DNA of 64,000 bases from a virus. The DNA lies in the IMG/VR virus record IMGVR_UViG_3300006310_000773; one strand, 5' to 3'. Made by a program: the position numbers and the translations under genes. The notes below the pieces were generated by a model. The model searched no databases and had not been told where the DNA came from. It worked only from the letters and a program-made list of their open reading frames with translations. Shown one piece after another: positions 1-64,000 of this stretch. Within the stretch, counting starts at the first letter, position 1. The number at the start of each line of letters is the position of its first letter.

Positions 1-564
1 TGGTAATCCACCCTTTGTAATCTTATTAAAATATTCTAAATCAAAAGGAATCTTTTCCTCAACTTTATGATAAAAATTATAACGATCGTCACTATCATCT
101 ATATAATCATGTCCAATATGAGGATCAAATGTTACTCCTAAAGCATCTGTGAGAATTTCTGGTATCTTTCCTTTATCTTCTTTAGTTTTACTATTAGGAC
201 TAATGATTTGAACACTCTCCATAATAGCATTATAAATGGATTTATCTTGACAAAATGATTCTGTAGTATTAAGTAACCACTCCTCATCAGATATTTCTTC
301 TTTATTTTCTTCTAAAAATCCAACAAGTTTAACACAACTATTATAATCATCTTCATGAAGATCTGTCCTTTCACTCAAATTGATTACAACTGCCTCTTTT
401 GTTGGGAGATTATTATAAGTCGAAATAAATGAATGTAATTCTTCAAAAAGTGCCTTTTCTCCTTTATCTTCAAAAAATACACCTTTAAGATAAGGTATAA
501 CTTTGCGAGTATACGTTTCATTATATAATAGATTTTTTAATATTAAATGTTCAACTCTATCCAT
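1..564 (-). CDS. g41: Replicative DNA helicase gp41 (N-terminal part; runs off the window)
   Basis: Manual translation from ATG at 564: [27 protein letters not shown]...[14 protein letters not shown]...FDPHIGHDY...[18 protein letters not shown], typical T4-like gp41 N-terminus; follows uvsX. Confidence 0.92.
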
Positions 565-1588
565 CTAATTCTTCTACTCCCACCTGACCATATAAAAATT
601 CTTTTTTGCAAGCTGCATTTATACCATCCATAATATCATCTGTAAAAAACTTTTCTGGATCTGCATAAACCGCCTTTCCATAATGTTTTCCTCCATCTGG
701 AAATTCATATCTATTTGATACCTTCTTTATTATACCATACTTTTCTGCAATGTCAAGTAGGCCATAATATCTATCTAATCCTTTATCATATGTTAAAAGA
801 ACATCCACTATTCTATTCTCTTTTGTTAATCTAGATTTATGTGTTTTACAATGTATGATATTACCAACTACTACGTTACCAACTTTTTCCTTTTTCTTTG
901 ACAAAAATAATATAGTTGATGCTGCATATTTTAAACCAGATCCTCCACCCATTTCTTTAGTAGGAAACATCGACCCTATTTGATCATAAGTATGATTTGT
1001 TACAATCATAGGAATTCCCGCTCTTGCAAGTCTCAAAGTTAAAACTCTAAAAGCTCCTTTTAAAGCGGGGGCTCTTGTCATATCTCTTTTATCAGAACCA
1101 CTAGTAGTATCTTCCATCTCTTTAGTAGTTGACAAATTACCCAAAGAGTCTAGACACATTAACAATGGCGTTTTTTCTGATTCCTTTTCATATTCTGCTA
1201 TGATTTTTGAACATTGATTTGCAAATTCTTGAACTGTAGTTACAGGAATAACTAAAAATCTATCAGTAGGAACTTCTCTGGCATCCAACATCGCTTTTGT
1301 TACTGCAGATTCACTTTCAAAATATATAACACTGCCTTCTATATTATTATCAAGAAAATGTTTACATATACCAAGTGTGAAAAAGGTTTTACCTGTTGAA
1401 CTTTCTCCCGCAATAGCGGTAATCTTATTAGATGGTAACCCACCCTTTATATCTCCTGATAAAAGTGCATTTAAAGTGTAACATCCTGTATCCACATATT
1501 CATCTATGTCTGCAGTATCTATTCCTTCAACCGCAATCGAAGCATATGGATTGTCCGCAATAGTTTTTGCTCTACTCAAAAATGTCAT
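557..1588 (-). CDS. uvsX: RecA-like recombinase UvsX
   Basis: Walker [27 protein letters not shown] motifs. Confidence 0.95.
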
Positions 1589-1590
1589 AA

Positions 1591-1836
1591 TTATTTTTCC
1601 TTAATTAATTTTCGTACTTGATTAAAAAGACGTTTTTTATTGTGCCTTCTATCCAATTCTACATTAAACTCATCACGAGCAAATGCTTCAAGTTGTTTTT
1701 TAGTCATGGATTCAATATTTACTTCAGCTGGTTCAATTTCTATTGGTTCATGATTTATAGGTATTTTTGGTTTTTTTGTGGATTCAGCATAGCCACTTCC
1801 AATAAACCAAGCTTTCATTTTATTTAATATATTCAT
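1591..1836 (-). CDS. Hypothetical protein with a small helical C-terminal domain
   Basis: Compact ORF between g43 and uvsX; [21 protein letters not shown] motif recalled from marine phage proteins. Confidence 0.6.
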
Positions 1837-1848
1837 TTTTTCCTTTCA

Positions 1849-4362
1849 TCAAAAAAAATTTTCTAATGTTGATTTTCTTTCAGTTTCCCATCCAATAGTA
1901 TCAAGAATGATTTTAAGTGGATCAAGAAATGATTTAGTAAATTGTAAATCATAATCTATATACTTTTCCAATTTAAATTCTTTAGGAAATGTATTTAACA
2001 TAGCAATGACATTAGCTGTTGTAGGATTTGGAACTTTAAGATAAGTATATTTAATTTTTTCACCTTCTTGAATAGCTTGATATTTTCTTCCCAAACTATT
2101 TTTGTGAATCATATCATTATATATGATTGCTCCACGAATATGAAGTGGAGTTCCTTTTTTATAAAGTTGATTAGAATCATAATATTTATTAACTCCTTGA
2201 ACTGACCTTGGAAAAGAAATTTCTTCTATTGGAAGATTTTTAAAATTCCCTTTAAACTCTTCAATGAAATCCAATAACGTTGATTCATCCTTATTCATAA
2301 TAATGCTAATTGCATCTCTCAATTTATCACGACACGCAGAAGGAGTTGATGATTTAACTGCCTCAATGCCCATCATTTTAATTTTAGGTTCTTTGTAGCG
2401 AACACCCTCATTATCATAAACATTCAACATATATCTTTTTTTAGATGTCCAAATGCCTTTATCTGAAAGTCCTTCGCGCTTCATAAACATTTTCTGTTCA
2501 TAAGCATTCATATATTCAAATAAATTCTGAAATGACTCATTAATCACTTCCTGAATCTTACCCTCACATACTTTATCAAGAAAATTAATAACCTTTTCTT
2601 TGTCAATTTCATCTTTAAATACGCTATTAACCAATTTATCAAGAACCACATAAATTGAATCTGTATCACTAGCAATAACATAATCCTCATTGTCAGTTTT
2701 TAATAACTTATTTAAGAAATTATTAACATCTCTCTCAATCCATTGAATAGTTAATTGTCCAGATTTAGTGACCGCCTCCGCCTGTCTAGTATCATAAAAA
2801 CGAAAATATTGATTACCCAACGCTCCATATGCAGAATTAAGTGAAACCTTTTTCGCCATTTGTAAATTTTTAAATTTATCTACTCTATTAGAAATTGCTT
2901 TAGTTTTATTTTTCTCATATTCTATTAAAGCATCTATCATTTGCTTCTTATACTGAACACGATCATCATACATATTCTGCATCATTTTTGGAAGAAACCC
3001 ATGAATATCTCTTCTAAAAAAGTGTCCATTCGCTGCCATACACAAATTATATTTCTTCAAAATAGAAGAATCTATTTTACGATTTAATAAATTATCAACA
3101 GTTATTTCATTCTTTAATTTTTGAATATCTGCTGGTAATTCACCAGTTATTAAAGTTTCTGGCGAAATATTATATTGCATAATAAGATGCGGATACAAAC
3201 TATTTAAATCAAAAGAAACAACCCAATCATGTCTTCCAATTTGTGGATCTTTTACATATGCTCCCGCATATGCATGATCTTTAAATTTTCTTTCTTTTTG
3301 TGGAATAACAATGTCATTTTGTCTTAAATAATTAAAGGTGAGAATATCCCACATTCTTACTTGTTTAAACACATCATCATAATTTGTTTTTCCATCATAA
3401 GCAAGAACGACAGCCTGTTCAACTAATTTCTTTTTTTCCTCAATCTGTTCAATCAATTCTACATCTTTAATATTATAATCAATAAACTTTTGATGATCAA
3501 GTTTATAAAGTTGATGTAATGTATCATATTCTGAATAATCTAATTTAGCCTCTCCCAATTCAACATTAGCAATATGATCAAGTCTATAAGATTCTTGATT
3601 GACTAAGGTAAATTTTTTGTATAAATCCAAATAATCAAGTACTGAAATGCCAGTTAGATTATATGTCTGGTTATATTTTCCTCCAAGACCCATAACTTTT
3701 GATTCTCTAACAAAGTTCCAGGGCGATAATTGTTTTATATATTTTTCACCAAACAAATTTACAAGTCTATTCACAATATATGGAATATCAAAAAACTTAA
3801 TATTCCATCCAGTTATAATATCAGGAGATATTCTTTTCCAATGTTCTACAAATGCATAAATTAATTCTTTCTCTGATTCACATTTAACATACTCAATATC
3901 TTCTCTTGTATTATTATAATCTCCACAACCAATTACAACAAAATCTTTTCCACATTTCATTGATATTGCGGTGATCTCTTCTTTTGCCTCTTCCGGTTTT
4001 GGGAATCCATGTTCAGAAGCAACCTCAATATCAATATACATTAATTTAATTTGATTAAAATCATATGCAATTGTTTTAGGATATTCATCAGAAAGATGAC
4101 AATACATCCAACTAGTATATCCGTAGATTTCAAAATTTTCTACAGTATCATACTTATTCATAAACTCTTTGGCATCAGCAATGTTTCCAAATTTCATTTT
4201 GGATACTGATTTCCCACTAAGAGTTTTATATTTTGATTTTTCTTTTGAGGGGATAAAAAGTGTTGGGGCGTATTCTATCTTATTTTTAAATGGTTCTCCA
4301 TTCTCAATACCACGCTCAAGAACAAAGTTTCCATACTGTGAAACATTTGTATAAAATTTCAT
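1849..4362 (-). CDS. g43: Family B DNA polymerase gp43
   Basis: Exonuclease DIEV and GWNIKFFD; polymerase SFDLNSLYP, KVSLNSAYG, SDTDS motifs. Confidence 0.97.
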   Translation of the reverse strand: MKFYTNVSQYGNFVLERGIENGEPFKNKIEYAPTLFIPSKEKSKYKTLSGKSVSKMKFGNIADAKEFMNKYDTVENFEIYGYTSWMYCHLSDEYPKTIAYDFNQIKLMYIDIEVASEHGFPKPEEAKEEITAISMKCGKDFVVIGCGDYNNTREDIEYVKCESEKELIYAFVEHWKRISPDIITGWNIKFFDIPYIVNRLVNLFGEKYIKQLSPWNFVRESKVMGLGGKYNQTYNLTGISVLDYLDLYKKFTLVNQESYRLDHIANVELGEAKLDYSEYDTLHQLYKLDHQKFIDYNIKDVELIEQIEEKKKLVEQAVVLAYDGKTNYDDVFKQVRMWDILTFNYLRQNDIVIPQKERKFKDHAYAGAYVKDPQIGRHDWVVSFDLNSLYPHLIMQYNISPETLITGELPADIQKLKNEITVDNLLNRKIDSSILKKYNLCMAANGHFFRRDIHGFLPKMMQNMYDDRVQYKKQMIDALIEYEKNKTKAISNRVDKFKNLQMAKKVSLNSAYGALGNQYFRFYDTRQAEAVTKSGQLTIQWIERDVNNFLNKLLKTDNEDYVIASDTDSIYVVLDKLVNSVFKDEIDKEKVINFLDKVCEGKIQEVINESFQNLFEYMNAYEQKMFMKREGLSDKGIWTSKKRYMLNVYDNEGVRYKEPKIKMMGIEAVKSSTPSACRDKLRDAISIIMNKDESTLLDFIEEFKGNFKNLPIEEISFPRSVQGVNKYYDSNQLYKKGTPLHIRGAIIYNDMIHKNSLGRKYQAIQEGEKIKYTYLKVPNPTTANVIAMLNTFPKEFKLEKYIDYDLQFTKSFLDPLKIILDTIGWETERKSTLENFF

Positions 4363-4399
4363 TTATGTTTTTTATGTGTATTTCTAGTGTACATAATAT

Positions 4400-4428
4400 A
4401 TTATATCAAATAGAAGACTCTTTGTCAA
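4400..4428 (-). promoter_or_regulatory. Sigma70-type promoter for g43
   Basis: TTGACA-17 bp-TATAAT on the minus strand, upstream of g43. Confidence 0.85.
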
Positions 4429-4443
4429 GACAATAAAATCTTT

Positions 4444-4926
4444 TTAGATTCCCATAAGGCCTTTGACATATTTTACTTTTCCTTTTTGCTTTAAGGCTGT
4501 TAAACAATTCCCTCGATTTGATCCATCTCTTTTATAAGAACAATGTATCCATCCTGAATTAGGATCTACACCATTATAAAATTCAAGAATTAATTGATCA
4601 AATTCTAGATTATCTGCTATCCATTTAGCAAGTTTTGGATTAGAAATTTGATAACTTTCAAAATCAGCAGCTTCTCCATTGCAATGCTGACTCGTTTTAG
4701 ACCCACCCACTTTTGAATTGAGTGTAGGAGAACGATATCCAGAATTTAAAGTAATAACTCCGTGAACTTCTCTTATTGGTTGCAATACTGCATGAGCAAG
4801 TACTGATAAATTAATTAAATGTTCAGTAGTTGCCGGAGCATTATCAATTCCCAATCTTTCTGCTGTAGCACTTTTTATGAATTCATTTAAGTGAAAATTC
4901 TTACTTAGTCGTAAGTTTTCCATCAT
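4444..4926 (-). CDS. Peptidase M15A (D-Ala-D-Ala carboxypeptidase/endolysin-like)
   Basis: LSKNFHLNEF, SGYRSPTLN, SQHCNGEAAD, WIHCSY zinc-peptidase motifs. Confidence 0.88.
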   Translation of the reverse strand: MMENLRLSKNFHLNEFIKSATAERLGIDNAPATTEHLINLSVLAHAVLQPIREVHGVITLNSGYRSPTLNSKVGGSKTSQHCNGEAADFESYQISNPKLAKWIADNLEFDQLILEFYNGVDPNSGWIHCSYKRDGSNRGNCLTALKQKGKVKYVKGLMGI

Positions 4927-5620
4927 TGTCTCCTTTTTCGATTTCCTTTGGATATGGCAAAATAGTATAAGTTAATTTCTTTATTAGTTCCCTTTTACGT
5001 CTTTTATTTGCATTAAAGACAACATATCTAAACTTTAAAGATCTCTCTCTTCTATATATATTTTCTTCTCCAAACATCTCTATGAGCTTTTCTACTCTGT
5101 TCTTTTGTCCTCTAAATTTATCAGTAATACTTGCAGGATGTAAATCCAAACCTTTTATTGCAAGATCTGAAGTATGTCTTTTATTCATTCCTATGTAATG
5201 CCAATTCGATGATTGATAAACTGTGCCCAAATGGTTCATTGATGAATCGGCATAAGATATTATAATCTCTTTATCCAATTTTTTAATTGAATTTGAGATA
5301 AGAAAACTTTCTCCATTTTTAGGTACAGCATCGTCTATCCAGAGTCTTGTCAACTCATAGATATTATTCATTTCATCCGCACCACAAAGGGATTTGAGGA
5401 TTGGATTATAGGCGGGAACTCCGTAGCAAACGACACCCTTTAATGTTCCTCCAAAGAACCCACCTTTTTCAAAAATGCCATAAGCCTTAGAACATGGGGC
5501 AACACGATGAAGATAATGATTTTTTATCACTATATCCAATGCTGCTCTTGTTTCTATGGGCTCGACTGTATAATCAGCCTTTGATAGCTTTTCTTGCTTT
5601 TCCGCCGATTGGGATCTCAC
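4901..5620 (-). CDS. Mom-like DNA-modifying GNAT-fold protein (copy 1)
   Basis: HYLH, ELTRLW, PKNGESFLIS, ISYAD..HLGTVYQSSNWHYIG motifs; start uncertain (GTG, overlaps hsp20). Confidence 0.72.
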   Translation of the reverse strand: MRSQSAEKQEKLSKADYTVEPIETRAALDIVIKNHYLHRVAPCSKAYGIFEKGGFFGGTLKGVVCYGVPAYNPILKSLCGADEMNNIYELTRLWIDDAVPKNGESFLISNSIKKLDKEIIISYADSSMNHLGTVYQSSNWHYIGMNKRHTSDLAIKGLDLHPASITDKFRGQKNRVEKLIEMFGEENIYRRERSLKFRYVVFNANKRRKRELIKKLTYTILPYPKEIEKGDNDGKLTTK

Positions 5621-6065
5621 GTGGTTTCTTGTAATCAGGGATGATTTGCTCCAAATGTATTGTTAACATACCATCAACAAGATCCGCATCTTTTATTTCA
5701 ACATCATCAGCAATTGTCCAAGAACGTTTAAATGTTCTTGTTGCAATTCCTTGATGTACAAATTCATGGGATTCATTTACAGTTTGTTTCTCATTAGAAG
5801 AAACGGTTAATACACCATTCTCAACATGAACAGAAATATCATCTTTTGAAAAGCCTGCTACAGCCATTTCAATTAGATACTTATATCCATCTTTTTTGAG
5901 ATTGTATGGGGGAAATCCACCACTATTGATTGAATGATGAACTGTACCAAGATCATCAAATAAACGATTAAATATTCCATCAAATCCGACAGAAACATTT
6001 AATGCTCTTTCTATATCTTGGGGTCGTGCGAATGGAAAATTCGCGAGTGCGCTAGTTGTTACCAT
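5574..6065 (-). CDS. hsp20: Small heat shock protein (Hsp20/IbpA-like)
   Basis: FPPYNL, IEMAVAGF, HQGIATRTFKRSW, ADLVDGMLTI, C-terminal IPI motif. Confidence 0.95.
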   Translation of the reverse strand: MVTTSALANFPFARPQDIERALNVSVGFDGIFNRLFDDLGTVHHSINSGGFPPYNLKKDGYKYLIEMAVAGFSKDDISVHVENGVLTVSSNEKQTVNESHEFVHQGIATRTFKRSWTIADDVEIKDADLVDGMLTIHLEQIIPDYKKPREIPIGGKARKAIKG

Positions 6066-6159
6066 ATATCCTCCTTATAAAGCGAGGTTAATAAATTACC
6101 CACTCCATAGCACATGGCAGTGGGTTTGAGTTATGAGGTTTTCACTATGAACAACCTCA
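6066..6159 (-). ncRNA. ROSE-like RNA thermometer in the hsp20 5' leader
   Basis: Three hairpins (6134-6159, 6098-6125, 6070-6087); the last is CCUC-G-CUU/UAU/AAG-GAGG, with UCGCU pairing the SD and a bulged G. Confidence 0.7.
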
Positions 6160-6288
6160 GTCGCGCCAACCTTCTCCTTTTAAGAGATGTTCGCAGCGAT
6201 GTTTAAAAACTATCCAGATTAATTCTATAAATGAATCCGCAACATAAGTGCCAGATCCTTTAACGGTTAGTTTAAATTCTTTTTTCAT
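6157..6288 (-). CDS. Small hypothetical protein (43 aa, not in the ORF track)
   Basis: MKKEFKLTVKGSGTYVADSFIELIWIVFKHRCEHLLKGEGWRD; ATG 4 nt after a TATAAATA late promoter. Confidence 0.55.
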   Translation of the reverse strand: MKKEFKLTVKGSGTYVADSFIELIWIVFKHRCEHLLKGEGWRD

Positions 6289-6292
6289 AATC

Positions 6293-6300
6293 TATTTATA
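6293..6300 (-). promoter_or_regulatory. T4-type late promoter
   Basis: TATAAATA on the minus strand. Confidence 0.6.
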
Positions 6301-6871
6301 TCGCAAGTCCAGAAATTCCAGTAGAAGGGCCCTTAGAAGGTTCAGATTTTACATCTGTTGAACCAAACCCACCTTCTCTTTCAGTTTTTTGTCCTGGTGC
6401 TTCTTTTACTTCCGTGAGAGAATATTTATAATTTTTAATTAATTCTCCTTGAGCATATCTAGTATTATTAAAAATTTGTCTGGCGGTGTTATTTGCATTA
6501 TACAATATTAAATAACATGGATCTACATAATCACTATCGACTACTCCTTCTCCATTTCCTAACAATAATCCATCTCTTAATGCAACACTAGATCTTATAT
6601 GAATTCTCACAGAATGATCTTTTGGAATATCAAAAGTCAGCCCTGTAGGAACTAACATACGCTCTTGTGGGTATATTAGTACATATATATTGCCTTGTGA
6701 ATCTCTTTTAGTTTGTCTTGCTTGTTTTGCTTCTTTATCATCTAACCATAAAGATATGTGTCCATCATCAAAATGTGAATATATGTCAAAGCACGCAGAA
6801 CCAGTAGTTCCAAATTCTGGACTTAAAATATTTTCAGACTCTTTATAGTATTTCAGACTCGGTATTGCCAT
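6296..6871 (-). CDS. dut: dUTPase
   Basis: GSACFD, RSS, GVVDSDY, RYAQGE, REGGFGST motifs; likely start MAIPSLK at 6871. Confidence 0.92.
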   Translation of the reverse strand: MAIPSLKYYKESENILSPEFGTTGSACFDIYSHFDDGHISLWLDDKEAKQARQTKRDSQGNIYVLIYPQERMLVPTGLTFDIPKDHSVRIHIRSSVALRDGLLLGNGEGVVDSDYVDPCYLILYNANNTARQIFNNTRYAQGELIKNYKYSLTEVKEAPGQKTEREGGFGSTDVKSEPSKGPSTGISGLAI

Positions 6872-7277
6872 CTTCACTCCTTCGCTTATTTCCAATATTA
6901 TATTTTGGCATCAATGACCATTGATCCTTTTCCTTATAAGAAATTATTCTTAATTGATTCAATGATACTTTATCATCTTTTATTTTATCTACATCAACAA
7001 TTTCTAATAATTCCCATTCTTCTAATAAACAAGCGATAGTATTTCTTCTCGCTTTATCATTTTCGGAAAAATTCGAAGGTTTACCATCTAAAGAAAATAA
7101 TTCCTTAAAATGGACAATGTAGTACTTTCCTTGTTTATGGAGGATGTGACAAGATTGATAGAGGATTTTCTCTTTTTTCGACGCTATACCTATTCTGGTT
7201 AACGTCTCTTTAACTTTTAAGAAATCGTCTGGATTCGCCAATTCAATCTCAATTAAATCCTCGACAGTATTAAACAT
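6843..7277 (-). CDS. regA: Translational repressor RegA
   Basis: DDFLKVKETLTRIGIAS, LYQSCHILHKQGKYYIVHFKELF. Confidence 0.96.
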   Translation of the reverse strand: MFNTVEDLIEIELANPDDFLKVKETLTRIGIASKKEKILYQSCHILHKQGKYYIVHFKELFSLDGKPSNFSENDKARRNTIACLLEEWELLEIVDVDKIKDDKVSLNQLRIISYKEKDQWSLMPKYNIGNKRRSEDGNTESEIL

Positions 7278-7311
7278 AATGACTCCCAATAGTATAGTAA
7301 TTATATGAAAT

Positions 7312-7319
7312 TATTTATA
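7312..7319 (-). promoter_or_regulatory. T4-type late promoter upstream of regA
   Basis: TATAAATA in the g62-regA gap. Confidence 0.5.
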
Positions 7320-7321
7320 AT

Positions 7322-7720
7322 TTACTTACTTTTGGTAGTTCCACCCTGTTCAAATGCTTGTTTTATTTCATTGTATTGATTATCAGATATTATATCAGAT
7401 GCGTCCTTTGCCTTCTGATTAGAATAATTAAAATATTGTTTTATTGTTTCTATTCTTTCTAATTTTTCTGATTTAGCCCATTTTGAAAATCTTTTCTTTT
7501 TTCTAATAGAATATAATAAATAATCATTCTGCATCCTTTTGCTCGATTCATGTCTAAGATTCATCTCATTTGCATAAAGAACAGTATCAACAAAATAACT
7601 TAATCCTCTATTGATAATAAAAGAATTATAATCCTTTTCAATGATATTCTTATCATCATCTTTAAAAAGATTCTTTTTTCCAAAATTTATATCATTTATA
7701 AATTCAAATGGATTCATCAT
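7322..7720 (-). CDS. g62: Clamp loader small subunit gp62
   Basis: YNSFIINRGLSYFVDTVLYANEMN, RKKKRFSKWAK; start probably MMNPFEF. Confidence 0.93.
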   Translation of the reverse strand: MMNPFEFINDINFGKKNLFKDDDKNIIEKDYNSFIINRGLSYFVDTVLYANEMNLRHESSKRMQNDYLLYSIRKKKRFSKWAKSEKLERIETIKQYFNYSNQKAKDASDIISDNQYNEIKQAFEQGGTTKSK

Positions 7721-9089
7721 TATCCTTATAACAATAATATTCAGTTTGTCCATCCCACTCTAATTCTATTGTAGGATGATTTCTTAAATATTGTCTATAT
7801 GGTGAAAATGTAATACCAACTCCCCACCCAATATGTTTCATAATTTCATTCTTACTTACTTTACCATGTCTATCAATAAATGTCAAGATTTTTTTAATTG
7901 CTTCACTCTTTTCTGTTACAGGAGTCAAACCAGTAGTCGCCTTATTAATCATATCATTATATGATTTGATTCTATTTGACCACGCCATCACATCTTTTGA
8001 ATAATTTAAAGTAGCTGTTGCAAACATATTTCTATCATCCAGATCATTTAAATAATGATTCATTAAACTAACCAAGTCATCTTTTGTTTTAAATTTTCCT
8101 GACATATTCAGTGGTGAATCTAATCCACCAAACAATTCTGCATTTTCTTCACTCTCTTCATACAGATATGGTAATCCTTGTGCCATTCCATCTTGAGCGG
8201 ATATAGCCCAGCGGTTTCCACATAAAATTCCAAGATAACTTTTATTTAATTTTGCTAAATAAGGTTCCTTTAATGATACCCCCTCTATGTCAAAATATTC
8301 CTCATCCTTTTTATCTGCTAAAGAACACCAGACAGTAAAATCTTGTCTCAATTTTCTTAACTCGCGAATCGCTTCTAGAAAAAATGGATAATTTCTATAA
8401 TTATTTAAACGATGATTAAATACAATTGTTTTATTTGGCTCTTTACATATATCTTTCGCAATATCTTCATCATTTACACCAATATAATGTGGTTTCATAA
8501 TAGAAGATAATTTCTTTATAGTTTCAGAATTAAACCACTGAGATGCTTCATTATTAATAATATTTCTTATTTGTGTTTGAGTATTTAATCCACACTCCAA
8601 CATCTCCAATGTTCCTTGTAAATTATATGACAAATACGTTCTAGCATATTTTGCGAACTCTTTAGTTTCAGTCCAGTGACAATATCCAATAATTGGGAGT
8701 CTTCCAAAATGGGTAGCATTAGATAAAAAATTTGATATATTAACAGTCCACTCTGGCAATTGTGAAAATACAAAATCAAAATCTTTATGTTTCCAATCAA
8801 CAATCTTCAACCACGCATTATGATCAAAGTATCCCCGCATTGAATTTGGATAAGTTGGTAATCTAAGATTGGTATATTGTACCACATTAGGAATATTCAA
8901 AAGACGAGAATATGCAGTAAGTGGAACATGCCAAATCAAATCATCTCTGATTTTATTAAGTTCTCTAACCAAATCTGAAAAAAACTTAACAAAAGAATCT
9001 TTATCAATATCTTTTTGGTATGTTATATTTGGTACAACTAAAACTTGATAACAGTCTCTTTTTATTTCAATGTCATCAAATAAACTCAT
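7704..9089 (-). CDS. GT-B fold glycosyltransferase (possibly DNA-modifying)
   Basis: C-terminal GT4-like half (IVFNHRL...WAISAQDGMAQGLP); located within the replication operon. Confidence 0.65.
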   Translation of the reverse strand: MSLFDDIEIKRDCYQVLVVPNITYQKDIDKDSFVKFFSDLVRELNKIRDDLIWHVPLTAYSRLLNIPNVVQYTNLRLPTYPNSMRGYFDHNAWLKIVDWKHKDFDFVFSQLPEWTVNISNFLSNATHFGRLPIIGYCHWTETKEFAKYARTYLSYNLQGTLEMLECGLNTQTQIRNIINNEASQWFNSETIKKLSSIMKPHYIGVNDEDIAKDICKEPNKTIVFNHRLNNYRNYPFFLEAIRELRKLRQDFTVWCSLADKKDEEYFDIEGVSLKEPYLAKLNKSYLGILCGNRWAISAQDGMAQGLPYLYEESEENAELFGGLDSPLNMSGKFKTKDDLVSLMNHYLNDLDDRNMFATATLNYSKDVMAWSNRIKSYNDMINKATTGLTPVTEKSEAIKKILTFIDRHGKVSKNEIMKHIGWGVGITFSPYRQYLRNHPTIELEWDGQTEYYCYKDNDESI

Positions 9090-10249
9090 CTTATTATATC
9101 AATTTTATCAATATTATCTAATGTCCAAAATTCTAAATCTTTTCTCAACCTACCATCTGCCTTTATATTTTCCCATCTTTTCTGAGCCTTCTTTTTCCAC
9201 CAATTTACAATATTATCAAAATAAAAATTATCAAAATTTGGTTTTTTGATCAACTCACCAGTATTACCAAAAATATAATCTTTAGTATTTTCATACCCAT
9301 AATCAGAAATATAATATCTTTTTTGAGTAGTAATTGCCATTTTCTCTTTAACAATTTTCAAAAGATTATTATATTTTTCTGTATCATATTTTTTTAAATG
9401 TTCTTTAAGAATAGAAAGTATTTTTCCTTGTGTGCGGAACTTTCTACTTGTTGGAATCGCTTGATCATCTTGAACCAATGGCTTTCCATCATTCTTCTCT
9501 TCAAGAAATACTCTTGTTTTCTTATACACTTCATCAGAAAGATTTAAAAGTAATTTACTTTCTGTATTACCTTTATGTCTAATATAAGGTTTCAATCCAT
9601 CATACTGACTCATATTTTTAATTGAACCATATAATGATGTTGTTTCAAAAAACAATGCCTCCATTTCATCATATTTGTTATTTACAAATTCTCTCAATTC
9701 ATGACAAACACAAATTAATGCAATTAACTTTCCGCCAAGACAATTAAATCCAAATGGTTGTGATGGCACAATATTAAATCCATTAACAAAATGTTTATTA
9801 GCAATTTTTAGTGGGGTTTGTTTACATTGAAAATATACATTTCTCGGTTTTATATTAATAACTGGTGAACCTAATTTAATAAATCCTACAAATTTTCCAG
9901 TAGTTTTTTCTCTAATACCAAAACGAGAAGACCTGCCAGGGGAATTGTCAGCATTAAAACTCGCTGTCAATTCTAACAAAGTGGTGTAGTCTTTTGTTAA
10001 TAATTTCCCCTCGGCAGGTTTATCTGAAGTATGGACAATTTCAAATTCCATATCTTCAGGGGCAAGTTCCGGAGAATTAAAGAGATCATCCTCAGGACCA
10101 AGCCCAAATAGCGAAAGAGAGCTTGGTAGCCCTTCTAACCTCTTTCGCTTTTTATATCGATAATATGTTTCTATATCAGCAAATTCATCATAAAATCCAA
10201 TATAATCTTCGTAAATATTTAAAGTTTCTTCTTTATTTAAATTCAACAT
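9086..10249 (-). CDS. DUF4338 (DruA-like)/GNAT-related protein
   Basis: IREKTTGKFVGFIKLGSP, IVPSQPFGFNCLGGKLIA, ETTSLYG..SQYDGL motifs. Confidence 0.6.
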   Translation of the reverse strand: MLNLNKEETLNIYEDYIGFYDEFADIETYYRYKKRKRLEGLPSSLSLFGLGPEDDLFNSPELAPEDMEFEIVHTSDKPAEGKLLTKDYTTLLELTASFNADNSPGRSSRFGIREKTTGKFVGFIKLGSPVINIKPRNVYFQCKQTPLKIANKHFVNGFNIVPSQPFGFNCLGGKLIALICVCHELREFVNNKYDEMEALFFETTSLYGSIKNMSQYDGLKPYIRHKGNTESKLLLNLSDEVYKKTRVFLEEKNDGKPLVQDDQAIPTSRKFRTQGKILSILKEHLKKYDTEKYNNLLKIVKEKMAITTQKRYYISDYGYENTKDYIFGNTGELIKKPNFDNFYFDNIVNWWKKKAQKRWENIKADGRLRKDLEFWTLDNIDKIDIIR

Positions 10250-11171
10250 CAGACATTACTTCCGTTAAACATGCTACCATATTTAATTCTTGGTCTGCGA
10301 CAAAAGCCGCCTTATATTGATAATCAGCAAGTGATAGTATAATTGAAGGTAATGAAGTTTCAACTGCTGTAAGACTCAATGCGTCATATAATTTTTTAAA
10401 AATCTTTGTAGAATCATTATCTAAATTTTCAGTAACCCACCTTCTCATATCATTAAACTTTTTCTGTTTCAACATTCCTAATAAATTATCTATTGACTGA
10501 TCAGAAATTGATGAAAGAATTCCAACATCAATTTTACCAGAAGAACCATACCGCTGAAGTTCATTCAAAACTCTGCGGAAATCTGGAAAAAATTTATTAA
10601 TTAATTCAGCAACAACCTTCTCTTCAAATTCAATATTTTCTTTTTGTAAAATAGAAACAATTCTTTTAAAAAAATCTGATGCAATGGTTGGAGAATCCTT
10701 TTTACTAATTTTATAATCAATAACCGCACATCTTGAATGTATTGGTTCAATAATTCTATTTTTAAAGTTGCAAGTAAAAATGAAAGAACAATTAGAAGAA
10801 AATCTTTCTATAAATCCTCTCATAGCAGGTTGAGTTGATGCGGGATTAAGATAATCCGCCTCATCAATTATAACAACTTTTCTTCCTCCCGTCATAGAAA
10901 CAGAAGAACAATATTGGTCTAATTTAGACCTTAAAAGATCAATTCCAGATTCTTCAGAACCATTAATAATAATATAATCAGATTCGGTTTCTCTACATAA
11001 TGCAATTGCGGAAGTTGTTTTACCAACTCCTGCTCCACCAGAAAGCAAAAGATTTGGCACATGATTATTATCCACAAATTCTTGTAAAGAAGTTTTAATG
11101 CCATTGGGGAGAATACAGTCTTGTATTTTCTGAGGACGGTATTTTTCTACCCAAAGAATATCTTTATTCAT
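10233..11171 (-). CDS. g44: Clamp loader large subunit gp44
   Basis: LWVEKYRP, GAGVGKT, IIDEAD, SRC motifs. Confidence 0.96.
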   Translation of the reverse strand: MNKDILWVEKYRPQKIQDCILPNGIKTSLQEFVDNNHVPNLLLSGGAGVGKTTSAIALCRETESDYIIINGSEESGIDLLRSKLDQYCSSVSMTGGRKVVIIDEADYLNPASTQPAMRGFIERFSSNCSFIFTCNFKNRIIEPIHSRCAVIDYKISKKDSPTIASDFFKRIVSILQKENIEFEEKVVAELINKFFPDFRRVLNELQRYGSSGKIDVGILSSISDQSIDNLLGMLKQKKFNDMRRWVTENLDNDSTKIFKKLYDALSLTAVETSLPSIILSLADYQYKAAFVADQELNMVACLTEVMSDVEFK

Positions 11172-11362
11172 TTACCAACTTTTGTTTCAGTAATTTCTAT
11201 AAATTCTAACGTTTTATTTTCTTTCACAATTTCAGCTTCAGCAGTAGCTTCTTTTTTTGTTTTAAATACTCTAGTTAACGTCATTTTTGTTCCAACTCTT
11301 CTAAAAACTATATTAAAAAGTTTGGTTTGTTTTTGTGTCTTTTTCTTTTTCTTTGCAGCCAC
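11168..11362 (-). CDS. Small basic hypothetical protein
   Basis: GTG start with AGGAGG SD; fills the g45-g44 gap and overlaps the g44 start. Confidence 0.55.
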   Translation of the reverse strand: MAAKKKKKTQKQTKLFNIVFRRVGTKMTLTRVFKTKKEATAEAEIVKENKTLEFIEITETKVGK

Positions 11363-11370
11363 GATGCCTC

Positions 11371-12033
11371 CTAATTAAATTTTGAAGAAGATTCAGTAGC
11401 AATCCAATACTGAATATTTACTCCCTTTGCTTTAAAATGTGCAATACCTCTTGAAGAGATTTGAACATCATAATCATCTCTCATTAATTTTATGTTTTCA
11501 TGTTTGAAAACAACTTGAAAAGTTTTATCTGTCGTACCAACTTCAATTCCCAACTCATCCGTTGAAGAATTGTTAACATCCATTACAGTAAGTTCCATTT
11601 TAGAACCATTTCCAATCACACCAACTTCAGGAAGATGTAAAACTGCAGACGCTCTCATAAGAGAATCTAAATCAACTTGAGTTAAGGTAAATTTGATTTC
11701 AGCTTCCGGAAATTCAATCTGTTTTTCAGGTGGGGCTACAAACATTGATGGATCAGCATATACGTACTTCACTCTCTTGTTACCCTCAATTATTTTAACA
11801 TGATCAGAATTAAAATCAAAAGTCGCTTTATTGAACATTGCTAAAGTTCCAAGAAACTTATTCAATTCATAAACAGCGAAATCTTTAGGAAATTCTTCAG
11901 TAACTTCTGCTTGTGCGAGAATATTTTTTTGAGGGGAGACTGTTTTGAGAATTTTTCCTTGTTTAAATGCAAGAGATTGATTAATCTCAGAAAAATTCTT
12001 TAATATATTTTGTGTTTCGGTAGATAATTCCAT
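11371..12033 (-). CDS. g45: Sliding clamp gp45
   Basis: MELSTETQNILKNFSEINQS, FAVYELNKFL, YWIATE. Confidence 0.95.
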   Translation of the reverse strand: MELSTETQNILKNFSEINQSLAFKQGKILKTVSPQKNILAQAEVTEEFPKDFAVYELNKFLGTLAMFNKATFDFNSDHVKIIEGNKRVKYVYADPSMFVAPPEKQIEFPEAEIKFTLTQVDLDSLMRASAVLHLPEVGVIGNGSKMELTVMDVNNSSTDELGIEVGTTDKTFQVVFKHENIKLMRDDYDVQISSRGIAHFKAKGVNIQYWIATESSSKFN

Positions 12034-12069
12034 AATATTTCATCCTATTAAATTATTGTTTAAACTTAT

Positions 12070-12098
12070 ATTCTATCATTAGATTTCTAATATGTCAA
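12070..12098 (-). promoter_or_regulatory. Sigma70-type promoter for g45
   Basis: TTGACA-17-TAGAAT. Confidence 0.75.
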
Positions 12099-12106
12099 GT
12101 TATAAT

Positions 12107-13060
12107 TTATTTTATTCTCCTTTTGGGAGATTTTTTTCTATTTTTATTTGACAGTTTACCAAGTTTCTCTTTTCTTTCTTCATGAAATGGTCTGGTTTCT
12201 AAATCCATTCCATGAGACGCATATTGTAATTTTCCAAGATCTTTCATTGTACCATGAAAAACATAATGTCCAACATGCTGTATTTCCATCCAAGGGCATA
12301 ACCAAGTTGATATACCAATCTTTCTAACCATTTGACAAAACATATAATCTTCTGAAAGATAGCGATCTGTTTTATTTGAACTACCTCCAGGCATCCATTG
12401 ATCATTATCTATGATAGTATCAAAATATGCATGAATATATCTATCTCCTGAAAAATGTTCTGTTCTATTATGATCTGGTTTATAACTAAGTTCTGGATAA
12501 GCCTTTCTATATTTTTCAAATACAGAACGATGTATCATCATAAATCCTGTTCCAACTTCCAAAACTTCTAATGGTTCATCTAATTTTATCTTTCCATCTT
12601 TGGTAGTTCCTGCAGGATTAAATACGAAATCTCCTGTATATTTTTCTAAGTCCATTGGGGTCGCATCACCCAAACCTCTATCAACTGCGTTACGAACTTT
12701 CTCCCAAGCAATTGTTTTTTTAGGATATGGCCCGCCAACAATTGATTTTTCTTTTCCATCACATAAAACTGCAAGAGAAATTAAATCTTCAGGATTAAAA
12801 GCGATATCAGAATCAATAAACATTAAATGTGTATATTGTTCAGCTCTCAAAAATTCATCAACTAGATAATTTCTTGCTCTGGTAACTAAAGATTCATTAA
12901 ACAAATAAAAAAACTTTAAATCCATACCATATTTTGTAGCAAGCGTAACAGTATCTATAGCAGATCTTGTGTACATTCCTGAACACATTCCACCATACAT
13001 AGGAGTTGCTACAAAGACGCGCTTTTTTCTTAACTCTTCAACTTGTATTTTTATTTCCAT
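12107..13060 (-). CDS. GT-A fold glycosyltransferase-like protein
   Basis: VATPMYGG, ESLVTRARN, FIDSD (DxD), GTGFMMI, LSEDY. Confidence 0.75.
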   Translation of the reverse strand: MEIKIQVEELRKKRVFVATPMYGGMCSGMYTRSAIDTVTLATKYGMDLKFFYLFNESLVTRARNYLVDEFLRAEQYTHLMFIDSDIAFNPEDLISLAVLCDGKEKSIVGGPYPKKTIAWEKVRNAVDRGLGDATPMDLEKYTGDFVFNPAGTTKDGKIKLDEPLEVLEVGTGFMMIHRSVFEKYRKAYPELSYKPDHNRTEHFSGDRYIHAYFDTIIDNDQWMPGGSSNKTDRYLSEDYMFCQMVRKIGISTWLCPWMEIQHVGHYVFHGTMKDLGKLQYASHGMDLETRPFHEERKEKLGKLSNKNRKKSPKRRIK

Positions 13061-13082
13061 AGGCCACTTTCACTTGAGCATT

Positions 13083-13114
13083 AAAAAGAGTGACAATTTA
13101 ACTTATCACTCTTT
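13083..13114 (-). terminator. Intrinsic terminator after cobS-like gene
   Basis: AAAGAGTGA...TCACTCTTT inverted repeat with a U-tract on the minus strand. Confidence 0.6.
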
Positions 13115-13119
13115 ATTTA

Positions 13120-14307
13120 TTACCATGCTTTCAGATTATCATCTTCTGCTGAAATATTATCATGGTCAGATTCAGAAAGATCTCTTTCGGGTTCCGCTGA
13201 TACATCAGCATCGACTTTAGTATAAAGATCTCTAAATGATATTTTTGTTTCATCATCAAATCTATTAATACAAAGATCAATAGACTGTAACCGGTCACCA
13301 AAAATCGAATACGCTTGACAAATATGTGCCAGACGTCGTGTTGCGATAATTTCATCACATCCACCATCATAAAAGGTCTTACGAATAATATCAGACCAAT
13401 TTACAAGTTTGTTCGCAAAATCTTGATCAGGACATCCAAGTGAACTCAAAAGTTTATTGACAATATTTTTCTCAATAGCGATTGAAGGATATTCCTGTTC
13501 AACTGTGATTGGAAAACGCTCAAGAAACGCCTCATTCATAATGTTGGTTCCAATGAATCTTCCATCTTCACTTCCCTTACCTTTAGTATTGGCAGTTGCT
13601 ACAACAGTAAATCCGTGTGAAGGTTTTACCCAGCGATTTACTTTTTTCAAATAAACGCCTTTACCCTCAAGTACAGGTTGAATACATGCAATCTTCATAG
13701 TCGCATAATCAATCTCATCCAAAAGTAATACCGCACCACGTTCCATTGCTTTTACTACAGGACCATCTTCCCAAACAGTTTCACCATTCACTAAAGTATA
13801 ATGCCCAAGTAAATCATCTTCATCAGTTTCAGAAGTGATATTAATTCTGAAAAGTTCTCTTTTCAATTCTGCTGAAACTTGCTCAACCATTAAGGTTTTA
13901 CCATTTCCAGAAAGTCCTTGAACCCAAACCGGATAAAATTTTCCAGATTTGACAATTCTCGCAAGTTGCTTATAAAATCCAAATTTTACATAATTTGGAT
14001 CTTTTTCAGGAACATAAATTGGAGTGTTATCAATCACAACTTTTTTCTCAACATTAACTGGTACAGGTTCCAATGTTACCTCGGGGGTTATTGGAACAAC
14101 TTGAGCCAAACTCGGCCCATCAAAATTTGGAACCTGAAACTGGTTCCTAGCAACTCGATAGTTTGGATTTACAAACCATGTTGCTGTTTTTCGACCCATC
14201 TCTTTTGAAAGTTCAAGAGCCTCAACTTTGGAAAGTACATTCCTTCCATATTTTTCTTGAGCCTTCTTAAAAAATTCTATTTGGTGGTCTTTATATGTAT
14301 TCATCAT
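13120..14307 (-). CDS. cobS: CobS-like MoxR AAA+ ATPase
   Basis: GLSGNGKT, LLLDEID, TANTKGKGSEDGRFIGTN, EAFLERF. Confidence 0.9.
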   Translation of the reverse strand: MMNTYKDHQIEFFKKAQEKYGRNVLSKVEALELSKEMGRKTATWFVNPNYRVARNQFQVPNFDGPSLAQVVPITPEVTLEPVPVNVEKKVVIDNTPIYVPEKDPNYVKFGFYKQLARIVKSGKFYPVWVQGLSGNGKTLMVEQVSAELKRELFRINITSETDEDDLLGHYTLVNGETVWEDGPVVKAMERGAVLLLDEIDYATMKIACIQPVLEGKGVYLKKVNRWVKPSHGFTVVATANTKGKGSEDGRFIGTNIMNEAFLERFPITVEQEYPSIAIEKNIVNKLLSSLGCPDQDFANKLVNWSDIIRKTFYDGGCDEIIATRRLAHICQAYSIFGDRLQSIDLCINRFDDETKISFRDLYTKVDADVSAEPERDLSESDHDNISAEDDNLKAW

Positions 14308-14359
14308 ATCCTCATTATATATTGGTTAACTTTCTCTACTCAATCTCAATTACACTTAT

Positions 14360-14388
14360 ATTATACCAGGTTTCAGGCACAATGTCAA
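14360..14388 (-). promoter_or_regulatory. Consensus sigma70 (early) promoter, repeat copy 1
   Basis: TTGACA-TTGTGCCTGAAACCTGG-TATAAT. Confidence 0.9.
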
Positions 14389-14393
14389 GTTTT

Positions 14394-16763
14394 TTATGCC
14401 GCAATCATATCAATCATTTTATTTAAAATGACTCGATTGGTCAGCTTCCCACCAACCATCTTCTTAAACGCAGTTCTAATTTGTCCTTTAGAAGATTCTG
14501 CGGTTAAATTATCCAGATTTGCATCTTCAACATCTGACATCTTATTAGTATTGATGTAATATCTTTCATCATATCCTGAATCATTTTTCATCGCGATACT
14601 TCCATTCTTTTTCCATTCTTTTTCCATGTTCTGCATCGCATCCCATTCAAATTGATATCTTCCACGCTGCTTAAACCACTTACGGTCTGCCAAAAAGAAT
14701 CCAATTACATTAACTCCAGTTGCTTCTCGAAGAAGATTCAAATAATCAGAAGTTCTTCCTGAACCAATATCTACTTGTTTTCCATTCGCACATTTTATAA
14801 AAACTCTTGCTCCACTACCATAATGCTTTTCCTTTGGTTTTAATGGATAAAAATTCACAGACACGAGGGACATATCTTTTTCTTCTCGAATAAGACGACT
14901 ATTACATCTACGAGATTCTCCATCAGTCAAATATACAGTATTGACAATCTCCGCTCCCGTACGCTTTTTAAATTCTGGAACAATTGTTAATGAAGTCAAA
15001 ATTGCTTCGTCTAATGGTGTTCCTCCAAGATGATAACCTTCAGGAGTTTGCAACCACTTTTTTTCTCTTGAATATGAATAACGATATACAATCGAATGAC
15101 CGAGACCAAGAAAATATTTTGCACCTTTTTGAAATTCTCTCTTATTCATTCGACTTGAAAGAAGATTTAAAAGTCTAAAATTTCCAATAGATTGTACATT
15201 TTCTCCAGCATTACGAATTTTATCTTCCCATCTTTCATCTTTTAAATTTTTATTAAAAGCCATAGAAGAACTATCAGTAAATGCATAAACTTCAAAAGAA
15301 ATCTGAACCTTTTCACAAAATGCCGCAAGAACTAAACATTGTTCAACAGTTTCAAAAATGTTCTGATGCATAGAACCAGACCAATCAATGAAAAGAAGTA
15401 GTCCATGACTTTTTCCATCAGGAACTACTGTCATCTTCTTAAAAATATCTTCACTATAGCGATACTTAAACAAAGTTCCAGAATCAATAACTCCCGTCTT
15501 CGCTGTAAGAGAGCGGGAATGCTGAGTTGCCGCTTTCTTCATTTCAAATTCTTTTGCCAAATAATTAATAACTTTCTGATGTTTTTTTCTAAATTCAGAC
15601 CAAAGGTCATTAAAAATATCAAAAGTAGGGCCGGAAGTTACTCCCCAACCAAGTCCGGCTTTCGAACCACCACTTCTTTCATACTCATCATATTCTTCTC
15701 CATATCCCCAAGAACCGCCACTCTTCGCAGTTACTTCTTCGATGTCTTTAAAAACTCTTTTGTAATCAACAACAAAATGATCTAAATTAGCTTTTGCTGC
15801 TTCCAAATAAAGATAAGATGTTTTTTCATTGTCTTCAGTATTTTCTAACAAATCATCTTGACGCTTCTGCCATTCATTATCAGTAAAAGAAGAAGGTTCA
15901 AATTCATCTCCAGGATGACCAGTTCCACCTTCTAATCCAGAAGACATTTTAGTTTCTTTTGATTTTTCTTTTTCTTCTTCTGATTCAGAATCGGAATCAC
16001 TTGATCCATTTTCTTCTTTTTCTTCATCTTCTTTTTCAGAATTTTCACAATTATCTACAGGAGAATCACAATCTGATTCTTCACTATTTGATTCATCATT
16101 TTCTTCTCCGCCATCATCTTCGGGTGGAGTCATTAATGGTTCTTCATTAGATTCCATTTCTTCTGACATTTGACTATATTCTTGATGCTTATCAGTTTCA
16201 GATTCATTGGATTTCGCATAATTCCAAAGAGCCTCAACAGCTTCCAAAACTTCTTCAAATGTTTCGGTTTCTTCTACCATTCTAACATATTCACGTTCTT
16301 CTTCTGAAAATTGTATATTCAATGCGGAACCAAGTTTGGTATGAAGATTAATTTTATCAATCAAAGGCAATGTATCAATATCATACCCATGAATACCAAA
16401 AAAATTTTCTTGAAGGAGTTTCCCATATCCTTGAATCATTTGTTTTCCTGCTCCAGGAAATTTTCTCTTAATCTTCTTTTCAATACGGGCATCTTCTACA
16501 ATATTGATAAAAGACCTATATCCCTTACCTCTATCACAAGGAGCTTGGTGCCATCCATCTTCAGGGGTATATCTCGCATGACCAACTTCATGTGAACACA
16601 TCAAGTCATATACAGGACCATCCATCCATTTATATACTGGAAGAAGAAGAGTTCTATTTTTCAGATCAAACATGGCGGTTTGATAATTACCATGTTGAAC
16701 ATCTAAGTTCTCTTCTGCCATCAATTTGGCAACCATTGATTTTGTTTCTCTTAAATCTGACAT
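14394..16763 (-). CDS. CobT-like protein (metallopeptidase-like N-terminus, acidic linker, vWA domain)
   Basis: HEVGH...NIVEDARIE; MIDAS DWSGSM, GGTP, LTDGE; partner of cobS. Confidence 0.85.
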   Translation of the reverse strand: MSDLRETKSMVAKLMAEENLDVQHGNYQTAMFDLKNRTLLLPVYKWMDGPVYDLMCSHEVGHARYTPEDGWHQAPCDRGKGYRSFINIVEDARIEKKIKRKFPGAGKQMIQGYGKLLQENFFGIHGYDIDTLPLIDKINLHTKLGSALNIQFSEEEREYVRMVEETETFEEVLEAVEALWNYAKSNESETDKHQEYSQMSEEMESNEEPLMTPPEDDGGEENDESNSEESDCDSPVDNCENSEKEDEEKEENGSSDSDSESEEEKEKSKETKMSSGLEGGTGHPGDEFEPSSFTDNEWQKRQDDLLENTEDNEKTSYLYLEAAKANLDHFVVDYKRVFKDIEEVTAKSGGSWGYGEEYDEYERSGGSKAGLGWGVTSGPTFDIFNDLWSEFRKKHQKVINYLAKEFEMKKAATQHSRSLTAKTGVIDSGTLFKYRYSEDIFKKMTVVPDGKSHGLLLFIDWSGSMHQNIFETVEQCLVLAAFCEKVQISFEVYAFTDSSSMAFNKNLKDERWEDKIRNAGENVQSIGNFRLLNLLSSRMNKREFQKGAKYFLGLGHSIVYRYSYSREKKWLQTPEGYHLGGTPLDEAILTSLTIVPEFKKRTGAEIVNTVYLTDGESRRCNSRLIREEKDMSLVSVNFYPLKPKEKHYGSGARVFIKCANGKQVDIGSGRTSDYLNLLREATGVNVIGFFLADRKWFKQRGRYQFEWDAMQNMEKEWKKNGSIAMKNDSGYDERYYINTNKMSDVEDANLDNLTAESSKGQIRTAFKKMVGGKLTNRVILNKMIDMIAA

Positions 16764-16810
16764 AATTTATATCTTTTAGGGTTATCTCTCATTTCTCATT
16801 ATCTAGTTAT

Positions 16811-16839
16811 ATTATATCAGGTTTCAGGCACAATGTCAA
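16811..16839 (-). promoter_or_regulatory. Consensus sigma70 (early) promoter, repeat copy 2
   Basis: TTGACA-TTGTGCCTGAAACCTGA-TATAAT, near-identical to 14360-14388. Confidence 0.9.
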
Positions 16840-16859
16840 GTTTTTTAATCGAATATTAT

Positions 16860-18200
16860 TTACCATAAAGGTTGTTGTTGTCTTTTTTTATTCTTAGATA
16901 AAGCCTTACCTAATCCATAATCTTCTTGAGAACCTGACCGCCTCACATCTAATGTAACACAATGCCAACCGGCGTCCCAAAAAAATCTATGCCTGTTAGG
17001 TACTACTACTGGTTCAATTCCAACCGCTTTAAACTGTTTAAATAATTCTTTATTATAATTATTACATATCATCATTCCTTCGTTGACCATTAAAACATTT
17101 ACATCAAAGACAGTTTCTATCATCTCACCTACCCAATGATTTAAATAGGTATCAACAAATTCTTGAAAATGTTTATTTTTTTCTTCTCCTGGCAACCACC
17201 ATTTACCTTGATTTTGATATTTTATTTTTTGGAACTCCTCAGGTGTAGCTAAATCCTCAACAGTATCACATGCTCTAATTTCTGTCCAAGATTTAGGTAT
17301 AATTTCATCATAATATGTAACATGGAAAGATGACAAACACACTCCTGGTTTTAACATCGCAAAACAAGAATCATTATGTCCTCCAATATCAGAAGAAATA
17401 TAATTAAAGTTTGGATATTTTTCTTCCATCCAATCGATTATGTTTACTCTTTCACTAACGTCAACTATACAGTCTTTACCAATTCTTGTTAATTGGGGAG
17501 CACAAAACCCACCAACCTTCCAAAAACCCATCCCGTCCGCTTTAAATTTTTCAGAATTAACAATATCAGGATTATCTTGAAACCATTTTTCAATATATTG
17601 ATTTATTTCTCTTATGGGCCTATCATCAATATTGTCAGGAATATAAGCATGCTTTTGTAATGATAAGCATTTCTCAAAATATGTTGTTTCAAAATATTCA
17701 CAATAATTTTCAACTATATCTAAATTAACTTGATCACCATAAACTTTTTTAAACCATGCCATCCAAGGTCTAAAATTCCATTCATTACTAGTAAACAAAA
17801 TATCATTGCCTACAGTAACAATATCATCTCTTGGATTCAGTGGTGGTACAGGTAATAAATTTCTACCTTTTTCATATAGATGGACGCCTTCTTCCTTCTC
17901 ATTATATGGATTGGGTGTGGCTCCAGCAAAAAAACCTGCTTCACCTAATTCACTACAATAATCTAAAATATTATTCTTAAAACCTAATTCTACAGTTGAA
18001 GGTTTTTGACAAACAACTCCCATACTTTCTAAAGTAGATTTTAAATTTTGTAAATCTTCTTCAGTCTCAATAGCAATACGTTGTAAGCAATCTCTTATCT
18101 GAGTATTCTTAACGTCATTATAAAACTCTGGTGGAAACGCACTACCAATAACAATCTCTTCAAGCGGCTGAAATTCAGACCAGCTATTAACTTTATTCAT
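16860..18200 (-). CDS. Amidinotransferase (glycine/inosamine-phosphate amidinotransferase family)
   Basis: VNSWSEFQPLEEIVIG, PRD, GHNDSCF (His), FDVNVL, GWHCVTLDVRR (catalytic Cys). Confidence 0.85.
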   Translation of the reverse strand: MNKVNSWSEFQPLEEIVIGSAFPPEFYNDVKNTQIRDCLQRIAIETEEDLQNLKSTLESMGVVCQKPSTVELGFKNNILDYCSELGEAGFFAGATPNPYNEKEEGVHLYEKGRNLLPVPPLNPRDDIVTVGNDILFTSNEWNFRPWMAWFKKVYGDQVNLDIVENYCEYFETTYFEKCLSLQKHAYIPDNIDDRPIREINQYIEKWFQDNPDIVNSEKFKADGMGFWKVGGFCAPQLTRIGKDCIVDVSERVNIIDWMEEKYPNFNYISSDIGGHNDSCFAMLKPGVCLSSFHVTYYDEIIPKSWTEIRACDTVEDLATPEEFQKIKYQNQGKWWLPGEEKNKHFQEFVDTYLNHWVGEMIETVFDVNVLMVNEGMMICNNYNKELFKQFKAVGIEPVVVPNRHRFFWDAGWHCVTLDVRRSGSQEDYGLGKALSKNKKRQQQPLW

Positions 18201-18520
18201 GGATAATCCCTATATAAAAAATGTTGTATAGTTTCTACATCTACATACTTATTAAATCCTACATGACTGTGCTCAATGTTATCAACATCATTTAATATAT
18301 TTGTCATTGCATCATCTAATTGTTGTAGGTTATTAAATTCCATATCAATACGAAATTCAGGTAAGTCCATACTACGAAACCCCAACTTCATTCTCGTAAT
18401 TCTATATGTAACTAACTTTTCTTGTTTTACTAATGTGTCAAGAAACACTTTCATTTTCGAAACAAAAGACTTTGCATCAATGTCTTCGATATGATCAGCA
18501 TAAATAGTGTAAACATCCAT
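18197..18520 (-). CDS. Hypothetical protein (DUF6614-like)
   Basis: YRITRMKLGF...EFNNLQQLDDA...LYRDYP pattern. Confidence 0.55.
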   Translation of the reverse strand: MDVYTIYADHIEDIDAKSFVSKMKVFLDTLVKQEKLVTYRITRMKLGFRSMDLPEFRIDMEFNNLQQLDDAMTNILNDVDNIEHSHVGFNKYVDVETIQHFLYRDYP

Positions 18521-18540
18521 ATATTATATATTATTTTATT

Positions 18541-18999
18541 ATGTACTTTCGTCAAAAAATCGATTATTATTTTTGTAGGATTAATTTAAGTAAAACTAAT
18601 TATTCATTATATGAATCCGCACAAATCTTAAATCCCGTTCCAACAAATCAAATCTTAGAGATATACAATACCTACTGTAAATATAAAAACTTTAAAAGTG
18701 TCATGCCCCTTTTTGCGGAAGAATTGTTACATGATCATGTACAAATAATAGGATACTTTGATAATACCAATTTGGTTGCCTTTTCATATCTATACATGCT
18801 TAATAATAAAAATGTTGAATGTAATCAATTTGCATGGAACTATGAAAATCCAAAATTAAGTTTAGGTATTAAAAGTCTCAAACATGAATGTGCATTTTAT
18901 AAATCAAAAGGATATGAATATCTTTACTTGGGCGAAGATGATACATACAAACATCGAATAGATGGATTTGAAGCATTAGGTCCTATTGACGCCAATTAA
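18541..18999 (+). CDS. Aminoacyl-tRNA-protein transferase C-terminal (ATE/Bpt)-like GNAT protein
   Basis: LVAFS...PKLSLGIKSLKHE...GYEYLYLG..YK resembles ATE_C. Confidence 0.6.
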   Translation: MYFRQKIDYYFCRINLSKTNYSLYESAQILNPVPTNQILEIYNTYCKYKNFKSVMPLFAEELLHDHVQIIGYFDNTNLVAFSYLYMLNNKNVECNQFAWNYENPKLSLGIKSLKHECAFYKSKGYEYLYLGEDDTYKHRIDGFEALGPIDAN

Positions 19000-19459
19000 C
19001 TACATCTTCTAGATTTTGTTCACTCCAAACATCATAATATCCTTTACGTTTTAAACTCTCACTAAACATTTGTATGTTACTTAATTTTTGCTTAAAAACT
19101 AAAGGGTATTTGCCATTGTTCATTACAACCCCATTTATTTCTTCAATATCATCAGGATGGTCTTCCAGACAAACAATGTCTTTCGGCATTAAAAAAGAAT
19201 TTGCAAGCTTAACTTGTTCACTCAAATAATCACTAGTAACATTTGGTGTATGTATAATACACAAATCATAATTATTATCCCATTCTAATGAACACAAATT
19301 GTCCAACAAATTCGTATCAAATTCACACCATACAATTTTATTATCAATCACAGCCTGTCTAGCATATGGACAAGGTGGCCAGTTATTTAATCCACTATTA
19401 TTAACGCTAACAAATTCTTCTATCCACTTTAAGATATATTCTTTTACATCATGCATCAT
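18983..19459 (-). CDS. DUF1415-like hypothetical protein
   Basis: WIEEFV...PCPYARQA...DHPD...YPLV pattern. Confidence 0.55.
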   Translation of the reverse strand: MMHDVKEYILKWIEEFVSVNNSGLNNWPPCPYARQAVIDNKIVWCEFDTNLLDNLCSLEWDNNYDLCIIHTPNVTSDYLSEQVKLANSFLMPKDIVCLEDHPDDIEEINGVVMNNGKYPLVFKQKLSNIQMFSESLKRKGYYDVWSEQNLEDVVNWRQ

Positions 19460-20241
19460 TTAAAAAATTTATTTAAATTTGATTCGCTTCTATATTTAGC
19501 TATATTTTTCTTATTATATTCTAATTCTTTTGTTAAATCAAATGGCATTGTTTGAGTCTTTGCATATTTTGTTTCACCAGGAAGTTTTACTGTCCATTCC
19601 AAATCTGTATGTTTAGGATGATTCAATCCCCACACAACTGTTGATTTTTTCAAATATTTTCTATCTTTCTTAGTCATAGGATAAATGTATCTGAATTGCT
19701 TTCCTTTAACTCTACTCAATTTCAAATCCCTCAATTGTTCAAAATTGGGTCTATGACCATACTTCAAACCTTCTTTATTTGGTAGAATTCCTTGTAGAGT
19801 TCTTGGATGAACTTTCTCACCCCCTTCTGTAACATATGTATCTGTAATAGAAAATCCACCATACAGAAAGTTTGCAGCCTGATACACATATCCTGGCTTA
19901 CCTACGATTCCATCTGCCCATGTAAAAAGATATTTGATATCTGTATTTTCTCTTAACCACTTAACTGCCATTGACAACATTTGTGATTCACTATTTTTAG
20001 GCATAGAATCATCCATACACATTTTACCAATTTCATAATAATCTTTTGTGTTCAATTCTGGAAATAATGCTTGAATTGTATGTTTTGGTCTTGTGCCCCA
20101 ACCAAATGTGATCACACCTACTAATTCTTCTTCAACAAAACATCCAAGAAAATATTTTGTAAGTCTTGGCATTACTGCAGAATAATGTCTATCTGCGACA
20201 AATTCAGATGCAGTTATTTTGTGTAATTGTTTTAATAACAT
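19456..20241 (-). CDS. Mom-like DNA-modifying GNAT-fold protein (copy 2)
   Basis: RHYS, GVITFG, EIGKMC, PKNSESQMLS, TWAD..GKPGYVYQAANFLYGG. Confidence 0.72.
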   Translation of the reverse strand: MLLKQLHKITASEFVADRHYSAVMPRLTKYFLGCFVEEELVGVITFGWGTRPKHTIQALFPELNTKDYYEIGKMCMDDSMPKNSESQMLSMAVKWLRENTDIKYLFTWADGIVGKPGYVYQAANFLYGGFSITDTYVTEGGEKVHPRTLQGILPNKEGLKYGHRPNFEQLRDLKLSRVKGKQFRYIYPMTKKDRKYLKKSTVVWGLNHPKHTDLEWTVKLPGETKYAKTQTMPFDLTKELEYNKKNIAKYRSESNLNKFFK

Positions 20242-20247
20242 AATATA

Positions 20248-20323
20248 TGGTGGAGCTGACAGGGATCGAACCTGCTACCTCATCCGTGCAAGGGATGCGC
20301 TCTCCCAGTTGAGCTACAGCCCC
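20248..20323 (-). tRNA. tRNA-Ala(UGC)
   Basis: GGGGCTGTAGCTCAACTGGGAGAGCGCATCCCTTGCACGGATGAGGTAGCAGGTTCGATCCCTGTCAGCTCCACCA: cloverleaf, G3:U70 pair, encoded CCA. Confidence 0.96.
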
Positions 20324-20547
20324 TAAATTGGTATGAGTGAATCTTCCCAATTAGCTAACAGTGATCCTGAATTGGGATGAGTGAGAACTTTAAACTCTCC
20401 TAAACTATCCCAAACCCCATCTATTAAATTTGGTTTTTTATTAAAAACTGTAACAGATCCGTCTTCATCTTTAGCCATCCATTTCCAGTTATTTTCTAAA
20501 GAGAATTTTAATTCAATAATCTTGTTCTCTTCCTGTAGATTCTCCAT
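20323..20547 (-). CDS. Hypothetical phage protein
   Basis: WKWMAKDEDG..VFNKKP motif of small phage proteins. Confidence 0.6.
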   Translation of the reverse strand: MENLQEENKIIELKFSLENNWKWMAKDEDGSVTVFNKKPNLIDGVWDSLGEFKVLTHPNSGSLLANWEDSLIPI

Positions 20548-20713
20548 TTGACCTCATTGTTGTGTAATTGTTTGAGTTTTCTTCATATATATCTGATATT
20601 GCGTCTTCCCAATCCTCATCTTCTTCTCTGTTAAAAAAAGGTAAGTGACGCAATACATTATTCATTCTTTGTTTTTTGTGAAATTGCCTTTTGTCAATTT
20701 TTGATTTAGACAT
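20513..20713 (-). CDS. Hypothetical protein
   Basis: Overlap-coupled ORF in the operon. Confidence 0.5.
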   Translation of the reverse strand: MSKSKIDKRQFHKKQRMNNVLRHLPFFNREEDEDWEDAISDIYEENSNNYTTMRSNGESTGREQDY

Positions 20714-21218
20714 CTCTCCTCATTTTTTTTAAATTATGTTTACGCTTTTTCATTGCTTGTTTTAAAATAAAATTAGAAACTTCCCAAAAATATTCTCTGC
20801 CCCTCACATGTTCCATTTCATGTTGAAATATTCTAGAAGAAAGACCATTAAAAACCGCCCCCTTTGTAGATCCATCTGAAACTTCAAATTGTGCCTTTAT
20901 AGATTCTGATCTTCTTATTGCTATCTCCAACCCAGGATATGAAAGACATAATTCTCTAAAATACGTAGTTTCTTCACTGTATTCTATAATTTCAGGATTA
21001 AAAACAACAATTGGTTTACTATCCCAAATCATGGCAAATGCAGATAAATTGAGTCCTATTTGATTACTAGTTAATCCAATCCCTTCGTGCTCTCTCATAT
21101 TTTCTATTAATATATTTGATAATTCTTCAGGATCTTGTTGTGGATTATTCCAATCAAAGGGAACTAACGGTTCACAAAGAATATCTGCTGTTTCTTCAAC
21201 TAATGGTAGGATTCTCAT
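20706..21218 (-). CDS. def: Peptide deformylase
   Basis: GIGLTSNQIG, ELCLSYP, QHEMEH (variant motifs 1-3). Confidence 0.85.
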   Translation of the reverse strand: MRILPLVEETADILCEPLVPFDWNNPQQDPEELSNILIENMREHEGIGLTSNQIGLNLSAFAMIWDSKPIVVFNPEIIEYSEETTYFRELCLSYPGLEIAIRRSESIKAQFEVSDGSTKGAVFNGLSSRIFQHEMEHVRGREYFWEVSNFILKQAMKKRKHNLKKMRRDV

Positions 21219-22929
21219 AATCTACTATTCTACTAAAATAATTTTTCTTTTCAAATTTAATCATGTGTTTAAATTTTTCATAAAGAGATTCTCCCTTATG
21301 AGAGATAACAAAAGTATTAATATTTTTATCTAAACCATTTATCAATTTCAAAAATTCATCTGTTCCTGCTGCATCTAAGGAACTGTCAAATACTTCATCA
21401 AGTATTAATAGATTAGTGTTCATACTATTTTTGATTTTAGCGACTTGTCTCCAAGCAAATAATAATGCCAAATCAATTCTCATCTTCTCACCTTCCGAAA
21501 ATGATGAATATGTAAAGTCATCTCTAAACCTAGATTTTATTGTTTCATTAAAATTTTCATCTAGATTAAATGAAACATAAAAATCTAATGCTGTAAGATT
21601 CCTCTGAATATACGTATTTATTATTGGTAAATAAGTTTTTATAATACGAGATTTAATTCCCCCATCTTTTAATAAAGATGTGGCAACCTCATGTATCTCT
21701 TTAACTGTAAATAAGCCTTTAACCTCTTCTTCATATTTATTTAAATTGTTCTGATAATCTGCTAATTTTTTTCTTTGTTCTTTAATATTTCCTGTCAGAG
21801 AAAGTTTAGATAATTCATCTTTAATCTTTTCAATATATTTTTGTATTCCTAAAATAGAATTTGTATTTTTTGAAATTTTTGATTGAAAATCTGATATCTG
21901 TTCAAGTTGTATAGAAATTTCATCTATTTTTGTTTGAGTGGTTTCTAATTCAGTTATCAGTTCTTTCAATCCACTCTGCTGTTCACCAACTTTATTTTTC
22001 TTAGTTTTAATTTGTTCAGATCTGAATATCTCATCTATTGATTGTTTACATGTTGGACAATCTGTATTTTCTTCATAAAAATGTATTTCATGTTCTTTTG
22101 ACTGTATACTATCCTGAACCTTTTCTTTCAAAATGTCAAGTTTTTTCTTTCGAGTATTGATTTTATTAGAATCTTTAACAGACTCTATCAAAGAATTGGT
22201 AGATTGTTGGATTATTTCATTATCCTTATTATACGAATCTATTTGAATATTCGAATCATCTATTTTCTTTTGATTTTCTTCAATCAATTTTTGATTGTCT
22301 TTTTCAAGAGATGTTATATAATCATTTTGTACATTAATTTGATGATTTATTTTATCTTTTTGTATTGCCAAATCATCTAATTCATTTTTATTTTCAGAAA
22401 CACGCTCCTTCAAAAGATTGTTCATTAATGAAAAAATTTGAATATCTAAAAGAGATTCAATAATATTTCTCCTATCCGTCAATTTTAATTGCATGAATGG
22501 AGTAAAGGATGCAGATCCAAGAATTACAACTTGTGTAAATGATTTATAATTAAATTGTAAAATTGTTTTCTCAAGATATTCTTGATAATCTCTAGAATGA
22601 GAGTCTTGATTTATTAATTTTTGATTACATTTTATTTCAAATATATTAGGTTTTATTCCCCTAGACACTTGATAAAAATTATTTCCAATTGAAAATTCCA
22701 ATTCTACTAATGTTCCTCTTTCATTTGTAGAATTTACCAATTGTGGTTTATTAATATTTCTGAATGGTTTTCCATACAGCGCAAAGCATAGTGCATCAAG
22801 AATGGTTGATTTTCCAGAACCATTCTCTCCAATAATCAATGATGTTGTGGATTTGTCTAAAAGGATTTCGACGGGATTATTTCCTGTTGACAAGAAATTA
22901 GTCCAACGGACCTTCTTAAATATTATCAT
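21196..22929 (-). CDS. g46: Recombination ATPase gp46 (SbcC/Rad50-like)
   Basis: GENGSGKS, CPTC zinc hook, FSEGEKMRIDL, LDEVFDSSLD. Confidence 0.96.
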   Translation of the reverse strand: MIIFKKVRWTNFLSTGNNPVEILLDKSTTSLIIGENGSGKSTILDALCFALYGKPFRNINKPQLVNSTNERGTLVELEFSIGNNFYQVSRGIKPNIFEIKCNQKLINQDSHSRDYQEYLEKTILQFNYKSFTQVVILGSASFTPFMQLKLTDRRNIIESLLDIQIFSLMNNLLKERVSENKNELDDLAIQKDKINHQINVQNDYITSLEKDNQKLIEENQKKIDDSNIQIDSYNKDNEIIQQSTNSLIESVKDSNKINTRKKKLDILKEKVQDSIQSKEHEIHFYEENTDCPTCKQSIDEIFRSEQIKTKKNKVGEQQSGLKELITELETTQTKIDEISIQLEQISDFQSKISKNTNSILGIQKYIEKIKDELSKLSLTGNIKEQRKKLADYQNNLNKYEEEVKGLFTVKEIHEVATSLLKDGGIKSRIIKTYLPIINTYIQRNLTALDFYVSFNLDENFNETIKSRFRDDFTYSSFSEGEKMRIDLALLFAWRQVAKIKNSMNTNLLILDEVFDSSLDAAGTDEFLKLINGLDKNINTFVISHKGESLYEKFKHMIKFEKKNYFSRIVDYENPTIS

Positions 22930-23231
22930 TAAGATTCATTTAAAAGTTGGGGACGAGAATCGTGTTCAAATCGATGCTCTCCACTTTCAATTCCTTGTCT
23001 TAAAATATCTATACAATATGCATTGAGCGTTACATTATTTTCATGTGCTAAAATAGCGAGCTTGATTGCGTCTTTATTAGGTAATGAAATGGGTATATTT
23101 GATTTTGTTTCTATCATTGGATTGCCAGGCCCGCATGCGGTCGGCTTTCTCTTTGGTTTCGTGCCTTTAATTGATTCTTCCTGTGTTTTTCGTCTTTGTC
23201 TTTCTATCTCATCCATATCATAATTGCTCAT
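22929..23231 (-). CDS. Hypothetical protein
   Basis: ORF between g47 and g46 with SD; LAILAHENNVTLN is ribbon-helix-helix-like. Confidence 0.55.
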   Translation of the reverse strand: MSNYDMDEIERQRRKTQEESIKGTKPKRKPTACGPGNPMIETKSNIPISLPNKDAIKLAILAHENNVTLNAYCIDILRQGIESGEHRFEHDSRPQLLNES

Positions 23232-23239
23232 GGTTTCCT

Positions 23240-24304
23240 TTATGAAGTAATAAATTCAGTTTGAAGTGCTTCAGTATGTAAATCTCTCATTAAAATATCA
23301 AGTTCTCCTTTATTCACATTAGTTTCTAATGCTTCTATATATCTTGATACAATTGACATTGTGTCTTCAGACTCAATATCTTCTATAAGTTGATCAGATA
23401 TCATACTATCAATATGTGTGTCTACTACCACCACACTAGATGGATCATTTTGCTCTATTCTTTGTATTAATTGTTCCATCAAGTAAGAGTCAGATTTCTT
23501 TTGGACAACTACTTTAACATAACAATTCTTATATTCAGAATAATCAGCATTTACTATATCAGTAAAATCTTTATCTGTATCATCATAATATATTTTTTTA
23601 AAAATTACCTTTTCATTTGGTATAAATTCTAACTCTCTTGATTCTGTATCAAAAATATGAAACCCCTTTTGATCTGCATAGTCTTGCCAAGTCATTTCAT
23701 ATGGATTGCCCAAATAAAATAAAGTTCCATTATCAGATTTATGATGAAAATGTCCACTTAATACAACATCAAATTTCTCAAATATATTTTTCTTCATTCC
23801 CTCTTGTGAATATACGCCACTATGCATTTCAAATCCATCTACTTGAAAATGACCAAACATTACTTGAGATTTTGTTTCTTTTATCGCACTAATACATTCT
23901 TCATAATTTTCATCATTAATCCAGGGCATGAACAAAATATCCAAAGTTCCAAATTTTACTTCTTTGGGAACATTATAAATTTCAAAATCATATTCTCGCA
24001 ACAATAAATCTGTACTTGCTACATCATTTGTATTTTTATAATAAACATCATGATTACCTAAAATAAAATGACATGGATATTCTTGACATGGCTTGAAAAA
24101 TTTTTCTCTCCAAGAAGATAGTGTATTGAAATTAATATACTTTCTTCTATCAAATAAATCTCCAAGATGAATTATGGCTTCTACTCCTCTTTCCTTTATT
24201 GTAGGAAAAAATTGATTTTCATAAAAATCCATAAAAAAATTATTAAAAATAGCAGAATCATTTCTTGCACCCGCATGGGTATCAGTTATCAGCGCTAGCT
24301 TCAT
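23240..24304 (-). CDS. g47: Recombination endonuclease gp47 (SbcD/Mre11-like)
   Basis: DTHAG, LGDLFD, GNHD, SGHFH; start MKLALITD at 24304. Confidence 0.95.
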   Translation of the reverse strand: MKLALITDTHAGARNDSAIFNNFFMDFYENQFFPTIKERGVEAIIHLGDLFDRRKYINFNTLSSWREKFFKPCQEYPCHFILGNHDVYYKNTNDVASTDLLLREYDFEIYNVPKEVKFGTLDILFMPWINDENYEECISAIKETKSQVMFGHFQVDGFEMHSGVYSQEGMKKNIFEKFDVVLSGHFHHKSDNGTLFYLGNPYEMTWQDYADQKGFHIFDTESRELEFIPNEKVIFKKIYYDDTDKDFTDIVNADYSEYKNCYVKVVVQKKSDSYLMEQLIQRIEQNDPSSVVVVDTHIDSMISDQLIEDIESEDTMSIVSRYIEALETNVNKGELDILMRDLHTEALQTEFITS

Positions 24305-24848
24305 CTTTTTCTTCTTTATATAATGGTGGTGTGGGTTTGGCTTTTTTGGATTTTTTTCTTTTATATCTTTCAAAATTATCTATAAAATCATAAATTTCTG
24401 AAAATTTTTCCATAGATACTTGATCTGTTGCACCTGTAGATTTTTCAGATGCAATATAATCAGCATTGTCTTCCAAAAATCTATTTTTATCAATCGTTTT
24501 ATATTTAATATATAACTGTTTTTTTTCTTTTTGTATTCTTCTTAAAAATGCATAATATATAATTTGTGTGAAATATGCGAATGGATTTGATGATTTTTCA
24601 GGATCAAAATTATTAACATACTGCAAACAATTTTCTATACCATCAGATATCATATCTTCTCTAAATGCATAATTCATAAAATTTGGTCTATGAGAAAGCC
24701 TCTCTGCTATCAACATAAAACATTCTCCAATATAATCTGGAAGTAAAGGCGATTCTTCTCCTTTATCTTTTGTAATTAAATACTTATTTCTATATTCTTG
24801 GATTTCTTCTAAGAATTTTGCATTATTTACATAATGCTTTGATGCCAT
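24282..24848 (-). CDS. g55: Late-transcription sigma factor gp55
   Basis: HYVNN, MISDGIENCLQY, NPFAYFTQIIYYAFLRRI. Confidence 0.96.
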   Translation of the reverse strand: MASKHYVNNAKFLEEIQEYRNKYLITKDKGEESPLLPDYIGECFMLIAERLSHRPNFMNYAFREDMISDGIENCLQYVNNFDPEKSSNPFAYFTQIIYYAFLRRIQKEKKQLYIKYKTIDKNRFLEDNADYIASEKSTGATDQVSMEKFSEIYDFIDNFERYKRKKSKKAKPTPPLYKEEKDEASADN

Positions 24849-24881
24849 AATTAACTCCTTATAAATTTTTAAATATAACTA

Positions 24882-24910
24882 ATTATATCATAGGAAAGGG
24901 CAAGAGTCAA
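24882..24910 (-). promoter_or_regulatory. Sigma70-type promoter for g55
   Basis: TTGACT-17-TATAAT. Confidence 0.75.
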
Positions 24911-24924
24911 TATAAATCTTTTTA

Positions 24925-26439
24925 CTATCCTTTAAACTTTAAATTTCTAATTTTATATGGAAAACTTTCTTCATTATACATTTGAATTCTTATTTTAAAA
25001 TGATTCAATGTATAATTTGATTTACTTTTCCAAGATAGATCATCACTAATATCATAAAGGGTCGCCATTTCTTTTGTTGCACTTTTACGCAATCCTCTAC
25101 CTATCGATTGAAGGTTCCTAATACGAGATTTAGAAGGACTAGCGAAAATAATGTTGTGAAGATTCCTAATGTTGACGCCGGTACTGTATACGCCATAACT
25201 GGCAATAATAATCGCGTTTTTTGATTTTTCTGTAATTCCTCTGAATTGTTCTCTTCGTTCGGCGTCGGTTCCGCCATATATAAAAAATATTCTTCGCTTA
25301 TCATTTGATCCTTCCTTTATTGCTTCAAATAAAGACTTTCCATGTTTGATTAGAGAAAACAATATTAATGTATTCCCATTTAGCGTCAATGCTAGATTTT
25401 TAATGAAAGTTATTCTATTTTTATTAGTTATTAAATATTCAAGTTCTTCTCTATATTTTAATTTTTTTGCAGCCTCACATATATCATCACTATACTGTAA
25501 TACTAAAGATTCTATTTTAAATGGTGATAGTATACTTTTATCAATAAGATCCTTTGTAGTAGTCGATTTAAAAACTCGACCAAATAACCCTTCTAAAACT
25601 AGTTTATGTGTCTGAGTGCCATCTAGAGTCCCTGTAGAGCCTATTCTATAGTCCGCATTTATGGCTTTAGTCATTATATTTGTTAATGATTTTGATTTAA
25701 ATCCATGAGCCTCATCTCCAAATATTGCATCATATTGAGAAAAATATTCCTCTTTTAATTTATATATACTCTGCCATGTAGAAATGATAATAGGTTTTTC
25801 TGAAACCTTATCTTGTCCAGCAAAAACAACATGACAATTATCTCTATTAGACCATCCATTATTTATTGAATAATCTCCAAAATCATTATACATTTGTGAT
25901 GTGAGTGACGTTGTGGGTACTATTAAAAGTATCTTCTTTTTATTTAAATGATCCTGTAAATATCTTATTAACAAATATATTATAAATGATTTTCCAGAAG
26001 CCGTCGGAGATACTAATAACATTCTTTTATAAATTATACCCGCCCGTATAGCATCAAATTGATAATCATGTGGATCAAATGGTAATTTTAAACTTACAAT
26101 ATAATCAAATAAATCACCATCCGTTATGTTATGGATATTATTAACATTTTCTTGACAAATACATGGATACTTTCTGCCTTGAGCAAACTTCTGCACATAA
26201 GATAATAAACCAAAATAAAGTCTTTGGTCATGTACACTATATAATCTAATTTTTCCATCCCACAATTTTTCTCTAAATGCGGGCATGAATTGAAATCCTG
26301 GAACACTAAATGTAAAATAATCACACAATTCTTGTGCAACTGATGGATTTGTCTTTACTTTAATGTATGATTCATTTATTTTTGATACAAATAAAGTATC
26401 AATGTTCTGGATTTGTGAACTTGTGCCACTCGATTGCAT
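24925..26439 (-). CDS. uvsW: SF2 helicase UvsW
   Basis: SPTASGKS, DEAH, QSIGRGLR. Confidence 0.95.
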   Translation of the reverse strand: MQSSGTSSQIQNIDTLFVSKINESYIKVKTNPSVAQELCDYFTFSVPGFQFMPAFREKLWDGKIRLYSVHDQRLYFGLLSYVQKFAQGRKYPCICQENVNNIHNITDGDLFDYIVSLKLPFDPHDYQFDAIRAGIIYKRMLLVSPTASGKSFIIYLLIRYLQDHLNKKKILLIVPTTSLTSQMYNDFGDYSINNGWSNRDNCHVVFAGQDKVSEKPIIISTWQSIYKLKEEYFSQYDAIFGDEAHGFKSKSLTNIMTKAINADYRIGSTGTLDGTQTHKLVLEGLFGRVFKSTTTKDLIDKSILSPFKIESLVLQYSDDICEAAKKLKYREELEYLITNKNRITFIKNLALTLNGNTLILFSLIKHGKSLFEAIKEGSNDKRRIFFIYGGTDAERREQFRGITEKSKNAIIIASYGVYSTGVNIRNLHNIIFASPSKSRIRNLQSIGRGLRKSATKEMATLYDISDDLSWKSKSNYTLNHFKIRIQMYNEESFPYKIRNLKFKG

Positions 26440-26836
26440 TCTTAATATTCCATGTTCTTTGAGATATTTCTTTTATTATAGATTCGAGATATGTTATTTT
26501 TTGATTTTGTAACTCCAATTTCAATCGTATATCTATAAATTCTTGTTCACCTTCGATCAATGCATTAACATCATCCTTTGTAAGTTTATGTCCTCTTTTA
26601 ACTGGAAAAACTTCATCATTATTCTCATCTATACTTATACCATTAAAATATGACCATTTTTTCTTTCTGAGAATATGTTTTTGAGATTCTATGTATTTAC
26701 TAGCTAATATTTCCTGATTTAAAATTTTGAAATATTTGTTATGTAACTGGGGGGATTTGAGGGATTCTCCTGATAAATCGGCAGAATCTATTTTACTGTC
26801 TGTTTCCCACAGACTTTCAATTTCTTCAATTTTCAT
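26399..26836 (-). CDS. uvsY: Recombination mediator UvsY
   Basis: PQLHNKY, RTWNIKNAIEWHKF. Confidence 0.9.
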   Translation of the reverse strand: MKIEEIESLWETDSKIDSADLSGESLKSPQLHNKYFKILNQEILASKYIESQKHILRKKKWSYFNGISIDENNDEVFPVKRGHKLTKDDVNALIEGEQEFIDIRLKLELQNQKITYLESIIKEISQRTWNIKNAIEWHKFTNPEH

Positions 26837-26848
26837 AATATAATCCTA

Positions 26849-27385
26849 TTATTTTCGTATGTTTTCTATATCAAATGATCTATAAGAAAAAGTGGCATCA
26901 GCTTGAATATATTGAATATCTTCATTTGCTGTATCAAAATTTACAGCTGATAACATCATTGGAAAACAATCTTTAAAAGATACTCTAATTTTTGGAGTAG
27001 ATGCTCCTGTCAATACTATTAGAGTCGCGTCAGATGTAATTCCCGCGTTCGCCCCTGGTGCTGCTGGATCAGAATCTTTAAGTGCCTTATATTGATCAAA
27101 ACTGTCCGGAAATCCCAAACCTTGCATCCACTTAAATATTTCAGTAAAATTTAACATATCTTCATCAATAATAAATCTAACAATAAAATCCTGAAATTCT
27201 ACTCTATCTCCTGGATAAGGTATTCTTGTAAATGGGGTTTCTAGGGGAACTGACATAAGGGAAATTCCAGGAAGAGTAATTCCTTGGCAGAAATACTCAA
27301 CGTTGGGTAATTTGTTTAATAAAAACTTAAACCCAACTGGAGAAAGATAACTTAAATTTTCAGGTCTGCCTGCTATTGTTGCCAT
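26849..27385 (-). CDS. g3: Tail completion/sheath stabilizer gp3
   Basis: YLSPVGFKF, YFCQGITLPG, SDATL, ATFSY. Confidence 0.85.
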   Translation of the reverse strand: MATIAGRPENLSYLSPVGFKFLLNKLPNVEYFCQGITLPGISLMSVPLETPFTRIPYPGDRVEFQDFIVRFIIDEDMLNFTEIFKWMQGLGFPDSFDQYKALKDSDPAAPGANAGITSDATLIVLTGASTPKIRVSFKDCFPMMLSAVNFDTANEDIQYIQADATFSYRSFDIENIRK

Positions 27386-27402
27386 AATAGTATTTAGGGC
27401 GT

Positions 27403-27441
27403 AAAAAAAGGGGAGACGTCAAAGACTAACTCCCCCTTTTT
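27403..27441 (-). terminator. Intrinsic terminator after g23
   Basis: GGGGAG...CTCCCC stem flanked by A/T tracts. Confidence 0.8.
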
Positions 27442-27448
27442 GGTTAGA

Positions 27449-28786
27449 TTACATCAAGTTAGCAACTTTGACCAATCTGTAATACACATTTTGGTTAGTC
27501 GCACCGAGTGTACCGTCGATGTCAACTGCACCAGCTGCGGCGGATGTAGCGAAAGGATTAGCTACCATACCATAACGAGTTTTAAACCCGATACGTGGCT
27601 GGAAGTTATCTTCACCAATTGCTCTTACCATTTGCAGTGGAACATATGGACAATAGAAAAGTCCAGCATCATAAGGACTAGAACCTTTGTAACCAACAAT
27701 CATATAGTTGGTTGCTTGGTTAGCCGCAAATGGATCAATGTAAACTTTGAATCGACCATTGAGAACACCAGCAAAAGTATTACCAGTATCATCAACGTTA
27801 ATTCCAGTTTGCATCGCTGGAGTGTAGTCTAGAACACCTGCCATTTGAAGTGCCGAAGCAACATCAGATGCACAAATGATCATGTTCCCTTTTCCTCTAC
27901 GTGTGTCTTTTGCTATCGCATTAGCTTCACGTTCGATTTGGAACATCAGACCTTTAAATTTTTCAACTGACCATCTACCGTTAGAGTCAACGTCTAAGTC
28001 GAAAGTACCTGCGGTTGCAGTACCATATGCTGCACCAGGTTTCGCTGACGAGCCAATGGAACGAATGACTTCTCTATTAATTTCAGCCAAAATTTCAGCG
28101 GAAAGAATATTAGCCAATTCAGTTTCAGCGTCAAGACCATGAATTGCTTTCAAGTCTTGTGCCAATTCCATTGAGTATGCACCTTTCAGTGCTCTACTTA
28201 CTGCGGTTACGGTTACCTTCTCGATTGAGAAAGCCATTTCTGGAATAGCGTCACCATCAACTTGAGGATCATTTGCGCCTCTTGTCTCTGCATTAGCTGT
28301 TGACATACCGGTATATGCCATATATCCAGAATCTGCAGGATTATCACCGGTTTGCGTGTTCGCTGCGTTGGTATTCGCTGAACCAAATGAAGTATTAGCT
28401 TCATTAAAGAGAGCCTCATCGCCACCTTGTGTAGCATATCTTGCTCTCATCGCAAAAATAAGACCGGTAGGTCCTGTCATCGGTTGTACACCACAAACGT
28501 CATACGCAACTAGGTTAGGCATCGCACGTCTTACCAACGAAATAAGTACTGGATCGTAGATATCTACTGATCCATCTCCAGCTGTAGAGCTGGAAGCACC
28601 CATGACATTAGTAGGACCTGACTCCGCTAAGAGCCCCATACCACCACGCGATTCGCGCATCATACGTTCTTGGTTTTCTAAAATTACAGCGGTCACCTGT
28701 CTTTTATAAGGATCTTTAATCTCATCCAAATCAGGATGATTGATCACAGGTGCCCACTTTTTTTGAATTTCTTCAGCAATATACAT
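27449..28786 (-). CDS. g23: Major capsid protein gp23
   Basis: GVQPMTGPTGLIFAMR, ELAQDLKAIHGLDAE, FQPRIGFKTRYG. Confidence 0.98.
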   Translation of the reverse strand: MYIAEEIQKKWAPVINHPDLDEIKDPYKRQVTAVILENQERMMRESRGGMGLLAESGPTNVMGASSSTAGDGSVDIYDPVLISLVRRAMPNLVAYDVCGVQPMTGPTGLIFAMRARYATQGGDEALFNEANTSFGSANTNAANTQTGDNPADSGYMAYTGMSTANAETRGANDPQVDGDAIPEMAFSIEKVTVTAVSRALKGAYSMELAQDLKAIHGLDAETELANILSAEILAEINREVIRSIGSSAKPGAAYGTATAGTFDLDVDSNGRWSVEKFKGLMFQIEREANAIAKDTRRGKGNMIICASDVASALQMAGVLDYTPAMQTGINVDDTGNTFAGVLNGRFKVYIDPFAANQATNYMIVGYKGSSPYDAGLFYCPYVPLQMVRAIGEDNFQPRIGFKTRYGMVANPFATSAAAGAVDIDGTLGATNQNVYYRLVKVANLM

Positions 28787-28823
28787 TTATTCTCCTTTAA
28801 TGTATAAGTGGTTATAAGTTAAA

Positions 28824-30077
28824 TTACTTAGTTTTAGTGTCTAACATATTAAGATATGCTTGCATTTGAGCATCTCTTTTTTCCGCTTGAACACCTTCAA
28901 TTTCTTCACTCAGTTCCTCGGTCGATAAAGTTGTTTCAGTGACATCGTCTTCACTTTTAACTACTTCTTTTTGAGGAAAATATGATTCTTTTAGCATTGC
29001 TAATTTAGCTTTAAATTGGTCTTCATTTTCAAACTCTACACCTTCCGCTAAACTGGAAATTTTTTCTTTTTGTGTGTCTGCCAAATCTTCACAAACATCA
29101 CTCAAGATTCCTTCTTTTGTAGCTTCTGCGAGGTCTTTTTTCAAAGAAACGTTTTTATCAATTTCTTCGTTCAATTTACTTTCAAGTTCTTCGACCTTAT
29201 CAAACAGGTCATCCACAATGTCTACTTTCTCTTCTGGAACATCTATGTAATGTTCTTTAAAGAGATTTCTTAAACCTGTCATAAAATCGTCTGTTAATTC
29301 AGATTTAATCCCTCGCTCAACCGCAAGGTTATTGTCTTCCATCCATTCTGTAACGACATAGTTGAGATAGTTGTCTACCTTTTCAACCATTTCACCTTGG
29401 AATTTCTTTGTTGAATCTTCAATTTCGTTGAGATATTCTTCTTCGATTTTTTCAACTCTCTTATTTACTTCATCTACTACTTTAGCTTTTACAGCTGTTT
29501 CATAGATATCTTTAGCTTTCGCTTTAAATTCATCTGAAAGTTCTTCTTTACCAGACATTGCCTCAATATCCTCATTGGAATCGAGTTCAATATCATCTGC
29601 GGTAAGATCTTTTCGAGAATAAAGAATTTTTTCTTGTGCTTCAGCAACAACATCTTCTTCTGCCGCTTCTGCATCAGCAGTTGAATTTAATTCTTGAATA
29701 TCTAAATCTACTAAATCTTGAATTAATCCAAATTTTTCGGAAATTTCATCCTTATTCATACCCTTCAACATTTCATAAACTTGTGCAATCATACCATTTT
29801 TAGTATTTGATTTCACTTCCTTTTCTTCATGTGCGGGTTTTACTGAATTTCCTTGAGTTGGTTGCTTTTTTTCTGGATTTCTTTTATCCGCTTTTCTGGA
29901 TGGTGATTGAGACGTTCCTGCATCGGGTTTATTCGCTTTTCCCGTATTTGGATCATCGCCACCTAAATCTTGAACCCCTGCAGGAGCTTCGTCTAGCTCT
30001 TCTACGGGAGCTTCATTTTCAGCTTCAGCCTGTCCTTCTTCGAGAACTTCTGCTTCCGTTGTTTCTTCTTTTACCAT
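28824..30077 (-). CDS. g22: Prohead scaffold gp22
   Basis: LSDEFKAKA..IYETAV, VDNYLNYVVTEWM, LRNLFKEHYIDVP; long acidic N-terminus. Confidence 0.9.
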   Translation of the reverse strand: MVKEETTEAEVLEEGQAEAENEAPVEELDEAPAGVQDLGGDDPNTGKANKPDAGTSQSPSRKADKRNPEKKQPTQGNSVKPAHEEKEVKSNTKNGMIAQVYEMLKGMNKDEISEKFGLIQDLVDLDIQELNSTADAEAAEEDVVAEAQEKILYSRKDLTADDIELDSNEDIEAMSGKEELSDEFKAKAKDIYETAVKAKVVDEVNKRVEKIEEEYLNEIEDSTKKFQGEMVEKVDNYLNYVVTEWMEDNNLAVERGIKSELTDDFMTGLRNLFKEHYIDVPEEKVDIVDDLFDKVEELESKLNEEIDKNVSLKKDLAEATKEGILSDVCEDLADTQKEKISSLAEGVEFENEDQFKAKLAMLKESYFPQKEVVKSEDDVTETTLSTEELSEEIEGVQAEKRDAQMQAYLNMLDTKTK

Positions 30078-30139
30078 TTTTATTGCTCCTAACTGAGTTT
30101 CAAATATTAATGGAATATATTTGTCTATAATTGTTTAAG

Positions 30140-30147
30140 TATTTATA
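30140..30147 (-). promoter_or_regulatory. T4-type late promoter for g22-g23
   Basis: TATAAATA. Confidence 0.7.
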
Positions 30148-30152
30148 ATACT

Positions 30153-30800
30153 TTATAACTTAGAAATAAAATCAGCAAACGCATTTAGCTTAGCTTCTTC
30201 TAAAGTAACGCTTGTAGCTGATAAAATACTCTGCTTATATTTATCTATTTCTGTTTCTTTAATTATGCCGTTATCCCAAACCCATTCTTTTCCTTCCATA
30301 ATTCCTTCAACGAAGGCATTGGGGGCAGAAGGGTCTGCGACAATATCACCTGCTGTTGACAGATAATAATCATTTCCTACAACGCTTCCATTCCGTGTAG
30401 GGGTCAAAGATCCCATTCCTCTAGAAGATACTCCAAGTGTAGCACCCGCTGAAATAAGTTCTCTGACAATTTTACCATTTGGTGTATTTAAAATTTTAGC
30501 TTCGCCAACAAAATCATTTTTTTCTTGATCCAACTTTGTGATCATATGAGAAACCCTATCTAAATTAACAGTAGGGCCGTCAGGATGACCTAATTCACCA
30601 AATGCTCTATTTTTATTAACATATTCTTTATTGTATCTCTTAACTTCACTTTCGAGAACAGAAAGAGGATATGTTCTTTTATTTCTATTCATCTGTTCTG
30701 CTTGCATAAAGATTCCACGAATTTTATAATTCGTTGTTCCATCTTTTCCTTCTTCAGCAACATACTCTAATGCTTCAGAAACTTCTGTAATTAATTTCAT
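30153..30800 (-). CDS. g21: Prohead protease gp21
   Basis: GELGHP, GVSSRGMGS, DIVADPSAPNA. Confidence 0.96.
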   Translation of the reverse strand: MKLITEVSEALEYVAEEGKDGTTNYKIRGIFMQAEQMNRNKRTYPLSVLESEVKRYNKEYVNKNRAFGELGHPDGPTVNLDRVSHMITKLDQEKNDFVGEAKILNTPNGKIVRELISAGATLGVSSRGMGSLTPTRNGSVVGNDYYLSTAGDIVADPSAPNAFVEGIMEGKEWVWDNGIIKETEIDKYKQSILSATSVTLEEAKLNAFADFISKL

Positions 30801-30812
30801 ATTTTTATCCCC

Positions 30813-31235
30813 TTATTTTTTCTTCCTTTTGGAAGCTCTCATAGATTTAATTCGATTCTTCCGTTTGGTTATAAGTTCTCTATACATTTTACCTCCTGCT
30901 CTTGTCCATGAAGTCATCTTAGCTTTTTGAGCTGGTGACTTTTTCAATCTCGCTACCATTCTCTCAATATTCGCCTTTTGACCAGGAGACTGTTTTTGTA
31001 ATTGTGAAGCTGATAAATCTTTTCTAACTCTTTGTTTTAAATAAGTAGTAAATTTTCTTCTAGCTTGTTTACGAAGAGCTTCCCTACCTCCTGTTGGAAT
31101 TGCTCTCATTTTATTTCTACGTAATCCCGCCATTCTTTTTGGTCTTGACCTGGCAAAATGTATTCTTTTTTTAAACCTTTGCGTCGGCGTCAATACTTCA
31201 TCTAATTCTTTTTTAAATTGTTTAAACGCCTTCAT
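30813..31235 (-). CDS. Basic prohead core protein (gp68-like position)
   Basis: Very basic; lies between g20 and g21; N-terminal MKAFKQFKKELDE capsid-targeting-like peptide. Confidence 0.6.
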   Translation of the reverse strand: MKAFKQFKKELDEVLTPTQRFKKRIHFARSRPKRMAGLRRNKMRAIPTGGREALRKQARRKFTTYLKQRVRKDLSASQLQKQSPGQKANIERMVARLKKSPAQKAKMTSWTRAGGKMYRELITKRKNRIKSMRASKRKKK

Positions 31236-31238
31236 TCA

Positions 31239-31577
31239 TTATCCAATCTCAGAATTTGGTTCATTTAATGTTTCTTTTGGTTGTCCATCAAATGGATCAA
31301 CTACTTGTATATCACCTCCAGTTGCAGGATCTGATACTTCCATTTTCGAATTAGTTTCTGGTTCTTCTACAGAACTAGTTTCTTCCGGTTCTTGAACATC
31401 AGAAACCTCTTCTGTAGGAGCATCTTTAAAAAGATTTTGTGCAATTTCTGCTTTTCTTACTTCCAATTCGTCCATAGATTTTTGACTTAAAACACTCAAA
31501 GTACCTTCTTTTGCACGACTATTGTCGCCCGTCATAATTGCTGAAACTATATCAGCAGTTGAGTAAACATTATCCAT
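31239..31577 (-). CDS. Prohead core protein (gp67-like position)
   Basis: Acidic; directly downstream of the portal gene; RKAEIAQNLF motif. Confidence 0.6.
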   Translation of the reverse strand: MDNVYSTADIVSAIMTGDNSRAKEGTLSVLSQKSMDELEVRKAEIAQNLFKDAPTEEVSDVQEPEETSSVEEPETNSKMEVSDPATGGDIQVVDPFDGQPKETLNEPNSEIG

Positions 31578-31586
31578 ATTTTCCTT

Positions 31587-33167
31587 TTAGTATCCTCTGC
31601 CGCCACCAAAACCGCCGCCTTGGTCGTCGTCGTTATTGTTATATTTAGGATCGTTCTTTTCTTGAGCCATCTGTTGATCCAATTCTGCCATCTCTTCTTC
31701 ACTTTGTCTCAAAATGTGTCTTCTTACAAATTCTGCAGAGAAATATTTTCCTGCATAATCATCTAAATCTCTAAGAAGTGTAGCTCTATTGGTTAACATT
31801 TCAGCCTCTTTTAATTCAGAAAAATGAGAGTCAGATTCAAAACTATAATGAATCCTTTCTTTCATTTTAGCCCAATCCTCTTTGGCAACTATATTTTTCA
31901 TTCTTAGTTGCTTTTCAAGTAAAGCATCAAATAAAATAGTAAATTTCTTTCTTAATCTTTCTACAAACCTGGTAAACTTTAACTCGTCTCTAGTTATCTC
32001 TGTCGCTCTACCTAAAGTAAAACTGGCATCCGTTTCTAATCTTGAAACAGGAACATTTAATGATTTATATAATTTTCTTTGAAAATATTGTATATCATCA
32101 ATTTCTCCAAGATTTTGTCCTCCCGGCAATGTTGTAATTTCTGTACCTCTACCACCTTCTCTACGAGGCAACCAGTAATCTTCCAACATTGTCATTATTT
32201 TTCTATCATCTCTAACTTCTCCAGTATCCGCATCATAAATTAATTTATTCTTATAACGCTGCATAATATCTCTAAGATACTGTTCCGCTTTCATTTTAGG
32301 TAAATTACCAACATCAATGTAAAATATTCTTCTTTCTGGTGCTCTCGATATTCTGTAAATAACTAAAGAATCCTCAATCATTCTTAACTGATTTAATGAT
32401 TTGATCGCTTTATGTAAATGAGAAATGACCATTTTTCTACCAGCATTAGTAACACCGGAACCAGCATATGCAATCATATCAGGAGCGATCTTCAGTTGCT
32501 TTTTAGAATAATCTCCAACGCCCATTTTATTAGGTTGATTAGACATTGGTTTATCCTGATACAAATAATATTCATAATATTCACCAGACATGTCTTTCTT
32601 TAATGTAGCTTCTCGTGGAACATTTTGTTCTGGTTTTTTTCTTTCTCTAACTTTTCTTATTTTAAGGGGATCAACAAATCTTAATTCTTGTAATCCTGCA
32701 GAAGCGTCAGCTGGATCAATAACACATTGATAATAAATTCTACCATCAACATACCATTTTCTAAAAATATCATAACCATTATTATTAAAATCTAAAAGTC
32801 TCATAATTTCTGCAAATTCATCTGAAATTTTGGCTTTGATTTTATCTGTAACATTTAAATTATGTAACGCAATTGAAATTGCTGGAACATCTCTTCCAGT
32901 AACTATAGCCTCATTTACAATATCATCTATAGCCATATCGACCTCTGGTTGTAAAACCATCGTTCTATATCTGCTAATGAGGTCTGCCTCATTTTTGGCA
33001 GTACCTTCCATATCAATATAAGTACCATAAGCACCACCTGCAGACATTCCATACGATGATGCTATATCAAAGGTTCCTTCAAGATCATCAGGTTTAGCAA
33101 AAGCTAATAGTTCCTTTTCTTCATCCTTTTTTCCGATCTTAAATCCAAATAAACTAAATTGTGCCAT
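31587..33167 (-). CDS. g20: Portal protein gp20
   Basis: RAPERRIFYIDVGN, EDYWLPRREGGRGTEITTLPGG. Confidence 0.97.
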   Translation of the reverse strand: MAQFSLFGFKIGKKDEEKELLAFAKPDDLEGTFDIASSYGMSAGGAYGTYIDMEGTAKNEADLISRYRTMVLQPEVDMAIDDIVNEAIVTGRDVPAISIALHNLNVTDKIKAKISDEFAEIMRLLDFNNNGYDIFRKWYVDGRIYYQCVIDPADASAGLQELRFVDPLKIRKVRERKKPEQNVPREATLKKDMSGEYYEYYLYQDKPMSNQPNKMGVGDYSKKQLKIAPDMIAYAGSGVTNAGRKMVISHLHKAIKSLNQLRMIEDSLVIYRISRAPERRIFYIDVGNLPKMKAEQYLRDIMQRYKNKLIYDADTGEVRDDRKIMTMLEDYWLPRREGGRGTEITTLPGGQNLGEIDDIQYFQRKLYKSLNVPVSRLETDASFTLGRATEITRDELKFTRFVERLRKKFTILFDALLEKQLRMKNIVAKEDWAKMKERIHYSFESDSHFSELKEAEMLTNRATLLRDLDDYAGKYFSAEFVRRHILRQSEEEMAELDQQMAQEKNDPKYNNNDDDQGGGFGGGRGY

Positions 33168-33208
33168 AATATATCCTATTGATTGTTTTATTTTTCATAT
33201 ATATTTCT

Positions 33209-33886
33209 CTAATAATCATCGTCCATTGTTAAATCAAAATCATCCAACGTTGCATTCATTTCTGCTACACCTTGATCGCGCGGAACTGTGCTACCTCTTC
33301 CAATCCAATTATCAGGGCTGATGTCGCGACTCTCAGGATTAGAACTTATATAATTGGTTGTATAATATTGATATTCAAATGTTGCTGTAAATTCTTCAAT
33401 TGCATTTGTCGTATCCCAAGAAACAGGAATATCTGTTAATGTTAATGGATATAGCCCATTAAATGTATATTTTTTTAAAGGATTTCCATTTTTTGAAAAT
33501 TGAGTCAATATAGCTGAAGATTGATAATCGAGTGGTGCATCCTCTCTTCCTGCAGTAGATTGTACTCTTGTTCTTCCAAGTTTCACGTGTCCAGAAATAT
33601 AATCAGACCATCTTTCTAATGCATTTCTCAATTTAAAATCTTCATCATTAAGAAAAGTACATGTCCATTGTGGATATGTTCTTTCCCCTGCAAATTTAAA
33701 AACTCTACCAAGATAATTTACTGTTGTGGAAGTTGATATAGATGCTGGAAGAAATGTTGTTTTAATGTTATAATTTGTTCTAGTAGAAGATGTCCAAGGC
33801 CAGACAATATCCACTTCAAATAGATTAGGTGCCGCACCACCATATTTTAGCGCTTTTGATCTAAATTCATCTACATTGAATGCCAC
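33209..33886 (-). CDS. g19: Tail tube protein gp19 paralog 3
   Basis: GGAAPNLFEV, YLGRVFKFAGERTY..WTCTFLNDEDF, IEEFTATFEY. Confidence 0.85.
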   Translation of the reverse strand: MAFNVDEFRSKALKYGGAAPNLFEVDIVWPWTSSTRTNYNIKTTFLPASISTSTTVNYLGRVFKFAGERTYPQWTCTFLNDEDFKLRNALERWSDYISGHVKLGRTRVQSTAGREDAPLDYQSSAILTQFSKNGNPLKKYTFNGLYPLTLTDIPVSWDTTNAIEEFTATFEYQYYTTNYISSNPESRDISPDNWIGRGSTVPRDQGVAEMNATLDDFDLTMDDDY

Positions 33887-33946
33887 GAGTTATCAACCTG
33901 TAAAGTGTTTAAAATTATTAACTATTTATCTGATTATAACTATTTA

Positions 33947-34516
33947 TCACGCAGCGGCTGCAATAATATCACCCACCTTTGCGGAGTTGCCAGCCTCAGA
34001 TTTTTCTAGAAAATAATCATATCTCCAAGTTACAGTAAATTCTTGAAATCCTTCTGTGCCCCAATCTAATGCAATATCACTTATATTTACTGGCCAAGCC
34101 TGTATTAATTTATAAGTTATTGTTTTTGTGCCATCTTTTTTTAATTGAGTAACGGACAAATCTCTATAATCAGAAGTAGTTTTATTAAATGGTCCATATA
34201 CAGCAGTTCTTGATCCATCAATTCCCCCCGCCATTTGTCTCATCCATGTTATTAACTTCTGTCTTATTTCACCATCATCATTTAAAAATGTCGTATTCCA
34301 TACATCATAAGTTCTAACTCCTGGGAGTTTAATTGCTCTTCCGCGATAATTTACAGGAATTACATTAATATTTGTTCCTGGTAATGATGCCGCTCGACAA
34401 TGTAACATAAAACTTGTTCCTTCGAAACTTCCACTAATCTCAAATAGCGTAGGTCTCGCTCCACCATCCGCTAAAGCGGTTTTAATATCATTAACGTTAA
34501 ATCCCGTTGCTGCCAT
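33947..34516 (-). CDS. g19: Tail tube protein gp19 paralog 2
   Basis: GGARPTLF, ASLPG, YRGRAIKLPGVRTYDVW, QEFTVTWRY. Confidence 0.85.
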   Translation of the reverse strand: MAATGFNVNDIKTALADGGARPTLFEISGSFEGTSFMLHCRAASLPGTNINVIPVNYRGRAIKLPGVRTYDVWNTTFLNDDGEIRQKLITWMRQMAGGIDGSRTAVYGPFNKTTSDYRDLSVTQLKKDGTKTITYKLIQAWPVNISDIALDWGTEGFQEFTVTWRYDYFLEKSEAGNSAKVGDIIAAAA

Positions 34517-34528
34517 TATTTCTCCTTA

Positions 34529-35164
34529 TTATGCGACTCCGCCGCCGGCTACTGTATCTATTGTTTTGACCGCATTAGTTGCTGTAGATAATGTTGGTCC
34601 AGAATAAGAATATTGCCAAGTTATAGTAAATGTTTCTATAGTATTTACTGAATCATGACTTAATTCAATTGGTGATATATTATTTGGCCATGCACCATGT
34701 AATTTCATACTATCAATTGTCTTTGTCGTATCACCAGCTAAAGAATAAGATTTAACTAATATTGTACCTAACATACTAGAATGAGGAATCTTCCATGCTC
34801 TTACATTTCCCTCTGCACTATTCATAGCTTCAATCCATCTTTCAATATTTGTTCTAACTTTCATATCTTCATCATTTAATACTGTACATGTCCAATCGCC
34901 AAATGTGGTATCTCCTGCAAAGAAAACCTGCCTCCCGTAATAAGAAACAGGAATTTCTCCATTAATATATCCTGGCATAACCGTTGCATTTACTAGAAAA
35001 TCTAATTTGTCCGTTGCACCGGTCTGCTTTGCCATTCCTGCGGCATCCACTGCGGTTGCTGGTAATGTCATTGTACATGAAAATAAATTAGATCTCGCCC
35101 CTGAGGCTTTAATTGAACTAATAAAAGTATTAATACTAAAATTATTTACTGCTTCATCCGCCAT
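34529..35164 (-). CDS. g19: Tail tube protein gp19 paralog 1
   Basis: GARSNLF, YYGRQVFFAGDTTFGDWTCTVLNDED, IETFTITWQY. Confidence 0.85.
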   Translation of the reverse strand: MADEAVNNFSINTFISSIKASGARSNLFSCTMTLPATAVDAAGMAKQTGATDKLDFLVNATVMPGYINGEIPVSYYGRQVFFAGDTTFGDWTCTVLNDEDMKVRTNIERWIEAMNSAEGNVRAWKIPHSSMLGTILVKSYSLAGDTTKTIDSMKLHGAWPNNISPIELSHDSVNTIETFTITWQYSYSGPTLSTATNAVKTIDTVAGGGVA

Positions 35165-35178
35165 GTGTTATCTCTCCT

Positions 35179-37434
35179 TTATCTTTGAACTACTTCACTA
35201 AATGATACACCAGTTCTTACAGATACAAAACTTAATTCAATAAAGTTAATTGATCTTGCCGGCTTAACATATATAGCACCTACAAATTGATTTGCATCTA
35301 TAACTGTTGGTGTATTATTAGATCCATCACATACAACCATAAAATCAGTAATTCCTCCCCTTGCTTGAATATCTCGCAAGAAAGGTTCTACAATGGAAAC
35401 AAATTGAGATCTTGTAAAATCATCATTGAATTCAAACAATGATTGTTTTGCCGCTTGAGAAATTGATTTTTCTAATGTAATAAACAATCTTCTTACATTA
35501 ATTCTATCAAATGCATTTGGTTTTGCTAATAGTGTTTTATCTCCAAACAACATTCTTCCTTCGCCTGGAAAATTCACAACAGAATTGATACCTTTATTAT
35601 AAAGAACATCTCTATCAGCTTCCGCAGGATTCCATGCCAAATCTCTAATATTCTTAATTTGACCTCTAGTATAACCTGCTGGAGAGTAAAATGAACCCAA
35701 AGTATTTTCTGTAGCAACTGCAAGCCCTGCACAATCCGGATTTAATGGAATGTATCTATAAACATCATTGGTCGTGTCCCATTGTCGTTTCCATCCTGAA
35801 TCCATAAATCCATAAGATGTACTTGGTAAACCATTTCTATAATCTAAAACATTTGATGCTTGAGTAGTTGTACCCAAAACATCTGCTCTTTCCGGTGAAC
35901 AAAATACGACCAAATCTTTTCTTGCTTCCGCGATAGTGGACATTACATAAGAAGATAATGCCGCTTCTGCGTCTCCCATAAAAATTAATGAAGCGGCTGA
36001 ATCTACTGGTTCTTTAAATACATCGTATCCCGTTTTTCGATCACCAAGTGATAATGTCTGTCCATCTAATCCACCATTAAGTGACCATGACTGTGACCAT
36101 CCAAATGCATTAAATTTAGTACCACTTACCGCGGCTGTTCCCCATGCAGAATCAGTAGTGTCATCACCATTTACTATACCACCTGTTGCTGGATGTGACA
36201 TTGCCCATACTGGAAATTCGTCTGTGTTATTAACTTTAGATTTATAATAGTCTGGAGAATTTGAAGCGACTGAAACTCCATTCCATCTTTCTATTAATGT
36301 ATCGCCCGTCGATGCTGTTGTGGATGTTCCCCAATTTCCATCTTCGTCTACAACAACAATATGAATTTCGTCTTGAGAAGCTCCTCTTGCTTCAGCCCAA
36401 ACTGAAGTTCCGGGTGCATCTCCATTGACACTAGATTCTCCTGGATTACATGCATATTCCCATTCTCTACCAAAAGCTAATGTAGATGTAATTCCTTTGT
36501 CTGTGTCTGATGCTGTAACCAATTGCAATTCAGTATTACTTGTGATTGAAGCAACTTTATGTCTGAATGGTGCTAGAGTATCACAAGTGGATACTATCAT
36601 ATCTCCCACTCTCAATTGTGTACTAAAAAATGTACCAGTTCCGGTTACTGTTTTTGTTCCACCAGTATTTACAATTGTGCCGAAAATTTGTGTTGATTTT
36701 TCTTCAAATGCTGATCTAACCAAACAGGATACTGCACTTCCAGCAGATTGTACTGTGACAGTAGCGGAACCTGGAGTTTGTACAACATACGCTGTATCAG
36801 TTCCTTGAGTATTCATTACATTATTAACTAAGTAATTTTCTCCACCAATTTCTAAAACATCACCATTTCTAACTTCTTCAAACCAAAGTGAATTAGACGT
36901 TGATGCTACTAATCCAGTTGTCGCATTGACCGCAACTGTTCCTGTGAGGGTTTTTGCTGCTTTATCGGGTCCACATGCTGAAACCTTTAAACTATTTCCT
37001 CTTACTCCCGCATATGTCGCAACCCACGGTCCATAAGTTCCCGTAGAAGATCCTCCTGTGGATGGATCATATGTGGTTTCGAATGCTTTCTTATTTTTAA
37101 TTAAAACTGTCGCTCCCTCTTGTGTCGCCGCATAAGTTGTGTTAGCAGATGAAGCGTTTTTTGCTAAAGAGTTTGCTGTTCGTGAAATTTCAAGAACTCC
37201 ACCATAGTTCATAAAATTTGATGCGCACATCCATGAAATATAATTATCTTCGTTTGGTACGAAAAATTTAGCTTTTAAATCGGCGTCTGAAGCGACTCGT
37301 CCATTTTCTGGATCTTCAATAGGTCCCCATCTAAAGAGTCCTGAAAATCCCCCTATATTTGTGGCGAGGGTTGGTACTATGGTTGTTAAATCGATTTCTC
37401 TAGTCAGAACACCAGGACTAACTGTGAAGGGCAT
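35179..37434 (-). CDS. g18: Tail sheath protein gp18
   Basis: SPGVLTREID, FSGLFRWGP, AFDRINVRRLF, IYVKPARSINFI. Confidence 0.96.
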   Translation of the reverse strand: MPFTVSPGVLTREIDLTTIVPTLATNIGGFSGLFRWGPIEDPENGRVASDADLKAKFFVPNEDNYISWMCASNFMNYGGVLEISRTANSLAKNASSANTTYAATQEGATVLIKNKKAFETTYDPSTGGSSTGTYGPWVATYAGVRGNSLKVSACGPDKAAKTLTGTVAVNATTGLVASTSNSLWFEEVRNGDVLEIGGENYLVNNVMNTQGTDTAYVVQTPGSATVTVQSAGSAVSCLVRSAFEEKSTQIFGTIVNTGGTKTVTGTGTFFSTQLRVGDMIVSTCDTLAPFRHKVASITSNTELQLVTASDTDKGITSTLAFGREWEYACNPGESSVNGDAPGTSVWAEARGASQDEIHIVVVDEDGNWGTSTTASTGDTLIERWNGVSVASNSPDYYKSKVNNTDEFPVWAMSHPATGGIVNGDDTTDSAWGTAAVSGTKFNAFGWSQSWSLNGGLDGQTLSLGDRKTGYDVFKEPVDSAASLIFMGDAEAALSSYVMSTIAEARKDLVVFCSPERADVLGTTTQASNVLDYRNGLPSTSYGFMDSGWKRQWDTTNDVYRYIPLNPDCAGLAVATENTLGSFYSPAGYTRGQIKNIRDLAWNPAEADRDVLYNKGINSVVNFPGEGRMLFGDKTLLAKPNAFDRINVRRLFITLEKSISQAAKQSLFEFNDDFTRSQFVSIVEPFLRDIQARGGITDFMVVCDGSNNTPTVIDANQFVGAIYVKPARSINFIELSFVSVRTGVSFSEVVQR

Positions 37435-37530
37435 TTTTATTCTCCTATATTTATTATATTTAGTTGACTTCTAGCGTGTTAGCTCTTACGTCTAACCTAC
37501 TTGAAACTCACCTCTAATTAACTATATTTA

Positions 37531-39165
37531 TTAAATTTCGGAATTCCAATAGAGTCCTGATTTATATTCTTTCCAAACATGATAATCATCTTCAGCCACT
37601 ACCTCAGATTTGCCATCATTAAAAAAGCCCAATGGTAATGAATCTTCATCATTCATTCTTTCTTGTTGTTCTAATAATTTTTTTCTAATATCAGAATCAG
37701 TAATTTCTTTAAAATATCTTTGATTCACTAACCATCCAAATAAAACTAAAGTCATGACCAAATCATCATGATATCCTTCCTCAGCCTGAAAACTGGGTCC
37801 TTTTTCAGCAAAAGTCATCAACTCTGAAATGATATCAAAATCCTCAATTATTAAATGATCCTTCTCAATTAATTCTTTTATAGTTGTACAACCGGTTCTT
37901 TTAACATGTTTTGATGTAATTAAACCAATTCTAGAATTTTTCTTAAATCCACCACTAACTTCTTGACCACCTTTATTTGGAGAAGTGAGAATAGTGTTCT
38001 CATATTCTAAATCATAATACAATATATCTCCTACCTGCATACCATTTCCATTAGTTTCGACTAAACACCAAGACTTATTATATTGTGTAGATATTTGTTC
38101 AATTATATTTGGAAAAATAATTGGAGATATTTCATTGTTTCTATATTTTGCAACAACTTTATATGGTATTTCTGTAACATCAATTATTGTAAATGTGGAA
38201 TAATCTTGACCAACGCCTGACGCTGTGTCTACAAGAGTACAATAAGCATGACCTTTTTGTGGTTCAACATAAACATCCAATTCTTGTTGTTTTCTAATTG
38301 GTGGCTTATAAGGCATATTTCTTAATTTGGCAGGTTCAATCAAAGTATTTGTAGACCCTAAAAATTCACACTCAAATTCTTGTCTCCATTGTCTTTCACT
38401 TGTATTTCGAATAGTTTCTTGTTTCCAAGCATCATCTCTACCTGGAACATCACTCCAATTTACAGAAAATGGAACATAAGTATTTCTCCCCTCTTCTGCA
38501 TCAATCCACATTTTATAAAATTTATTCATTCCATATGGTGTTGATACAATGAAAACTTTTGTAGTATTTCCAGAAGAAATTGTAGGATAAACAGAGTTAA
38601 AAAATTCATCCGCTAAAGATGGTGGATCTACATGAGCAAACTCATCAAGGAAAATGATATTAAAAGATGAACCCCTAACCGCTGAAGAGGATGTTGCTGC
38701 AGCGAGAATTTTACTACCATTTTCTAATTCAACATTACCTTTATTCCAAACAGTAACTCCTTGTTGTAGCCATCTCGGTAAATGTTCAAAAGACATCTGC
38801 ATTCTGCTCAAAAGTTCTCTCGCAGTATTACCTTTATTAGCGAGAATAGCAACTGCAACATTCTCATTAAAAAGAATATAATGTAAAAGATAAGATACAA
38901 TTGTTGTTGATTTACCAGATTGTCTAGGTAGTTTTGAAATTACAAATCTATTATTATGAAAAATTTCGACCATCTCTTCTTGATAATCGTATAATTTAAA
39001 AGGAACTAAGCCATGATCAACATGAACAATCTGAACATAATTTTCTATGAAATGTTTTGGGTCAGTGGCACATTTAACAAGTTCCTTTACTTGATCAGGA
39101 GAAAATTCTAATTGTACGTTTGAGTTTTTTAAATTTGGGTTACCAAGATAATGCTGTGCGCCCAT
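37531..39165 (-). CDS. g17: Terminase large subunit gp17
   Basis: PRQSGKST, IFLDEFAH, HDDLVM. Confidence 0.97.
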   Translation of the reverse strand: MGAQHYLGNPNLKNSNVQLEFSPDQVKELVKCATDPKHFIENYVQIVHVDHGLVPFKLYDYQEEMVEIFHNNRFVISKLPRQSGKSTTIVSYLLHYILFNENVAVAILANKGNTARELLSRMQMSFEHLPRWLQQGVTVWNKGNVELENGSKILAAATSSSAVRGSSFNIIFLDEFAHVDPPSLADEFFNSVYPTISSGNTTKVFIVSTPYGMNKFYKMWIDAEEGRNTYVPFSVNWSDVPGRDDAWKQETIRNTSERQWRQEFECEFLGSTNTLIEPAKLRNMPYKPPIRKQQELDVYVEPQKGHAYCTLVDTASGVGQDYSTFTIIDVTEIPYKVVAKYRNNEISPIIFPNIIEQISTQYNKSWCLVETNGNGMQVGDILYYDLEYENTILTSPNKGGQEVSGGFKKNSRIGLITSKHVKRTGCTTIKELIEKDHLIIEDFDIISELMTFAEKGPSFQAEEGYHDDLVMTLVLFGWLVNQRYFKEITDSDIRKKLLEQQERMNDEDSLPLGFFNDGKSEVVAEDDYHVWKEYKSGLYWNSEI

Positions 39166-39389
39166 TAGTCTTTTGCATAGGATTCATAATTAAGTTCTTT
39201 TTCTTTTAGAGCGATCAAACTATGAATATCATTTTTCATATCTTTTATATCCACTTGTATTGTTTTTACTCGTTCTGTTAATACAGCGATAGATGTCTCA
39301 TGAGAAATTATTCCTGATGTCATCCATATGACCAACGCTAATATCGAGGACAGAAACGCCGCTTCAACTTTTGGCCAATGATTAAACAT
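39165..39389 (-). CDS. Small membrane-anchored coiled-coil protein
   Basis: N-terminal hydrophobic helix followed by a coiled coil. Confidence 0.55.
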   Translation of the reverse strand: MFNHWPKVEAAFLSSILALVIWMTSGIISHETSIAVLTERVKTIQVDIKDMKNDIHSLIALKEKELNYESYAKD

Positions 39390-39391
39390 TA

Positions 39392-39685
39392 TTAACTATC
39401 TCTTGAGATTCCAGGAGCCGCATTGTATGCAACTGCTGTTAATGATGCTGTTCCGCCCGCCGAAGCGATTGTATCCAGTGGAGCTTTTCTCACTAACAAC
39501 GCAAAATGTGGTGGTACAGATAGTGTTCCGCTATTTCCAGAACCATTAGTTACAGAACCATCTAAAGTTAAAACTACTGCGGTGGTTGCGTGAGAGTTCG
39601 CGCACCATACCAGAGTAGCAGTACCCATAGTGGTCGCTGATACTGTTCCATCAGATTTTACACCTTTTACACTTATCGCTTCCAT
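39392..39685 (-). CDS. Hypothetical, probably virion-associated, protein
   Basis: Ala/Thr/Gly-rich; SD AAGGA; late promoter upstream. Confidence 0.55.
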   Translation of the reverse strand: MEAISVKGVKSDGTVSATTMGTATLVWCANSHATTAVVLTLDGSVTNGSGNSGTLSVPPHFALLVRKAPLDTIASAGGTASLTAVAYNAAPGISRDS

Positions 39686-39721
39686 ATTTCCTTTAAATTA
39701 ATTTCATTTTTCACTTACATA

Positions 39722-39729
39722 TATTTATA
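39722..39729 (-). promoter_or_regulatory. T4-type late promoter
   Basis: TATAAATA. Confidence 0.6.
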
Positions 39730-41133
39730 TTATACAGTTATCCAACCTCGTGCCACATTATAATATACTAGCTCTTTGGCCTGTCCATTTGTACTCATGA
39801 CAAAATTACTCGTTGCTCCATCAATTTTATGATTATTTCTATTGATGGTAATATTATTTGATGCAGCATTTTGAGATGCATCAACAATTCTTATATGATC
39901 TCCCATTACTCCTGTTTGTGGTAAAGTTACTATCAAAGATGAAGTGGAAACATCACACAATAACCAATCTCCCGCACTTGCAGTTCTAGCACCATCTATT
40001 TCCATCCAAATACCAATATCACTTGTATAAACTGGTGTTCTTTGATCATCTGCTCCAGGACCAACAGCACCACCCATACCTGCATGGTTTGCACAATAAA
40101 TGTAAATAATATCGGGAGTATCCCAAGCTGTGGTAATATTTACTCTTGCATTGGCAGACCCCGCTGTTCCAACATGTTCAACTCCTGTTGACAATGCTGT
40201 TCCGCCTGTGTGTGTTCCATCTGGAGATGCTGAAAAATTTAATATATGACCTGAATTTGAACCAGCACTTACATCAAAACGATATACCATTCCTTTTTGT
40301 AAACGAATAGTGGGTCTAATGTGTGTGGACGTTTTCATTTTTTGTCCATCCAACTCAAAAACATTTTGAGATGAACTTCCATCATCTGCGACAGTTACTA
40401 CAATTTGTGATGTGATATTATTATCTACATATGCTTTAACTGATTGTTGTGTTACCAATGCGGTCGCAGAATTACTTGTTAAATCATCCTCATCTAAACA
40501 TGAGTCTATTGAACCAAGTCCTGGTCTCGCTAGGGTTGCAACTCCATTATTAATAACTACTACACCTGTATTGGCTGCGGAAGAAGAACTAAAATCTTTT
40601 CCGGTTCCACCAAACATTGTACCAACTGGTGTAGATTGCCAGGTTCCAGCGACTATAGCACCCAAAGTTATAAGATTAGTTGATCCCACCTCTGGTGACA
40701 ATCCTGCAGTTCCAGGTGCAGCACTTGTCCAATTGCCGGTATTGTAATATATAATATCGCCTTGAGTGGCTGATGGGGAAGTTACGTCTGCTATGGAACT
40801 AAGATTAACTGAAGCAACATGTGCTACAGTTGCCATTGTGGAAGTATTCGCTTTTATTGCTATTGTATCTGTTGCTTGGGCTTCACAGAATATGGAAGTA
40901 TCCGCCCCCTTAACAGTCATTGTGGCGGCTTGACCAATGGTTTCTGGCGATCCACCATCCGCAGCAACGGTAAAAGATGCAAATGTTCCATCCGCTATTG
41001 ATATTAAATTTCCTACCGTTGCTCTTTTAACTCTTTCTGTATCATCTGATGTATCATAAACAAGTACTGAATCTGCGGTAGATATATCATCCGGATTCAT
41101 TTCTGTCAGTTCACTTATTGGTCTATTTGCCAT
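39730..41133 (-). CDS. Fiber-like virion protein with a cupredoxin-like domain
   Basis: DEDDLTSNSATALVTQQSVKAYVD fiber motif; GH...YCANHAGMG; C-terminal VTLP..GD.IRIVDA..NNITI repeat unit. Confidence 0.7.
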   Translation of the reverse strand: MANRPISELTEMNPDDISTADSVLVYDTSDDTERVKRATVGNLISIADGTFASFTVAADGGSPETIGQAATMTVKGADTSIFCEAQATDTIAIKANTSTMATVAHVASVNLSSIADVTSPSATQGDIIYYNTGNWTSAAPGTAGLSPEVGSTNLITLGAIVAGTWQSTPVGTMFGGTGKDFSSSSAANTGVVVINNGVATLARPGLGSIDSCLDEDDLTSNSATALVTQQSVKAYVDNNITSQIVVTVADDGSSSQNVFELDGQKMKTSTHIRPTIRLQKGMVYRFDVSAGSNSGHILNFSASPDGTHTGGTALSTGVEHVGTAGSANARVNITTAWDTPDIIYIYCANHAGMGGAVGPGADDQRTPVYTSDIGIWMEIDGARTASAGDWLLCDVSTSSLIVTLPQTGVMGDHIRIVDASQNAASNNITINRNNHKIDGATSNFVMSTNGQAKELVYYNVARGWITV

Positions 41134-41735
41134 TACATTCGCCTTGAAGAATAAAAAATATGTCTATCTATTGTTACAGTTTTTATTTTTGTAGTAGTCC
41201 ATCTCGGAGCACTAATATAATCTGCATGATAAAATGTAGCTCCGTCAGTTATATCAACCAAATCATCTGTTTCTAATAAAAATTTTGCCAATTCTACAGA
41301 ATTTTCCCAAAGTTTTCCTCGAAACGGTCTGTCATGTTTACCATCACAATACCAACTGAATTGGCATCTATCTCTAACTGGAAATCCACTTTTATAATGT
41401 TTTCCTTCATATATTACATCACATACTGTATTTGGAAAACTTATACTATCTTTTCTATTTAGTACCACTTGTCCGACGGCGATTTTGCCTGCGGTGGATT
41501 CTGTTGAAGCTTCAAAATATATATTTTTAGACATACATTCCAATTCTATAGGATCTACTTGGGCCACATTTAGTTGAAAATTTTCCTTTGATATCATCAA
41601 CATTGGAGGCATTGCGTCTGTATGAGCGCGTTTAATGGAAAATGCTTCTGGATTCCAATATTGATTAAGAGAATTTCCTCCTATACTAAATGGTAAAAAT
41701 ATTAATATAGTAAAAAATATAAGTATTCGTAGCAT
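41133..41735 (-). CDS. Cell wall hydrolase (SleB/Hydrolase_2)
   Basis: CMSKNIYFEA, VGQVVLNR, CQFSWYCDG, GATFYHA, IDRHIFY; N-terminal signal/TM. Confidence 0.9.
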   Translation of the reverse strand: MLRILIFFTILIFLPFSIGGNSLNQYWNPEAFSIKRAHTDAMPPMLMISKENFQLNVAQVDPIELECMSKNIYFEASTESTAGKIAVGQVVLNRKDSISFPNTVCDVIYEGKHYKSGFPVRDRCQFSWYCDGKHDRPFRGKLWENSVELAKFLLETDDLVDITDGATFYHADYISAPRWTTTKIKTVTIDRHIFYSSRRM

Positions 41736-41879
41736 GTTACCTCATGTATTGGGTTATAGGGTGCCCACCGTTAATAAAATTTAATTGGATTTTTGCGAAG
41801 CGCATGGCTTCATTTGGTATGTATTCATGATAGGCAATTTTAAAACCTTTCTTAAAGAGTGTAGTATTATTTAGGTACA

Positions 41880-42428
41880 CTAAACGGCTTCAGCCCTTGT
41901 AACTTCAAGAATCCTATCAATTTGTGCCTGTAATTTACCCGTCCTATTAGGCCAATATATATACTCTTTGCTTGGGTTTTTCATAAGATTTTTCAAAAGT
42001 GGAATAATCATTTTTTCCATTTTTTCCATCCTATCTTTTAATTGTCTATCAATTTCTACTTTTCTCTCTTCTACTTCATCTATAACTGCTCGAATACTAG
42101 AACCTTGTTCCGTAACTGCAGATACTAATTCTTGTGATTGCATTGTGAGAATCTTGTCTACTTTTTCTTCAACTCGATCCCATTGATCTGAATTTAAATT
42201 CCAATCATCGCCACCACTATCTTTATCTACTAGTGATCCCAATGCATCTATTTTTTTAATAATAGATTTTACATCATCTGTTAAATCTTTACTAACCGCG
42301 GTTGCAGCCTGAGTAGAAATTTCTTTTGTTCTTTCTTCAGCGGAAGCTTGAGTTCCTTCAACCTCTTCTGCTCCACTAAAACTAAATCCAAAATCAAAAT
42401 CATCATCCCATACTTCTTCTTCTGCCAT
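41880..42428 (-). CDS. Conserved T4-like phage hypothetical protein
   Basis: DDFDFGFS N-terminus; IIPLLKNLMKNPSKEYIYWPNR C-terminus. Confidence 0.65.
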   Translation of the reverse strand: MAEEEVWDDDFDFGFSFSGAEEVEGTQASAEERTKEISTQAATAVSKDLTDDVKSIIKKIDALGSLVDKDSGGDDWNLNSDQWDRVEEKVDKILTMQSQELVSAVTEQGSSIRAVIDEVEERKVEIDRQLKDRMEKMEKMIIPLLKNLMKNPSKEYIYWPNRTGKLQAQIDRILEVTRAEAV

Positions 42429-43624
42429 TATTTGAATCCTATCGCTTTAAGTTGTTTAATTGTATTTGCTGCACTGGTATGATGTATTCCTATTCCTCCC
42501 GCTTTTCTAAATTCTGCAATATTTTGTTCATGATCATCAATCAGAATATTGGGTCTTCTATCTCTACCATCTTTAGCAAATTGTTTTTTATCACGTCTTG
42601 AAACTGCTCTCATACTATTTTTTTCAACATTAAAATGTTTTAGCATCCATTTTGTCTTATCAGCTCCCGCCCTATCAGCGATTTTTCCCCTTTTATGTGT
42701 TGGTATTGCTGTAAGCATAAAGGGATTGAGTTTACCAATAAAATTCCAAAGTCGTTTCGCATCTTTCATTGGTGGTAATTTATAGAAAAAATCGTCTGGT
42801 AATTCCTCCCAACGCTCATCTTTAAACTTTCCACCAATCATTTCCTTAACTCCCGCATCAAAATCCGCTACAACTCCATCCATATCACAATAAATTTGAG
42901 GATTATCAAATTCATCTAATTCAAAATATTCTTTAAAAGTTTGAGATTTTTTTAATTTCTTTTCCCTTTCAATCCATTTTTTAGCTTTATAATTTTCTAC
43001 AGGTTTCTGTATTATTTTTTTTAATATTTTATAAACACTTCTAAATGGATCACGTGCTTCAGTTTCAGTATTATTATCAACAATTATAAATTTATCAGCA
43101 CCAAAATATTCTTGAAATTTTCCTATATTTGACTGAACATTTTCCCAACTCTTTTTTACTATGTCATCTCTTAATTTTCTAGGTCTTCGACTATTTCTTT
43201 TTAAAGCGACATCTAATGATGTATTAACAAATATCATCATTGTATCATAACCCAACCCCCGCAATCCTTCTGATGCTGATTGAAGTCTGTCAAATTTATG
43301 GCCTGTGCCATCTACAATTAAACCTAATCTTCCGTCCATCCATTGTTTCATTCTCATTTTTGTAAGGGATTTTGCCTTATCTCTAATCACTTGAGATTTC
43401 TCGAAATCCTTTTCTGTATATTTCGTGAAGTCTGTTCCCAATCCAGAAGATGTTAATTTTAATTCATATATTTCATCTGAATTCACAATCTTCATTCCTA
43501 GTCCAGCTGTTGAATGACCGGCAACCCACGACTTTCCAGAACCAGGACCTCCTGCCATGAAAACTGCTTTAAAAATTGAAGGATCATACATTCCTTCAAT
43601 TAAGAATTCATTAAATTGCTTCAT
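42428..43624 (-). CDS. P-loop kinase (zeta/AAA_33-like) fused to a HAD 5'-nucleotidase
   Basis: GGPGSGKS, LIVDGTG; DMDGVVADF, LIDD; likely start MKQFNEFLIE at 43624. Confidence 0.8.
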   Translation of the reverse strand: MKQFNEFLIEGMYDPSIFKAVFMAGGPGSGKSWVAGHSTAGLGMKIVNSDEIYELKLTSSGLGTDFTKYTEKDFEKSQVIRDKAKSLTKMRMKQWMDGRLGLIVDGTGHKFDRLQSASEGLRGLGYDTMMIFVNTSLDVALKRNSRRPRKLRDDIVKKSWENVQSNIGKFQEYFGADKFIIVDNNTETEARDPFRSVYKILKKIIQKPVENYKAKKWIEREKKLKKSQTFKEYFELDEFDNPQIYCDMDGVVADFDAGVKEMIGGKFKDERWEELPDDFFYKLPPMKDAKRLWNFIGKLNPFMLTAIPTHKRGKIADRAGADKTKWMLKHFNVEKNSMRAVSRRDKKQFAKDGRDRRPNILIDDHEQNIAEFRKAGGIGIHHTSAANTIKQLKAIGFK

Positions 43625-44219
43625 TCGGCTTTCCTTCAAAGATTGTAAGCCATTGTTCACCATGTAATTTATTATAATACATGCTTGTTTCTAATTTTTC
43701 TTCCATAACAAAAGATTCCTCTTTCATTTTTAATAGAAACTTTTTATCTCTGTGTGAGCCTTTATGTAATTTTGAGAATAAATCTTGAAATTGGTTTCCT
43801 CTATTATCAACAGAAATACTTTTGCCCCCATGATTAAAATTTGCATGAACTTTACCATGAGAATTTCCTGGAGAAGTATTTGTTCCTAAAAGTGAAAAAT
43901 CATCTTTCTCTTTGTGGATTACTGAATGTTGATCATATTTTTTTCCTAAACCCATCATGTGTTTTCTTTCAATATTAGGAATAAGAAGAGATTTTTCTTT
44001 AACAAATCCTCCCTCTTCTTTATAACCACCTCTCATTTCAATATATCCATGTCCAAGTTTTCGAACATGATTTTTTAAATCAGAAAAGCGTTTTTCATTC
44101 TCTTCAGGTGAATGTTCCTGCCTATGTGGTGATATTAAACCAAACTTAGGAGTTTTATTCACATGATGCATAACTCTCGATAAACTAGATTCTACTAAAT
44201 GATTCTTAAATGTTTTCAT
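43611..44219 (-). CDS. Hypothetical protein with capsid-targeting-like N-terminus
   Basis: MKTFKNHLVESSLSR; GGYKE..EKS..GKKYDQHSV pattern. Confidence 0.65.
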   Translation of the reverse strand: MKTFKNHLVESSLSRVMHHVNKTPKFGLISPHRQEHSPEENEKRFSDLKNHVRKLGHGYIEMRGGYKEEGGFVKEKSLLIPNIERKHMMGLGKKYDQHSVIHKEKDDFSLLGTNTSPGNSHGKVHANFNHGGKSISVDNRGNQFQDLFSKLHKGSHRDKKFLLKMKEESFVMEEKLETSMYYNKLHGEQWLTIFEGKPNEAI

Positions 44220-44256
44220 TTATATATCCTTATTAAATTTTATTTCAGTTACATAT

Positions 44257-44286
44257 ATCATACCACGAAACTAGGAAAATTGTCAA
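44257..44286 (-). promoter_or_regulatory. Sigma70-like promoter
   Basis: TTGACA-18-TATGAT. Confidence 0.55.
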
Positions 44287-44300
44287 GTTTTAAATATTTA

Positions 44301-44981
44301 TTAATTCCCACCATTCCTACATTGTATTGTTCCTTGACACGCCAAATGTTTCATTCCTTCCAACAAGAACAGCATTTCATCAATAAATGCATCAAGCCCT
44401 CTTATTAGGTACGGATAGATAAATTCTCCAACCGGCCCTCGTAATAAGAATACTAAAACTGCTCCCACCATTCCCCAAAGGAAACTCATGTATGACCACT
44501 TGAGAAATTTGTATTTACTGAGAGCAAGAACTTTTCCTTGTCCGTATATGTCTCCCGCAAGTGCATCATATACGATATCATCTGTCATCAATTTTTCTGC
44601 GTAATCTTCTTTATATTCTTCAATATCTATATGAGCAAAATGACCAAAAAATAAAGGATTAAAATGCGGAGATGATCTGTCTATATCTCCATGTCTGTCT
44701 TTTGGATAATCCGTCTTTGGTATAATAGCAAATATCGCAAACAATAATGAGAAGAAACTGCCCGTTGCAAATGTTAGTAGAGGCCATTTCATCACCTCAT
44801 TGTCCAGGTTTGCTATCGTTATAGAAAATACAATAGATGCAACAGTAATCATTATATTAGCTTTTGCATCTGCCATCAACCCCAATCTCATTTGATTACC
44901 GTGATTGAGGCGGAGAATATTATCTACTGCAGTACGATCTTCAGGTACTTTTGAAAATTGATTAATTTCTTCTTTTTCCAC
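44301..44981 (-). CDS. Pycsar transmembrane effector-like protein (PycTM/DUF5706)
   Basis: MADAKANIMIT, two TMs ending AIIP, NPLFFGHF, DIYGQGKVLALSKYKFLKWSY, third TM. Confidence 0.82.
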   Translation of the reverse strand: MEKEEINQFSKVPEDRTAVDNILRLNHGNQMRLGLMADAKANIMITVASIVFSITIANLDNEVMKWPLLTFATGSFFSLLFAIFAIIPKTDYPKDRHGDIDRSSPHFNPLFFGHFAHIDIEEYKEDYAEKLMTDDIVYDALAGDIYGQGKVLALSKYKFLKWSYMSFLWGMVGAVLVFLLRGPVGEFIYPYLIRGLDAFIDEMLFLLEGMKHLACQGTIQCRNGGN

Positions 44982-44990
44982 ATCATGCCC

Positions 44991-46106
44991 CTATTTCAAT
45001 GGTGGGGCATATAATAATCCTCCATGATTGTATAATTTATTCAGACCACGTTCTAATCCTATAGGTGTATCCGGCCCCACATTACGTTCATATATTTCTT
45101 TGTAATTTCCAATCAATTTAATAACGTTATATGACCAAGATGCCTCTAGTCCAAGTTTAGCTCCAAGATGGGGATGATCTTTTCCATTTTTTTCACCCAT
45201 AAATCTTTGAATGTTTGGGTCTATGTGATTCTTGAACAAGTCAATGTTCTTTGAATTAATGCCCATCTCTTCTGCAATAAACAAAACATATACTGTCCAT
45301 CGAACTATGTCTGTCCATTTCTGATCTCCATACTTGACAACTGGCCCCAATGGTTCCTTTGAGATAATCTCTGGAAGTATCATGTGACGGGCAGGGTCAT
45401 CAAAACTTAATCTATTCGATGCAAGACCAGACCTATCCGTACCATACATATCACAGTCACCCCTTTTGTATACGTTCTTTGTTTTTTCGTTAGGGGGTAC
45501 TGCGACAGGGATATAGTTTATTCCATGTAACTCAAAAAAGTCTGCAATGTTCTTTGCAGCTGTTCCACTACCACTAAAACATATCCTTGCACCTTCCATC
45601 TGTTTTGCAGAAGATACTCCAAGAGTTTTTCTTACAATGAATCCTTGACCATCGTAATAGGTTGTAGGTAGGAATTCTAGTTTCTTTGCAACATTCCTTG
45701 TATAAGTAAATGTGGTTGCAGCAGAAAGAATATCTATAGAACCATCTATTAAGAATTCAAATCGGGTCTTACCATTGACTATAGTAAATTCGATTGCATC
45801 TGCATCACCGAATATTGCAGCTGCAACTGCACGACATATATCAACATCAAAACCTTCCCACCTATCACCATCTTCATTATTCCATATTTCCTGAGAGAAG
45901 CCGGGAAACTCATCATTGGTTCCACAAATGACATATCCTCTTTTCTTCACTCGTTCAAATGTTGAATTATACGTTGGAACATATTCTGATTTTGGTGCAC
46001 CAACTCCAAGTTTTTCTTTCATTGGATCTTGGCCCTCAGCAGGAGACAATGCCATCATCCAAAATACCCAAATTAAAGATACAACAAGTTTACCTACCAT
46101 TATCAT
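44991..46106 (-). CDS. aapJ: General L-amino-acid ABC transporter substrate-binding protein (AapJ/BztA-like)
   Basis: Signal peptide; GFDVDICRAVAAAIFGD, YYDGQGF, PEIISKEPLGP, GNYKEIYERNVG, GGLLYAPP. Confidence 0.9.
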   Translation of the reverse strand: MIMVGKLVVSLIWVFWMMALSPAEGQDPMKEKLGVGAPKSEYVPTYNSTFERVKKRGYVICGTNDEFPGFSQEIWNNEDGDRWEGFDVDICRAVAAAIFGDADAIEFTIVNGKTRFEFLIDGSIDILSAATTFTYTRNVAKKLEFLPTTYYDGQGFIVRKTLGVSSAKQMEGARICFSGSGTAAKNIADFFELHGINYIPVAVPPNEKTKNVYKRGDCDMYGTDRSGLASNRLSFDDPARHMILPEIISKEPLGPVVKYGDQKWTDIVRWTVYVLFIAEEMGINSKNIDLFKNHIDPNIQRFMGEKNGKDHPHLGAKLGLEASWSYNVIKLIGNYKEIYERNVGPDTPIGLERGLNKLYNHGGLLYAPPLK

Positions 46107-46573
46107 TGCAATGCCCGATATACTTCTAACAATTCTTCATCTGCGATCGGGGCGGTCATAGTATAATATCTCTGGTGGCCAACCGACATGAATGCTTTAA
46201 TGTCAGAAAAACTTGGATATTTCATTAAGAGATTATGAAGAAGATAATCTGGACTCAAGTGGCACGATGCACATTGATTATCCTTTGCAAATACTCTGGT
46301 TGATTTCTTGAATCGTTCAGATTGAACTAATACAGAGTTGAGATCCTTTTCCATCCATGTAACTTTTTCTTCTATATCTGGAATAACCAAAAAGGTTAAG
46401 TATATAAGAAGTGCAATAATAACATAGATAAATGATTTACTCGCAACTATTTGGTCTTTAGCAGAAAGTTCCATTTGTTGAACTTCATCTACTTTTTTAT
46501 CTATTTCTTCAATATCATGTTGTAGTATTTTTTGATCTTTTCCATTTGCAACAATTTTTTCTTTTTCAGCCAT
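46103..46573 (-). CDS. Membrane-anchored c-type cytochrome-like protein
   Basis: One TM, then CASCH (CxxCH) and a C-terminal M..PIADEEL.EVY class-I-like helix. Confidence 0.6.
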   Translation of the reverse strand: MAEKEKIVANGKDQKILQHDIEEIDKKVDEVQQMELSAKDQIVASKSFIYVIIALLIYLTFLVIPDIEEKVTWMEKDLNSVLVQSERFKKSTRVFAKDNQCASCHLSPDYLLHNLLMKYPSFSDIKAFMSVGHQRYYTMTAPIADEELLEVYRALQ

Positions 46574-46580
46574 AATTACC

Positions 46581-46925
46581 TCACTTCTTTCCTGCTTCGT
46601 TTAACTTCTTGGTGATTTGCTGTTGAAACCATTTGAGAACAATCGGTATGCTCACATTAGATGTCAATCCAAAAAGATAACCGATGGGATAACGATAACT
46701 TTCATAGGCCGCAAGTTGTGGAACATTTGTAAATACAATAGAAATCAACAAATATCCAGTTGCTGACATTCCCATATTGATAACTAAATCAAGTAAAATC
46801 AACCATCCATGACCGTTATACTTATCCTTATTATCCTGTCTGTAATTAAACAGAAATATCCAAAATGATGAAAATAATACCAATCCAAGCATCATCATTT
46901 CAGAAGTGTTAAATAAATCAATCAT
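46581..46925 (-). CDS. Three-TM membrane protein (holin-like)
   Basis: Three hydrophobic segments and a basic C-terminal tail. Confidence 0.55.
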   Translation of the reverse strand: MIDLFNTSEMMMLGLVLFSSFWIFLFNYRQDNKDKYNGHGWLILLDLVINMGMSATGYLLISIVFTNVPQLAAYESYRYPIGYLFGLTSNVSIPIVLKWFQQQITKKLNEAGKK

Positions 46926-46937
46926 ATTATGTTACCT

Positions 46938-47108
46938 TTATTTTCCTTCAATTCTATTAAAAAATTCTATAGATTTTATAAGTTGTTCAATCTGATCTGT
47001 ATGTGACAGCGATTGATATATAAGTAATCCAAATGTGAATAGAACTATAAACCATAAACATGTGAATGATATTAACACAAGTTTAGATATTAATTCTTCT
47101 TCTTTCAT
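46938..47108 (-). CDS. Small single-TM protein (56 aa, not in the ORF track)
   Basis: MKEEELISKLVLISFTCLWFIVLFTFGLLIYQSLSHTDQIEQLIKSIEFFNRIEGK; ATG overlaps the upstream stop (ATGA). Confidence 0.6.
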   Translation of the reverse strand: MKEEELISKLVLISFTCLWFIVLFTFGLLIYQSLSHTDQIEQLIKSIEFFNRIEGK

Positions 47109-47365
47109 TTATCTTCCAATTGATAATTAAATGCTTTTGTATCCTTTGATGCTGGTTTTGCCATTGGTCTAAGCCAAACATAAATTACCATACTGCTCGT
47201 TGGTGATGGAAATTTAAAGGTTGGTTTACCCTTCCTCATACCAATATCATCAGTTGCATTAACTGGATGTCTTGCGAGTTTGCGTTTCTTGATTTCATCA
47301 CTAACATACTTGTCAAGTTTTCTGTCTAAACGCGTTTCTTTGAGATATTCTTTAAAATTTATCAT
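47105..47365 (-). CDS. Hypothetical protein with capsid-targeting-like N-terminus
   Basis: MINFKEYLKE; coupled to g16. Confidence 0.6.
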   Translation of the reverse strand: MINFKEYLKETRLDRKLDKYVSDEIKKRKLARHPVNATDDIGMRKGKPTFKFPSPTSSMVIYVWLRPMAKPASKDTKAFNYQLEDK

Positions 47366-47766
47366 TTATTCTTCTTATCCTTTATCAACTTTAATAAATC
47401 TGTAGTTGATCCAACATACAAATTATTATTAACTGATGCTGGTCCTGTTGGTGCTTTGTTTGTTAATTCTTTTTTAACTTTTTGAAGATTTACCAATTTT
47501 TCATTAGTTTCTCCAAGATTTTTAATCAGTTGTGAAGCAACTTCAAAATGTCTTGCATGCTCTGTCGATTTTGCTATTTCTAATAATTCATCTAATGCGT
47601 CATGTCCCTTTTCCATTAAATTATAATAATTTTCTCTTGAATATCTATAATCAGTTTTAAAATCCTCATCATCTGAATCTACTGTTAATCTTTTTTCTGT
47701 CTTTTCTGGAAGAGTTGTTATTGGGTCTTCAACCAAAACTTCTTGAACTAAATCTTTTATGTCCAT
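47362..47766 (-). CDS. g16: Terminase small subunit gp16
   Basis: DYRYSRENYY, HARHFEVA, NNNLYVGSTTDL. Confidence 0.92.
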   Translation of the reverse strand: MDIKDLVQEVLVEDPITTLPEKTEKRLTVDSDDEDFKTDYRYSRENYYNLMEKGHDALDELLEIAKSTEHARHFEVASQLIKNLGETNEKLVNLQKVKKELTNKAPTGPASVNNNLYVGSTTDLLKLIKDKKNK

Positions 47767-48662
47767 GATACATCGTCTCCATCAAGTGTTAAACTAAACC
47801 CAAAATCATCATCCGCTGCCGCATCTTCTGGTTTGGGTTTTATTCCAAGAGTTGCGGTTGTTTGTGTTGATGTATTTCCTAATAAATTTACGTCTGCAGA
47901 TTCTAAATAAAGTGATTCAGAATCTTCAGTTATTACGCTATTAATTGTAAATGCTGTACTACTTTCCAAAAGAAATCTATCTAAAGTACCAATATCCGCA
48001 TCCGCGTTTCCAGATACATTCTCAGGAACTATTATCTGAAGAGATATTTCCTTAATTGGTTTTCCACTAGTCGATAATTCTGGATACAGAAACGTTTTCA
48101 TTGTAAATTGCATATCCCATGATAAAGATCTTCTAGTTTCAAAATCTCCGTCATACGCATCTGTATAGTTAACAGAATTTAATATAATAGGACAATCGAC
48201 CGCAATATCCATTAAAGGTACAGTTTTAATAGTTACTGTAAATTCTGGTGTAAAATTTGGTAAAATCTGTTCAACAATTTGTGCAGCATCTTCTGCATTT
48301 TTTGCTAAAATAGCCAAATCAAAAATAAAATTATAAGGAACAGGATTATATTGTGTTCTTAATGTTCCAGATATAGAAGAAGAATTCTTACCAACAGTAT
48401 TCAATTTTCTTGTTCCATCATACATTATCTGACTCATCATAAACCCAATTCTAGGTAAAATTATTGCTGGAGTTCCTGCAAGAGCGGGATTTGCAATTCT
48501 AACCATAAATTTTTGTTTTGGTCCATAAGCAACAGGAATTTTTAAAGTTTCTACTACAACTCCGGATGAATTTACCCTTTTAACTGAAATATCATTAAAT
48601 AATGAACCAAAAGCAACAACCATTTTTCTGATTGTTTGATGATATGTCGATGTTCCAAACAT
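47757..48662 (-). CDS. g15: Tail sheath stabilizer/completion gp15
   Basis: FGSLFNDI, PVAYGPKQKF, QIVEQILPNFTP. Confidence 0.93.
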   Translation of the reverse strand: MFGTSTYHQTIRKMVVAFGSLFNDISVKRVNSSGVVVETLKIPVAYGPKQKFMVRIANPALAGTPAIILPRIGFMMSQIMYDGTRKLNTVGKNSSSISGTLRTQYNPVPYNFIFDLAILAKNAEDAAQIVEQILPNFTPEFTVTIKTVPLMDIAVDCPIILNSVNYTDAYDGDFETRRSLSWDMQFTMKTFLYPELSTSGKPIKEISLQIIVPENVSGNADADIGTLDRFLLESSTAFTINSVITEDSESLYLESADVNLLGNTSTQTTATLGIKPKPEDAAADDDFGFSLTLDGDDVSWT

Positions 48663-49507
48663 TATATGTTACCTTCAGAAAATGGATCTCTATCAGTGAA
48701 ATCAAATATTGAATCACTTTCAGTTTGAATACCTAAATTATTCGCCAGTGGATCTGTTAGAATTACCAGATCATCTGGCACTGCTGTCATAGACCAAGAT
48801 GCGGTACTTGCTACACCCACAACATCATATGCTGTAGTAATAGTACCAACAATATTTCCAACTCTCAAAGTCTTTGTAGTAGGAGCCCAAGAAAGAACTT
48901 TCATCGTAGCGTCTCCATTGCTACAATCTTCTCCTATCGTAAAAGTTCCTTCTCCTGAAGTAAATACCAAGTCCATCGAGTATCCATAATCTGTTTCAAT
49001 ATCGTCGATTGCCGCAATACCAGTATCCATATCCTCATGACTGTACTCAAACGTTTCACAAGTGAGAGTATATATTGGAAGATTCCCCAACTGATAAAAT
49101 ACTTTTTCATGTTCAACAAATCTAACTTCAAATAATTTATCATTTAATGGAAAATATATTAAATCTCCTTCATATGGTCTATCAAGTCTTCCTGGTATTT
49201 CTTCATCTTTCCACCGTCTTTGAGAAACATCTAAAATTACTTGATCTCGTATTTCAAGCCCAAATTGTCCTACCATATCACCTTCACCACTAAATCCATC
49301 AGTTGAATCAATATACATTTCTATTATATGTGCAGCTGAAAATTTAGAAGCGACATCTTCACTATACAAATTATCTACTGCAACTGATGTTCTAGGCAGA
49401 TAACTTATATCTATTCCATGTATTTTAATCGATTCTTCTACCAAATCGTTTAGTAAATTTTGTTCTGGTTGAAAATCAACATTTTGAAAATATGTAGATA
49501 CTGGCAT
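48662..49507 (-). CDS. g14: Neck protein gp14
   Basis: LVEESIKIHG, YLPR, RPYEGDLIYFP, FYQLG. Confidence 0.93.
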   Translation of the reverse strand: MPVSTYFQNVDFQPEQNLLNDLVEESIKIHGIDISYLPRTSVAVDNLYSEDVASKFSAAHIIEMYIDSTDGFSGEGDMVGQFGLEIRDQVILDVSQRRWKDEEIPGRLDRPYEGDLIYFPLNDKLFEVRFVEHEKVFYQLGNLPIYTLTCETFEYSHEDMDTGIAAIDDIETDYGYSMDLVFTSGEGTFTIGEDCSNGDATMKVLSWAPTTKTLRVGNIVGTITTAYDVVGVASTASWSMTAVPDDLVILTDPLANNLGIQTESDSIFDFTDRDPFSEGNI

Positions 49508-49510
49508 TTA

Positions 49511-50257
49511 TTATCCTACTGCAAAGTCGACTGGGAATTGATATTTTCCTTCTAAATCTTGTAACAATATTTCTATATTTGATTTAGCTTCATCTAAAAT
49601 TCTACCACCATCTAAAGTGGTTCCTCCAGGTAATTGTGTACCTTGATATTTAATTAAATTGTTTCCCCATTGTTTTCTAAACAATTCTGTAGTGTATTGT
49701 TTTAACCACATATCATTAAAAACATCCGTATGTGTAGTTGGATCAACGATTTGTACACATTCAGCAACGAGATAATCCCCCACATTAAATTCCTTAGACC
49801 AATCAACATCAACATATAATCTATCCTGATGCCTAGAAAATCTCATTCCTGGTTTCCCACTAAATACTTCTTGAAGTACTCCTAAATGTTGTTGTACTTG
49901 ATAGTATGATACTATTGAAGTTTTGGTTAAATCATAAATATCATTTAAATATAATTGATATCTAACATCAAACATGTTCTTTGTTGATCCACTATCCAAG
50001 GGAAAAACGGCTATAACACCAATAGTTGCCTCTAATAATGTAACGTATGAGTTATCAATATCATCTTGTGTTATTTCGTGTTTTAAAAATGTTTTAATTG
50101 TGGCATCTCCATGAAATTCTTGATACATTTGAAGACCTTCTTCCAATCTATCTTCCAGTTGATCCTCTTCAACATTGATCTGAATAACTGGTTTCCCTAA
50201 TGCCCTTAAACAATATTCTCTTAATTCTGTTCTTGACGCTGGTTGTGTAGCTGACAT
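49511..50257 (-). CDS. g13: Neck protein gp13
   Basis: YCLRALGKPVIQINV, QWGNNLIKY..LPGG.TLDG. Confidence 0.94.
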   Translation of the reverse strand: MSATQPASRTELREYCLRALGKPVIQINVEEDQLEDRLEEGLQMYQEFHGDATIKTFLKHEITQDDIDNSYVTLLEATIGVIAVFPLDSGSTKNMFDVRYQLYLNDIYDLTKTSIVSYYQVQQHLGVLQEVFSGKPGMRFSRHQDRLYVDVDWSKEFNVGDYLVAECVQIVDPTTHTDVFNDMWLKQYTTELFRKQWGNNLIKYQGTQLPGGTTLDGGRILDEAKSNIEILLQDLEGKYQFPVDFAVG

Positions 50258-50314
50258 AATGTTCCTATAACGGCGTTAATATATGTTATATTAACTATTT
50301 AGTAAGGTAAGTTT

Positions 50315-50986
50315 ATGGAAATTTTGATTACTGGACACAATGGTTTCATTGGTTCTAATCTCTACAATTATCTTAATTCATATCATAATATTTATGGAAT
50401 TGACTACCCAAATGACATATTAAATACTGAGTTACCTAAAGTTGATTGTGTAATACATTTGGCGGGATCAACAGGCGTCAGAGAAAGTCACAAAAATCCT
50501 AAAAAATATTTAGATAATAATATAAAAATAACTAAAAGAATATTTGATCATTATAAAGATACAAAAATTCTATTTGCATCCACCTCTTCTGTAAAAGAAT
50601 TACAAAGTCCATATGCAATATCAAAATATGCATGTGAACTTATTGCTCCCAAAAACGTTGTTATTATGAGGTTTTTTACTGTTTGGGGAGATTATAATTA
50701 TAGAAAAAATATGTTATATGGACTAGCCATAGAAGGTAAATTAGACTATATTACTGAACATAAAAGAGATTTTACTCATGTATATGAAGTTTGTAGAGCC
50801 ATTAAAATACTAATAGATAAAGGAGTTGGTGGAGAACTTTATGAAATTGGTCACGGAAAACCAATATCCCCCCTTGACTTTTTGAAAAAGATAGGGTATA
50901 ATAAGGTGTTACCGTTTAGGAAAGTTGAAGGTGAATCTAATATAACTTGTGCAGATCCAACTAAAATGGAAGAATTGGGATGGTAA
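50315..50986 (+). CDS. NAD-dependent epimerase/dehydratase
   Basis: ITGHNGFIG, HLAG, YAISK, RDFTHV. Confidence 0.85.
   Translation: MEILITGHNGFIGSNLYNYLNSYHNIYGIDYPNDILNTELPKVDCVIHLAGSTGVRESHKNPKKYLDNNIKITKRIFDHYKDTKILFASTSSVKELQSPYAISKYACELIAPKNVVIMRFFTVWGDYNYRKNMLYGLAIEGKLDYITEHKRDFTHVYEVCRAIKILIDKGVGGELYEIGHGKPISPLDFLKKIGYNKVLPFRKVEGESNITCADPTKMEELGW
50874..50902 (+). promoter_or_regulatory. Internal sigma70-type promoter
   Basis: TTGACT-17-TATAAT upstream of the 50980 ORF. Confidence 0.55.
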
Positions 50987-51501
50987 TTGACTACTTTAAA
51001 AATGATTGGAAACCTAATTGGAGCAAATATTCTTATAGCGGTTGGGAACTTCTAAACAAAATATCAAATAATGAAACCATACTTGATATAGGTTGTGGTT
51101 ATAATCTCTTTAAAGGACGTTATGGTGATAAATTATATGGTATTGATCCCGCCAATGACAGTGCAGATGAAGTAATATCTATTGAAAAATTCGATGCTGA
51201 CGGTAAACAATGGGATGTGGTTTTATGTCTCGGTAGTTTAAATTTTGGATCTATAGAAGATGTTGAACCACAAGTACAAAAAGCTGTAAAATTAACCAAA
51301 GTTGGTGGAAGATTATATTGGAGACAAAATCCAGGACTAAATGATCATCGTTGGAAAAATCAAGAAAATATTACATTTTTTCCTTGGACATTTGATCTGA
51401 ATTATAAATGGGCAAAAAAATATGGATGCACAGTTATGGGAATGTTATGGGACGACGCTAGAATTTATTCAGAATGGATTAAGGAGAATGAATGTGTTTA
51501 A
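50980..51501 (+). CDS. Class I SAM-dependent methyltransferase
   Basis: ILDIGCG, GIDP, WDVVLCLGSLNF. Confidence 0.75.
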   Translation: MVIDYFKNDWKPNWSKYSYSGWELLNKISNNETILDIGCGYNLFKGRYGDKLYGIDPANDSADEVISIEKFDADGKQWDVVLCLGSLNFGSIEDVEPQVQKAVKLTKVGGRLYWRQNPGLNDHRWKNQENITFFPWTFDLNYKWAKKYGCTVMGMLWDDARIYSEWIKENECV

Positions 51502-52594
51502 CTACTGCTTTATAACCTAATCCTTCATTAACAAATCTTACTGCATTTTTTAATGTTGATTCATTTACCGCTTCATACATTCTTTTTATAATAAACTCAG
51601 AGTCTTGTCCAATAAATACCCCATAATTTCCTAATTTTTTTAATCTTTCTTTTTGAAATTCCTCATCGAACCACGTTTTTGTTGCAATTGTTACCATATC
51701 ATGATAATATACACTATCCGTAGTCACAAAAAAACTTTTTTGAATACCATCTCTCCACAATCTCAATAAAACATATGCATCATAAACCTCTCCTTTGGGT
51801 TTAAATCCATGAGTTTGTTCAAATATATAATCGAAACATAATCCTTTAAGTTCAGGATTTGGATCATCTACCCATTGACCTGTTTTATAATTCATTTGAC
51901 AATGATGAAACCATATTTCAAGTTCATTGTTAGATAATGCTTTTTTATATTTTGCATTACCTGTATAATTCTGAAAGGTGTCTCTACTTACATTCAATTC
52001 TCCATTTACAAATGCTACAATCCGCGCTCCTCCACTTTTCATACCTTTAACAATAATTACTCTATCTTTAAAACATTTCATAAATTTATCCATATCATTA
52101 GTCTCTGGACACACCATTAGTCCCGCCGCGAAATGATCTGGTTCTGATCCACCCCCAGGATTAAGTGCGAATTTTTGTTTATGGAATTTTGGATTATAAT
52201 CTATCCTTTTGGGAATAAGCATATTGCCAGGATGAATTAATATTGGTTTATATTTTCTAAAATCATAATTTCCAACATCTTCTAATAATGTTGCCATAGC
52301 ATTTCCACCATGACTAGTCATCATATAATTACCGTATTTCAATTTACTTTCAAATTTTCTTAGAGCATTTTTTCCTCTATTTCCTGGGATATATTTAAAA
52401 TCTATTTGTTCAATATTACCTGATAAATTATTATTCATATGTTTACCCCAAAGCCATGCCCATCTCGAGGTTCCTCCTGGCTTTGGTGAACTAGGAATAA
52501 CTGCGTACATTGTATCAGCATTAACCTGGCTGACCATAACCATTGTACCAAAAACAAACAACATACATAATACTAATTGAATAAATTTAAACAT
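51479..52594 (-). CDS. tctC: Tripartite tricarboxylate transporter substrate-binding protein (TctC/Bug-like, divergent)
   Basis: Signal peptide; PGGTSRWA, PGNRG, NGELNV; coupled to tctA. Confidence 0.65.
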   Translation of the reverse strand: MFKFIQLVLCMLFVFGTMVMVSQVNADTMYAVIPSSPKPGGTSRWAWLWGKHMNNNLSGNIEQIDFKYIPGNRGKNALRKFESKLKYGNYMMTSHGGNAMATLLEDVGNYDFRKYKPILIHPGNMLIPKRIDYNPKFHKQKFALNPGGGSEPDHFAAGLMVCPETNDMDKFMKCFKDRVIIVKGMKSGGARIVAFVNGELNVSRDTFQNYTGNAKYKKALSNNELEIWFHHCQMNYKTGQWVDDPNPELKGLCFDYIFEQTHGFKPKGEVYDAYVLLRLWRDGIQKSFFVTTDSVYYHDMVTIATKTWFDEEFQKERLKKLGNYGVFIGQDSEFIIKRMYEAVNESTLKNAVRFVNEGLGYKAVVKHIHSP

Positions 52595-54032
52595 AATCCA
52601 CCTTTACTTTTTTACTAAAAATGACCATCAATATTGATAACAACATTATTATAATAACGAATGGTCTTATAATTATTTCTTGAAAACTATACAAATCTAT
52701 CAATTGATATGAAAATTGTTCTAATCTTTCACTCAAAATAAATCCCAACAATACCGCTGGCCTGCTAATTTTAAAATGCTTCAGTATAAACCCACAAAAT
52801 GAAAACACAATAAAAAATATTGAATCTTCTAAAATAAATTCATAAAAATTTGAACTTATTATTGCCCACCATGTAACAAGTGCAACAAATGCTATGAAAA
52901 AATATTTATTGATACGAAATATTTTAGATATCGGCCCGGCTAATAATAATCCAAAAATTGTAACTGAAATAGTGCCGACTAGATAACCAATTATTATAGA
53001 ATTTATAAAATTTTTATCCTCTAATATATATAAATCTCCCATAGGAAATCCAATATATTCCCATAATCCCATCGCGATCATTGCCCATGTTGCACCAGGA
53101 ATACCTATGAGAATAGTGGGTATTAATGCTCCTGCCTTGCCGGCATTATTAACTCCTTCTGGTGCGACTATACCTTCTGGCGCGCCCTTACCAAATGGAG
53201 TTGAAAATACCCTTTTCATTTTTGTCGCTATACTATAAGAAATCCATTCTGAACCGCCACCACCATATCCCGGCAATAGTCCATAGAAAAACCCAATTAA
53301 TCCCCCAACAAAACCATGTTTCCATAAACGTATTGCATCAATTATACCTTTTTTTATTTGTTTAAAGTCACTATTTTCTTTAACAGATTTCATATCAAAT
53401 TTACACAATGTATATAATTCTGGAATACAAAATAATCCTGATGCCAATACTGCAATACCTATACCGTCATAAAGATAATATTCCATTCCAAATGCAAATC
53501 TTGGATTTCCTGTAACATCAGAACCAATTGATCCTAAACCAACACCTATAATTACTGCTAAAATACCTTTTAATGGTTTATTACTTGATAATAAACTTAC
53601 ACTCAAAAAACTAAACAATATAATAACCCACATCTCAGGAACTTTCATATATTGTAAAATATATTCATATAATGGAAGAACAATAAGAAATGGAACAAAC
53701 CAAATAATACCTTGTATACCACTAGTGGTTAATGCTAAACTAATTGCGTAAGAACTTTGTCCTGCTTTGGTGAGTGGGAATCCATCAACCATTGTCGCCG
53801 CAGAAGAATTAGATCCGGGAATTCCAATATAAACTCCTGAAAAACTATCTCCTATTGTGCACGCAACAACCGCTGCCATAGAAAATGCGACAAATTCATA
53901 TGGTATATGTGAAAAATGATTTACAACACTAAACAGCATTATTAATGCTTTGGTGGGCCCTGAAACGGGAATTATGCCTATAAATAATCCATAAAGTGAA
54001 CCCAATATAGTCCACATCAACAATTCAAACAT
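52587..54032 (-). CDS. tctA: Tripartite tricarboxylate transporter permease TctA
   Basis: GIPG..SAATMVDGFPL, GAPEGIVAPEGVNNA, LIPTILIGIPG, LGFILSERLE; multi-TM. Confidence 0.9.
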   Translation of the reverse strand: MFELLMWTILGSLYGLFIGIIPVSGPTKALIMLFSVVNHFSHIPYEFVAFSMAAVVACTIGDSFSGVYIGIPGSNSSAATMVDGFPLTKAGQSSYAISLALTTSGIQGIIWFVPFLIVLPLYEYILQYMKVPEMWVIILFSFLSVSLLSSNKPLKGILAVIIGVGLGSIGSDVTGNPRFAFGMEYYLYDGIGIAVLASGLFCIPELYTLCKFDMKSVKENSDFKQIKKGIIDAIRLWKHGFVGGLIGFFYGLLPGYGGGGSEWISYSIATKMKRVFSTPFGKGAPEGIVAPEGVNNAGKAGALIPTILIGIPGATWAMIAMGLWEYIGFPMGDLYILEDKNFINSIIIGYLVGTISVTIFGLLLAGPISKIFRINKYFFIAFVALVTWWAIISSNFYEFILEDSIFFIVFSFCGFILKHFKISRPAVLLGFILSERLEQFSYQLIDLYSFQEIIIRPFVIIIMLLSILMVIFSKKVKVDYV

Positions 54033-54047
54033 AATTTTTATAATTCT

Positions 54048-54482
54048 TTATACGGGAAATACTTCTTTAGCTTCATTATTAAATATAATTTGACAATTAT
54101 CACATACTCTCTTTGCATAGTCATTTGCATCAGGAATACCTGTCTCACTTATAATATAATGTGCTTTCTCTACTGTTCTAGTCCACCCAATTCCCGCAGG
54201 CAATGTATCAAGAGGTTCATCTTTTATTTGGTCCCATCTTTTGTCAGAAAATATAAATGTTTTTTGAAATCCATTTCCATTTTGCGTAAGCTCGTCAGTT
54301 ACTACTAAATCACCATTTTCTAGATCATCATTTATATCATTGTCAGATGCCAGTAGATACTGTCCTTTGGCGGCTTCGATGTCATCACTGAACATTGCTA
54401 AAGCCTCAGATAAAGTTTCAAATGATGAAAAATCTAATTTTGAAAAAGATTTTTGAAAAGTTATAATAAGTCTTGCAGACAT
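54048..54482 (-). CDS. Hypothetical protein (paralog of 54530-54922)
   Basis: LTQNGNGFQKTFIFSDKRW...GIGWTR. Confidence 0.6.
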   Translation of the reverse strand: MSARLIITFQKSFSKLDFSSFETLSEALAMFSDDIEAAKGQYLLASDNDINDDLENGDLVVTDELTQNGNGFQKTFIFSDKRWDQIKDEPLDTLPAGIGWTRTVEKAHYIISETGIPDANDYAKRVCDNCQIIFNNEAKEVFPV

Positions 54483-54495
54483 TTTAAATTCCTTT

Positions 54496-54523
54496 TATTT
54501 ATATGGTTACATTTATATTTATA
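54496..54523 (-). promoter_or_regulatory. Tandem T4-type late promoters
   Basis: TATAAATA at 54496-54503 and 54516-54523. Confidence 0.6.
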
Positions 54524-54529
54524 TAAAGT

Positions 54530-54922
54530 TTAAATTTCTATTCGATTCCATCCGTTTCCTACTACAGGAACTGGAATTGATTGAACAATTGCCCATCGTT
54601 CATCAGTCCATGTTCTAGTAATTTTAAAACCAGTTTTGTCGACTGTCAATTCTTGTATGTGTTTTTCATACAGATAAGAATTCCAGGAATCATCTATCTC
54701 GTCGCCCCCTTTTGCTATCGTCCTAATTTCTTTTACTCCAGCGCCTTCTATTACTTTTTTAAATTTCGTATTAATTCCTAAAGTCTTAGATTGGGAGAGC
54801 TCCGCATCGAATGTATTAACTATATGAGGATTCGCCTTCTCAAATGCCATCTTTGCTTCCACGACAGTTGAATAAGTAGTTCCTGTAATATTTGTGAATA
54901 TGACTATGGTTGTTACTGACAT
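54530..54922 (-). CDS. Hypothetical protein (paralog of 54048-54482)
   Basis: LTVDKTGFKITRTWTDERW...GNGWNR. Confidence 0.6.
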   Translation of the reverse strand: MSVTTIVIFTNITGTTYSTVVEAKMAFEKANPHIVNTFDAELSQSKTLGINTKFKKVIEGAGVKEIRTIAKGGDEIDDSWNSYLYEKHIQELTVDKTGFKITRTWTDERWAIVQSIPVPVVGNGWNRIEI

Positions 54923-54924
54923 TT

Positions 54925-55533
54925 CTATTCTTCTTCGTATATAATGTAGTCCTTATATTTGTTGATACTTCTTTTTAAAATTTCATAGTGTTTTTGTTTA
55001 TTAACCCAAAAATGAGTAAAAAGTATAAATCTATCAGGATCATAATTACCACCATGAGTTGTATCTGTACTTCGTATAACACACCAATCAGTATCTATTG
55101 GCATTTTAGCTAAAACTGTTTCTCCATTATTTTTTTGAATATAAGGATTTTTAATATTGTTATCATATTGTATTGTCATTCGATAGCCACATGGTTGTAA
55201 ACTTTTTTCATGTTTCCATAAATCTGCGTTTTTATCTGGTGTTAAAAAATCAATATGCATTTCAGTAGCCTTTAAATAATTATTAATTCTAACATTAACT
55301 AGATGATCAATTGGTAAATTTTTATCAATATATTTTGTTAGAGAAGATTCTTCAATCCACGATGATTTACTATAATTTTTATTTGTTGTAGTAAATTTTT
55401 GATATTGAAATGCTTGAGCACCTGTTCCATCATCCGGCGGTGAGTCACCAACAAAATTATCTATAAGATCTTTTTTATATTGATATTTTGGAATGTCGAC
55501 TGGCATCCATAAAATATTATCAAAATTATTCAT
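54925..55533 (-). CDS. Putative 2OG-Fe(II) oxygenase/cupin-like protein
   Basis: MHID...THGG..R facial-triad-like pattern. Confidence 0.45.
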   Translation of the reverse strand: MNNFDNILWMPVDIPKYQYKKDLIDNFVGDSPPDDGTGAQAFQYQKFTTTNKNYSKSSWIEESSLTKYIDKNLPIDHLVNVRINNYLKATEMHIDFLTPDKNADLWKHEKSLQPCGYRMTIQYDNNIKNPYIQKNNGETVLAKMPIDTDWCVIRSTDTTHGGNYDPDRFILFTHFWVNKQKHYEILKRSINKYKDYIIYEEE

Positions 55534-55542
55534 ATTTCTTTC

Positions 55543-56124
55543 TTAACGTTTTTTAAATACAGTCATAAAATGTCTTTGTTGTCCTTCATCTTCAGTAAGT
55601 ATAGAATCAACTTTTTCCGAAGAAATAATATCCAAATATTCTTGATCTCTCCATCCAAATGCTGTAAGAGGATCATCATTTCCATGAGCTGATACTGATG
55701 CTACCATCATTCCATTTTTTTCTAAAGAATCTGAAAAGAATTTTGCTGTATCTGATTGAAGATGTGATTTGTTAAATCCTCCAATAATTGTTATACATTT
55801 ATATTTTCTTGGTAATGGAAATTCTTTCATATCATGCAAAATTATGTCACGATAATTAGTCGCCTCAAATGTATCAATCATTTTTTGATTAACATCATAT
55901 CCATCTATAATATAATCATTATTATTAAAACCAATACCAATCTGACCATTACCACATGCAACATCTGCTATTTCAGTACCTAATTCAAAATTCCTTTTTA
56001 CCCAATCACATGCATAACGTATAGGACCTTCCATCCAACCGACCTTCATTGTCCAAGCGTGATAATCCCAATCCTTATATAATTCTTCAACACTTTTACT
56101 ATAAACTTCATCAAGCCAAGTCAT
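55543..56124 (-). CDS. SAM-dependent methyltransferase
   Basis: IADVACGNG, DGYDVNQKM. Confidence 0.75.
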   Translation of the reverse strand: MTWLDEVYSKSVEELYKDWDYHAWTMKVGWMEGPIRYACDWVKRNFELGTEIADVACGNGQIGIGFNNNDYIIDGYDVNQKMIDTFEATNYRDIILHDMKEFPLPRKYKCITIIGGFNKSHLQSDTAKFFSDSLEKNGMMVASVSAHGNDDPLTAFGWRDQEYLDIISSEKVDSILTEDEGQQRHFMTVFKKR

Positions 56125-56127
56125 ATT

Positions 56128-57009
56128 TTATTCCTTTATAATAGTTGTGTAATCAAATGCGACTCTCCATAATTCTCTAGACTTATTCACAACATGTGAA
56201 CGTCTATGTATAGTATACAATTGATCCATAATTAATAAATCTCCCTTTTTAAATACAAAATGTTTTTGATATATTGACCTATCTAATATTTTTTTAAGTT
56301 TATCTTTTATAATATTTACATCTATCAACTTTCCATTTTTCCATGCCTTTTCTGTTAAAGATGGTTGCCAATATAAAAATTCTTCTCCACCAATTGGATG
56401 AACATTCACAATTGACATGCGTTCATCTCCCTTATGATGTGCCGGAATAGTATAATCTTTCACAACAGCAATCTCATTATCCTTGCCGGCCATTGTGTAT
56501 TTCACTTCATGCGCCATCATGTTCCCAATTGCTTCCCGGTCAGCCCGATCCTTTTGTGCGTCATCTATAGATCCGAATACGCCATAATTAAAATTATTTA
56601 ATTGTATTTCAACAGTACGCCAGTAATCTTTTTCATTATTAGGTAAATCTAAAAAAGATCTTCTTTGATCTAATAAACTAAAAACAGTATCACGACATTC
56701 TTCCACACAATACAAAGCAGTTAATATTTCTTTAAAATCTCCTATATGTATCATAGTACCATCCCCATGCCACTCTAAATCTGCCATACCAAACAAACCT
56801 TTATACATTACTCTCGATATATCTGGATTATCTTTTGGATTAAAAGGCATGTAACCCAACACATCATCGTCTGTATTTCCTATACGCCTACAATAATTAA
56901 CTAATTGAGATTGAGTTAAATTCTGTTCGTGATAAAAAGTATAGCCATGTTTTAATACTTTCTGTATTTCTGATTTTAATTCTAAATCTGTAAATTCTAA
57001 TACTTGCAT
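56128..57009 (-). CDS. TauD/TfdA-family dioxygenase
   Basis: WHGDG, ALYC, HP, GDLLIMDQ..TIHRR, RELWR. Confidence 0.82.
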   Translation of the reverse strand: MQVLEFTDLELKSEIQKVLKHGYTFYHEQNLTQSQLVNYCRRIGNTDDDVLGYMPFNPKDNPDISRVMYKGLFGMADLEWHGDGTMIHIGDFKEILTALYCVEECRDTVFSLLDQRRSFLDLPNNEKDYWRTVEIQLNNFNYGVFGSIDDAQKDRADREAIGNMMAHEVKYTMAGKDNEIAVVKDYTIPAHHKGDERMSIVNVHPIGGEEFLYWQPSLTEKAWKNGKLIDVNIIKDKLKKILDRSIYQKHFVFKKGDLLIMDQLYTIHRRSHVVNKSRELWRVAFDYTTIIKE

Positions 57010-58434
57010 TTATATTTCACTATGTGGTTTAATACTCAATGTTGATATTATTTCATTAGGAAAATCATCTAACAAACTTACTAATTTTGATTTTTGATGT
57101 TTCGTTTTTCCACCATAATACAATTTTTCAGTAACATGATATATATTATGCGGACGTTTATATTTTTGAAGTTCTTCAAACCGTTTAGCAAGATTATTAA
57201 TATCAGCCGATCCTGTATAAATTACATAATGTATTTCATCACGAGAACAACTTGATACCTCATTAACTCCTGGTTCTAGTAATGCTTGAGCCTCTACTAA
57301 TCCTGTGTAAACTTTTACGCCATCTTTCATAAAAATTACATCATCAAAAACTCTACCATCATAATACCATTTTCCGTTCGCAATTTTCATTTTATCACCA
57401 TCAGTCATCCAATCATTAAGTCCATACTTGTACCACAATACGCCCCCATCATCTACTTTTAATTCTCCCCAATAATAAGTTTTATAAAAACCATAAAAAT
57501 TATCTAATGAATCTCCTGGCCTATATTCAGATCTTGTATGACAATCCGCTTCAGTGCTCGCCATTACATTATAAATTACTTTCCATTTAAACTTTTTCTC
57601 AATATCTCTAATAATATTTTCTCCCGTATGCCCTCCAGCAAATTCCCAATAATCTACCTCAAAATCAAAATCATCAGGACATGCATCAAGTAATCTTTTT
57701 ACAGCATTAGGATAAGACGCCACAAGATTTGGTTTCACTTTTTGAAATTGTTCTGGAATATTATCCACTGTTTCATTTATAAAATGAATTGTTCCGCCTG
57801 TATAATAAGCTCTAGCTAAATTCCAAACAAGATAGGTTGATTCAAATCCTCCATTTTGTAACATTATGGGTCTTTTATTATTAAAAAGTTCAGGGGATAC
57901 TTCTTTCAAATGTCCGGTCATAGAACCCATTGTACAACCCCTCAATGTTTCCCCATTAACATTAGCTTGAGCATGATCCTCATAATCCCAAAAAAATGGC
58001 CATAATTCAAATATAGGTTTTACTGTAGTACCACTAGTCATTCCTCTATACATCTCATTGGGGTGTAATAATGTGGAAGGAATTTTGCCCTCACTATCTG
58101 GTTCATGTAACATTTTAATTTTATTTGAACGTATAACACAACTGGCATTACTGTCACCAATTAAAGAATCTAATTCTATATTTGATTGATCTGCTGAAGC
58201 TTGACTAGCTGATCCACCATTTTTTATACTAGCAAGAATCCATAACATATCATCCAGAGTTTTAACTTCTTCAGCTACTACAAAAACAACATGAGGTCCC
58301 AATCCGTGTTTTTTTAAAATTTCAATTTTTTCATCTAACATGTTATGTAAATTTTTCCATGTAACATGTTCTGTTGATAAACTTATGAATACATCATCTT
58401 CATTAAGCGGTGCTTGATATTGTTTTAGTGTCAT
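57010..58434 (-). CDS. AMP-binding (adenylate-forming) enzyme
   Basis: MTSGTT P-loop, ASTE, TDGD..GR..D hinge, C-terminal GKTK. Confidence 0.7.
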   Translation of the reverse strand: MTLKQYQAPLNEDDVFISLSTEHVTWKNLHNMLDEKIEILKKHGLGPHVVFVVAEEVKTLDDMLWILASIKNGGSASQASADQSNIELDSLIGDSNASCVIRSNKIKMLHEPDSEGKIPSTLLHPNEMYRGMTSGTTVKPIFELWPFFWDYEDHAQANVNGETLRGCTMGSMTGHLKEVSPELFNNKRPIMLQNGGFESTYLVWNLARAYYTGGTIHFINETVDNIPEQFQKVKPNLVASYPNAVKRLLDACPDDFDFEVDYWEFAGGHTGENIIRDIEKKFKWKVIYNVMASTEADCHTRSEYRPGDSLDNFYGFYKTYYWGELKVDDGGVLWYKYGLNDWMTDGDKMKIANGKWYYDGRVFDDVIFMKDGVKVYTGLVEAQALLEPGVNEVSSCSRDEIHYVIYTGSADINNLAKRFEELQKYKRPHNIYHVTEKLYYGGKTKHQKSKLVSLLDDFPNEIISTLSIKPHSEI

Positions 58435-58880
58435 ATTTTCTCTTCAGGATAATACCACCATCCAGCATCTGGTTCATATTTAAATATCGATATTCCCACT
58501 CTTTCAGTTTCAATATTTTCTATTGAATGTTCTATACCAGCATTAAACTTGTGCCATTTTTTTTCTGGTATACATGTTCTATAAAGTTCTTTACCTTTGT
58601 CCCACCACACAGTTTCTACATTGCTGCCACCTGCTTGTAAAATATAATTATAATTTGTAGTCCTATCAACATCAATATGTTTGGGTATACCATTTCTTAA
58701 AATTTGATACTTGAAATTATCACATTCAGGAAATAAATGTTTTAGAAAATTTGTTAACTCATCTTCACAATAATAAATTCCGTATATTTCTTTATTTCCT
58801 GGCCAAATATTTTCTTTTAATTTTATTGATTCAGTATCTAAAAAACAAGGTGGGCCTGGTAAATCTAAAAATTCAATCAT
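58431..58880 (-). CDS. Small 2OG-Fe(II) oxygenase-like protein
   Basis: PKHID.DR..NY, WH.FN..HSI..R. Confidence 0.6.
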   Translation of the reverse strand: MIEFLDLPGPPCFLDTESIKLKENIWPGNKEIYGIYYCEDELTNFLKHLFPECDNFKYQILRNGIPKHIDVDRTTNYNYILQAGGSNVETVWWDKGKELYRTCIPEKKWHKFNAGIEHSIENIETERVGISIFKYEPDAGWWYYPEEKI

Positions 58881-59526
58881 TTTTTCTTATCTCTATCAAA
58901 TTTTTAAGAGTTTCATATACATACATTTTATATTCTTCATCTGTACCCTCAAATAAATCACGCATAACTGCATCTTTATTTTCTTCTAATCTTTTTGCAT
59001 GAGATGTGAGATAATTTGGTCTAAAATCTGACAAGTTTAAATAAGCTGGAAAGTTTGCAGTAGTTTTTAAATAATGCTCAACAACAACATTTATATCATT
59101 TGGTATTATTTCTTCTATCCTAGCATTAGGAAACGTTGCTTTTATTTTTGACTTTGTTACATGCACAGGATACATTATATATTTTCCACTTTCCATTATT
59201 TCTAAACCACCTCGTGCCTCAAACAGTTTTTCAAATAATGGATAATATTCATCAATATCATTATAGTAAGGTTCAATTACATTAAATAATGGGGGTAACA
59301 TTTTGCCGTCTATCATTCTATCAAAATGATTTGGAGCAACTAATCTGCGTGATATTGAATATTCATTGATTGATGTATCAAGTGGAACTATACCATTTTC
59401 TTTACAAGAATACCAATATACGTCATCATTATCATTAGCAAGGTTTCTGCCTAATCTATGTCCACCCGCACCTTGTTCAAATGCAATGAATAAAAATTTA
59501 TCATGTTCAAATAAGTCTACCATCAT
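58873..59526 (-). CDS. Hypothetical protein (possible sulfotransferase/P-loop-like fold)
   Basis: FIAFEQGAGGHRL N-terminal loop; likely start MMVDLF. Confidence 0.45.
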   Translation of the reverse strand: MMVDLFEHDKFLFIAFEQGAGGHRLGRNLANDNDDVYWYSCKENGIVPLDTSINEYSISRRLVAPNHFDRMIDGKMLPPLFNVIEPYYNDIDEYYPLFEKLFEARGGLEIMESGKYIMYPVHVTKSKIKATFPNARIEEIIPNDINVVVEHYLKTTANFPAYLNLSDFRPNYLTSHAKRLEENKDAVMRDLFEGTDEEYKMYVYETLKNLIEIRKND

Positions 59527-60190
59527 AATACATTCTATTATTATTATAGTGGGATTCAATTAAATAAACTAAATCATTTGTATTATACCAATCATCATAG
59601 ATACACGTATCTCCCCTTACAAATAATTTACCATCTTCAATCTTCCAATCACAATAATACGTATCACCCAATATTGTTTCTTTTCTTTTAACTTCTTGTA
59701 TTTGATCCAAATTATAAAACACTTTATTAATTGTTAAGGGTCCTATTTCACTCATACCCCAATTTGCCATAAATGTTGCTCCTTTGTTTACAAATGATTC
59801 TATAATATGCCATTCAACAGGATTGGAACCACAAGTAATCCATATACCCTTTAAATTTAAATCCTTAAATCCTTTTGTTTTAATAATTGCTTTTGCATGA
59901 TCTGGAGCTAAATGAGTATGAGTATATTTGTTTATTTCTTTAACAAATTTATAAGCATTAAATTGTTCAACTGTTACCTCTGCACCAATACTAAAGGCGG
60001 GTAAGGTTTGTGCCAATAATCCTCCTGCATGCTCCATTTTACATACAGTATAAATTTTAGATTTTTTTGTAATTTGTTGACATTCTATTGCTATCTTATT
60101 ACATGCCTCTAAATTTTCTGGAGTCCTAAAAATATGTTTTTGTATTCCTGTTGTACCACTACTTTTAACAAAAACTCCTTCGCTTAACAT
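59507..60190 (-). CDS. Short AMP-binding-like enzyme (core only)
   Basis: SSGTTG..K, HAGGL, WGMSEIGP, WYNTND..DGR. Confidence 0.7.
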   Translation of the reverse strand: MLSEGVFVKSSGTTGIQKHIFRTPENLEACNKIAIECQQITKKSKIYTVCKMEHAGGLLAQTLPAFSIGAEVTVEQFNAYKFVKEINKYTHTHLAPDHAKAIIKTKGFKDLNLKGIWITCGSNPVEWHIIESFVNKGATFMANWGMSEIGPLTINKVFYNLDQIQEVKRKETILGDTYYCDWKIEDGKLFVRGDTCIYDDWYNTNDLVYLIESHYNNNRMYYDGRLI

Positions 60191-60704
60191 ATTCTTGTAC
60201 ATTTAATTTCCATATAGTTTGTTCTGTATGATATAATATAGTATCACATACTTTATCAAGTATTCCTTGTTTTGCTAATAAACCCATTAATTTATGATTT
60301 CGTAATGCCTTACCACTATGCTCATTGGAAATATTTGTAGTTATATACAAATTATCTGTATGACAATAATCTATATAAACTGGGATAAAATCTCTCCATG
60401 TTATTGTATTCCAATTACCTTTATTCAATCCACTATAAGGACTTATTTTAGGTAACTCACATCCTCTGAAATTAATTCTCCATCCGTTTTCATCTATTTC
60501 TGGTAATGGATGACAACCACCAACGGCAACAATTTCATCATCTTTGATTGCACAATAGTATTCACCCCAATCTTTACACCATTCTAGTTTCATTGACTTA
60601 AAGGATGAGTTATTTGTATATCCTAAGTCTTTACATTTATCACAAAATATTTGGAGTTTGCTATGTAGTTGATTAGTGATTGGTTTTATATTGAAAATCC
60701 CCAT
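60165..60704 (-). CDS. GNAT-like acyltransferase
   Basis: DDEIVAVGGCH..WRINFRG pattern. Confidence 0.5.
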   Translation of the reverse strand: MGIFNIKPITNQLHSKLQIFCDKCKDLGYTNNSSFKSMKLEWCKDWGEYYCAIKDDEIVAVGGCHPLPEIDENGWRINFRGCELPKISPYSGLNKGNWNTITWRDFIPVYIDYCHTDNLYITTNISNEHSGKALRNHKLMGLLAKQGILDKVCDTILYHTEQTIWKLNVQEYVKRRSFC

Positions 60705-61330
60705 GCTCTTTCCTGACACCACCAACATATACCACAATGTCCTAATTTTGGGTCTTTAACATTTTGTGCTTCCCATTCACATGATCTAGTATATACAAAT
60801 AAACTATCTATTAAATTATATTCTTTATATATTTGGGCTAGTTTCTTTTTATCTATATTAATCCAGGGTGTATATGCTTTATTATTATTACGTAAAACGT
60901 CTTTCATAATAGTAGGATTTCTGTCTACTTCTGTAACTTCTTCTATAAATGTATCAGTAATAGATTTTGGTGGATTAGCAGTAATTCCTGTATAGAAAAT
61001 ATTTATTAATTTATTTTTTCTATAATAATCTAATTTATCAAATATATTACTTAATGTTTGATGGTCACAAAATGTACTATGATGTTCTATGTTTATATTT
61101 CCGGTTAATTCGATACATTTTTGAATAACATTATTAGTTGTTGTAACATTTTTAAATTGTCTTGCTTTATTTCCAGTAGATAAAATATAGATTTTATCAT
61201 TAGAATATTTCATTAAAAAGTATAAAAGCAAAGAACTATCAGCTCCGCCGCTACAACTTATACCTATAGGACCTTCATATATTTTTAAATTGACTCCGGA
61301 TAAATTTAATTCTTTTTTAATTAAATTCAT
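60686..61330 (-). CDS. QueC-like PP-loop ATPase
   Basis: SGGADS, TRSC, HCGICWWCQER zinc motif. Confidence 0.7.
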   Translation of the reverse strand: MNLIKKELNLSGVNLKIYEGPIGISCSGGADSSLLLYFLMKYSNDKIYILSTGNKARQFKNVTTTNNVIQKCIELTGNINIEHHSTFCDHQTLSNIFDKLDYYRKNKLINIFYTGITANPPKSITDTFIEEVTEVDRNPTIMKDVLRNNNKAYTPWINIDKKKLAQIYKEYNLIDSLFVYTRSCEWEAQNVKDPKLGHCGICWWCQERAWGFSI

Positions 61331-61959
61331 GGTTCTATTAGATTTGTTACTGTTGACACAGATTCTTCTGTTAATTTAATATTCATTATTAATACAATAT
61401 GATCATCCTCATCATTGGCATTAAATATTGTATGCCGTTTACAAGTATTTAAAAAATATAAACTACCATAATTCCAATGTAATACATTATCATATTGATA
61501 TATAAAATATCCCCCATCTAACGGATTACATACTAGTAAAGGGACAATTAATCTAAAACTATCTATTGTAGATCCCATATTATCTACATGACTTGGAAAA
61601 AATCCGCCTGGTTTTAATTTTAAAATATGAGATCTAAATAACCATTCTTTAAAAGGATCACAATATAATTTTAATACATCATAAACAGGTGTTGGTACAA
61701 TAAAATCAGATTCAGTTATATTTGTATTATTTTCTTTATTATACTCATATAAACTATCTAAATCAGGCCCAGGTCCTAAATTGCCGTCTAAATTAGTTAC
61801 ACTCAATCCCCAACGATTTATATGTTTTCTAGGATTATATTTTGTCCAATTATCATCAAATTGGATTAATCTTTCTAACATAGTCTTCGAATTTTGATAT
61901 ATGTTTAATTTAACTTGATCCCCATATGCTGTTAGAGTATTAAATAATTCAAAACTCAT
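61327..61959 (-). CDS. Aspartyl/asparaginyl beta-hydroxylase-like 2OG oxygenase
   Basis: RSHILKLKPGGFFPSHVD, YFLNTCKRHTIFN. Confidence 0.7.
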   Translation of the reverse strand: MSFELFNTLTAYGDQVKLNIYQNSKTMLERLIQFDDNWTKYNPRKHINRWGLSVTNLDGNLGPGPDLDSLYEYNKENNTNITESDFIVPTPVYDVLKLYCDPFKEWLFRSHILKLKPGGFFPSHVDNMGSTIDSFRLIVPLLVCNPLDGGYFIYQYDNVLHWNYGSLYFLNTCKRHTIFNANDEDDHIVLIMNIKLTEESVSTVTNLIEP

Positions 61960-62980
61960 ACGTTGTATCTCCTGGCCATAGTGGTAATTGTACACCCACT
62001 TTTCTTTTTGGTATTTTACTATCAGCAGAACTCACGCAATTATCAGTAATGCATGGCATAGGTTTGTCAAATAATTTAAATCCAGTTTGAATATTTCCTA
62101 AAGGTATATCAGAGCAAGAATATGACCGCTTAATGCTCCCACAAGGCTCGCGTATAATAATACTACGATATCCCGACGAACAGATCCAGCCTTTGAATTC
62201 ATTAAAATTAAACGCATTAAATCTTTCGGCTTGATCCATTTCATGCACAATCCCTTTCGAATCAATTAACTCTATTTCCATTTGTGGGGTTTGAGACTCA
62301 TTATGCAATATGTCTAACTGACTTTTAGTATATCCATCTACTACTTTTGTCGCCGTAGGATTAGATTGGGGTTTTAAAGTTGTATGAATACCCCTCTCTT
62401 TAAAATATAAAACATGATCTGTTAATGTCCAAAATTTCTCAGGTATCATTACCATATTAATAGTAATTCTTACACCATTATCTTGACAATATACTAATTT
62501 GTCTGTAAATTCTTCAATCTTTTTTTCAGTATCTAAATGTTCAAAATGAGCAGATGCGGTTATTGAAGCCCTATCAAATTTTTTAGCATATTTGATATAT
62601 GTTTCAAACCATTTCATCTTTCTTGAACAGTTTGACGTCATATGTATTCTCTGTCTCTTAGAATATTTATCATCTGCAAGATATTTTAATATATCCAAAT
62701 ATCCAGGATGAAATGTTGGTTCTCCACCAGACAAAGACCAATTAAATGAATTAAATCCTTGTTCTCTCGCCTGACGTTTTATTTCATCTATTGTTGTTAA
62801 ACACAACTCTGTAGGTCTATGATCTTTCTTATCTGATCTCGCGTATGGCCAACAATAAGAACAGTGATAATTACAAAATCTTCCTAATAACCATGACACA
62901 GTAAAGGTATCATGATATAACATGGTTTTTGTTCCTACAAGTTGTATATCATCAAATGGAATTTTAGTAAAATCATTCAT
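61949..62980 (-). CDS. Radical SAM protein
   Basis: CNYHCSYC, SGGEPT, C-terminal C..G...C...C...C cluster. Confidence 0.9.
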   Translation of the reverse strand: MNDFTKIPFDDIQLVGTKTMLYHDTFTVSWLLGRFCNYHCSYCWPYARSDKKDHRPTELCLTTIDEIKRQAREQGFNSFNWSLSGGEPTFHPGYLDILKYLADDKYSKRQRIHMTSNCSRKMKWFETYIKYAKKFDRASITASAHFEHLDTEKKIEEFTDKLVYCQDNGVRITINMVMIPEKFWTLTDHVLYFKERGIHTTLKPQSNPTATKVVDGYTKSQLDILHNESQTPQMEIELIDSKGIVHEMDQAERFNAFNFNEFKGWICSSGYRSIIIREPCGSIKRSYSCSDIPLGNIQTGFKLFDKPMPCITDNCVSSADSKIPKRKVGVQLPLWPGDTTYEF

Positions 62981-64000
62981 ATTAAATATTTTTTAATTCG
63001 TGGATGTAAACTTTCCGCAGCACTTGTATTTCTAATTTTGTCTTGTATTCTTGTATGTTTTTTAAAATGATGTCTTAATTCCTCTACACTATTTGGTTTA
63101 ATAGTAGGAAATACAGTTGGTAAAAATAAATCCCATATTGGATCATTTAAACATGTTTGAACAGGAGTTAATGTTTTTTCTATAAATTCCTCATCTTTAA
63201 TATTTTCTTCTTTAATTAAATCATTGATTTCTTTTATTATAAATTTTTTATCTTCTTCAAATAAAATAGCAGGATGAAAATGTGGTGGATCTTCACACGC
63301 CTGAATATATGCAGCTCCAACAGATGCACGCCCTTCAGGATATCCTTCTTTTCTCATATTATAAAAATATCTTGCCCATTCTTTTACATCAAAAATATTA
63401 TACATTTGTACAACCATGTTAATTGAAAGATGTGTAAGATTGGGAAGAGTTTGTAATTCATTAATATTTTGTAATACTGCGTTCCATTTGGCATTTGTTC
63501 TTATATACTCATATGTTTTTCCTATACCATCTAAACTCGCGCAAATATTTAATTTATTAAATTGTTTAAATAATTGCCAATGTTTATTAAAATTTGTGCA
63601 ATTAGAAGTGATATTTAAATGTAAATCTGTATTATCTTCTTCAATTAACTTCTCTAAAAATGCTATTGAATCTGGATCTACTGTAGGTTCTCCACCCAAT
63701 ATGTTTAATCTCTCTATAAGTGTAAAATCAATATCAGAAAGAAAATTATTAATATCCATATTATTTGAAATTTTTCCTTCAGGTCTACCCATGTAATATT
63801 GATATAACACCGGATGAAGTTCTAATTCTTTATATATTTCTGTACTATTTCCTGGATCACACATACGACATTTTAAATTACAAACATTACCAGGACGAAT
63901 ATCTAATGCCAATGGTTGTTTATCTCGATTTCCATATTTTAAATCTGGAGTAACATGGCCGTCTCGTTTTATAAATTCTTGTCTATCACTAGACCATCCC
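62977..64000 (-). CDS. Radical SAM protein (N-terminus beyond the window)
   Basis: CNLKCRMC, GGEP, SLDGIG..YEYIR; frame stays open to the window edge (GWSSDRQEF...). Confidence 0.88.
   Translation of the reverse strand, partial: GWSSDRQEFIKRDGHVTPDLKYGNRDKQPLALDIRPGNVCNLKCRMCDPGNSTEIYKELELHPVLYQYYMGRPEGKISNNMDINNFLSDIDFTLIERLNILGGEPTVDPDSIAFLEKLIEEDNTDLHLNITSNCTNFNKHWQLFKQFNKLNICASLDGIGKTYEYIRTNAKWNAVLQNINELQTLPNLTHLSINMVVQMYNIFDVKEWARYFYNMRKEGYPEGRASVGAAYIQACEDPPHFHPAILFEEDKKFIIKEINDLIKEENIKDEEFIEKTLTPVQTCLNDPIWDLFLPTVFPTIKPNSVEELRHHFKKHTRIQDKIRNTSAAESLHPRIKKYLI

Follow-up and report, generated by a model that had tools for sequence, protein, structure and literature searches.

Does a small heat-shock gene carried by a marine phage possess its own RNA thermometer? 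The question arises from a 64,000-nt stretch of DNA (the window) of the 89-kb IMG/VR virus fragment IMGVR_UViG_3300006310_000773, in which an initial annotation had read the RNA in front of hsp20 as a ROSE-like element, with either temperature-gated translation or autoregulation by Hsp20 as its consequence.

The hsp20 gene, its leader hairpins and the upstream ORF

The source is a marine T4-like phage. The hsp20 coding sequence (positions 5574 to 6065, minus strand) encodes a 163-aa IbpA-like small heat-shock protein, which matched Pfam HSP20 (1.4e-16) and PHROG 432 (1.5e-40); its top NCBIfam match was IbpA (NF008013) at 96.7 bits, which is under the equivalog cut-off. Pfam assigned the surrounding genes to a RegA translational repressor, a dUTPase-like protein, a Mom-like protein and an M15 peptidase. 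A DNA similarity search of the window against phages gave no match, and relatives were found at the protein level only: 507 phage records in the collection searched, mostly of cyanophages, contained a relative of the window Hsp20, and the nearest one among cultured phages was that of Pelagibacter phage HTVC008M (42% identity). The hsp20 gene is among the commonest host-like genes of marine T4-like phages.

Reading of the minus strand and RNAfold confirmed the hairpin sequences and coordinates given by the initial annotation, with one bulged G in the 5' arm of each hairpin. Hairpin 1 (UGAGGUU-G-UUCA/UAG/UGAA-AACCUCA, 6134-6159, minus strand) has its bulged G at 6152 and, as had been noted, its first bases are the stop codon of a 43-aa ORF (UGA at 6159). 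Hairpin A (hairpin 2 of the annotation; ACCCACU-G-CCAU/GUGCU/AUGG-AGUGGGU, 6098-6125, minus strand) has its bulged G at 6118 and contains a conserved G-CC...GG core. It is followed on the same strand by an A/U-rich single-stranded spacer, AAUUUAUUAA (6088-6097), the length and sequence of which differ among relatives, and then by the RBS hairpin, hairpin B (hairpin 3 of the annotation; CCUC-G-CUU/UAU/AAG-GAGG, 6070-6087, minus strand), with its bulged G at 6083. The anti-Shine-Dalgarno (anti-SD) arm of hairpin B, CCUC-G-CUU, holds the ROSE motif UCGCU at 6085-6081, the loop is UAU and the SD arm is AAG-GAGG (6076-6070). The proposed occlusion of the SD through UCGCU was reproduced by RNAfold, in which 6085-6081 paired with the AGGA of AAGGAGG, and the AUG of hsp20 at 6065 was unpaired, 4 nt (AUAU) past hairpin B.

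The minimum free energy (MFE) structure of 6165-6050 contained hairpins 1, A and B together with a short stem that closes the structure by pairing the 5' end with the first hsp20 codons; its energy was -34.2 kcal/mol (z -3.37, with one of 200 shuffles as good), and G6083 was unpaired in it. Folded singly, hairpins 1, A and B had energies of -9.1 (z -3.2), -14.9 (z -3.7) and -4.4 kcal/mol (z -2.9), respectively. Among the 30 window genes with a recognisable RBS, that of hsp20 was the most occluded, being 0.88 paired at 37 °C versus a median of 0.39. A fourth hairpin (hairpin 0, 6161-6199, minus strand), described in the annotation as weaker, is indeed present within the last 13 codons of the 43-aa ORF, where UCUCUU pairs with an SD-like AGGAGA; at -16 kcal/mol (z -3.5), however, it is the most stable of the four. 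A counterpart occupies the same codons of the small ORF in a related viral locus, L016, but is not better than shuffled sequences there (z -0.6).

The 43-aa ORF itself (MKKEFKL...KGEGWRD; 6157-6288, minus strand) had no match in Pfam or PHROG. It is a genuine conserved gene, because it shares 45% identity with a 43-aa ORF at the same place in L016 (L016:190-362 region) and because 8 of its 12 variable sites among nearly identical loci fall at third codon positions (manual count in alignment A1). The sequence TATAAATA (6293-6300, minus strand) lies 5 nt before its ATG and might serve as a -10 box or as a T4-late-type promoter. We did not retain it as a late promoter, and any promoter role is put forward tentatively, because the window contains no excess of the motif (8 found versus 14 expected). 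At the corresponding place, L016 has TTGACA-N16-TATAAT, which ends 10 nt before the ATG of the small ORF. Since the promoter-like box ends 5-10 nt before the ATG and no SD sequence precedes the start of the 43-aa ORF, the mRNA of the small ORF may be leaderless or nearly so. No promoter-like site was found between the small ORF and hsp20 in the window, where hairpin 1 and CAUAACUCA stand at the place at which most relatives have a sigma-70-like promoter with -35 and -10 boxes, and a transcript starting from TATAAATA probably carries both the 43-aa ORF and hsp20. The suggestion that translation of hsp20 is also coupled to the upstream ORF fared less well. With some 90 nt and hairpin A between the UGA of that ORF and the hsp20 start, such coupling is unlikely, and in most relatives a promoter occupies the place of hairpin 1.

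Conservation of the leader in phages and SAR11

Seven IMG/VR contigs were nearly identical to the window. Two of them, L002 and L003, showed a compensatory change from U-A to C-G in hairpin 1, and L005 an A-to-G change that retained a wobble pair; a counterpart of hairpin 1 was also present in L012 and L013. In L002 (773-800) and L003, the sequence of hairpin A (window 6098-6125) was replaced by an unrelated sequence that still folds, with hairpins 1 and B unchanged, and this looks like a local swap of one module.

When 80 more distant viral loci were added (protein identity, 40-52%), inspection by eye revealed a shared plan in approximately 70 of them and in the cultured pelagiphages HTVC008M and Mosig. 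A sigma-70-like promoter (TTGACA-N17-TATAAA) comes first; next is hairpin A, whose stem is variable and whose Y-G-CC...GG-R core is conserved; an A/U-rich spacer then leads to hairpin B, in which YUY-G-CUU pairs with AAG-GAG. The module was also seen by eye in the cyanophages S-SM1, Syn30, P-RSM4 and S-H38 and in the podophage HTVC115P.

Alignment of the leaders with MAFFT put the loops and the SD arm out of register and was therefore not used. Instead, a covariance model of the two-hairpin hsp20 leader (R1) was built with a hand-written structure from six distant phage leaders of equal geometry, and all sequences were realigned to it. Searching 221 kb (85 viral hsp20 loci and the window) with R1 gave 65 matches at E values up to 0.05. 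All but two of them (63) were on the coding strand with their end at the hsp20 start codon; L080 and L085 supplied the exceptions, which were upstream of an intervening ORF. The match in the window (6063-6126, minus strand; 27.1 bits, E 0.0035 in this search) was the sole one both in the window and in the 89-kb virus record.

Some viral contigs have a further ORF immediately before hsp20 (74 aa in L080, L080:411-1180). The ROSE-like leader precedes that upstream ORF in L080 and L085, which suggests that the ORF and hsp20 form a two-gene unit; no leader was found in five further loci of this arrangement (L061, L067, L084, L087 and L089). Other RNA elements were also noted beside the viral gene: a glutamine riboswitch just 3' of hsp20 (L060:1207-1258; Rfam RF01739, 68 bits, above the threshold), and tRNA genes nearby in HTVC008M (L010:673-743) and in a viral contig (L017:1166-1235), with Rfam tRNA scores of 49.5 and 44.8 bits, respectively.

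The initial annotation had named covariation across phage hsp20 leaders as a test, and the outcome favoured the structure: hairpin A covaries strongly, and the module is conserved in both phage and bacterial loci. Across 56 distinct phage rows, which were fitted to R1 and hence lean towards its structure, standard pairs made up 97.1% of cells, versus 78.6% after shuffling (none of 500 shuffles was as high) and at most 66% when the arms were slid by 1-3 columns. Both-sided changes occurred in six of the eight pairs of hairpin A; hairpin B had four invariant pairs, two U.G/C-G pairs and one compensatory pair. By eye, the inner stem varied as GCC/GGG, GCUC/GAG, GCU/AG and GCG/CG. Because the alignment was fitted to the model, it is the slid controls and these variants seen by eye that carry the covariation argument. 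The bulged G was kept in 55 of the 56 phage rows in each hairpin, and in 63 (hairpin B) and 62 (hairpin A) of 64 bacterial rows; the U(U/C)GCU motif was present in all 56 phage rows and all 64 bacterial rows, and the YGCU core was kept along with the bulged G of hairpin B in 55 and 63 of them, respectively.

The leader is not confined to phages. R1 matched directly before the start codon in 75 of 80 bacterial hsp20 loci, mostly of SAR11. Most of these loci lie on Pelagibacteraceae contigs of up to 953 kb, and these leaders are therefore chromosomal. Two whole SAR11 genomes had one R1 match each, and a match was found in 45 of 81 sampled Pelagibacteraceae genomes, many of them incomplete, nearly always exactly once. 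The hsp20 leader was likewise the single R1 match in the whole genomes of HTVC008M, Mosig and HTVC115P, and the better of two in that of S-SM1. Among the five cyanophage and podophage leaders recognised by eye, R1 matched four, with weaker scores, and missed that of S-H38. Secondary matches in P-RSM4 and S-SM1 lay inside coding genes and were regarded as noise; the top match in P-RSM4 was also weak and intragenic. A second GCUU..AAGGAG in the window, at 1054-1066, lies inside a 343-aa gene that we take to be recA/uvsX-like and was treated as a chance occurrence. The association of the module with hsp20 is strict in phages and SAR11.

A quick Hsp20 tree grouped the clade of the window with L012/13 and L016/19. 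The SAR11 clade lay elsewhere, with a sister clade that consisted mostly of viral contigs and included the myophages HTVC008M and Mosig; the tree was poorly resolved, and no direction of transfer could be read from it. In the same tree, Hsp20 proteins on six contigs of metagenome-assembled genomes (MAGs; L093, L107, L122, L166, L094 and L131), labelled Acidimicrobiales, Porticoccaceae, Neomarinimicrobiota, Parcubacteria and Flavobacteriales, nested within phage clades. These contigs may represent phage DNA that was binned into MAGs.

Relation to ROSE families and the possible sensing of temperature

ROSE-like elements are defined by two to four hairpins, the last of which contains the RBS in imperfect pairing with U(U/C)GCU and a predicted bulged G, and they typically precede small heat-shock genes of alpha- and gamma-proteobacteria (PMC3669281, PMC11342760, PMC11182007). 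The ROSE-like reading of the annotation agrees with this definition. The anti-SD U(U/C)GCU, the predicted bulged G and the RBS in the last hairpin are all present and are conserved with covariation; hairpins A and B form the conserved pair, to which hairpins 1 and 0 are additional; a stable upstream hairpin precedes a labile SD hairpin in silico; and the downstream gene is of the IbpA type, both by its Pfam HSP20 and NCBIfam matches and by the like leader on chromosomal hsp20 genes of SAR11.

The curated models did not recognise the leader. A cmsearch of the window with the Rfam ROSE models (RF00435, RF02523 and others in release 15) gave no ROSE match up to an E value of 10, RF02523 (ROSE_3) had no match on the whole virus record, and SAR11 leaders had no Rfam ROSE match at E values up to 5. 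However, three viral relatives (L055, L088 and L081) aligned to the full length of ROSE_3, including both hairpins, with 31.3, 27.7 and 25.9 bits, respectively, where the gathering threshold is 43. In these alignments hairpin A of the relatives corresponds to hairpin I of ROSE_3, including the G bulge before CC...GG. Since the relatives align to ROSE_3 below its threshold and the window and SAR11 leaders do not match, the marine module is a ROSE-like leader, divergent and rich in AT, which escapes the curated models.

The closest counterpart is the short ROSE-like element of Pseudomonas ibpA (Krajewski et al. 2013, PMC3669281), of which ROSE_3 is a two-hairpin model. Both have two hairpins within about 60 nt, a single-stranded spacer, a free AUG and an IbpA-type gene downstream; in both, hairpin I is stable, with a G bulge before the CC...GG inner stem, and hairpin II is labile, with U(U/C)GCU and a bulged G pairing with the RBS. 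Unlike the Pseudomonas element, the marine leaders are very AT-rich and much weaker (hairpin B, -1 to -4 kcal/mol versus -7.8 kcal/mol at 37 °C for hairpin II of the ROSE_3 consensus), and most of them are without flanking G-C clamp pairs. Their carriers also differ, being phages and SAR11, and their scores lie under the gathering threshold, with the window undetected. The window element further differs in that it probably lies within a longer transcript behind the 43-aa ORF and has one or two extra bulged-G hairpins. With the classical ROSE of rhizobia and other alpha-proteobacteria (RF00435; three to four hairpins) it shares the multi-hairpin leader of a small heat-shock gene, the anti-SD motif and the bulged G, and counting 0 and 1 brings the window to four consecutive hairpins; in contrast to that family, it gave no Rfam match, and its two extra hairpins overlap an ORF and its stop codon and are uncommon among the relatives. 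On balance, and with moderate confidence, we read the window leader as a translational leader of the ROSE-like, short two-hairpin kind with one or two additional hairpins on its 5' side.

The phage RNA thermometers listed in a 2024 paper are those of lambda cIII, SPbeta blyA and one gut-phage sigma-70 gene, the last two being fourU elements (PMC11182007). The leader resembles them as a phage-encoded mRNA structure over the RBS but differs in structural class and in preceding a chaperone gene of lytic marine phages; there is no four-U stretch opposite the SD, the anti-SD arm in the window being CCUCGCUU. A literature search for RNA thermometers in connection with phage hsp20, cyanophages or Pelagibacter, in which subscription journals were thinly covered, found no description of one. 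For the SAR11 genome HIMB5, a survey described a motif at groES and reported none at hsp20.

If the leader works as other ROSE-like elements do, the stable hairpin A would precede a weak hairpin B on the hsp20 mRNA, in which CCUCGCUU would pair with the RBS AAGGAGG, with one G bulged and the start codon free. At low temperature or in the unstressed cell, hairpin B would block binding of the 30S subunit; warming would melt this imperfect helix and allow translation of the IbpA-like phage chaperone, with self-repression by Hsp20 on the leader probably superimposed. The Pseudomonas leader opens its hairpin II between 25 and 42 °C, and hairpin I remains closed; deletion of the bulged G blocks induction, and replacement of U.G by C-G lowered or eliminated heat induction in a ROSE-like element that had been validated (PMC3669281, PMC11342760). 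The window has C-G pairs where its relatives have U.G, and these count against thermosensing because such changes cut heat induction elsewhere (PMC11342760).

Predicted stabilities bear on the same point. At 37 °C, the -14.9 kcal/mol of hairpin A in the window compares with a phage median of -7.2, and the -4.4 kcal/mol of hairpin B is the strongest value of 54 phage variants (median, -1.2). The free energy of hairpin B nominally reached zero at 33-43 °C for pelagiphages and SAR11, 59 °C for S-SM1, 66 °C for the window and 79.5 °C for the ROSE_3 consensus. By nearest-neighbour curves, hairpin B of the window stays closed far above ocean temperatures, and the ROSE_3 consensus likewise stays closed to 55 °C. 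Because leaders of the ROSE_3 type respond at 25-42 °C versus the 79.5 °C computed, the nearest-neighbour model places the working range tens of degrees too high. The values therefore support no more than a ranking, and it puts the marine helices below the consensus in strength, as one would expect in colder habitats. Neither melting curves from the partition function nor a 1/Z estimate was informative about temperature, as competing weak folds distort them in AU-rich leaders. We infer that hairpin B would melt in the physiological range and control translation, and that hsp20 would thereby be gated by temperature. Conservation of the anti-SD arm, however, would also be expected for a non-thermal repressor site.

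Possible self-repression by Hsp20 and other proposed roles of the leader

Such a site figures in an alternative that we regard as a credible minority view, namely that the leader is mainly a binding site for Hsp20/IbpA, at which Hsp20 of the phage or of the host, when free, would repress translation. Recruitment of Hsp20 to aggregates, for example during mass capsid synthesis, would relieve the repression; the signal would be aggregation and not temperature, although thermosensing may coexist with it. The precedent is E. coli IbpA, which represses its own translation through the 5' UTR and needs R93 to do so (Miwa, Cheng and Taguchi; PMC10474464; bioRxiv 10.1101/2020.04.20.050740). The window protein shares with that system its IbpA likeness, IbpA being its top NCBIfam match, and a structured ROSE-type 5' leader. 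Its residues R110 and F51 align with R93 and Y34 of E. coli IbpA, and the arginine and an aromatic residue at position 34 are kept in every phage and SAR11 homologue aligned, in contrast to the inactive IbpB, which has Q at the position of R93. Conservation of these two residues lends support to Hsp20 autoregulation. Hairpin A, moreover, keeps the sequence of its G-CC...GG core and its bulged G more closely than a stem that only stabilises would require, making this core a candidate Hsp20 binding site. Against this, activity has been demonstrated only for gamma-proteobacterial IbpAs.

A simpler role, without any sensing, seems unlikely to us: hairpin A would protect the 5' end, hairpin B would damp translation constitutively, and the module would be inherited with the gene. 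Stabilisation of mRNAs by 5' hairpins has been discussed (PMC3669281), and hairpin B of the window, as the strongest of the 54 phage variants, may not open at ocean temperatures; the probable internal position of hairpin A in a longer transcript, where it would not be a 5' cap, was also counted on this side. However, a helix that only damped translation could become perfect or lose its bulge, and yet the bulged G and the wobble pairs are invariant among Hsp20 genes whose products share only about 40% identity, and the module is tied strictly to heat-shock genes. Least probable by far, and largely refuted, is the explanation that these are ordinary intergenic structures, either terminators of the upstream genes or chance complementarity. 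The presence of AAUUUAUU after hairpin 2, and of UUUAAUUUU after the replaced hairpin in L002 and L003, would suit terminators, but a scan found no terminator-like site at hairpins 1 and 2, and in most relatives the module is downstream of a promoter and not at the end of the upstream gene. Chance is contradicted by the covariation and by the genome-wide specificity of the module.

A more speculative reading starts from the presence of a proteobacterial-type ROSE module on hsp20 of both pelagiphages and cyanophages. The hosts of cyanophages belong to a different phylum than those of pelagiphages. The leader might thus be a portable, host-factor-free sensor that moves between hosts with hsp20 and acts chiefly through self-repression by Hsp20 on hairpin A, so that chaperone output would follow the load of aggregating virion proteins and not the temperature of the sea; we consider this possible, though not the probable outcome.

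If the ROSE-like reading is true, these phages would control a chaperone post-transcriptionally and independently of the heat-shock sigma factor of the host, and the few known phage RNA thermometers would be extended to a large and ecologically dominant phage group. SAR11, the most abundant bacterium of the ocean, would join the organisms with ROSE-type control. Because the marine helices are much weaker than those of the mesophilic Pseudomonas, the marine variants would also provide a natural series for the tuning of RNA thermometers to cold habitats.

Follow-up and report, generated by a model that had tools for sequence, protein, structure and literature searches.

The window analysed here, 64,000 nt in length, is part of an 88,952-bp (89-kb) IMG/VR record of a marine T4-like myovirus. 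An ORF check of the window recovered all five minus-strand reading frames that an earlier note had described as tightly packed and co-oriented (Table 1), and the packing is indeed close. tm56 and tm114 are separated by 12 nt, tm114 and cyt156 by 7 nt and aapJ and pycTM by 9 nt; the stop of cyt156 and the start of aapJ overlap by 4 nt, and ATGA overlaps join g16 to o86 and o86 to tm56.

Table 1. Features of the locus, with positions counted from the first nucleotide of the window
Feature	Coordinates	Strand	Description
g17 (TerL), large terminase subunit	37531-39165	-	Terminase_6N 3.8e-24, Terminase_6C 1.3e-13; far end of the island here
sigma-70-like promoter (predicted)	44257-44286	-	TTGACA, 18 nt, TATGAT, upstream TG; 11 of 12 consensus matches
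pycTM	44301-44981	-	226 aa, GTG start, 3 TM; PycTM (PF18967) family
aapJ	44991-46106	-	371 aa, N-terminal signal-like segment; AapJ/BztA-type polar amino-acid binding protein
cyt156	46103-46573	-	156 aa, one TM then CASCH; second gene of the conserved core
tm114	46581-46925	-	114 aa, small membrane protein; first gene of the conserved core (ORF, hydropathy)
tm56	46938-47108	-	56 aa, single TM (ORF)
g16, small terminase subunit	47362-47766	-	PF11053 2.6e-07, phrog_445 4.8e-38; upstream anchor of the island
tail sheath stabiliser gp15	47757-48662		HMM match

The block had been placed between g16 and g17, and this is correct in that g16 lies upstream and g17 beyond, but the position of g17 leaves six further genes between it and the block. 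The block was also said to be less AT-rich than its flanks, which holds chiefly at third codon positions (GC3 of 0.24-0.33 in the four block genes versus 0.15-0.20 in the flanks); overall GC content is 0.358 for the block versus 0.32 for the window. The 56-aa TM peptide, formerly counted as a member, falls outside the conserved unit, as its gene adjoins tm114 in no lineage but that of the window itself (L004, L085) and is found approximately 2-4.5 kb upstream of tm114 in L014, L025 and L100-L102.

The predicted sigma-70-like promoter, a consensus match only, is the top-scoring site in 43500-48000 and lies inside the 81-nt gap 3' of pycTM, where it marks the putative 3' edge of the block's transcription unit. 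The T4 late-promoter motif TATAAATA is not enriched in the window and has no copy ahead of the block. In 46 relatives g16 abuts tm114 with no space for a promoter, and in 26 pycTM is followed by g17 after a very short spacer. Because the block lacks its own promoter and the g16-g17 spacers are too short for one in most relatives, its expression is probably late. The same 89-kb record carries a TctA permease gene (2.6e-81).

Proteins encoded by the block

In the product of tm114 two TM segments are clear and a third, highly conserved, is weaker; the C-terminus is basic and lysine-rich. It is the most conserved protein of the block, with a mean column identity of 82% across 23 homologues and a dN/dS of 0.10. 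No Pfam, PHROG or NCBIfam match was obtained, and no Pfam or PHROG holin model matched at E up to 1. In the Atlas, the clusters closest to it are holin families (0.86-0.90, 183-195 features in common), a language-model lead only. Thus the earlier description of a 3-TM holin-like protein stands for size and hydrophobic segments, the third being weaker, and is without a matching holin HMM; tm114 is holin-like by shape alone, as a lead from size, topology and language-model neighbours. A search for fused or longer forms of tm114 found none, which is weak evidence, and a complex prediction pairing it with cyt156 scored 0.00, uninformative on binding either way.

The predicted layout of cyt156 comprises a variable cytoplasmic N-terminus, a conserved TM helix (~47-65) and, C-terminal of this helix, a conserved periplasmic domain with the CxxCH motif. 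C100, C103, H104, M128 and H132 are invariant among 36 sequences of 59-93% identity, and the motif is retained as CAECH in a divergent clade (L155-L159). The protein is therefore a probable membrane-anchored mono-haem c-type cytochrome. Weak SoxA/TsdA cytochrome-c matches occur in 34 of the 36 members, the best (0.0027) under the Pfam cut-off, and the Atlas neighbours beyond its own clusters are PF00034 cytochromes (0.92). An hhalign comparison of the domain with 30 cyanobacterial class I cytochromes c gave 58% (E 1e-4); however, shuffled alignments preserving CxxCH alone matched or beat the real score in 41 of 60 trials, and since the motif alone reproduces the score, this match was dropped as evidence. 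Of the original claim of a TM-anchored CxxCH cytochrome, then, the anchor and the invariant motif stand, but no cytochrome family is matched significantly. The AF2 model is poor (pLDDT 60) and a fold search with it matched only coiled coils to the long helix. A PDB sequence search with the cyt156 profile gave nothing useful, and tblastn of the domain against plasmids returned noise alone. No cellular homologue was found in 300 Bacteroidota genomes, where the sole match was a mis-binned phage contig. A spanin reading of cyt156 was rejected because no lipoprotein gene is embedded in it or follows it.

The third gene, aapJ, is the most readily classified. Its product matches SBP_bac_3 (PF00497, 1.2e-11, 45 bits versus a cut-off of 26.4) and aligns with PDB 4z9n over its full length (2.3e-83, residues 48-370). 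TIGR01096 is also matched (5e-36), but the score of 124.5 bits is below the curated cut-off of 256.35; aapJ is thus a relative, not a member, of this Lys/Arg/Orn-binding subfamily. The stretches common to aapJ and 4z9n (TT.T..R; C D. Y. T D) show little or no variation among 87 phage sequences, and dN/dS is 0.15. These comparisons confirm the proposed signal-peptide AapJ-like protein as a predicted secreted AapJ/BztA-type polar amino-acid binding protein. An XoxJ/MxaJ-type reading, in which a binding-protein-like gene accompanies a cytochrome in methanol-dehydrogenase clusters, was dropped since the protein is clearly of the AapJ type. The phage protein is ~45% identical to alphaproteobacterial binding proteins encoded in binding protein-permease-permease-ATPase operons, and because no closer cellular AapJ was seen, a long evolution in phages is suggested, during which partner or ligand may have changed. 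Homologues at or above 78% identity number in the thousands, every context examined being a T4-like phage, and one 90%-identity cluster holds 584 members from ocean metagenomes.

Assignment of pycTM to the PycTM/DUF5706 family is secure, with PF18967 matched at 1.1e-19 (71.3 bits versus a cut-off of 27.2) and the PADLOC PycTM models at 2.8e-16 and 1.6e-12. The protein aligns end to end with 17 cellular members at 33-40% identity; A37, D38, K40, A41, P88, L152, K156 and G170 are invariant in this alignment, and a profile search yielded 1681 relatives at E up to 0.001. Some PF18967 proteins carry a fused HD or EF-hand domain. The AF2 model has a pLDDT of 71, and no solved structure was found by PDB sequence search, nor by fold at E up to 0.001. 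The papers retrieved treat the family as a bacterial defence effector only, and none of them reports a member encoded by a phage.

Within phages pycTM is variable: alleles fall at ~100-90%, 75-80% and ~54% identity, a phage-specific C-terminal tail ending in C-x5-C is present in 42 of 80 unique phage sequences, the alleles are reshuffled relative to their neighbours, and L121 has a second copy. Variable, recombining alleles are typical of conflict genes, and CBASS 2TM effector models are among those that the protein matches. Such features are consistent with superinfection exclusion or counter-defence, in which PycTM would act as a decoy that soaks up cCMP/cUMP or poisons a host PycTM/2TM protein, and AapJ would occupy a permease that rival phages need. 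Nevertheless, with all its family-wide conserved residues and TM segments kept, PycTM bears no mark of an inactive decoy; its dN/dS of 0.15 gives no diversifying signal, and the invariant three-gene core described below is left unexplained. This account is therefore considered improbable.

Linkage, spread and missing partners

More than 100 other marine viral contigs carry the 3-TM protein, the CxxCH protein and AapJ in this order, so the gene set recurs as the earlier note had proposed to check. At all 94 informative aapJ loci both upstream genes are present, and at 92 of the 94 pycTM lies downstream. The divergent clade L155-L159 keeps only the first three genes, which defines tm114, cyt156 and aapJ as the core and PycTM as facultative. 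Reciprocally, L036 has PycTM without the three core genes, although here too a tm114-like protein, remote in sequence (hhalign 60%, E 9e-5), is encoded nearby; IscA, IscU and Na/Pi-cotransporter genes are also found around PycTM in this contig. With dN/dS values of 0.10-0.15, the four block genes are real and under purifying selection.

The block occurs in at least three distinct flanking contexts, its upstream neighbour being gp16 in 46 loci, a zeta-like kinase in 19 and something else in 14. In G001, a related genome of 134.5 kb that carries the block and is 100% complete according to CheckV, it lies ~84 kb from g16/g17. Genes seen beside the block in relatives include those for a Bmp-family binding protein, isocitrate lyase, an IMPDH-family protein and a lipase.

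It might be supposed that these are unrelated accessory genes, without joint function, that stay together through descent and block recombination between conserved flanks. Many unrelated inserts make the g16-g17 island a hot spot, and the block can be split by insertions (L127, L147, L152). Recombination breakpoints fall at and inside it: L002 is 100% identical downstream and only 43-50% identical upstream, and L004 is 100% identical upstream, with aapJ at 92% and pycTM at 95%. Synonymous divergence from the window's copy is 0.7-1.1 for the block and ~2.2 or saturated for TerL and gp16. However, the order and stop-start coupling of the core genes are preserved at all informative loci, even where identity falls to 50-60%, and across these contexts, including the distant position in G001. 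Moreover, the median pairwise dS of tm114 is 1.46, and synonymous sites this near saturation imply ample time for rearrangement. Chance association thus has little to recommend it as an explanation.

The partners expected from cellular systems are missing, as had been observed for the window, and this now extends to the whole 89-kb record and its complete relative. A PF00211 cyclase of the PycC type is absent from the record, G001, G002 and G003, and a BPD_transp_1 permease is absent from the record and G001. No true ABC ATPase was found in the record, where the sole ABC_tran match is a 28-position P-loop stretch under the cut-off. A cellular aapJ homologue has all four importer genes together; the block is not a complete ABC transporter. 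Nor is it a Pycsar defence system, since no cyclase was found and the closest cellular pycTM relatives are themselves stand-alone genes with no neighbouring cyclase. The same observation makes the statement that PycTM normally needs PycC too strong.

The possibility had been raised that the block is a fragment of a host operon. No host operon with its content was found in 185,579 species genomes; the four matches were mis-binned phage contigs holding the whole block, and the occurrence of such MAGs in unrelated phyla indicates binning noise. Among GenBank phage isolates there was no DNA match to the region, no PycTM match, no credible tm114 match and, for aapJ, only distant SBP_bac_3 matches. 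The block genes are unmentioned in a survey of pelagimyophages (PMC7029224). The block is a real, widespread and undescribed feature of uncultured oceanic T4-like phages.

Possible roles and relation to known systems

The small membrane proteins raise the question of lysis timing, with tm114 as a class I-type holin, PycTM as a second depolariser, and the CxxCH domain and AapJ as antiholin-like redox and amino-acid sensors. The size of tm114, its two to three hydrophobic segments and lysine-rich C-terminus, and the holin families among its nearest Atlas clusters are consistent with this, as is a TM helix in cyt156 that is unusually conserved for a mere anchor. The recurrence of a tm114-like protein near PycTM in L036 and the position of a promoterless block among late genes point the same way. 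Disruption of the inner membrane has been ascribed to the PycTM family (PMC13712596). A Hydrolase_2 cell-wall hydrolase, either secreted or signal-anchored, is encoded 2.6 kb downstream of the block in this window (4.8 kb from tm114), and a T4-type holin T was not found in G000 or G001. Against this, the hydrolase gene is ~40 kb from the block in G001, where other small multi-TM ORFs are present. Holins usually evolve fast, so the strong conservation of tm114 is unexpected, and no holin HMM matches it. PycTM is dispensable, as L155-L159 demonstrate, and AapJ retains every stretch held in common with transport-type binding proteins. A lysis-timing role is accordingly regarded as less likely than not, but as a serious rival to the reading favoured below. 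If true, it would represent a novel means by which a virus senses its surroundings.

The earlier note had gone further in proposing that periplasmic amino-acid or redox status drives a membrane effector. Direct support for such sensing was not obtained, with PycTM missing in L155-L159 and present without the core genes in L036. A single periplasm-facing device, in which AapJ ligand or haem redox state would be relayed via cyt156 and tm114 to membrane conductance with PycTM as an exchangeable output, is unlikely. Were it real, lysis or exclusion would be timed by the periplasmic amino-acid or redox state, for example by solutes from lysing neighbours, and the block would parallel ligand-gated channels that incorporate a transport-type binding protein, but with its parts unfused. 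A lone binding protein that works with a host transporter is a simpler idea and fits at least as well.

Favoured here, with a likelihood approaching but not reaching even, is a late accessory block whose binding protein feeds a host amino-acid permease, by analogy with cyanophage PstS, and whose other products act on membrane energetics. Such an accessory operon, within the late neck/packaging cluster, would remodel the host inner membrane and periplasm during infection through three translationally coupled, invariant core genes, usually followed by the PycTM-family gene. The AapJ-like protein would be exported, bind amino acids and hand them to a host AapQMP-type permease, providing more nutrient and energy for the infected cell, as cyanophage PstS does with host PstCA. 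In line with such a role, genes for uptake and metabolism accumulate in these phages, among them the TctA permease gene of this record, those beside the block in relatives and those around PycTM in L036. The anchored haem protein and tm114 could support or tap the respiratory chain, and the PycTM-family protein, cyclase-free like its stand-alone cellular kin, may be a regulated membrane-conductance protein. This favoured reading has its difficulties. Metabolic genes that are each useful by themselves would not be expected to stay as strictly linked as these three within a hyperplastic region, tm114 is left with no clear role, and expression that is probably late fits lysis or exclusion at least as well as nutrient uptake.

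The orphan binding proteins known from phages have so far been mainly the PstS of cyanophages; the present one is of the amino-acid type, abundant in ocean metagenomes and strictly linked to a pair of membrane proteins that are uncharacterised. Should it feed host transporters, the flux of amino acids in the ocean may be reshaped by phages of heterotrophic bacterioplankton. In addition, PF18967 proteins are often cyclase-independent, which bears on the counts of 'Pycsar' systems returned by defence-finder tools.

The phage PycTM resembles that of Pycsar in exceeding the Pfam cut-off, in its PADLOC match and in keeping MAD.KAN, NPLFFGHF and KY..LR.SY; it differs in having no PycC in the record or complete relative, in being carried by a lytic-type phage, in the extra C-x5-C tail of half of the phage alleles and in having its nearest cellular kin outside Pycsar operons. 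Several features of tm114 recall class I holins of the lambda S type: a length of ~110 aa, more than one hydrophobic segment, a basic tail, expression that is likely late and holin clusters as language-model neighbours. It differs from them in the lack of an HMM match, in its unusually strong conservation and in a location away from the endolysin in G001. CycM and cytochrome c_y are membrane-anchored class I cytochromes c of Alphaproteobacteria, and cyt156 resembles them in being anchored N-terminally and in having, beyond a linker, a small C-terminal domain that bears one CxxCH; its similarity to them in sequence and profile is not significant beyond the motif, and its haem is putative. AapJ aligns over its full length with AapJ/BztA of Alphaproteobacteria (4z9n; ~45% identity), including the long-form architecture and N-terminal signal segment. 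The cellular genes, however, reside in four-gene transporter operons, whereas the phage gene has neither permease nor ATPase and its product, under the TIGR01096 cut-off, has a variable linker of ~25-130 aa behind the signal peptide.

The closest parallel to the favoured role is cyanophage PstS. Cells infected by P-SSM2 contain large amounts of this protein, and phosphate uptake by the host increases after infection (bioRxiv 10.1101/2021.07.20.453049). In both cases a T4-like marine phage encodes the binding component of an ABC importer, without permease or ATPase, as a full-length homologue of a host-type binding protein (bioRxiv 10.1101/2021.07.20.453049). The two differ in that the ligand of aapJ would be of the amino-acid class rather than phosphate, its docking to a permease is putative, and its gene is locked to two membrane-protein genes within a late packaging operon.

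Source phage and layout of the region

An IMG/VR viral contig of 88,952 bp, rated approximately 35% complete by CheckV, contains the window on its reverse strand. It has T4-like neck, sheath-stabiliser and terminase genes, which are only about 40-45% identical to their counterparts in the cyanomyoviruses and Pelagibacter phage HTVC008M and indicate an uncultured marine T4-like myovirus. The earlier note had described five tightly packed, co-oriented genes between the small (g16) and large (g17) terminase genes, and all five were indeed found on the minus strand. Neighbouring genes overlap or are separated by gaps of 12 nt or less all the way from g16 to the last gene of the block, with an 86-aa ORF and the 56-aa peptide in between; an 81-nt gap then follows and holds the region's best sigma-70-like promoter match.

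Six further genes separate the block from g17. Downstream of the promoter match come a DUF3293/SAM-lyase-like gene and a kinase-nucleotidase fusion; the others are a cell-wall hydrolase and three ORFs without a family match. The hydrolase may be an endolysin, either secreted or signal-anchored; in G001, a related 134.5-kb genome rated complete, its homologue is located at 128.1 kb, a long way from the block. No family match was found for the 74-aa ORF directly upstream of the large terminase gene.

Features of the region, with the median protein identity of related copies to those of the window
Feature	Position	Strand	Description	Median identity
g17 (TerL)	37531-39165		large terminase	60%
74-aa ORF	39165-39389	-	one N-terminal TM segment, charged helical tail	
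Hydrolase_2 gene	41133-41735	-	SleB-type cell-wall hydrolase, N-terminal hydrophobic segment	
DUF3293 gene and fusion gene	42428-44219	-	SAM-lyase-like gene; zeta-toxin/AAA-type kinase fused to NT5C-type nucleotidase	
PycTM tail	44301-44440	-	C-terminal extension	
PycTM-like protein	44301-44981	-	PycTM family member	76%
AapJ-like protein	44991-46106	-	predicted AapJ/BztA-type binding protein, full length	79%
cyt156	46103-46573	-	CxxCH protein; variable cytoplasmic N-terminus, TM helix, conserved periplasmic domain	76%
tm114	46581-46925	-	small membrane protein; two clear TM segments, weaker third, lysine-rich tail	94%
TctA-family permease	52587-54032	-	large permease of tripartite tricarboxylate transporter, full length (PF01970, 2.6e-81)	
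gp14-gp16			neck module	42-49%

Conservation and exchange of the block

Scans of IMG/VR returned 67 related contigs for the PycTM query and at least 192 for the AapJ query, and the window proteins were then mapped onto these contigs. The gene set recurs in other marine phage contigs, with cyt156 and tm114 present in the same order at every AapJ locus with upstream room (94 of 94) and PycTM at 92 of the 94 with downstream room. Mere co-location of the genes is, in our assessment, quite improbable. Upstream of tm114 lies g16 (46 loci), a zeta-like kinase gene (19 loci, as stand-alone copies of the kinase half of the fusion) or another gene (14 loci); the large terminase lies downstream of PycTM in 26 loci and the rest are varied. 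In G001, g17 directly follows g16 and the block is approximately 84 kb away.

A more divergent clade, found by means of the CxxCH protein of a phage contig assigned to a metagenome-assembled genome (L126), retains tm114, cyt156 and aapJ at 50-72% identity to the window copies, with the motif CAECH and a longer N-terminal linker in AapJ. PycTM is kept in six of its loci with downstream room, in some behind an inserted lipoprotein-like gene, and was not found within 1.8-3.8 kb in L155-L159 of the same clade. Conversely, locus L036 (600-3805) encodes a PycTM 82% identical to that of the window without AapJ or the CxxCH gene; upstream of it are two small TM proteins, a distant tm114-like protein and IscA-like and IscU genes, and downstream a short Na/Pi-cotransporter-family protein and AdoMet decarboxylase. 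The 56-aa peptide, which had been counted as a cassette member, neighbours the block only in the window's own lineage. Thus, the invariant unit consists of tm114, cyt156 and AapJ, frequently joined by PycTM as an exchangeable fourth gene.

Other insertions were observed as well. In L127 (3106-4541), two genes of 320 and 156 aa separate the CxxCH gene from aapJ; both products begin MK.FK.Y..E, as do several window ORFs, and neither has a Pfam match. In L114-L121, the island downstream of PycTM holds Lipase_3, isocitrate lyase, an IMPDH-family gene, a MotA/ExbB-like protein and a Bmp-family binding protein, the latter a second orphan binding protein, and L121 has a second PycTM gene.

All four block genes are under purifying selection (dN/dS 0.10-0.15), and their synonymous divergence (0.7-1.1) contrasts with that of TerL and gp16 (approximately 2.2 or saturated). 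GC3 is higher in the block, in agreement with the earlier impression that it is less AT-rich than its flanks. Recombination joints were found at the block edge and within the block. One contig, L002 (IMGVR_UViG_3300006308_000101; compared over window 37531-49507), matches the window at 99-100% identity for more than 7 kb, from the block as far as TerL, whereas its neck module has diverged, with 43-50% identity in one comparison and 27-50% over gp14-gp16 in another. Neither the 86-aa ORF nor the 56-aa peptide is present in L002. This amounts to a swap of the entire neck module between phages that are otherwise identical, the joint lying at the block. Another contig (L004) is identical to the window upstream and differs in AapJ and PycTM, and in L126 the neck genes (64-73% identity) are closer to those of the window than is the block (53-65%). 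Taken together, the selection, divergence, GC3, recombination joints and L126 pattern show that the cassette is old and is exchanged among diverged phage lineages.

Block proteins, missing partners and hosts

The AapJ-like protein is clearly, as judged from its sequence, a full-length binding protein of the AapJ/BztA type. It exceeds the SBP_bac_3 cut-off, matches PDB 4z9n over residues 48-370 (2e-83) and shares about 45% identity with alphaproteobacterial proteins encoded in binding protein-permease-permease-ATPase operons. As had been proposed, the AapQMP partner is missing: no ABC permease was found in the whole record or in G001, nor any true ABC ATPase in the record. For the TctA-family permease of the window, no TctC-family binding protein was found at E values up to 0.001.

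The proposal of a c-type cytochrome fared less evenly. In cyt156 the C-x-x-C-H motif, M128 and H132 are invariant (36 sequences, 59-93% identity) and the TM helix is strikingly conserved; past the motif there are only matches under the cut-off to the SoxA/TsdA haem domain and a language-model lead towards cytochromes. Profile-profile comparison with class I cytochromes gave a match, but this did not survive a motif-only control. Because this further support is weak, cyt156 is regarded as a probable rather than a proven haem c protein.

Membership of the PycTM family is well founded, with a Pfam score of 71 bits (cut-off 27), matches to the PADLOC PycTM models, and an end-to-end alignment with cellular members in which the family-wide invariant residues are retained. 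A C-terminal tail of 30-45 aa past the last TM segment, ending C-x5-C, occurs in 42 of 80 unique phage sequences, including the window's, and is absent from cellular relatives and the remaining phage alleles; from the topology it should face the periplasm. No Guanylate_cyc-type cyclase was found in the record or in G001, as the earlier note had stated for PycC, but its premise that PycTM normally needs this partner goes too far. Searching 1.84 billion representative proteins with a profile recovered 1681 relatives, and the closest cellular ones are encoded by stand-alone genes (approximately 180 aa) whose surroundings are ordinary and include no cyclase; other family members are fusions with HD or EF-hand domains. 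The family as a whole thus serves as a general membrane output module, in which an orphan member is not anomalous.

No host operon of which the block could be a verbatim fragment was found among 185,579 prokaryote species (one genome each); the four hits were all block-carrying phage contigs. These lie in metagenome-assembled genomes labelled Nitrososphaerales, Chloroflexota and Flavobacteria (L124-L127, GTDB species genomes), likely by mis-binning, which is a potential source of error when hosts or gene content are inferred for those genomes. GenBank phage isolates gave no PycTM match, no credible tm114 match and no close AapJ relative, and no paper describing the block genes in phages was found. 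The block, abundant and sharply conserved, is undescribed, and its function is inferred.

Possible roles of the block

We tentatively propose, at slightly less than an even chance, that the block is an accessory set for remodelling the envelope at a late stage of infection. The AapJ-like protein would be exported and supply a permease of the host with amino acids, the anchored CxxCH protein would, together with tm114, target the respiratory membrane, and PycTM would serve as a cyclase-independent conductance protein. This fits the clearly transport-type nature of AapJ and the tendency of these phages to acquire genes for uptake and metabolism, such as TctA in this phage and, among its relatives, Bmp, isocitrate lyase, lipase and IscA/IscU. 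However, it gives tm114 no role and leaves the strict linkage unexplained, and the g16-g17 position without promoter room fits uneasily.

The main rival, which we consider unlikely, is the lysis-timing module suggested in the earlier note. The cyt156 TM helix is conserved, block expression is likely late, PycTM is reputed to be membrane-disrupting (PMC13712596), and tm114 has a holin-like shape with holin clusters as its closest language-model neighbours (a lead only). Yet no holin model matches tm114, for which protein-family searches found no family; its strong conservation also argues against lysis timing, as do the distance between hydrolase and block in G001 and the fact that PycTM is dispensable. 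A role in counter-defence or exclusion seems more doubtful still.

The block can be classed with those accessory genes of phages that make use of components of the host envelope. Cyanophage PstS, a binding protein that hands its ligand to a host permease (bioRxiv 10.1101/2021.07.20.453049), provides the model by which the AapJ-like protein may feed the permease of its host.

Follow-up and report, generated by a model that had tools for sequence, protein, structure and literature searches.

Among described proteins, the closest counterparts of the phage protein examined here are the transmembrane effectors of the Pycsar and Pucsar systems, represented by PycTM and EcPucTM. EcPucTM is a hexamer with a 15 Å channel lined by its second transmembrane helix (TM2), and its architecture comprises three TM helices, a cytosolic part that is helical, and a beta appendage (10.64898/2026.08.12.744502). 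The PucsarTM system has been reported to act mainly on T4-like phages, and the known phage counters to Pycsar work through degradation or sequestration of the signal. The phage protein belongs to the same Pfam family as these effectors and shares with them the three TM segments and, between TM2 and TM3, a cytosolic helical insert together with a small beta element. It differs from them, however, in that no partner cyclase adjoins its gene in the sequence searched, and in that the gene is phage-encoded and lies inside a cassette of envelope genes. No mention of DUF5706 or PF18967 was found in the literature searched, and no phage-borne PycTM homologue was described in the papers examined that mention PycTM or Pycsar effectors.

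The gene lies in a window of 64,000 nucleotides (the whole stretch of DNA that was analysed), which is part of IMG/VR record IMGVR_UViG_3300006310_000773. The record is 88,952 bp long, with a CheckV completeness of about 35%. An earlier sequence-only reading had placed the gene in a T4-like phage, and the T4-type genes found in its vicinity bear this out; these encode the neck protein gp14, the tail sheath stabiliser gp15, the small and large terminase subunits, and the sheath and tube proteins. Compared with deposited phages, the large terminase reaches an identity of about 59% at most, with the best matches in Synechococcus myoviruses. This low identity, combined with the T4-type neighbours, assigns the source phage to what its gene content indicates is an uncultured marine T4-like lineage. 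Contigs from Nitrososphaerales, Chloroflexota and Flavobacteria MAGs (L076-L079) were considered as evidence for a host and were rejected as mis-binned phage DNA. This was because L077 and L078 hold the cassette described below along with other genes of the phage lineage (including gp14-16 in L078), and because L076 and L079 are short contigs with PycTM-like copies that are 82-85% identical.

Membership in the PycTM/DUF5706 family, as proposed from the letters of the sequence, was upheld by several comparisons. The Pfam model PF18967 (PycTM, formerly DUF5706) matched residues 62-170 of the protein with 71.3 bits (E 1.1e-19), its curated cut-off being 27.2 bits, and a six-frame search of the record with the same model recovered the gene at 72.4 bits. 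The PADLOC PycTM model PDLC02364 matched almost the whole length of the protein (E 2.8e-16). In addition, an AlphaFold2 (AF2) model of the protein aligned with PF18967 clusters of the ESM Atlas, HD-fused ones included, at TM scores of 0.65-0.81. Searches of other resources were less informative: PHROGs and NCBIfam gave no match for the PycTM-like protein, nor for the CxxCH and small TM proteins encoded upstream of it, a sequence-profile search of the PDB with the PycTM-like protein returned no meaningful match, and Foldseek of the model against the PDB and BFVD returned nonspecific helical matches only (E>0.08).

The motifs that had drawn attention to the gene were also recovered, namely A37-D38-x-K40-A41, F111-F112-G-H114-F115 (within the LFFGHF string) and K156-Y157..L160..S163-Y164. 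In a 102-sequence alignment that included the window protein, these three motifs (ADxKA, FFGHF and KYxxLxxSY) formed the most conserved columns across the family, and residues D38, K40, P88, F112 and K156 were invariant. The pair of TM helices proposed earlier has to be revised to three, since the hydropathy profile displays hydrophobic segments at residues 39-57, 69-87 and 162-180. A first AF2 model, built from 14 close sequences, was poor (pLDDT 64) and was superseded by one built from the 102-sequence alignment (pLDDT 93.5, pTM 0.77). In the latter, a long helix (17-57) and a second helix (65-86) are followed by a small beta-hairpin and short helices (88-133), another long helix (134-181) and a C-terminal helix (183-217). 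A four-copy complex prediction returned a score of 0.34 (mark 0.42), which speaks neither for nor against an oligomer. The coordinates of the gene, its segments and its neighbours are listed in Table 1.

Table 1. Features of the PycTM-like locus, with positions in the window.
Feature	Position	Strand	Basis or remark
Large terminase (gp17-like)	37531..39165	-	directly 3' of the PycTM-like gene in several relatives
P-loop kinase fused to NT5C-type nucleotidase	42428..43663	-	
DUF3293/SAM-lyase-like gene	43611..44219	-	
Strong sigma-70-like promoter, TTGACA-18-TG-TATGAT, 11/12, extended -10	44257..44286	-	in the 81-nt gap directly past the PycTM-like stop
PycTM-family (PF18967/DUF5706, pJV1-SpdB3-like) 3-TM protein, 226 aa, GTG start	44301..44981	-	Pfam, PADLOC, AF2, dN/dS
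Phage-clade C-terminal tail (residues 182-226): amphipathic helix and terminal C-x5-C	44304..44438	-	sequence comparison
TM3 (residues 162-181)	44439..44498	-	model, hydropathy
Cytosolic insert (residues 88-161): beta-hairpin, FNPLFFGHF motif, start of KYxxLxxSY helix	44499..44720	-	motifs, alignment, model
TM2 (residues ~65-87), ending at invariant P88	44721..44789	-	model, hydropathy, alignment
TM1 (residues 39-57), preceded by ADxKA motif (residues 37-41)	44811..44867	-	hydropathy; model helix 17-57
Periplasmic solute-binding protein (SBP), family 3 (amino-acid type), 371 aa, N-terminal signal/anchor	44991..46106	-	Pfam SBP_bac_3, E 1.2e-11
156-aa protein: cytosolic N-terminus, one TM helix, periplasmic domain with CxxCH	46103..46573	-	CxxCH invariant in 28 orthologues
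Small membrane protein, 114 aa, first gene of the block	46581..46925	-	dN/dS 0.09; no family match
Two small ORFs (56 aa, one TM helix; 86 aa, basic) between small terminase and block	46938..47365	-	present in only part of the relatives
Small terminase subunit (gp16-like), upstream flank	47362..47766	-	PHROG 445, E 4.8e-38

A feature that sets the phage protein apart from the Pycsar TM effectors is its extra C-terminal tail. About 40 residues extend past TM3 in the phage clade, and the bacterial relatives have no such tail. It was found in 24 of the 44 distinct proteins from viral loci, every one of which carries the pair of cysteines, and 119 of the 120 metagenome clusters closest to the phage protein have it as well. 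The other 20 viral-locus proteins, or about 45% of the distinct variants, stop directly past TM3 and nevertheless keep the cassette. By analogy with EcPucTM, in which the N-terminus and the insert between TM2 and TM3 are cytosolic, the tail would be periplasmic, and its two cysteines could form a disulphide.

The absence of an adjoining cyclase or HD domain, pointed out in the sequence-only reading, was corroborated. No HD domain adjoining the gene was detected with Pfam, and class III cyclases (PF00211) were sought in all six frames of the 88,952-bp record (about 35% complete) with no match at E<=1. The latter result extends to the rest of the available genome, the place where a cognate cyclase had been suggested to be sought. 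Likewise, none was found in five related viral records carrying the same gene, which are fragments of 31-99 kb. The PF00211 search was sensitive enough to detect the divergent cyclase beside a Pycsar-type gene in bacterial genome G124 (34 bits). As the record is only ~35% complete, a distant cyclase may be encoded elsewhere in the phage genome.

The lack of a partner cyclase is a property that the phage protein shares with most family members in the bacterial genomes sampled. An exhaustive profile search retrieved 1,580 PF18967 representatives at E<=0.001, which occur as standalone proteins of ~180 aa, as proteins of ~400 aa with an N-terminal HD domain, and as EF-hand fusions. The nearest non-phage relatives of the phage protein are standalone members from Lysobacterales and other Gammaproteobacteria, Myxococcota and Cyanobacteria. 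These are 35-48% identical to it over ~170 residues and agree with it in motif set, in core length and in having no cyclase nearby. Their genes sit in ordinary, lineage-specific neighbourhoods with LysR, alpha/beta hydrolase, M1 peptidase, dihydroorotate dehydrogenase, PRAI, thioredoxin, radical SAM and SDR genes and no adjoining cyclase. They differ from the phage protein in these surroundings, in having no tail and in showing no link to an SBP or a CxxCH protein. Five genomes with such cyclase-less relatives were checked for class III cyclases. In four of them, each cyclase was on another contig or far off, and in the fifth a 685-aa cyclase was located 4 kb away in convergent orientation. 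In the cyanobacterial MAG relatives (L096, L101, L072-L075), the PF18967 gene lies in a conserved housekeeping neighbourhood and is preceded by a conserved gene of 140-147 aa with a faint TerB match.

A survey of 401 Pseudomonadota genomes yielded 25 PF18967 matches over the cut-off, in 24 genomes, and the positions of cyclases were mapped among the matches listed, with nine weak cyclase matches lying outside them. A directly adjacent cyclase, within about 400 bp, was seen for a single match (G124). Five matches, from a divergent subfamily in large genomes, had a 680-aa cyclase about 5.3 kb off. For the 19 others, which include all 11 that scored 74-98 bits, no cyclase was listed within 20 kb on the same contig. 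The divergent subfamily (L167, L168, L170, L172 and L175 in G173, G073, G370, G256 and G382) is characterized by the motifs ISDQKAAYIFTF and SLFWGAW. Its five genomes encode ~25 cyclases each, and the 680-aa protein, a class III cyclase, is always at that distance of ~5.3 kb from the PF18967 gene. This arrangement may represent an undescribed association of a cyclase with a 3TM protein, distinct from the adjacent two-gene Pycsar organization.

The two family models ranked these proteins in opposite order. The cyclase-adjacent member L169 and its close relative L171 scored 105-115 bits on PADLOC PDLC02364 and 47-49 bits on Pfam PF18967, whereas the cyclase-less bacterial members scored 47-64 bits on the former and 74-98 bits on the latter (the 11 high scorers of the survey). 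The phage protein, at 58 and 71 bits, reached about half the score of the Pycsar-type proteins on the Pycsar-specific model. The ADxKA and FFGHF motifs that it carries are absent from both L169 and L171. In a maximum-likelihood tree, which was unrooted, came from a quick search and gave long-branch warnings, the phage clade (support 99) was placed among short-branched cyclase-less standalone members and HD- and EF-hand-fused members, and the Pycsar-type members were set apart on a long branch. The HD- and EF-hand-fused proteins share the 3TM module with the phage protein (structural TM 0.65-0.68) but carry a cytosolic sensor or enzyme domain at the N-terminus, where the phage protein has only ~36 residues. 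Altogether, the score tiers and the tree placement suggested that the phage protein is a member of the superfamily and not, on present evidence, a Pycsar effector. The earlier description of the gene as a Pycsar effector homolog thus stands as far as the PycTM/DUF5706 family is concerned, but the affinity is to the cyclase-less and fused members and not to the Pycsar-type ones.

The gene had also been described as an orphan, and this did not hold. It closes a conserved cassette of four genes, located between those for the small and large terminase subunits and consisting, in order, of the genes for the 114-aa small TM protein, the 156-aa CxxCH protein, the 371-aa SBP and the PycTM-like protein. 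The hydropathy profiles revealed a signal peptide or TM segments on every partner. For the SBP, the model TIGR01096 gave an E-value of 5e-36, yet this was under the cut-off of the model, and a tblastn search of INPHARED with the SBP returned distant, unrelated matches only. The CxxCH protein is a probable membrane-anchored c-type cytochrome, as judged from the invariant motif; further, weak indications are a Pfam match to SoxA/TsdA (E 0.077), a profile search of the PDB in which SoxA was the only match (E 0.33), and a lead from a language model (0.90 for c-type cytochromes).

Among 67 IMG/VR loci recovered with the protein, about 55 contained all four genes, with order and orientation unchanged. 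A search with a family-wide pattern added 40 further loci, nearly all of which contained the cassette; the sole exception was L197, where the PycTM-like gene has different envelope proteins as partners. The cassette was also present in every gp15-anchored locus that extended far enough, even in phages with a gp15 of only ~70% identity and a PycTM-like protein of 45-51% identity. The flanks of the cassette vary, with a small terminase or kinase gene on the 5' side and the large terminase gene, the DUF3293/SAM-lyase-like gene or others on the 3' side. The per-gene identities among the cassette loci are discordant, which indicates that recombination has taken place with retention of the four-gene set. 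From the small terminase gene to the stop codon of the PycTM-like gene, the gaps are <=12 nt and several genes overlap by 4 nt. The start codon of the PycTM-like ORF is 9 nt past the stop of the SBP gene, and in some relatives these two genes overlap. The genes of the cassette are translationally coupled. All four are under purifying selection, with median dN/dS values of 0.09-0.15 at a dS of about 1.1 (0.14 for the PycTM-like gene).

These properties bear indirectly on the proposal, also made in the sequence-only reading, that the phage copy counters host defence. In such a role, it would either poison the ring formed by a host PycTM or PucTM protein or serve as a membrane-bound sink for the cyclic nucleotide. 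Several observations are consistent with this: homology to PycTM spans almost the entire phage protein, neither the record nor the five related records yielded a cyclase that could partner it, and the action of PucsarTM chiefly against T4-like phages could provide such a phage with a motive for anti-defence. Phages are also known to degrade or sequester the Pycsar signal. A search of the record for an Apyc1-like MBL nuclease gave none, so this phage would benefit from a countermeasure of a different kind. However, the protein groups with the cyclase-less members and attains only half the PycTM-model score of true Pycsar-type proteins. No cellular relative exceeds about 48% identity, which makes co-assembly with a host protein a poor prospect. 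In addition, a gene at the end of the structural-gene block that is coupled to genes for periplasmic proteins does not resemble an early anti-defence gene. A degenerate decoy is further argued against by the retention of all family-invariant residues and by the purifying selection, although a functional competitor or ligand sink is still compatible with both. Because of the branch placement, the absence of a close cellular counterpart and the coupling to periplasmic proteins and not to early genes, the decoy or sponge is disfavoured, and we regard an anti-Pycsar or anti-Pucsar function as quite unlikely.

Membership in the cassette could alternatively be taken as a sign of an auxiliary metabolic module, in which the channel, the SBP and the haem protein would take part in uptake or in redox or ion homeostasis and keep the infected cell productive. 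In one version, the amino-acid-binding protein could feed the PycTM-like protein, which would act as a conduit or regulator. The PycTM-like gene is strictly linked, and translationally coupled, to genes for an amino-acid-type SBP and a CxxCH protein, which would be in line with such a module, as would the housekeeping context of the nearest bacterial relatives. Moreover, marine T4-like phages often carry host-like envelope or nutrient genes, an example being PstS in cyanophages. On the other hand, no SBP or cytochrome gene was seen beside a PF18967 gene in the cellular genomes examined, and the family has no known transport function.

The variable neighbours of the PycTM-like gene are also relevant to this question. 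In about 30 related loci (e.g., L014, L044, L050, L006, L197 and L208), a gene for a class 3 lipase (Lipase_3) lipoprotein was found beside the PycTM-like gene, usually 3' of a downstream ORF of 90-120 aa; in L197 it overlaps the PycTM-like gene and in L208 it is upstream. Such a frequent lipase neighbour fits envelope damage better than nutrition, and an auxiliary metabolic role is considered an unlikely, minor rival. No lipase was found in the record of the source phage itself, where a cell-wall hydrolase gene is located 2.6 kb downstream of the PycTM-like gene. In L197, a gene for a DegP-like Trypsin_2-PDZ protease is nearby. The lipase and protease neighbours suggest that the terminase genes enclose a variable island coding for proteins that act on the envelope.

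The explanation that we favour, tentatively and with a little less than an even chance of being correct, is that the PycTM-like protein is a functional inner-membrane channel from the cyclase-independent branch of the family, deployed by the phage on the envelope of its host together with the three partner gene products. By analogy with EcPucTM, the protein would form an oligomeric, ring-shaped assembly in the inner membrane, its channel lined by TM2, and the conserved cytosolic insert with the ADxKA, FFGHF and KYxxLxxSY motifs would control its opening. The PycTM-like protein and the other envelope proteins would be made together, probably along with the late structural proteins; late action is probable because the cassette sits in the structural gene block. 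The outcome would be an altered permeability or energisation of the membrane of the infected cell, and possible purposes include the timing of lysis, collapse of the proton motive force (depolarisation) or exclusion. The lysis role is weakly based, since the lipase and the cell-wall hydrolase are not constant neighbours.

As a functional analogy only, a channel of this type can be compared with phage holins and with the lysis inhibition of T4 through T and RI, which likewise involve a phage-made protein in the inner membrane with the potential to permeabilise it; in the present case, it comes with periplasmic partners. The PycTM-like protein has no sequence relation to holins, though; it exceeds class I holins considerably in size and contains a conserved cytosolic domain. 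No match to Phage_holin_T, the T4-type holin family, was obtained in the record at E<=1.

Exclusion could also take the form of an abortive weapon, akin to the weapon against co-infecting phages that the sequence-only reading proposed. According to this alternative, the channel would stay closed until the level of a cyclic nucleotide rises, through the cyclases of the host or a second phage, and would then kill the cell and deny it to competitors. The known members of the family are signal-triggered membrane disruptors, and class III cyclases were found elsewhere in all five of the checked bacterial genomes with cyclase-less relatives, so a remote signal is conceivable. However, a lytic phage would gain little from aborting its own infection, and the conserved linkage to the SBP and the CxxCH protein would be left unexplained. 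We consider this second minor rival to be very unlikely.

An extension of the favoured channel reading would be that the four cassette proteins form one sensing-and-gating device. The SBP and the haem protein would report the nutrient or redox state of the periplasm, and the small TM protein and the tail with its cysteine loop would open or shut the channel, so that lysis time or membrane energisation is set by conditions outside the cell. This idea is highly speculative and we give it only a slight chance of being right; if true, a defence-effector fold would have been used to build a functional counterpart of T4 lysis inhibition.

The PycTM-like gene is abundant in marine metagenomes. A word-indexed metagenome search identified 1,628 proteins (clusters at 90% identity) at E<=0.001, and the best 120 of these 1,628 were 74-96% identical to the window protein. 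Relatives are encoded in at least 150 contig stretches of IMG/VR, and a tblastn search of the 50,697 deposited phage records in INPHARED gave no PycTM-like match. An entire lineage of uncultured marine T4-like phages, and an abundant one, has a member of a pore-forming family locked in a cassette with an SBP and a probable cytochrome. The Pfam label 'Pycsar effector' over-calls defence, as most family members in the sampled bacterial genomes are without a cyclase partner, and for this reason care is needed with annotation pipelines and defence-island counts that use the label. The phage protein, which is small and conserved and has a high-confidence model, provides a convenient entry point to the cyclase-independent branch.

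The sequence directly downstream of the cassette was also scanned for regulatory signals. The strong sigma-70-like site in the gap past the PycTM-like stop probably marks the end of the transcription unit and would serve the next gene. Its presence suggests that the SAM-lyase-like gene could be an early gene set among late genes. Apart from this site, the scans for sigma-70-like promoters and terminators performed no better than those of shuffled sequences. No T4 late promoter (TATAAATA) was found near the cassette, and across the window this core occurred 8 times, against about 14 expected by chance; the lineage may use a late-promoter consensus other than that of T4. The N-termini of the SAM-lyase-like protein (MKTFKNHLVE) and of the kinase-nucleotidase fusion encoded next to it (MKQFNEFLIE) resemble T4 capsid-targeting sequences.

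Follow-up and report, generated by a model that had tools for sequence, protein, structure and literature searches.

A modular radical-SAM operon between the tail-fibre and neck genes of an uncultured marine T4-like phage

Position and layout of the island

The island lies between the tail-fibre and neck genes of an uncultured marine T4-like phage and was analyzed in a 64,000-nt stretch of IMG/VR record IMGVR_UViG_3300006310_000773 (the window), together with contig sequence beyond its edge. It is built around a co-directional run of 26 genes, g05–g30 (27.4 kb; contig positions 3340–30707), and reaches ~31 kb once the divergent genes beyond this run are counted. An initial annotation had proposed an island of >13 kb at positions 50315–64000. 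The island is real and its size was understated: the flagged 13.7 kb are the distal half of the g05–g30 run, which extends another 14.8 kb beyond the window edge. The overlap coupling described there holds for the whole run, where 18 of 25 junctions overlap and 23 of 25 are ≤9 nt; ORF starts were taken as the most upstream ATG, GTG or TTG, and the longest overlaps are possibly overstated.

Late-promoter motifs occur at only two points of the run. One, CATAAATA, is located 5' of g05. The other is the gap ahead of g28, whose 47 nt hold two of the 10 TATAAATA sites in the 89-kb contig. By design, as read from the sequence, g05–g30 is a single late-transcribed operon. Island sequence is present in RNA libraries, and the longest contig of one such library (run X17; 1302 nt, depth 17.6) falls in g29.

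The site is hypervariable, with VrlC-like/fibre genes on one side and neck genes on the other; the neck genes confirm the proposed location upstream of gene 13. In a near-identical contig, gp8, a 2003-aa DUF4815 protein and an 811-aa protein are found upstream. This arrangement, with structural genes upstream and neck genes downstream, matches the pelagimyophage 'host recognition cluster' (HRC), where GT8 transferases and radical-SAM cassettes have been noted (PMC7029224). Here, g01 and g04 are paralogues containing a DxD motif, and their sole PDB lead is a GT8 transferase at a non-significant E of 0.22.

The window part of the island is composed of three layers: the final two genes (g15 and g16) of a radical-SAM array that is widely conserved; the 7.9-kb block g17–g28 (54049–61939), exchanged between phages; and a conserved TctA and TctC-like pair with its own T4-type late promoters, adjoined by a convergent methyltransferase–epimerase pair (Table 1).

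Table 1. Features of the island within the window and at its boundary
Feature	Coordinates	Strand	Supporting evidence
Neck and head–tail adaptor genes (gp13/gp14 type), island boundary	48662..50257	-	T4_neck-protein 126.5 bits; phrog_211 adaptor 6.8e-38
g32, short NAD-dependent sugar epimerase/dehydratase-family protein, 223 aa	50315..50986	+	PF01370 77.6 bits; GxxGxxG and YxxxK
g31, methyltransferase-like, convergent with operon	50980..51501	+	Methyltransf_23 E 0.004; phrog_4752 5.7e-6; motif I LDIGCGYN
g30, secreted TctC/Bug-like solute-binding protein	51479..52594	-	Signal peptide; structural matches; 8-nt overlap with TctA
g29, TctA, large membrane subunit of tripartite tricarboxylate transporter (TTT)	52587..54032	-	PF01970 264.6 bits, full profile
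g28, 144-aa small protein, g27 paralogue, first gene after late promoters	54048..54482	-	BLASTP
Intergenic gap with two T4-type late-promoter motifs TATAAATA	54483..54529	-	Sole sizeable gap in run
g27, 130-aa small protein, g28 paralogue	54530..54922	-	BLASTP against g28: E 3e-6, 36% over 39 aa
g26, ~200-aa (202-aa) protein with H-x-D...H	54925..55533	-	Unnamed family, 352 cluster representatives at E ≤1e-3
g25, class I methyltransferase-like protein	55543..56124	-	Methyltransf_25 23.5 bits, under cut-off 27; motif I DVACGNG
g24, TauD-family 2OG dioxygenase	56128..57009	-	TauD 36.5 bits, cut-off 27
g23, full-length adenylating (ANL) enzyme	57010..58434	-	AMP-binding 35.2 bits
g22, 149-aa protein with HxD motif	58431..58880	-	HxD...H motif only; relatives in L039, L116, L119
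g21, 228-aa protein accompanying g19–g20	58873..59559	-	Sulfotransferase-like as lead only
g20, truncated adenylating (ANL) core, 231 aa	59507..60202	-	AMP-binding 43.7 bits, profile positions 170–341
g19, GNAT-fold acyltransferase	60165..60737	-	AF2 model, pLDDT 83, pTM 0.80
g18, PP-loop ATPase, QueC/TilS-like	60686..61330	-	QueC 27.1 bits, cut-off 22; also ATP_bind_3; SGGADS motif (SGGxDS)
g17, 2OG/Fe(II) beta-hydroxylase-like oxygenase, first gene of block	61327..61995	-	Profile matches PDB beta-hydroxylase 7v4o, 2e-5
g16, radical SAM with C-terminal four-cysteine cluster, last gene of conserved array	61949..62980	-	Pfam Radical_SAM 57.5 bits; CX3CX2C kept
g15, N-terminal-twitch radical SAM enzyme, 434 aa	62977..64000	-	NF033640 262.9 bits, cut-off 170

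The radical-SAM array and its cellular counterparts

The g05–g30 run contains nine intact radical-SAM domains, and the CX3CX2C motif is present in all nine. Two are the radical SAM proteins already recognized in the window, g15 and g16; the other seven, the dominant feature of the island, sit just past its edge and so were out of view of the initial annotation. Six of the nine domains belong to NF033640; these paralogues are only 22–40% identical to one another and share four invariant N-terminal twitch cysteines. The g15 start lies outside the window, at contig C1:17905, and its CX3CX2C is at residue 134. Relatives of g16 were matched in >583 IMG/VR stretches, of which the 80 kept are 57–84% identical. 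A fusion protein joins one radical-SAM domain to a class-I aminotransferase-like PLP domain, in which an SLSK lysine and an aspartate are invariant in 20 sequences. The profile of this PLP domain matches aminotransferase 3if2 across the PLP site (6e-4); by type, the domain belongs with the amino-acid (class I/II) enzymes and not with the DegT sugar group.

A core consisting of g05, g06, g16 and the N-twitch paralogues is common to the phage and predatory Bdellovibrionota, the Bdellovibrionota/Oligoflexia accounting for 17 of 18 genome matches. Identities there are 53–55% for g05, 46–48% for g06 and 50–55% for g16 (the last in Bacteriovoracaceae and Halobacteriovoraceae), and the clusters contain runs of seven to ten radical-SAM genes. 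GT2 glycosyltransferases adjoin the core in both chromosomes read. The Bacteriovoracaceae cluster includes a weak match to PMT_2, a membrane sugar-transferase family, and the Halobacteriovoraceae cluster has a weak QueC-family gene alongside. A census took in 149 non-redundant accessory ORFs of ~78 related arrays. Asp/Arg hydroxylase-like genes form the commonest family there; QueC/PP-loop, B12-radical SAM, nitroreductase and fatty-acid desaturase also rank among the top 25 families, from which canonical glycosyltransferase families are absent.

Most of the weak NCBIfam matches of the radical-SAM proteins are to maturases of peptides and proteins, the role for which SPASM/twitch radical-SAM enzymes are chiefly known. 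The island could serve post-translational modification, crosslinking, oxidizing or hydroxylating a neighboring fibre or baseplate protein by a RiPP-like logic. The prevalence of Asp/Arg beta-hydroxylase-like genes, the late promoters and the location among structural genes would fit, and a large structural protein as substrate would account for the absent leader peptide. Several observations make this explanation unlikely. As the initial annotation had anticipated, no precursor peptide or carrier protein (PP-binding) was found in the island, nor was an RRE/PqqD domain; together with the lack of room for small ORFs, this argues against peptide logic. The Bdellovibrionota clusters read adjoin glycosyltransferases and show no obvious fibre or precursor gene alongside, and six paralogues as divergent as these would require six different target sites.

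The exchangeable block and the transporter pair

All enzyme classes named earlier for the flagged region are present. The beta-hydroxylase-like, QueC-like PP-loop, GNAT, TauD, epimerase, TctA and TctC assignments are well supported by profiles or models. For g17 the Pfam match is only E 0.0065, and its profile also matches proline hydroxylases; its HxD...H residues (H136, D138, H188) are invariant in 12 relatives. Relatives of g17 and g18 occur in 18 and 33 of 80 related loci, respectively. A Pfam search with g19 gave no match; its model gave 127 PDB matches in Foldseek (E ≤1e-3), all GNAT-type acetyl/acyltransferases among the matches listed. In g24, H81, H268 and R270 are invariant.

Both proposed adenylation enzymes were recovered, one complete and one as a truncated core. 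The complete enzyme, g23, contains TSGTTVKP (A3), DGRVFD (A8) and GKTKHQK (A10). The shorter g20 is missing ~170 residues at its start as well as the C-terminal subdomain, so that it begins at A3 (SSGTTG at residue 14) and ends at YYDGRLI, the A8 hinge; the same short form is found in loci L036, L126, L143 and L089. Its neighbor g21 matched nothing in Pfam or PHROG, and among named ESM-Atlas clusters it lies closest to four sulfotransferase families (0.88–0.90).

Other assignments held in part. The two further 2OG oxygenases, g22 and g26, carry the HxD...H motif. Family searches with g22 and Pfam and PDB searches with g26 gave no match; g26 is possibly an oxygenase, judging from H93, D95 and H160, which are invariant in 52 family representatives. 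The two methyltransferases, g25 and g31, have motif I and Pfam scores under the cut-offs; relatives of g31 (37–60% identity) occur in L095, L126 and L143. The paralogy of g27 and g28 is detectable over just 39 residues, and g27 has no transmembrane segment and no cysteine.

The TctA protein has 11 hydrophobic segments. No Pfam match was found for its partner g30, whose model is most similar in Foldseek to MatC, BugD and TphC; by VIA, its 11 best matches are all TTT-family binding proteins (Z 7.9–9.1; next Z 6.1). Only six g30 homologues were found among 5.8 billion proteins, and another phage's array encodes a canonical TctC (8e-21). With a promoter of its own, the TctA–g30 gene pair may be an independent unit for nutrient uptake.

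Phages that swap the g17–g28 block are 93–98% identical in its flanks, and the replacement boundaries are sharp, at 54049 and 61939. In the near relative L039, gene order is rearranged, g23 is only 57% identical, and g28 is 44% identical compared with 94% for the adjacent TctA; searches of L036 yielded no g23 homologue. Most cassette genes turn up in few of the 80 related loci (g23, g25, g27 and g28 in two each, g24 in five). Taken with the separate TctA promoter, these features would suit a mosaic of independently acquired auxiliary genes that share no pathway and are co-transcribed through compactness in a recombination-tolerant region. We consider such a mosaic quite unlikely: g19–g20–g21, g24 with g26 (relatives co-occurring in L076 and L129) and g29–g30 are kept together across distant phages; unrelated arrays and Bdellovibrionota again contain the same functional classes (hydroxylase, PP-loop, GNAT, ligase, TctC); and 13 additional DNA runs, drawn from three or more other studies, contain the exact version of the island. 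The coordinated pathway proposed earlier is partly supported, by the co-transcription design and conserved sub-clusters; the shuffling of the 7.9-kb block goes some way towards refuting it. The flagged stretch is not one biosynthetic cluster, since it joins an array tail, an exchanged block and a separately promoted transporter pair.

Candidate substrates of a putative tailoring system

The enzyme set also resembles one for tailoring amino acids, with an aminotransferase-like domain, TauD and beta-hydroxylase-like oxygenases, two ANL ligases, a GNAT, a PP-loop enzyme and methyltransferases, and a carboxylate importer could supply such a pathway. In a published cyanomyovirus, genes for a PLP enzyme, a radical-SAM enzyme and an amidinotransferase lie side by side, and the authors termed them antibiotic genes (PMC12801897). 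Nevertheless, the idea that the infected cell produces a free small molecule with these enzymes, such as an antimetabolite, a cofactor or a signalling compound derived from an amino acid or organic acid, seems as doubtful as the mosaic. The island has no carrier protein, condensation, ATP-grasp or export gene; its content varies between phages that are otherwise nearly identical, which would be odd for a fixed product; the promoter motifs indicate late expression within the structural region; and glycosyltransferases neighbor the bacterial counterparts.

The Asp/Arg hydroxylase family includes the lipid A hydroxylase LpxO; related arrays contain fatty-acid desaturases (3) and a lipase; and g11, g16 and g07 weakly match the tetraether lipid synthase Tes. 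With the PMT_2 match, these could point to lipids or lipid A/LPS acyl chains as the target instead of a sugar. This is highly improbable: all these matches lie far under family cut-offs, the island enzymes have no membrane segments (TctA and the g30 signal peptide excepted), and there is no acyl carrier or lipid A-type acyltransferase.

We favor, with a probability of about 40%, a modular, late-expressed system for glycoconjugate tailoring. The sugar reading rests on the epimerase-family gene that sits beside the array in this phage, Ralstonia phage RsoM2USA and a Bdellovibrio isolate (weak g32 relatives, also present in the radical-SAM locus L084), on the DxD motif and GT8 lead of g01/g04, and on the GT2 genes adjoining the core in the two Bdellovibrionota chromosomes read. 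A surface or virion glycoconjugate is, solely by association, the best supported of the substrate classes offered by the initial annotation and the peptide/RiPP option the least; glycoconjugate tailoring is also more likely than a RiPP or NRPS-like cluster. Against the sugar reading, TauD, AspH-like hydroxylases and ANL ligases are just as much at home in the chemistry of amino acids and peptides, the census has no common canonical glycosyltransferase, the GT8 likeness falls short of significance, the fusion PLP domain is of the amino-acid type, the epimerase g32 is short and on the opposite strand, and the island has no nucleotidyltransferase or sugar-activating gene.

In the glycoconjugate model, the substrate would be a glycan carried either by the virion fibres or by the envelope of the infected cell. 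The radical-SAM core would oxidize or rearrange C–H positions of the scaffold, and the fusion protein may convert an alcohol to a carbonyl and then transaminate it, a chemistry resembling that of BtrN and its partner aminotransferase. The two ligases, the GNAT and the PP-loop enzyme could add acyl or amide groups, with the TTT importer bringing in a carboxylate for activation by the ligases. Hydroxyls would be added by the TauD and beta-hydroxylase-like oxygenases, and the cassettes may also add methyl groups and perhaps sulfate. Most likely, the flagged 13.7 kb are the swappable end of an operon that decorates a sugar-bearing molecule tied to host recognition, and cassette swapping would alter the final decoration between otherwise identical phages.

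Organization of the operon

The window corresponds to the minus strand of an IMG/VR contig of 88,952 bases, for which completeness is estimated at 35%. Reading the sequence past the window edge shows that the flagged stretch (50315-64000) is the distal part of a co-directional run of 26 genes (g05–g30), 27.4 kb in length. The run is compact, with overlaps at 18 of its 25 junctions and no more than 9 nt at 23. The two larger gaps lie before TctA (g29; 15 nt) and before g28 (47 nt), and the latter carries two of the contig's ten TATAAATA motifs. TATAAATA is the T4-type late promoter motif, and CATAAATA is present in the 40-nt region preceding g05. Beyond g05 are four divergent genes (g01–g04) and the hydroxylase-like g00. 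A near-identical contig extends farther and shows what comes next: gp8, a DUF4815 (VrlC-like) protein of 2003 aa and a protein of 811 aa. The other flank consists of a convergent methyltransferase–epimerase pair and neck genes.

Coordinates of the main features (L003, source contig reaching past the window edge; L065 and L066, loci of a Bdellovibrionales MAG)
Feature	Location	Length	Description
g05–g30	contig 3340-30707		co-directional run
g02	L003:1149-2042		commonest companion of g05–g06, also in phage RsoM2USA; Rossmann-type GxG/acidic motif pattern
g11	L003:8669-12907	1412 aa	two tandem N-twitch radical-SAM modules after a 520-aa N-terminal region
g12	L003:12894-15356, beyond window edge	820 aa	N-twitch radical SAM and class-I aminotransferase-like PLP domain
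g15	window 62977-64000 and beyond		N-twitch radical SAM
g17–g28	window 54049-61939		segment replaced in two close relatives
TctA RNA contig	window 52414-53695	1302 nt	longest contig in an rRNA-depleted run
Minimal bacterial modules	L065:10001-13448; L066:10001-14718		PLP protein with two or three N-twitch genes

At E ≤ 1e-10, g05 has 2392 homologues, and the IMG/VR stretches matched as encoding a relative of g16 exceed 583. Across 80 loci, a radical-SAM array usually ends with the g16 orthologue; g05 is found in 64 of these loci, g06 in 60, a PP-loop gene in 33 and a beta-hydroxylase-like gene in 18. Two phages whose flanks are 93–98% identical to the window differ from it in the genes between g16 and TctA, and the replaced segment is exactly g17 to g28. 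Units kept across distant phages are g19–g20–g21, g24 with g26, and TctA with its binding protein. Because the array is conserved, g17–g28 are exchanged and these small units persist, the stretch in the window is composed of three parts: the end of the conserved array, a block of exchangeable cassettes, and a transporter pair with promoters of its own, together with the conserved methyltransferase–epimerase pair. An unconnected mosaic of auxiliary genes, which replacement of the cassette block would favor and the retained units would not, seems improbable.

The exact version of the island is represented by 96–98% of sampled words in 14 DNA runs, 13 of which are additional to the possible source run of the DNA and come from at least three other studies. 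Contigs from RNA libraries fall on the island in four runs from three studies, covering 30, 26, 11 and 11 of 30 bins. In one rRNA-depleted metatranscriptome run, the longest contig on an 18-kb stretch (depth 17.6) covers TctA and most of the remaining island is bare. These data hint that the region is transcribed, and are no more than a hint because contigs of this kind neither allow genes to be ranked nor rule out carried-over DNA.

Radical-SAM core and its bacterial counterparts

The operon encodes nine radical-SAM domains in eight proteins, all nine with the CX3CX2C motif. NF033640 (N_Twi_rSAM, twitch domain-containing radical SAM protein) accounts for six of them and has a curated whole-protein cut-off of 170 bits: g15, the only one of the six in the window, scores 262.9 bits, and g05, g11 (two domains), g12 and g13 score 250–396 bits. 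Four N-terminal cysteines are retained together with CX3CX2C in each, and the SAM-binding GGE motif is invariant. With 22–40% identity, these domains are old paralogues, and their alignment is too divergent to seed a genome scan. The remaining three radical-SAM enzymes (g16, g06 and g07) lie outside the family; g16 reaches 48.8 bits, under the cut-off, and its extra cysteines are C-terminal. Viperin-like and MoaA-like functions were ruled out for the radical-SAM genes by scores far below the respective cut-offs. A literature search by annotation name found no recorded function for NF033640, and no member with a known reaction was found for the main enzyme family of the core.

Two of the six paralogous domains form the tandem fusion in g11, whose N-terminal region matched no family, and another is fused to the PLP domain in g12. 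The latter domain is compact (~320 aa), retains the SLSK lysine and the aspartate of class-I aminotransferases, and as a profile matches the PDB aminotransferase 3if2 (E 6e-4) across the PLP site. In Bdellovibrionota and in other phages this domain also occurs as a stand-alone gene adjoining N-twitch genes. BtrN is a twitch radical-SAM dehydrogenase that, with a partner aminotransferase, functions in the biosynthesis of butirosin 2-deoxystreptamine. Like that pair, g12 joins a radical-SAM enzyme having one auxiliary cluster to a PLP aminotransferase, an architecture that by analogy suggests conversion of an alcohol to a ketone and then to an amine on a carbohydrate-like scaffold (twitch and BtrN enzymes are reviewed in PMC4326806 and PMC10337720). 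In contrast to the BtrN system, the twitch domain of g12 is N-terminal rather than C-terminal, its PLP domain is class I/II-like rather than DegT-like, and both halves reside in one chain; g12 and BtrN have no detectable sequence similarity.

ESM-Atlas clusters of N-twitch proteins are 97–100% viral. A profile of the PLP domain searched against 185,579 species genomes identified 18 loci, all but one in Bdellovibrionota or Oligoflexia. On a 2.9-Mb Bacteriovoracaceae chromosome and a Halobacteriovoraceae contig, identity to the phage genes is 53–55% for g05, 46–48% for g06 and 50–55% for g16. Both bacterial runs contain seven to ten radical-SAM genes, including N-twitch paralogues, along with the PLP protein, and both are flanked by GT2 glycosyltransferases. 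The Bacteriovoracaceae run is also adjoined by a weak PMT_2 match and an FAD oxidoreductase, and the Halobacteriovoraceae run by a weak QueC-family gene. The Bdellovibrionales MAG has a minimal module with no glycosyltransferase nearby, surrounded by ordinary metabolic genes; small ORFs beside a minimal Bdellovibrionales module were inspected as possible precursors and were not convincing. Four JGI metagenome contigs (L040–L043; 250–640 kb, GC 44%) represent a cellular genome with N-twitch genes, the PLP protein and a g06/g07-like radical SAM, and also encode a 589-aa Asp/Arg-hydroxylase protein, a sulfatase, an asparagine synthase, a weak HTTM match and several transposases.

A DNA search of the island against 50,697 phage isolates gave no match, and tblastn of g05 against phage isolates returned only four weak records. 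A minimal form is present in the cultured Ralstonia phage RsoM2USA, where a single N-twitch gene is accompanied by a g02-like gene and one of the epimerase family; the genes of interest in this phage are gp347-349 and gp358. The g02 profile retrieves five spermidine-synthase rows from the PDB (E 0.13–0.24), a lead only. One related array also carries a gene for SAM decarboxylase. The IMG/VR contigs G002 (216 kb) and G005 (62 kb), with CheckV completeness of 42% and 12% that implies genomes of about half a megabase, carry the g05–g06 pair with g02-like genes and no large array at that site.

Cassette enzymes and the transporter pair

The initial annotation listed radical-SAM, oxygenase, PP-loop, acetyltransferase, adenylation and other tailoring enzymes, and nearly every call was borne out by Pfam, NCBIfam, two structure predictions and profile searches. 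The GNAT call holds at the fold level for g19. Both proposed adenylation enzymes are ANL ligases: g23 has motifs A3, A5, A7, A8 and A10, running from the N-terminal P-loop domain to a C-terminal subdomain containing the A10 lysine, and g20 is a truncated core with motifs A3 to A8 only and no C-terminal subdomain. A single frameshifted g19–g20 ligase was ruled out, since the fold of g19 is that of a GNAT and the two genes stay separate in relatives, sometimes with another gene between them. The TauD assignment of g24 (36.5 bits) is accompanied by a conserved triad, as is the match of the g17 profile to PDB 7v4o (2e-5). For the two further 2OG oxygenases that had been suggested, g22 and g26, the support is an HxD motif, in g22 the motif alone. 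In g26, H-x-D...H is invariant in 52 sequences of an unnamed family with 352 cluster representatives; these 52 relatives have no Pfam match, profile searches of the PDB with 7 and 52 sequences gave nothing significant, and hhalign of g26 with g17 gave a probability of 0.4. Single-sequence PDB searches with g23, g24 and g18 found no match, and PHROGs matched three of 20 island and flanking products, none telling of a pathway. The QueC-like gene prompted consideration of 7-deazaguanine-type DNA hypermodification; no TGT/DpdA family is found in the 89-kb record, which is a weak exclusion given that the record represents 35% of the genome.

The transporter call stands in full for TctA, where PF01970 aligns over profile positions 1-423 of 423 (264.6 bits), and more tentatively for its neighbor. 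TTT binding proteins of the Bug/TctC type make up all 11 of the best structural matches of g30 (Z 7.9–9.1; model pLDDT 61), and the protein carries a signal peptide, but it has no Pfam TctC match even at E 5 and only six homologues in 5.8 billion proteins. The pair thus resembles TctABC in combining a full-length TctA with an adjacent secreted protein whose best structural match is the Bug/TctC fold. It differs in that no TctB was found among the island proteins (contig 35% complete), the binding protein is outside Pfam TctC, and the genes are phage-encoded behind late promoters. Apart from TctA and the g30 signal peptide, no membrane segment is predicted in the island proteins; g27 and g28 are predicted to be soluble. 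Related arrays of other phages (loci L067–L146) hold a canonical TctC (E 8e-21) and an ABC-type binding protein.

Candidate products and host recognition

Several SPASM/twitch radical-SAM genes and hydroxylases in one operon recall RiPP maturase clusters, but the operon lacks a precursor peptide, RRE, leader peptidase and exporter. There is no precursor gene near the maturases and no room for a small one, because only two junctions exceed 9 nt; the smallest island products are 102–144 aa. Pfam scans of the island proteins found no PqqD-like RRE and no PP-binding, condensation or thioesterase domain, in agreement with the earlier remark that no carrier protein or obvious RiPP leader is visible. 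No NCBIfam maturase model was reached (best 20–58 bits versus cut-offs of 300–650). A free small molecule, as a set of tailoring enzymes resembling a biosynthetic cluster had suggested, is quite unlikely alongside these results.

In pelagimyophages, a hypervariable host recognition cluster (HRC) has been defined between VrlC and gp14 (Zaragoza-Solas et al. 2020, PMC7029224). It contains GT8 transferases, for which host O-chain modification was proposed, and radical-SAM cassettes that vary between close genomes (PMC7029224). Our island occupies this position, with gp8 and the DUF4815 protein upstream and neck genes downstream, and like the HRCs of pelagimyophages and cyanomyophages it is large and non-syntenic and includes cassettes of radical-SAM, Asp/Asn hydroxylase and putative glycosyltransferase-like genes, the content of which varies among close relatives. 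The published account is given as gene categories, without the N-twitch family, conserved core, Bdellovibrionota counterparts, TctA/TctC pair or cassette boundaries (PMC7029224). A T4-like environmental genome has 12 radical-SAM genes (Nishimura et al. 2017, PMC5332604), and in cyanomyovirus S-SCSM2R an adjacent PLP enzyme, radical-SAM enzyme and amidinotransferase were termed 'antibiotic genes' (2025, PMC12801897); none of these three papers assigns a function. The divergent g01 and g04 are paralogues sharing a DxD motif (hhalign 97%) whose sole PDB lead is a GT8 enzyme (E 0.22); neither has a Pfam match, and a profile search of the PDB with g04 alone gave nothing significant.

We tentatively favor the reading, at a probability of about 0.4, that the operon tailors a sugar-bearing molecule tied to host recognition. 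This is preferred because the two bacterial counterparts read adjoin glycosyltransferases, a gene of the epimerase family is found repeatedly, the DxD-motif paralogues g01 and g04 have a GT8 lead, the operon is late and within the structural region, and hallmarks of peptide clusters are absent. The radical-SAM core would carry out oxidation and amination; the cassettes would then decorate the product with acyl, amide, hydroxyl and methyl groups and perhaps with sulfate, and the importer may supply a carboxylate. Against sugar tailoring, the PLP domain is of amino-acid type, and the oxygenases and ligases are equally suited to amino-acid chemistry. Modification of a virion protein is rather unlikely, with the location in the structural region on one side and the bacterial glycosyltransferases on the other. 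Mycobacteriophages reportedly encode virion glycosylation (Freeman et al. 2023, PMC10527164), and they share with the cell-wall/LPS gene sets of S-SCSM2R (PMC12801897) the placement of sugar-handling genes in or near the structural region. In those systems, however, glycosyltransferases are recognizable and at most one radical-SAM gene is present, whereas here radical-SAM genes dominate and transferase-like genes are unrecognizable to Pfam.

The accessory census also tempers the glycan reading. Its 149 non-redundant ORFs from ~78 related arrays include hydroxylases, PP-loop enzymes, B12-radical SAM, nitroreductases and desaturases, but none of the 25 most frequent families is a canonical glycosyltransferase family. 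Lipid modification, for which the desaturases might speak, is very improbable. Arrays of other phages (L067–L146) hold B12-binding radical SAM, nitroreductases, FMN reductases, fatty-acid desaturases and a carbamoyltransferase.

A broader and more doubtful reading is that marine T4-like phages and predatory Bdellovibrionota share a radical-SAM chemistry for hypermodified decorations of recognition surfaces, which could be virion fibers or the prey or host envelope. Swapping of small enzyme cassettes would diversify the phage product, a dedicated TctA/TctC importer would feed in a carboxylate late in infection, and the radical-SAM–aminotransferase fusion might place amino groups on unactivated carbons.

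The sharp cassette boundaries constitute a natural experiment, in which identical phage backbones carry different tailoring sets. The TTT importer and the fusion enzyme are directly assayable handles, and Bdellovibrio-type bacteria, which share the core, and the cultured Ralstonia phage with its one-gene form are genetically workable organisms. A radical-SAM core that is common, and whose main family lacks an assigned reaction, indicates the scale of unexplored chemistry. Host range in marine T4-like phages is attributed to a single genomic region, and the island lies in it. This location links the enzyme family to an ecological question, namely how the phages that infect abundant ocean bacteria alter the surfaces used in recognition or exclusion.
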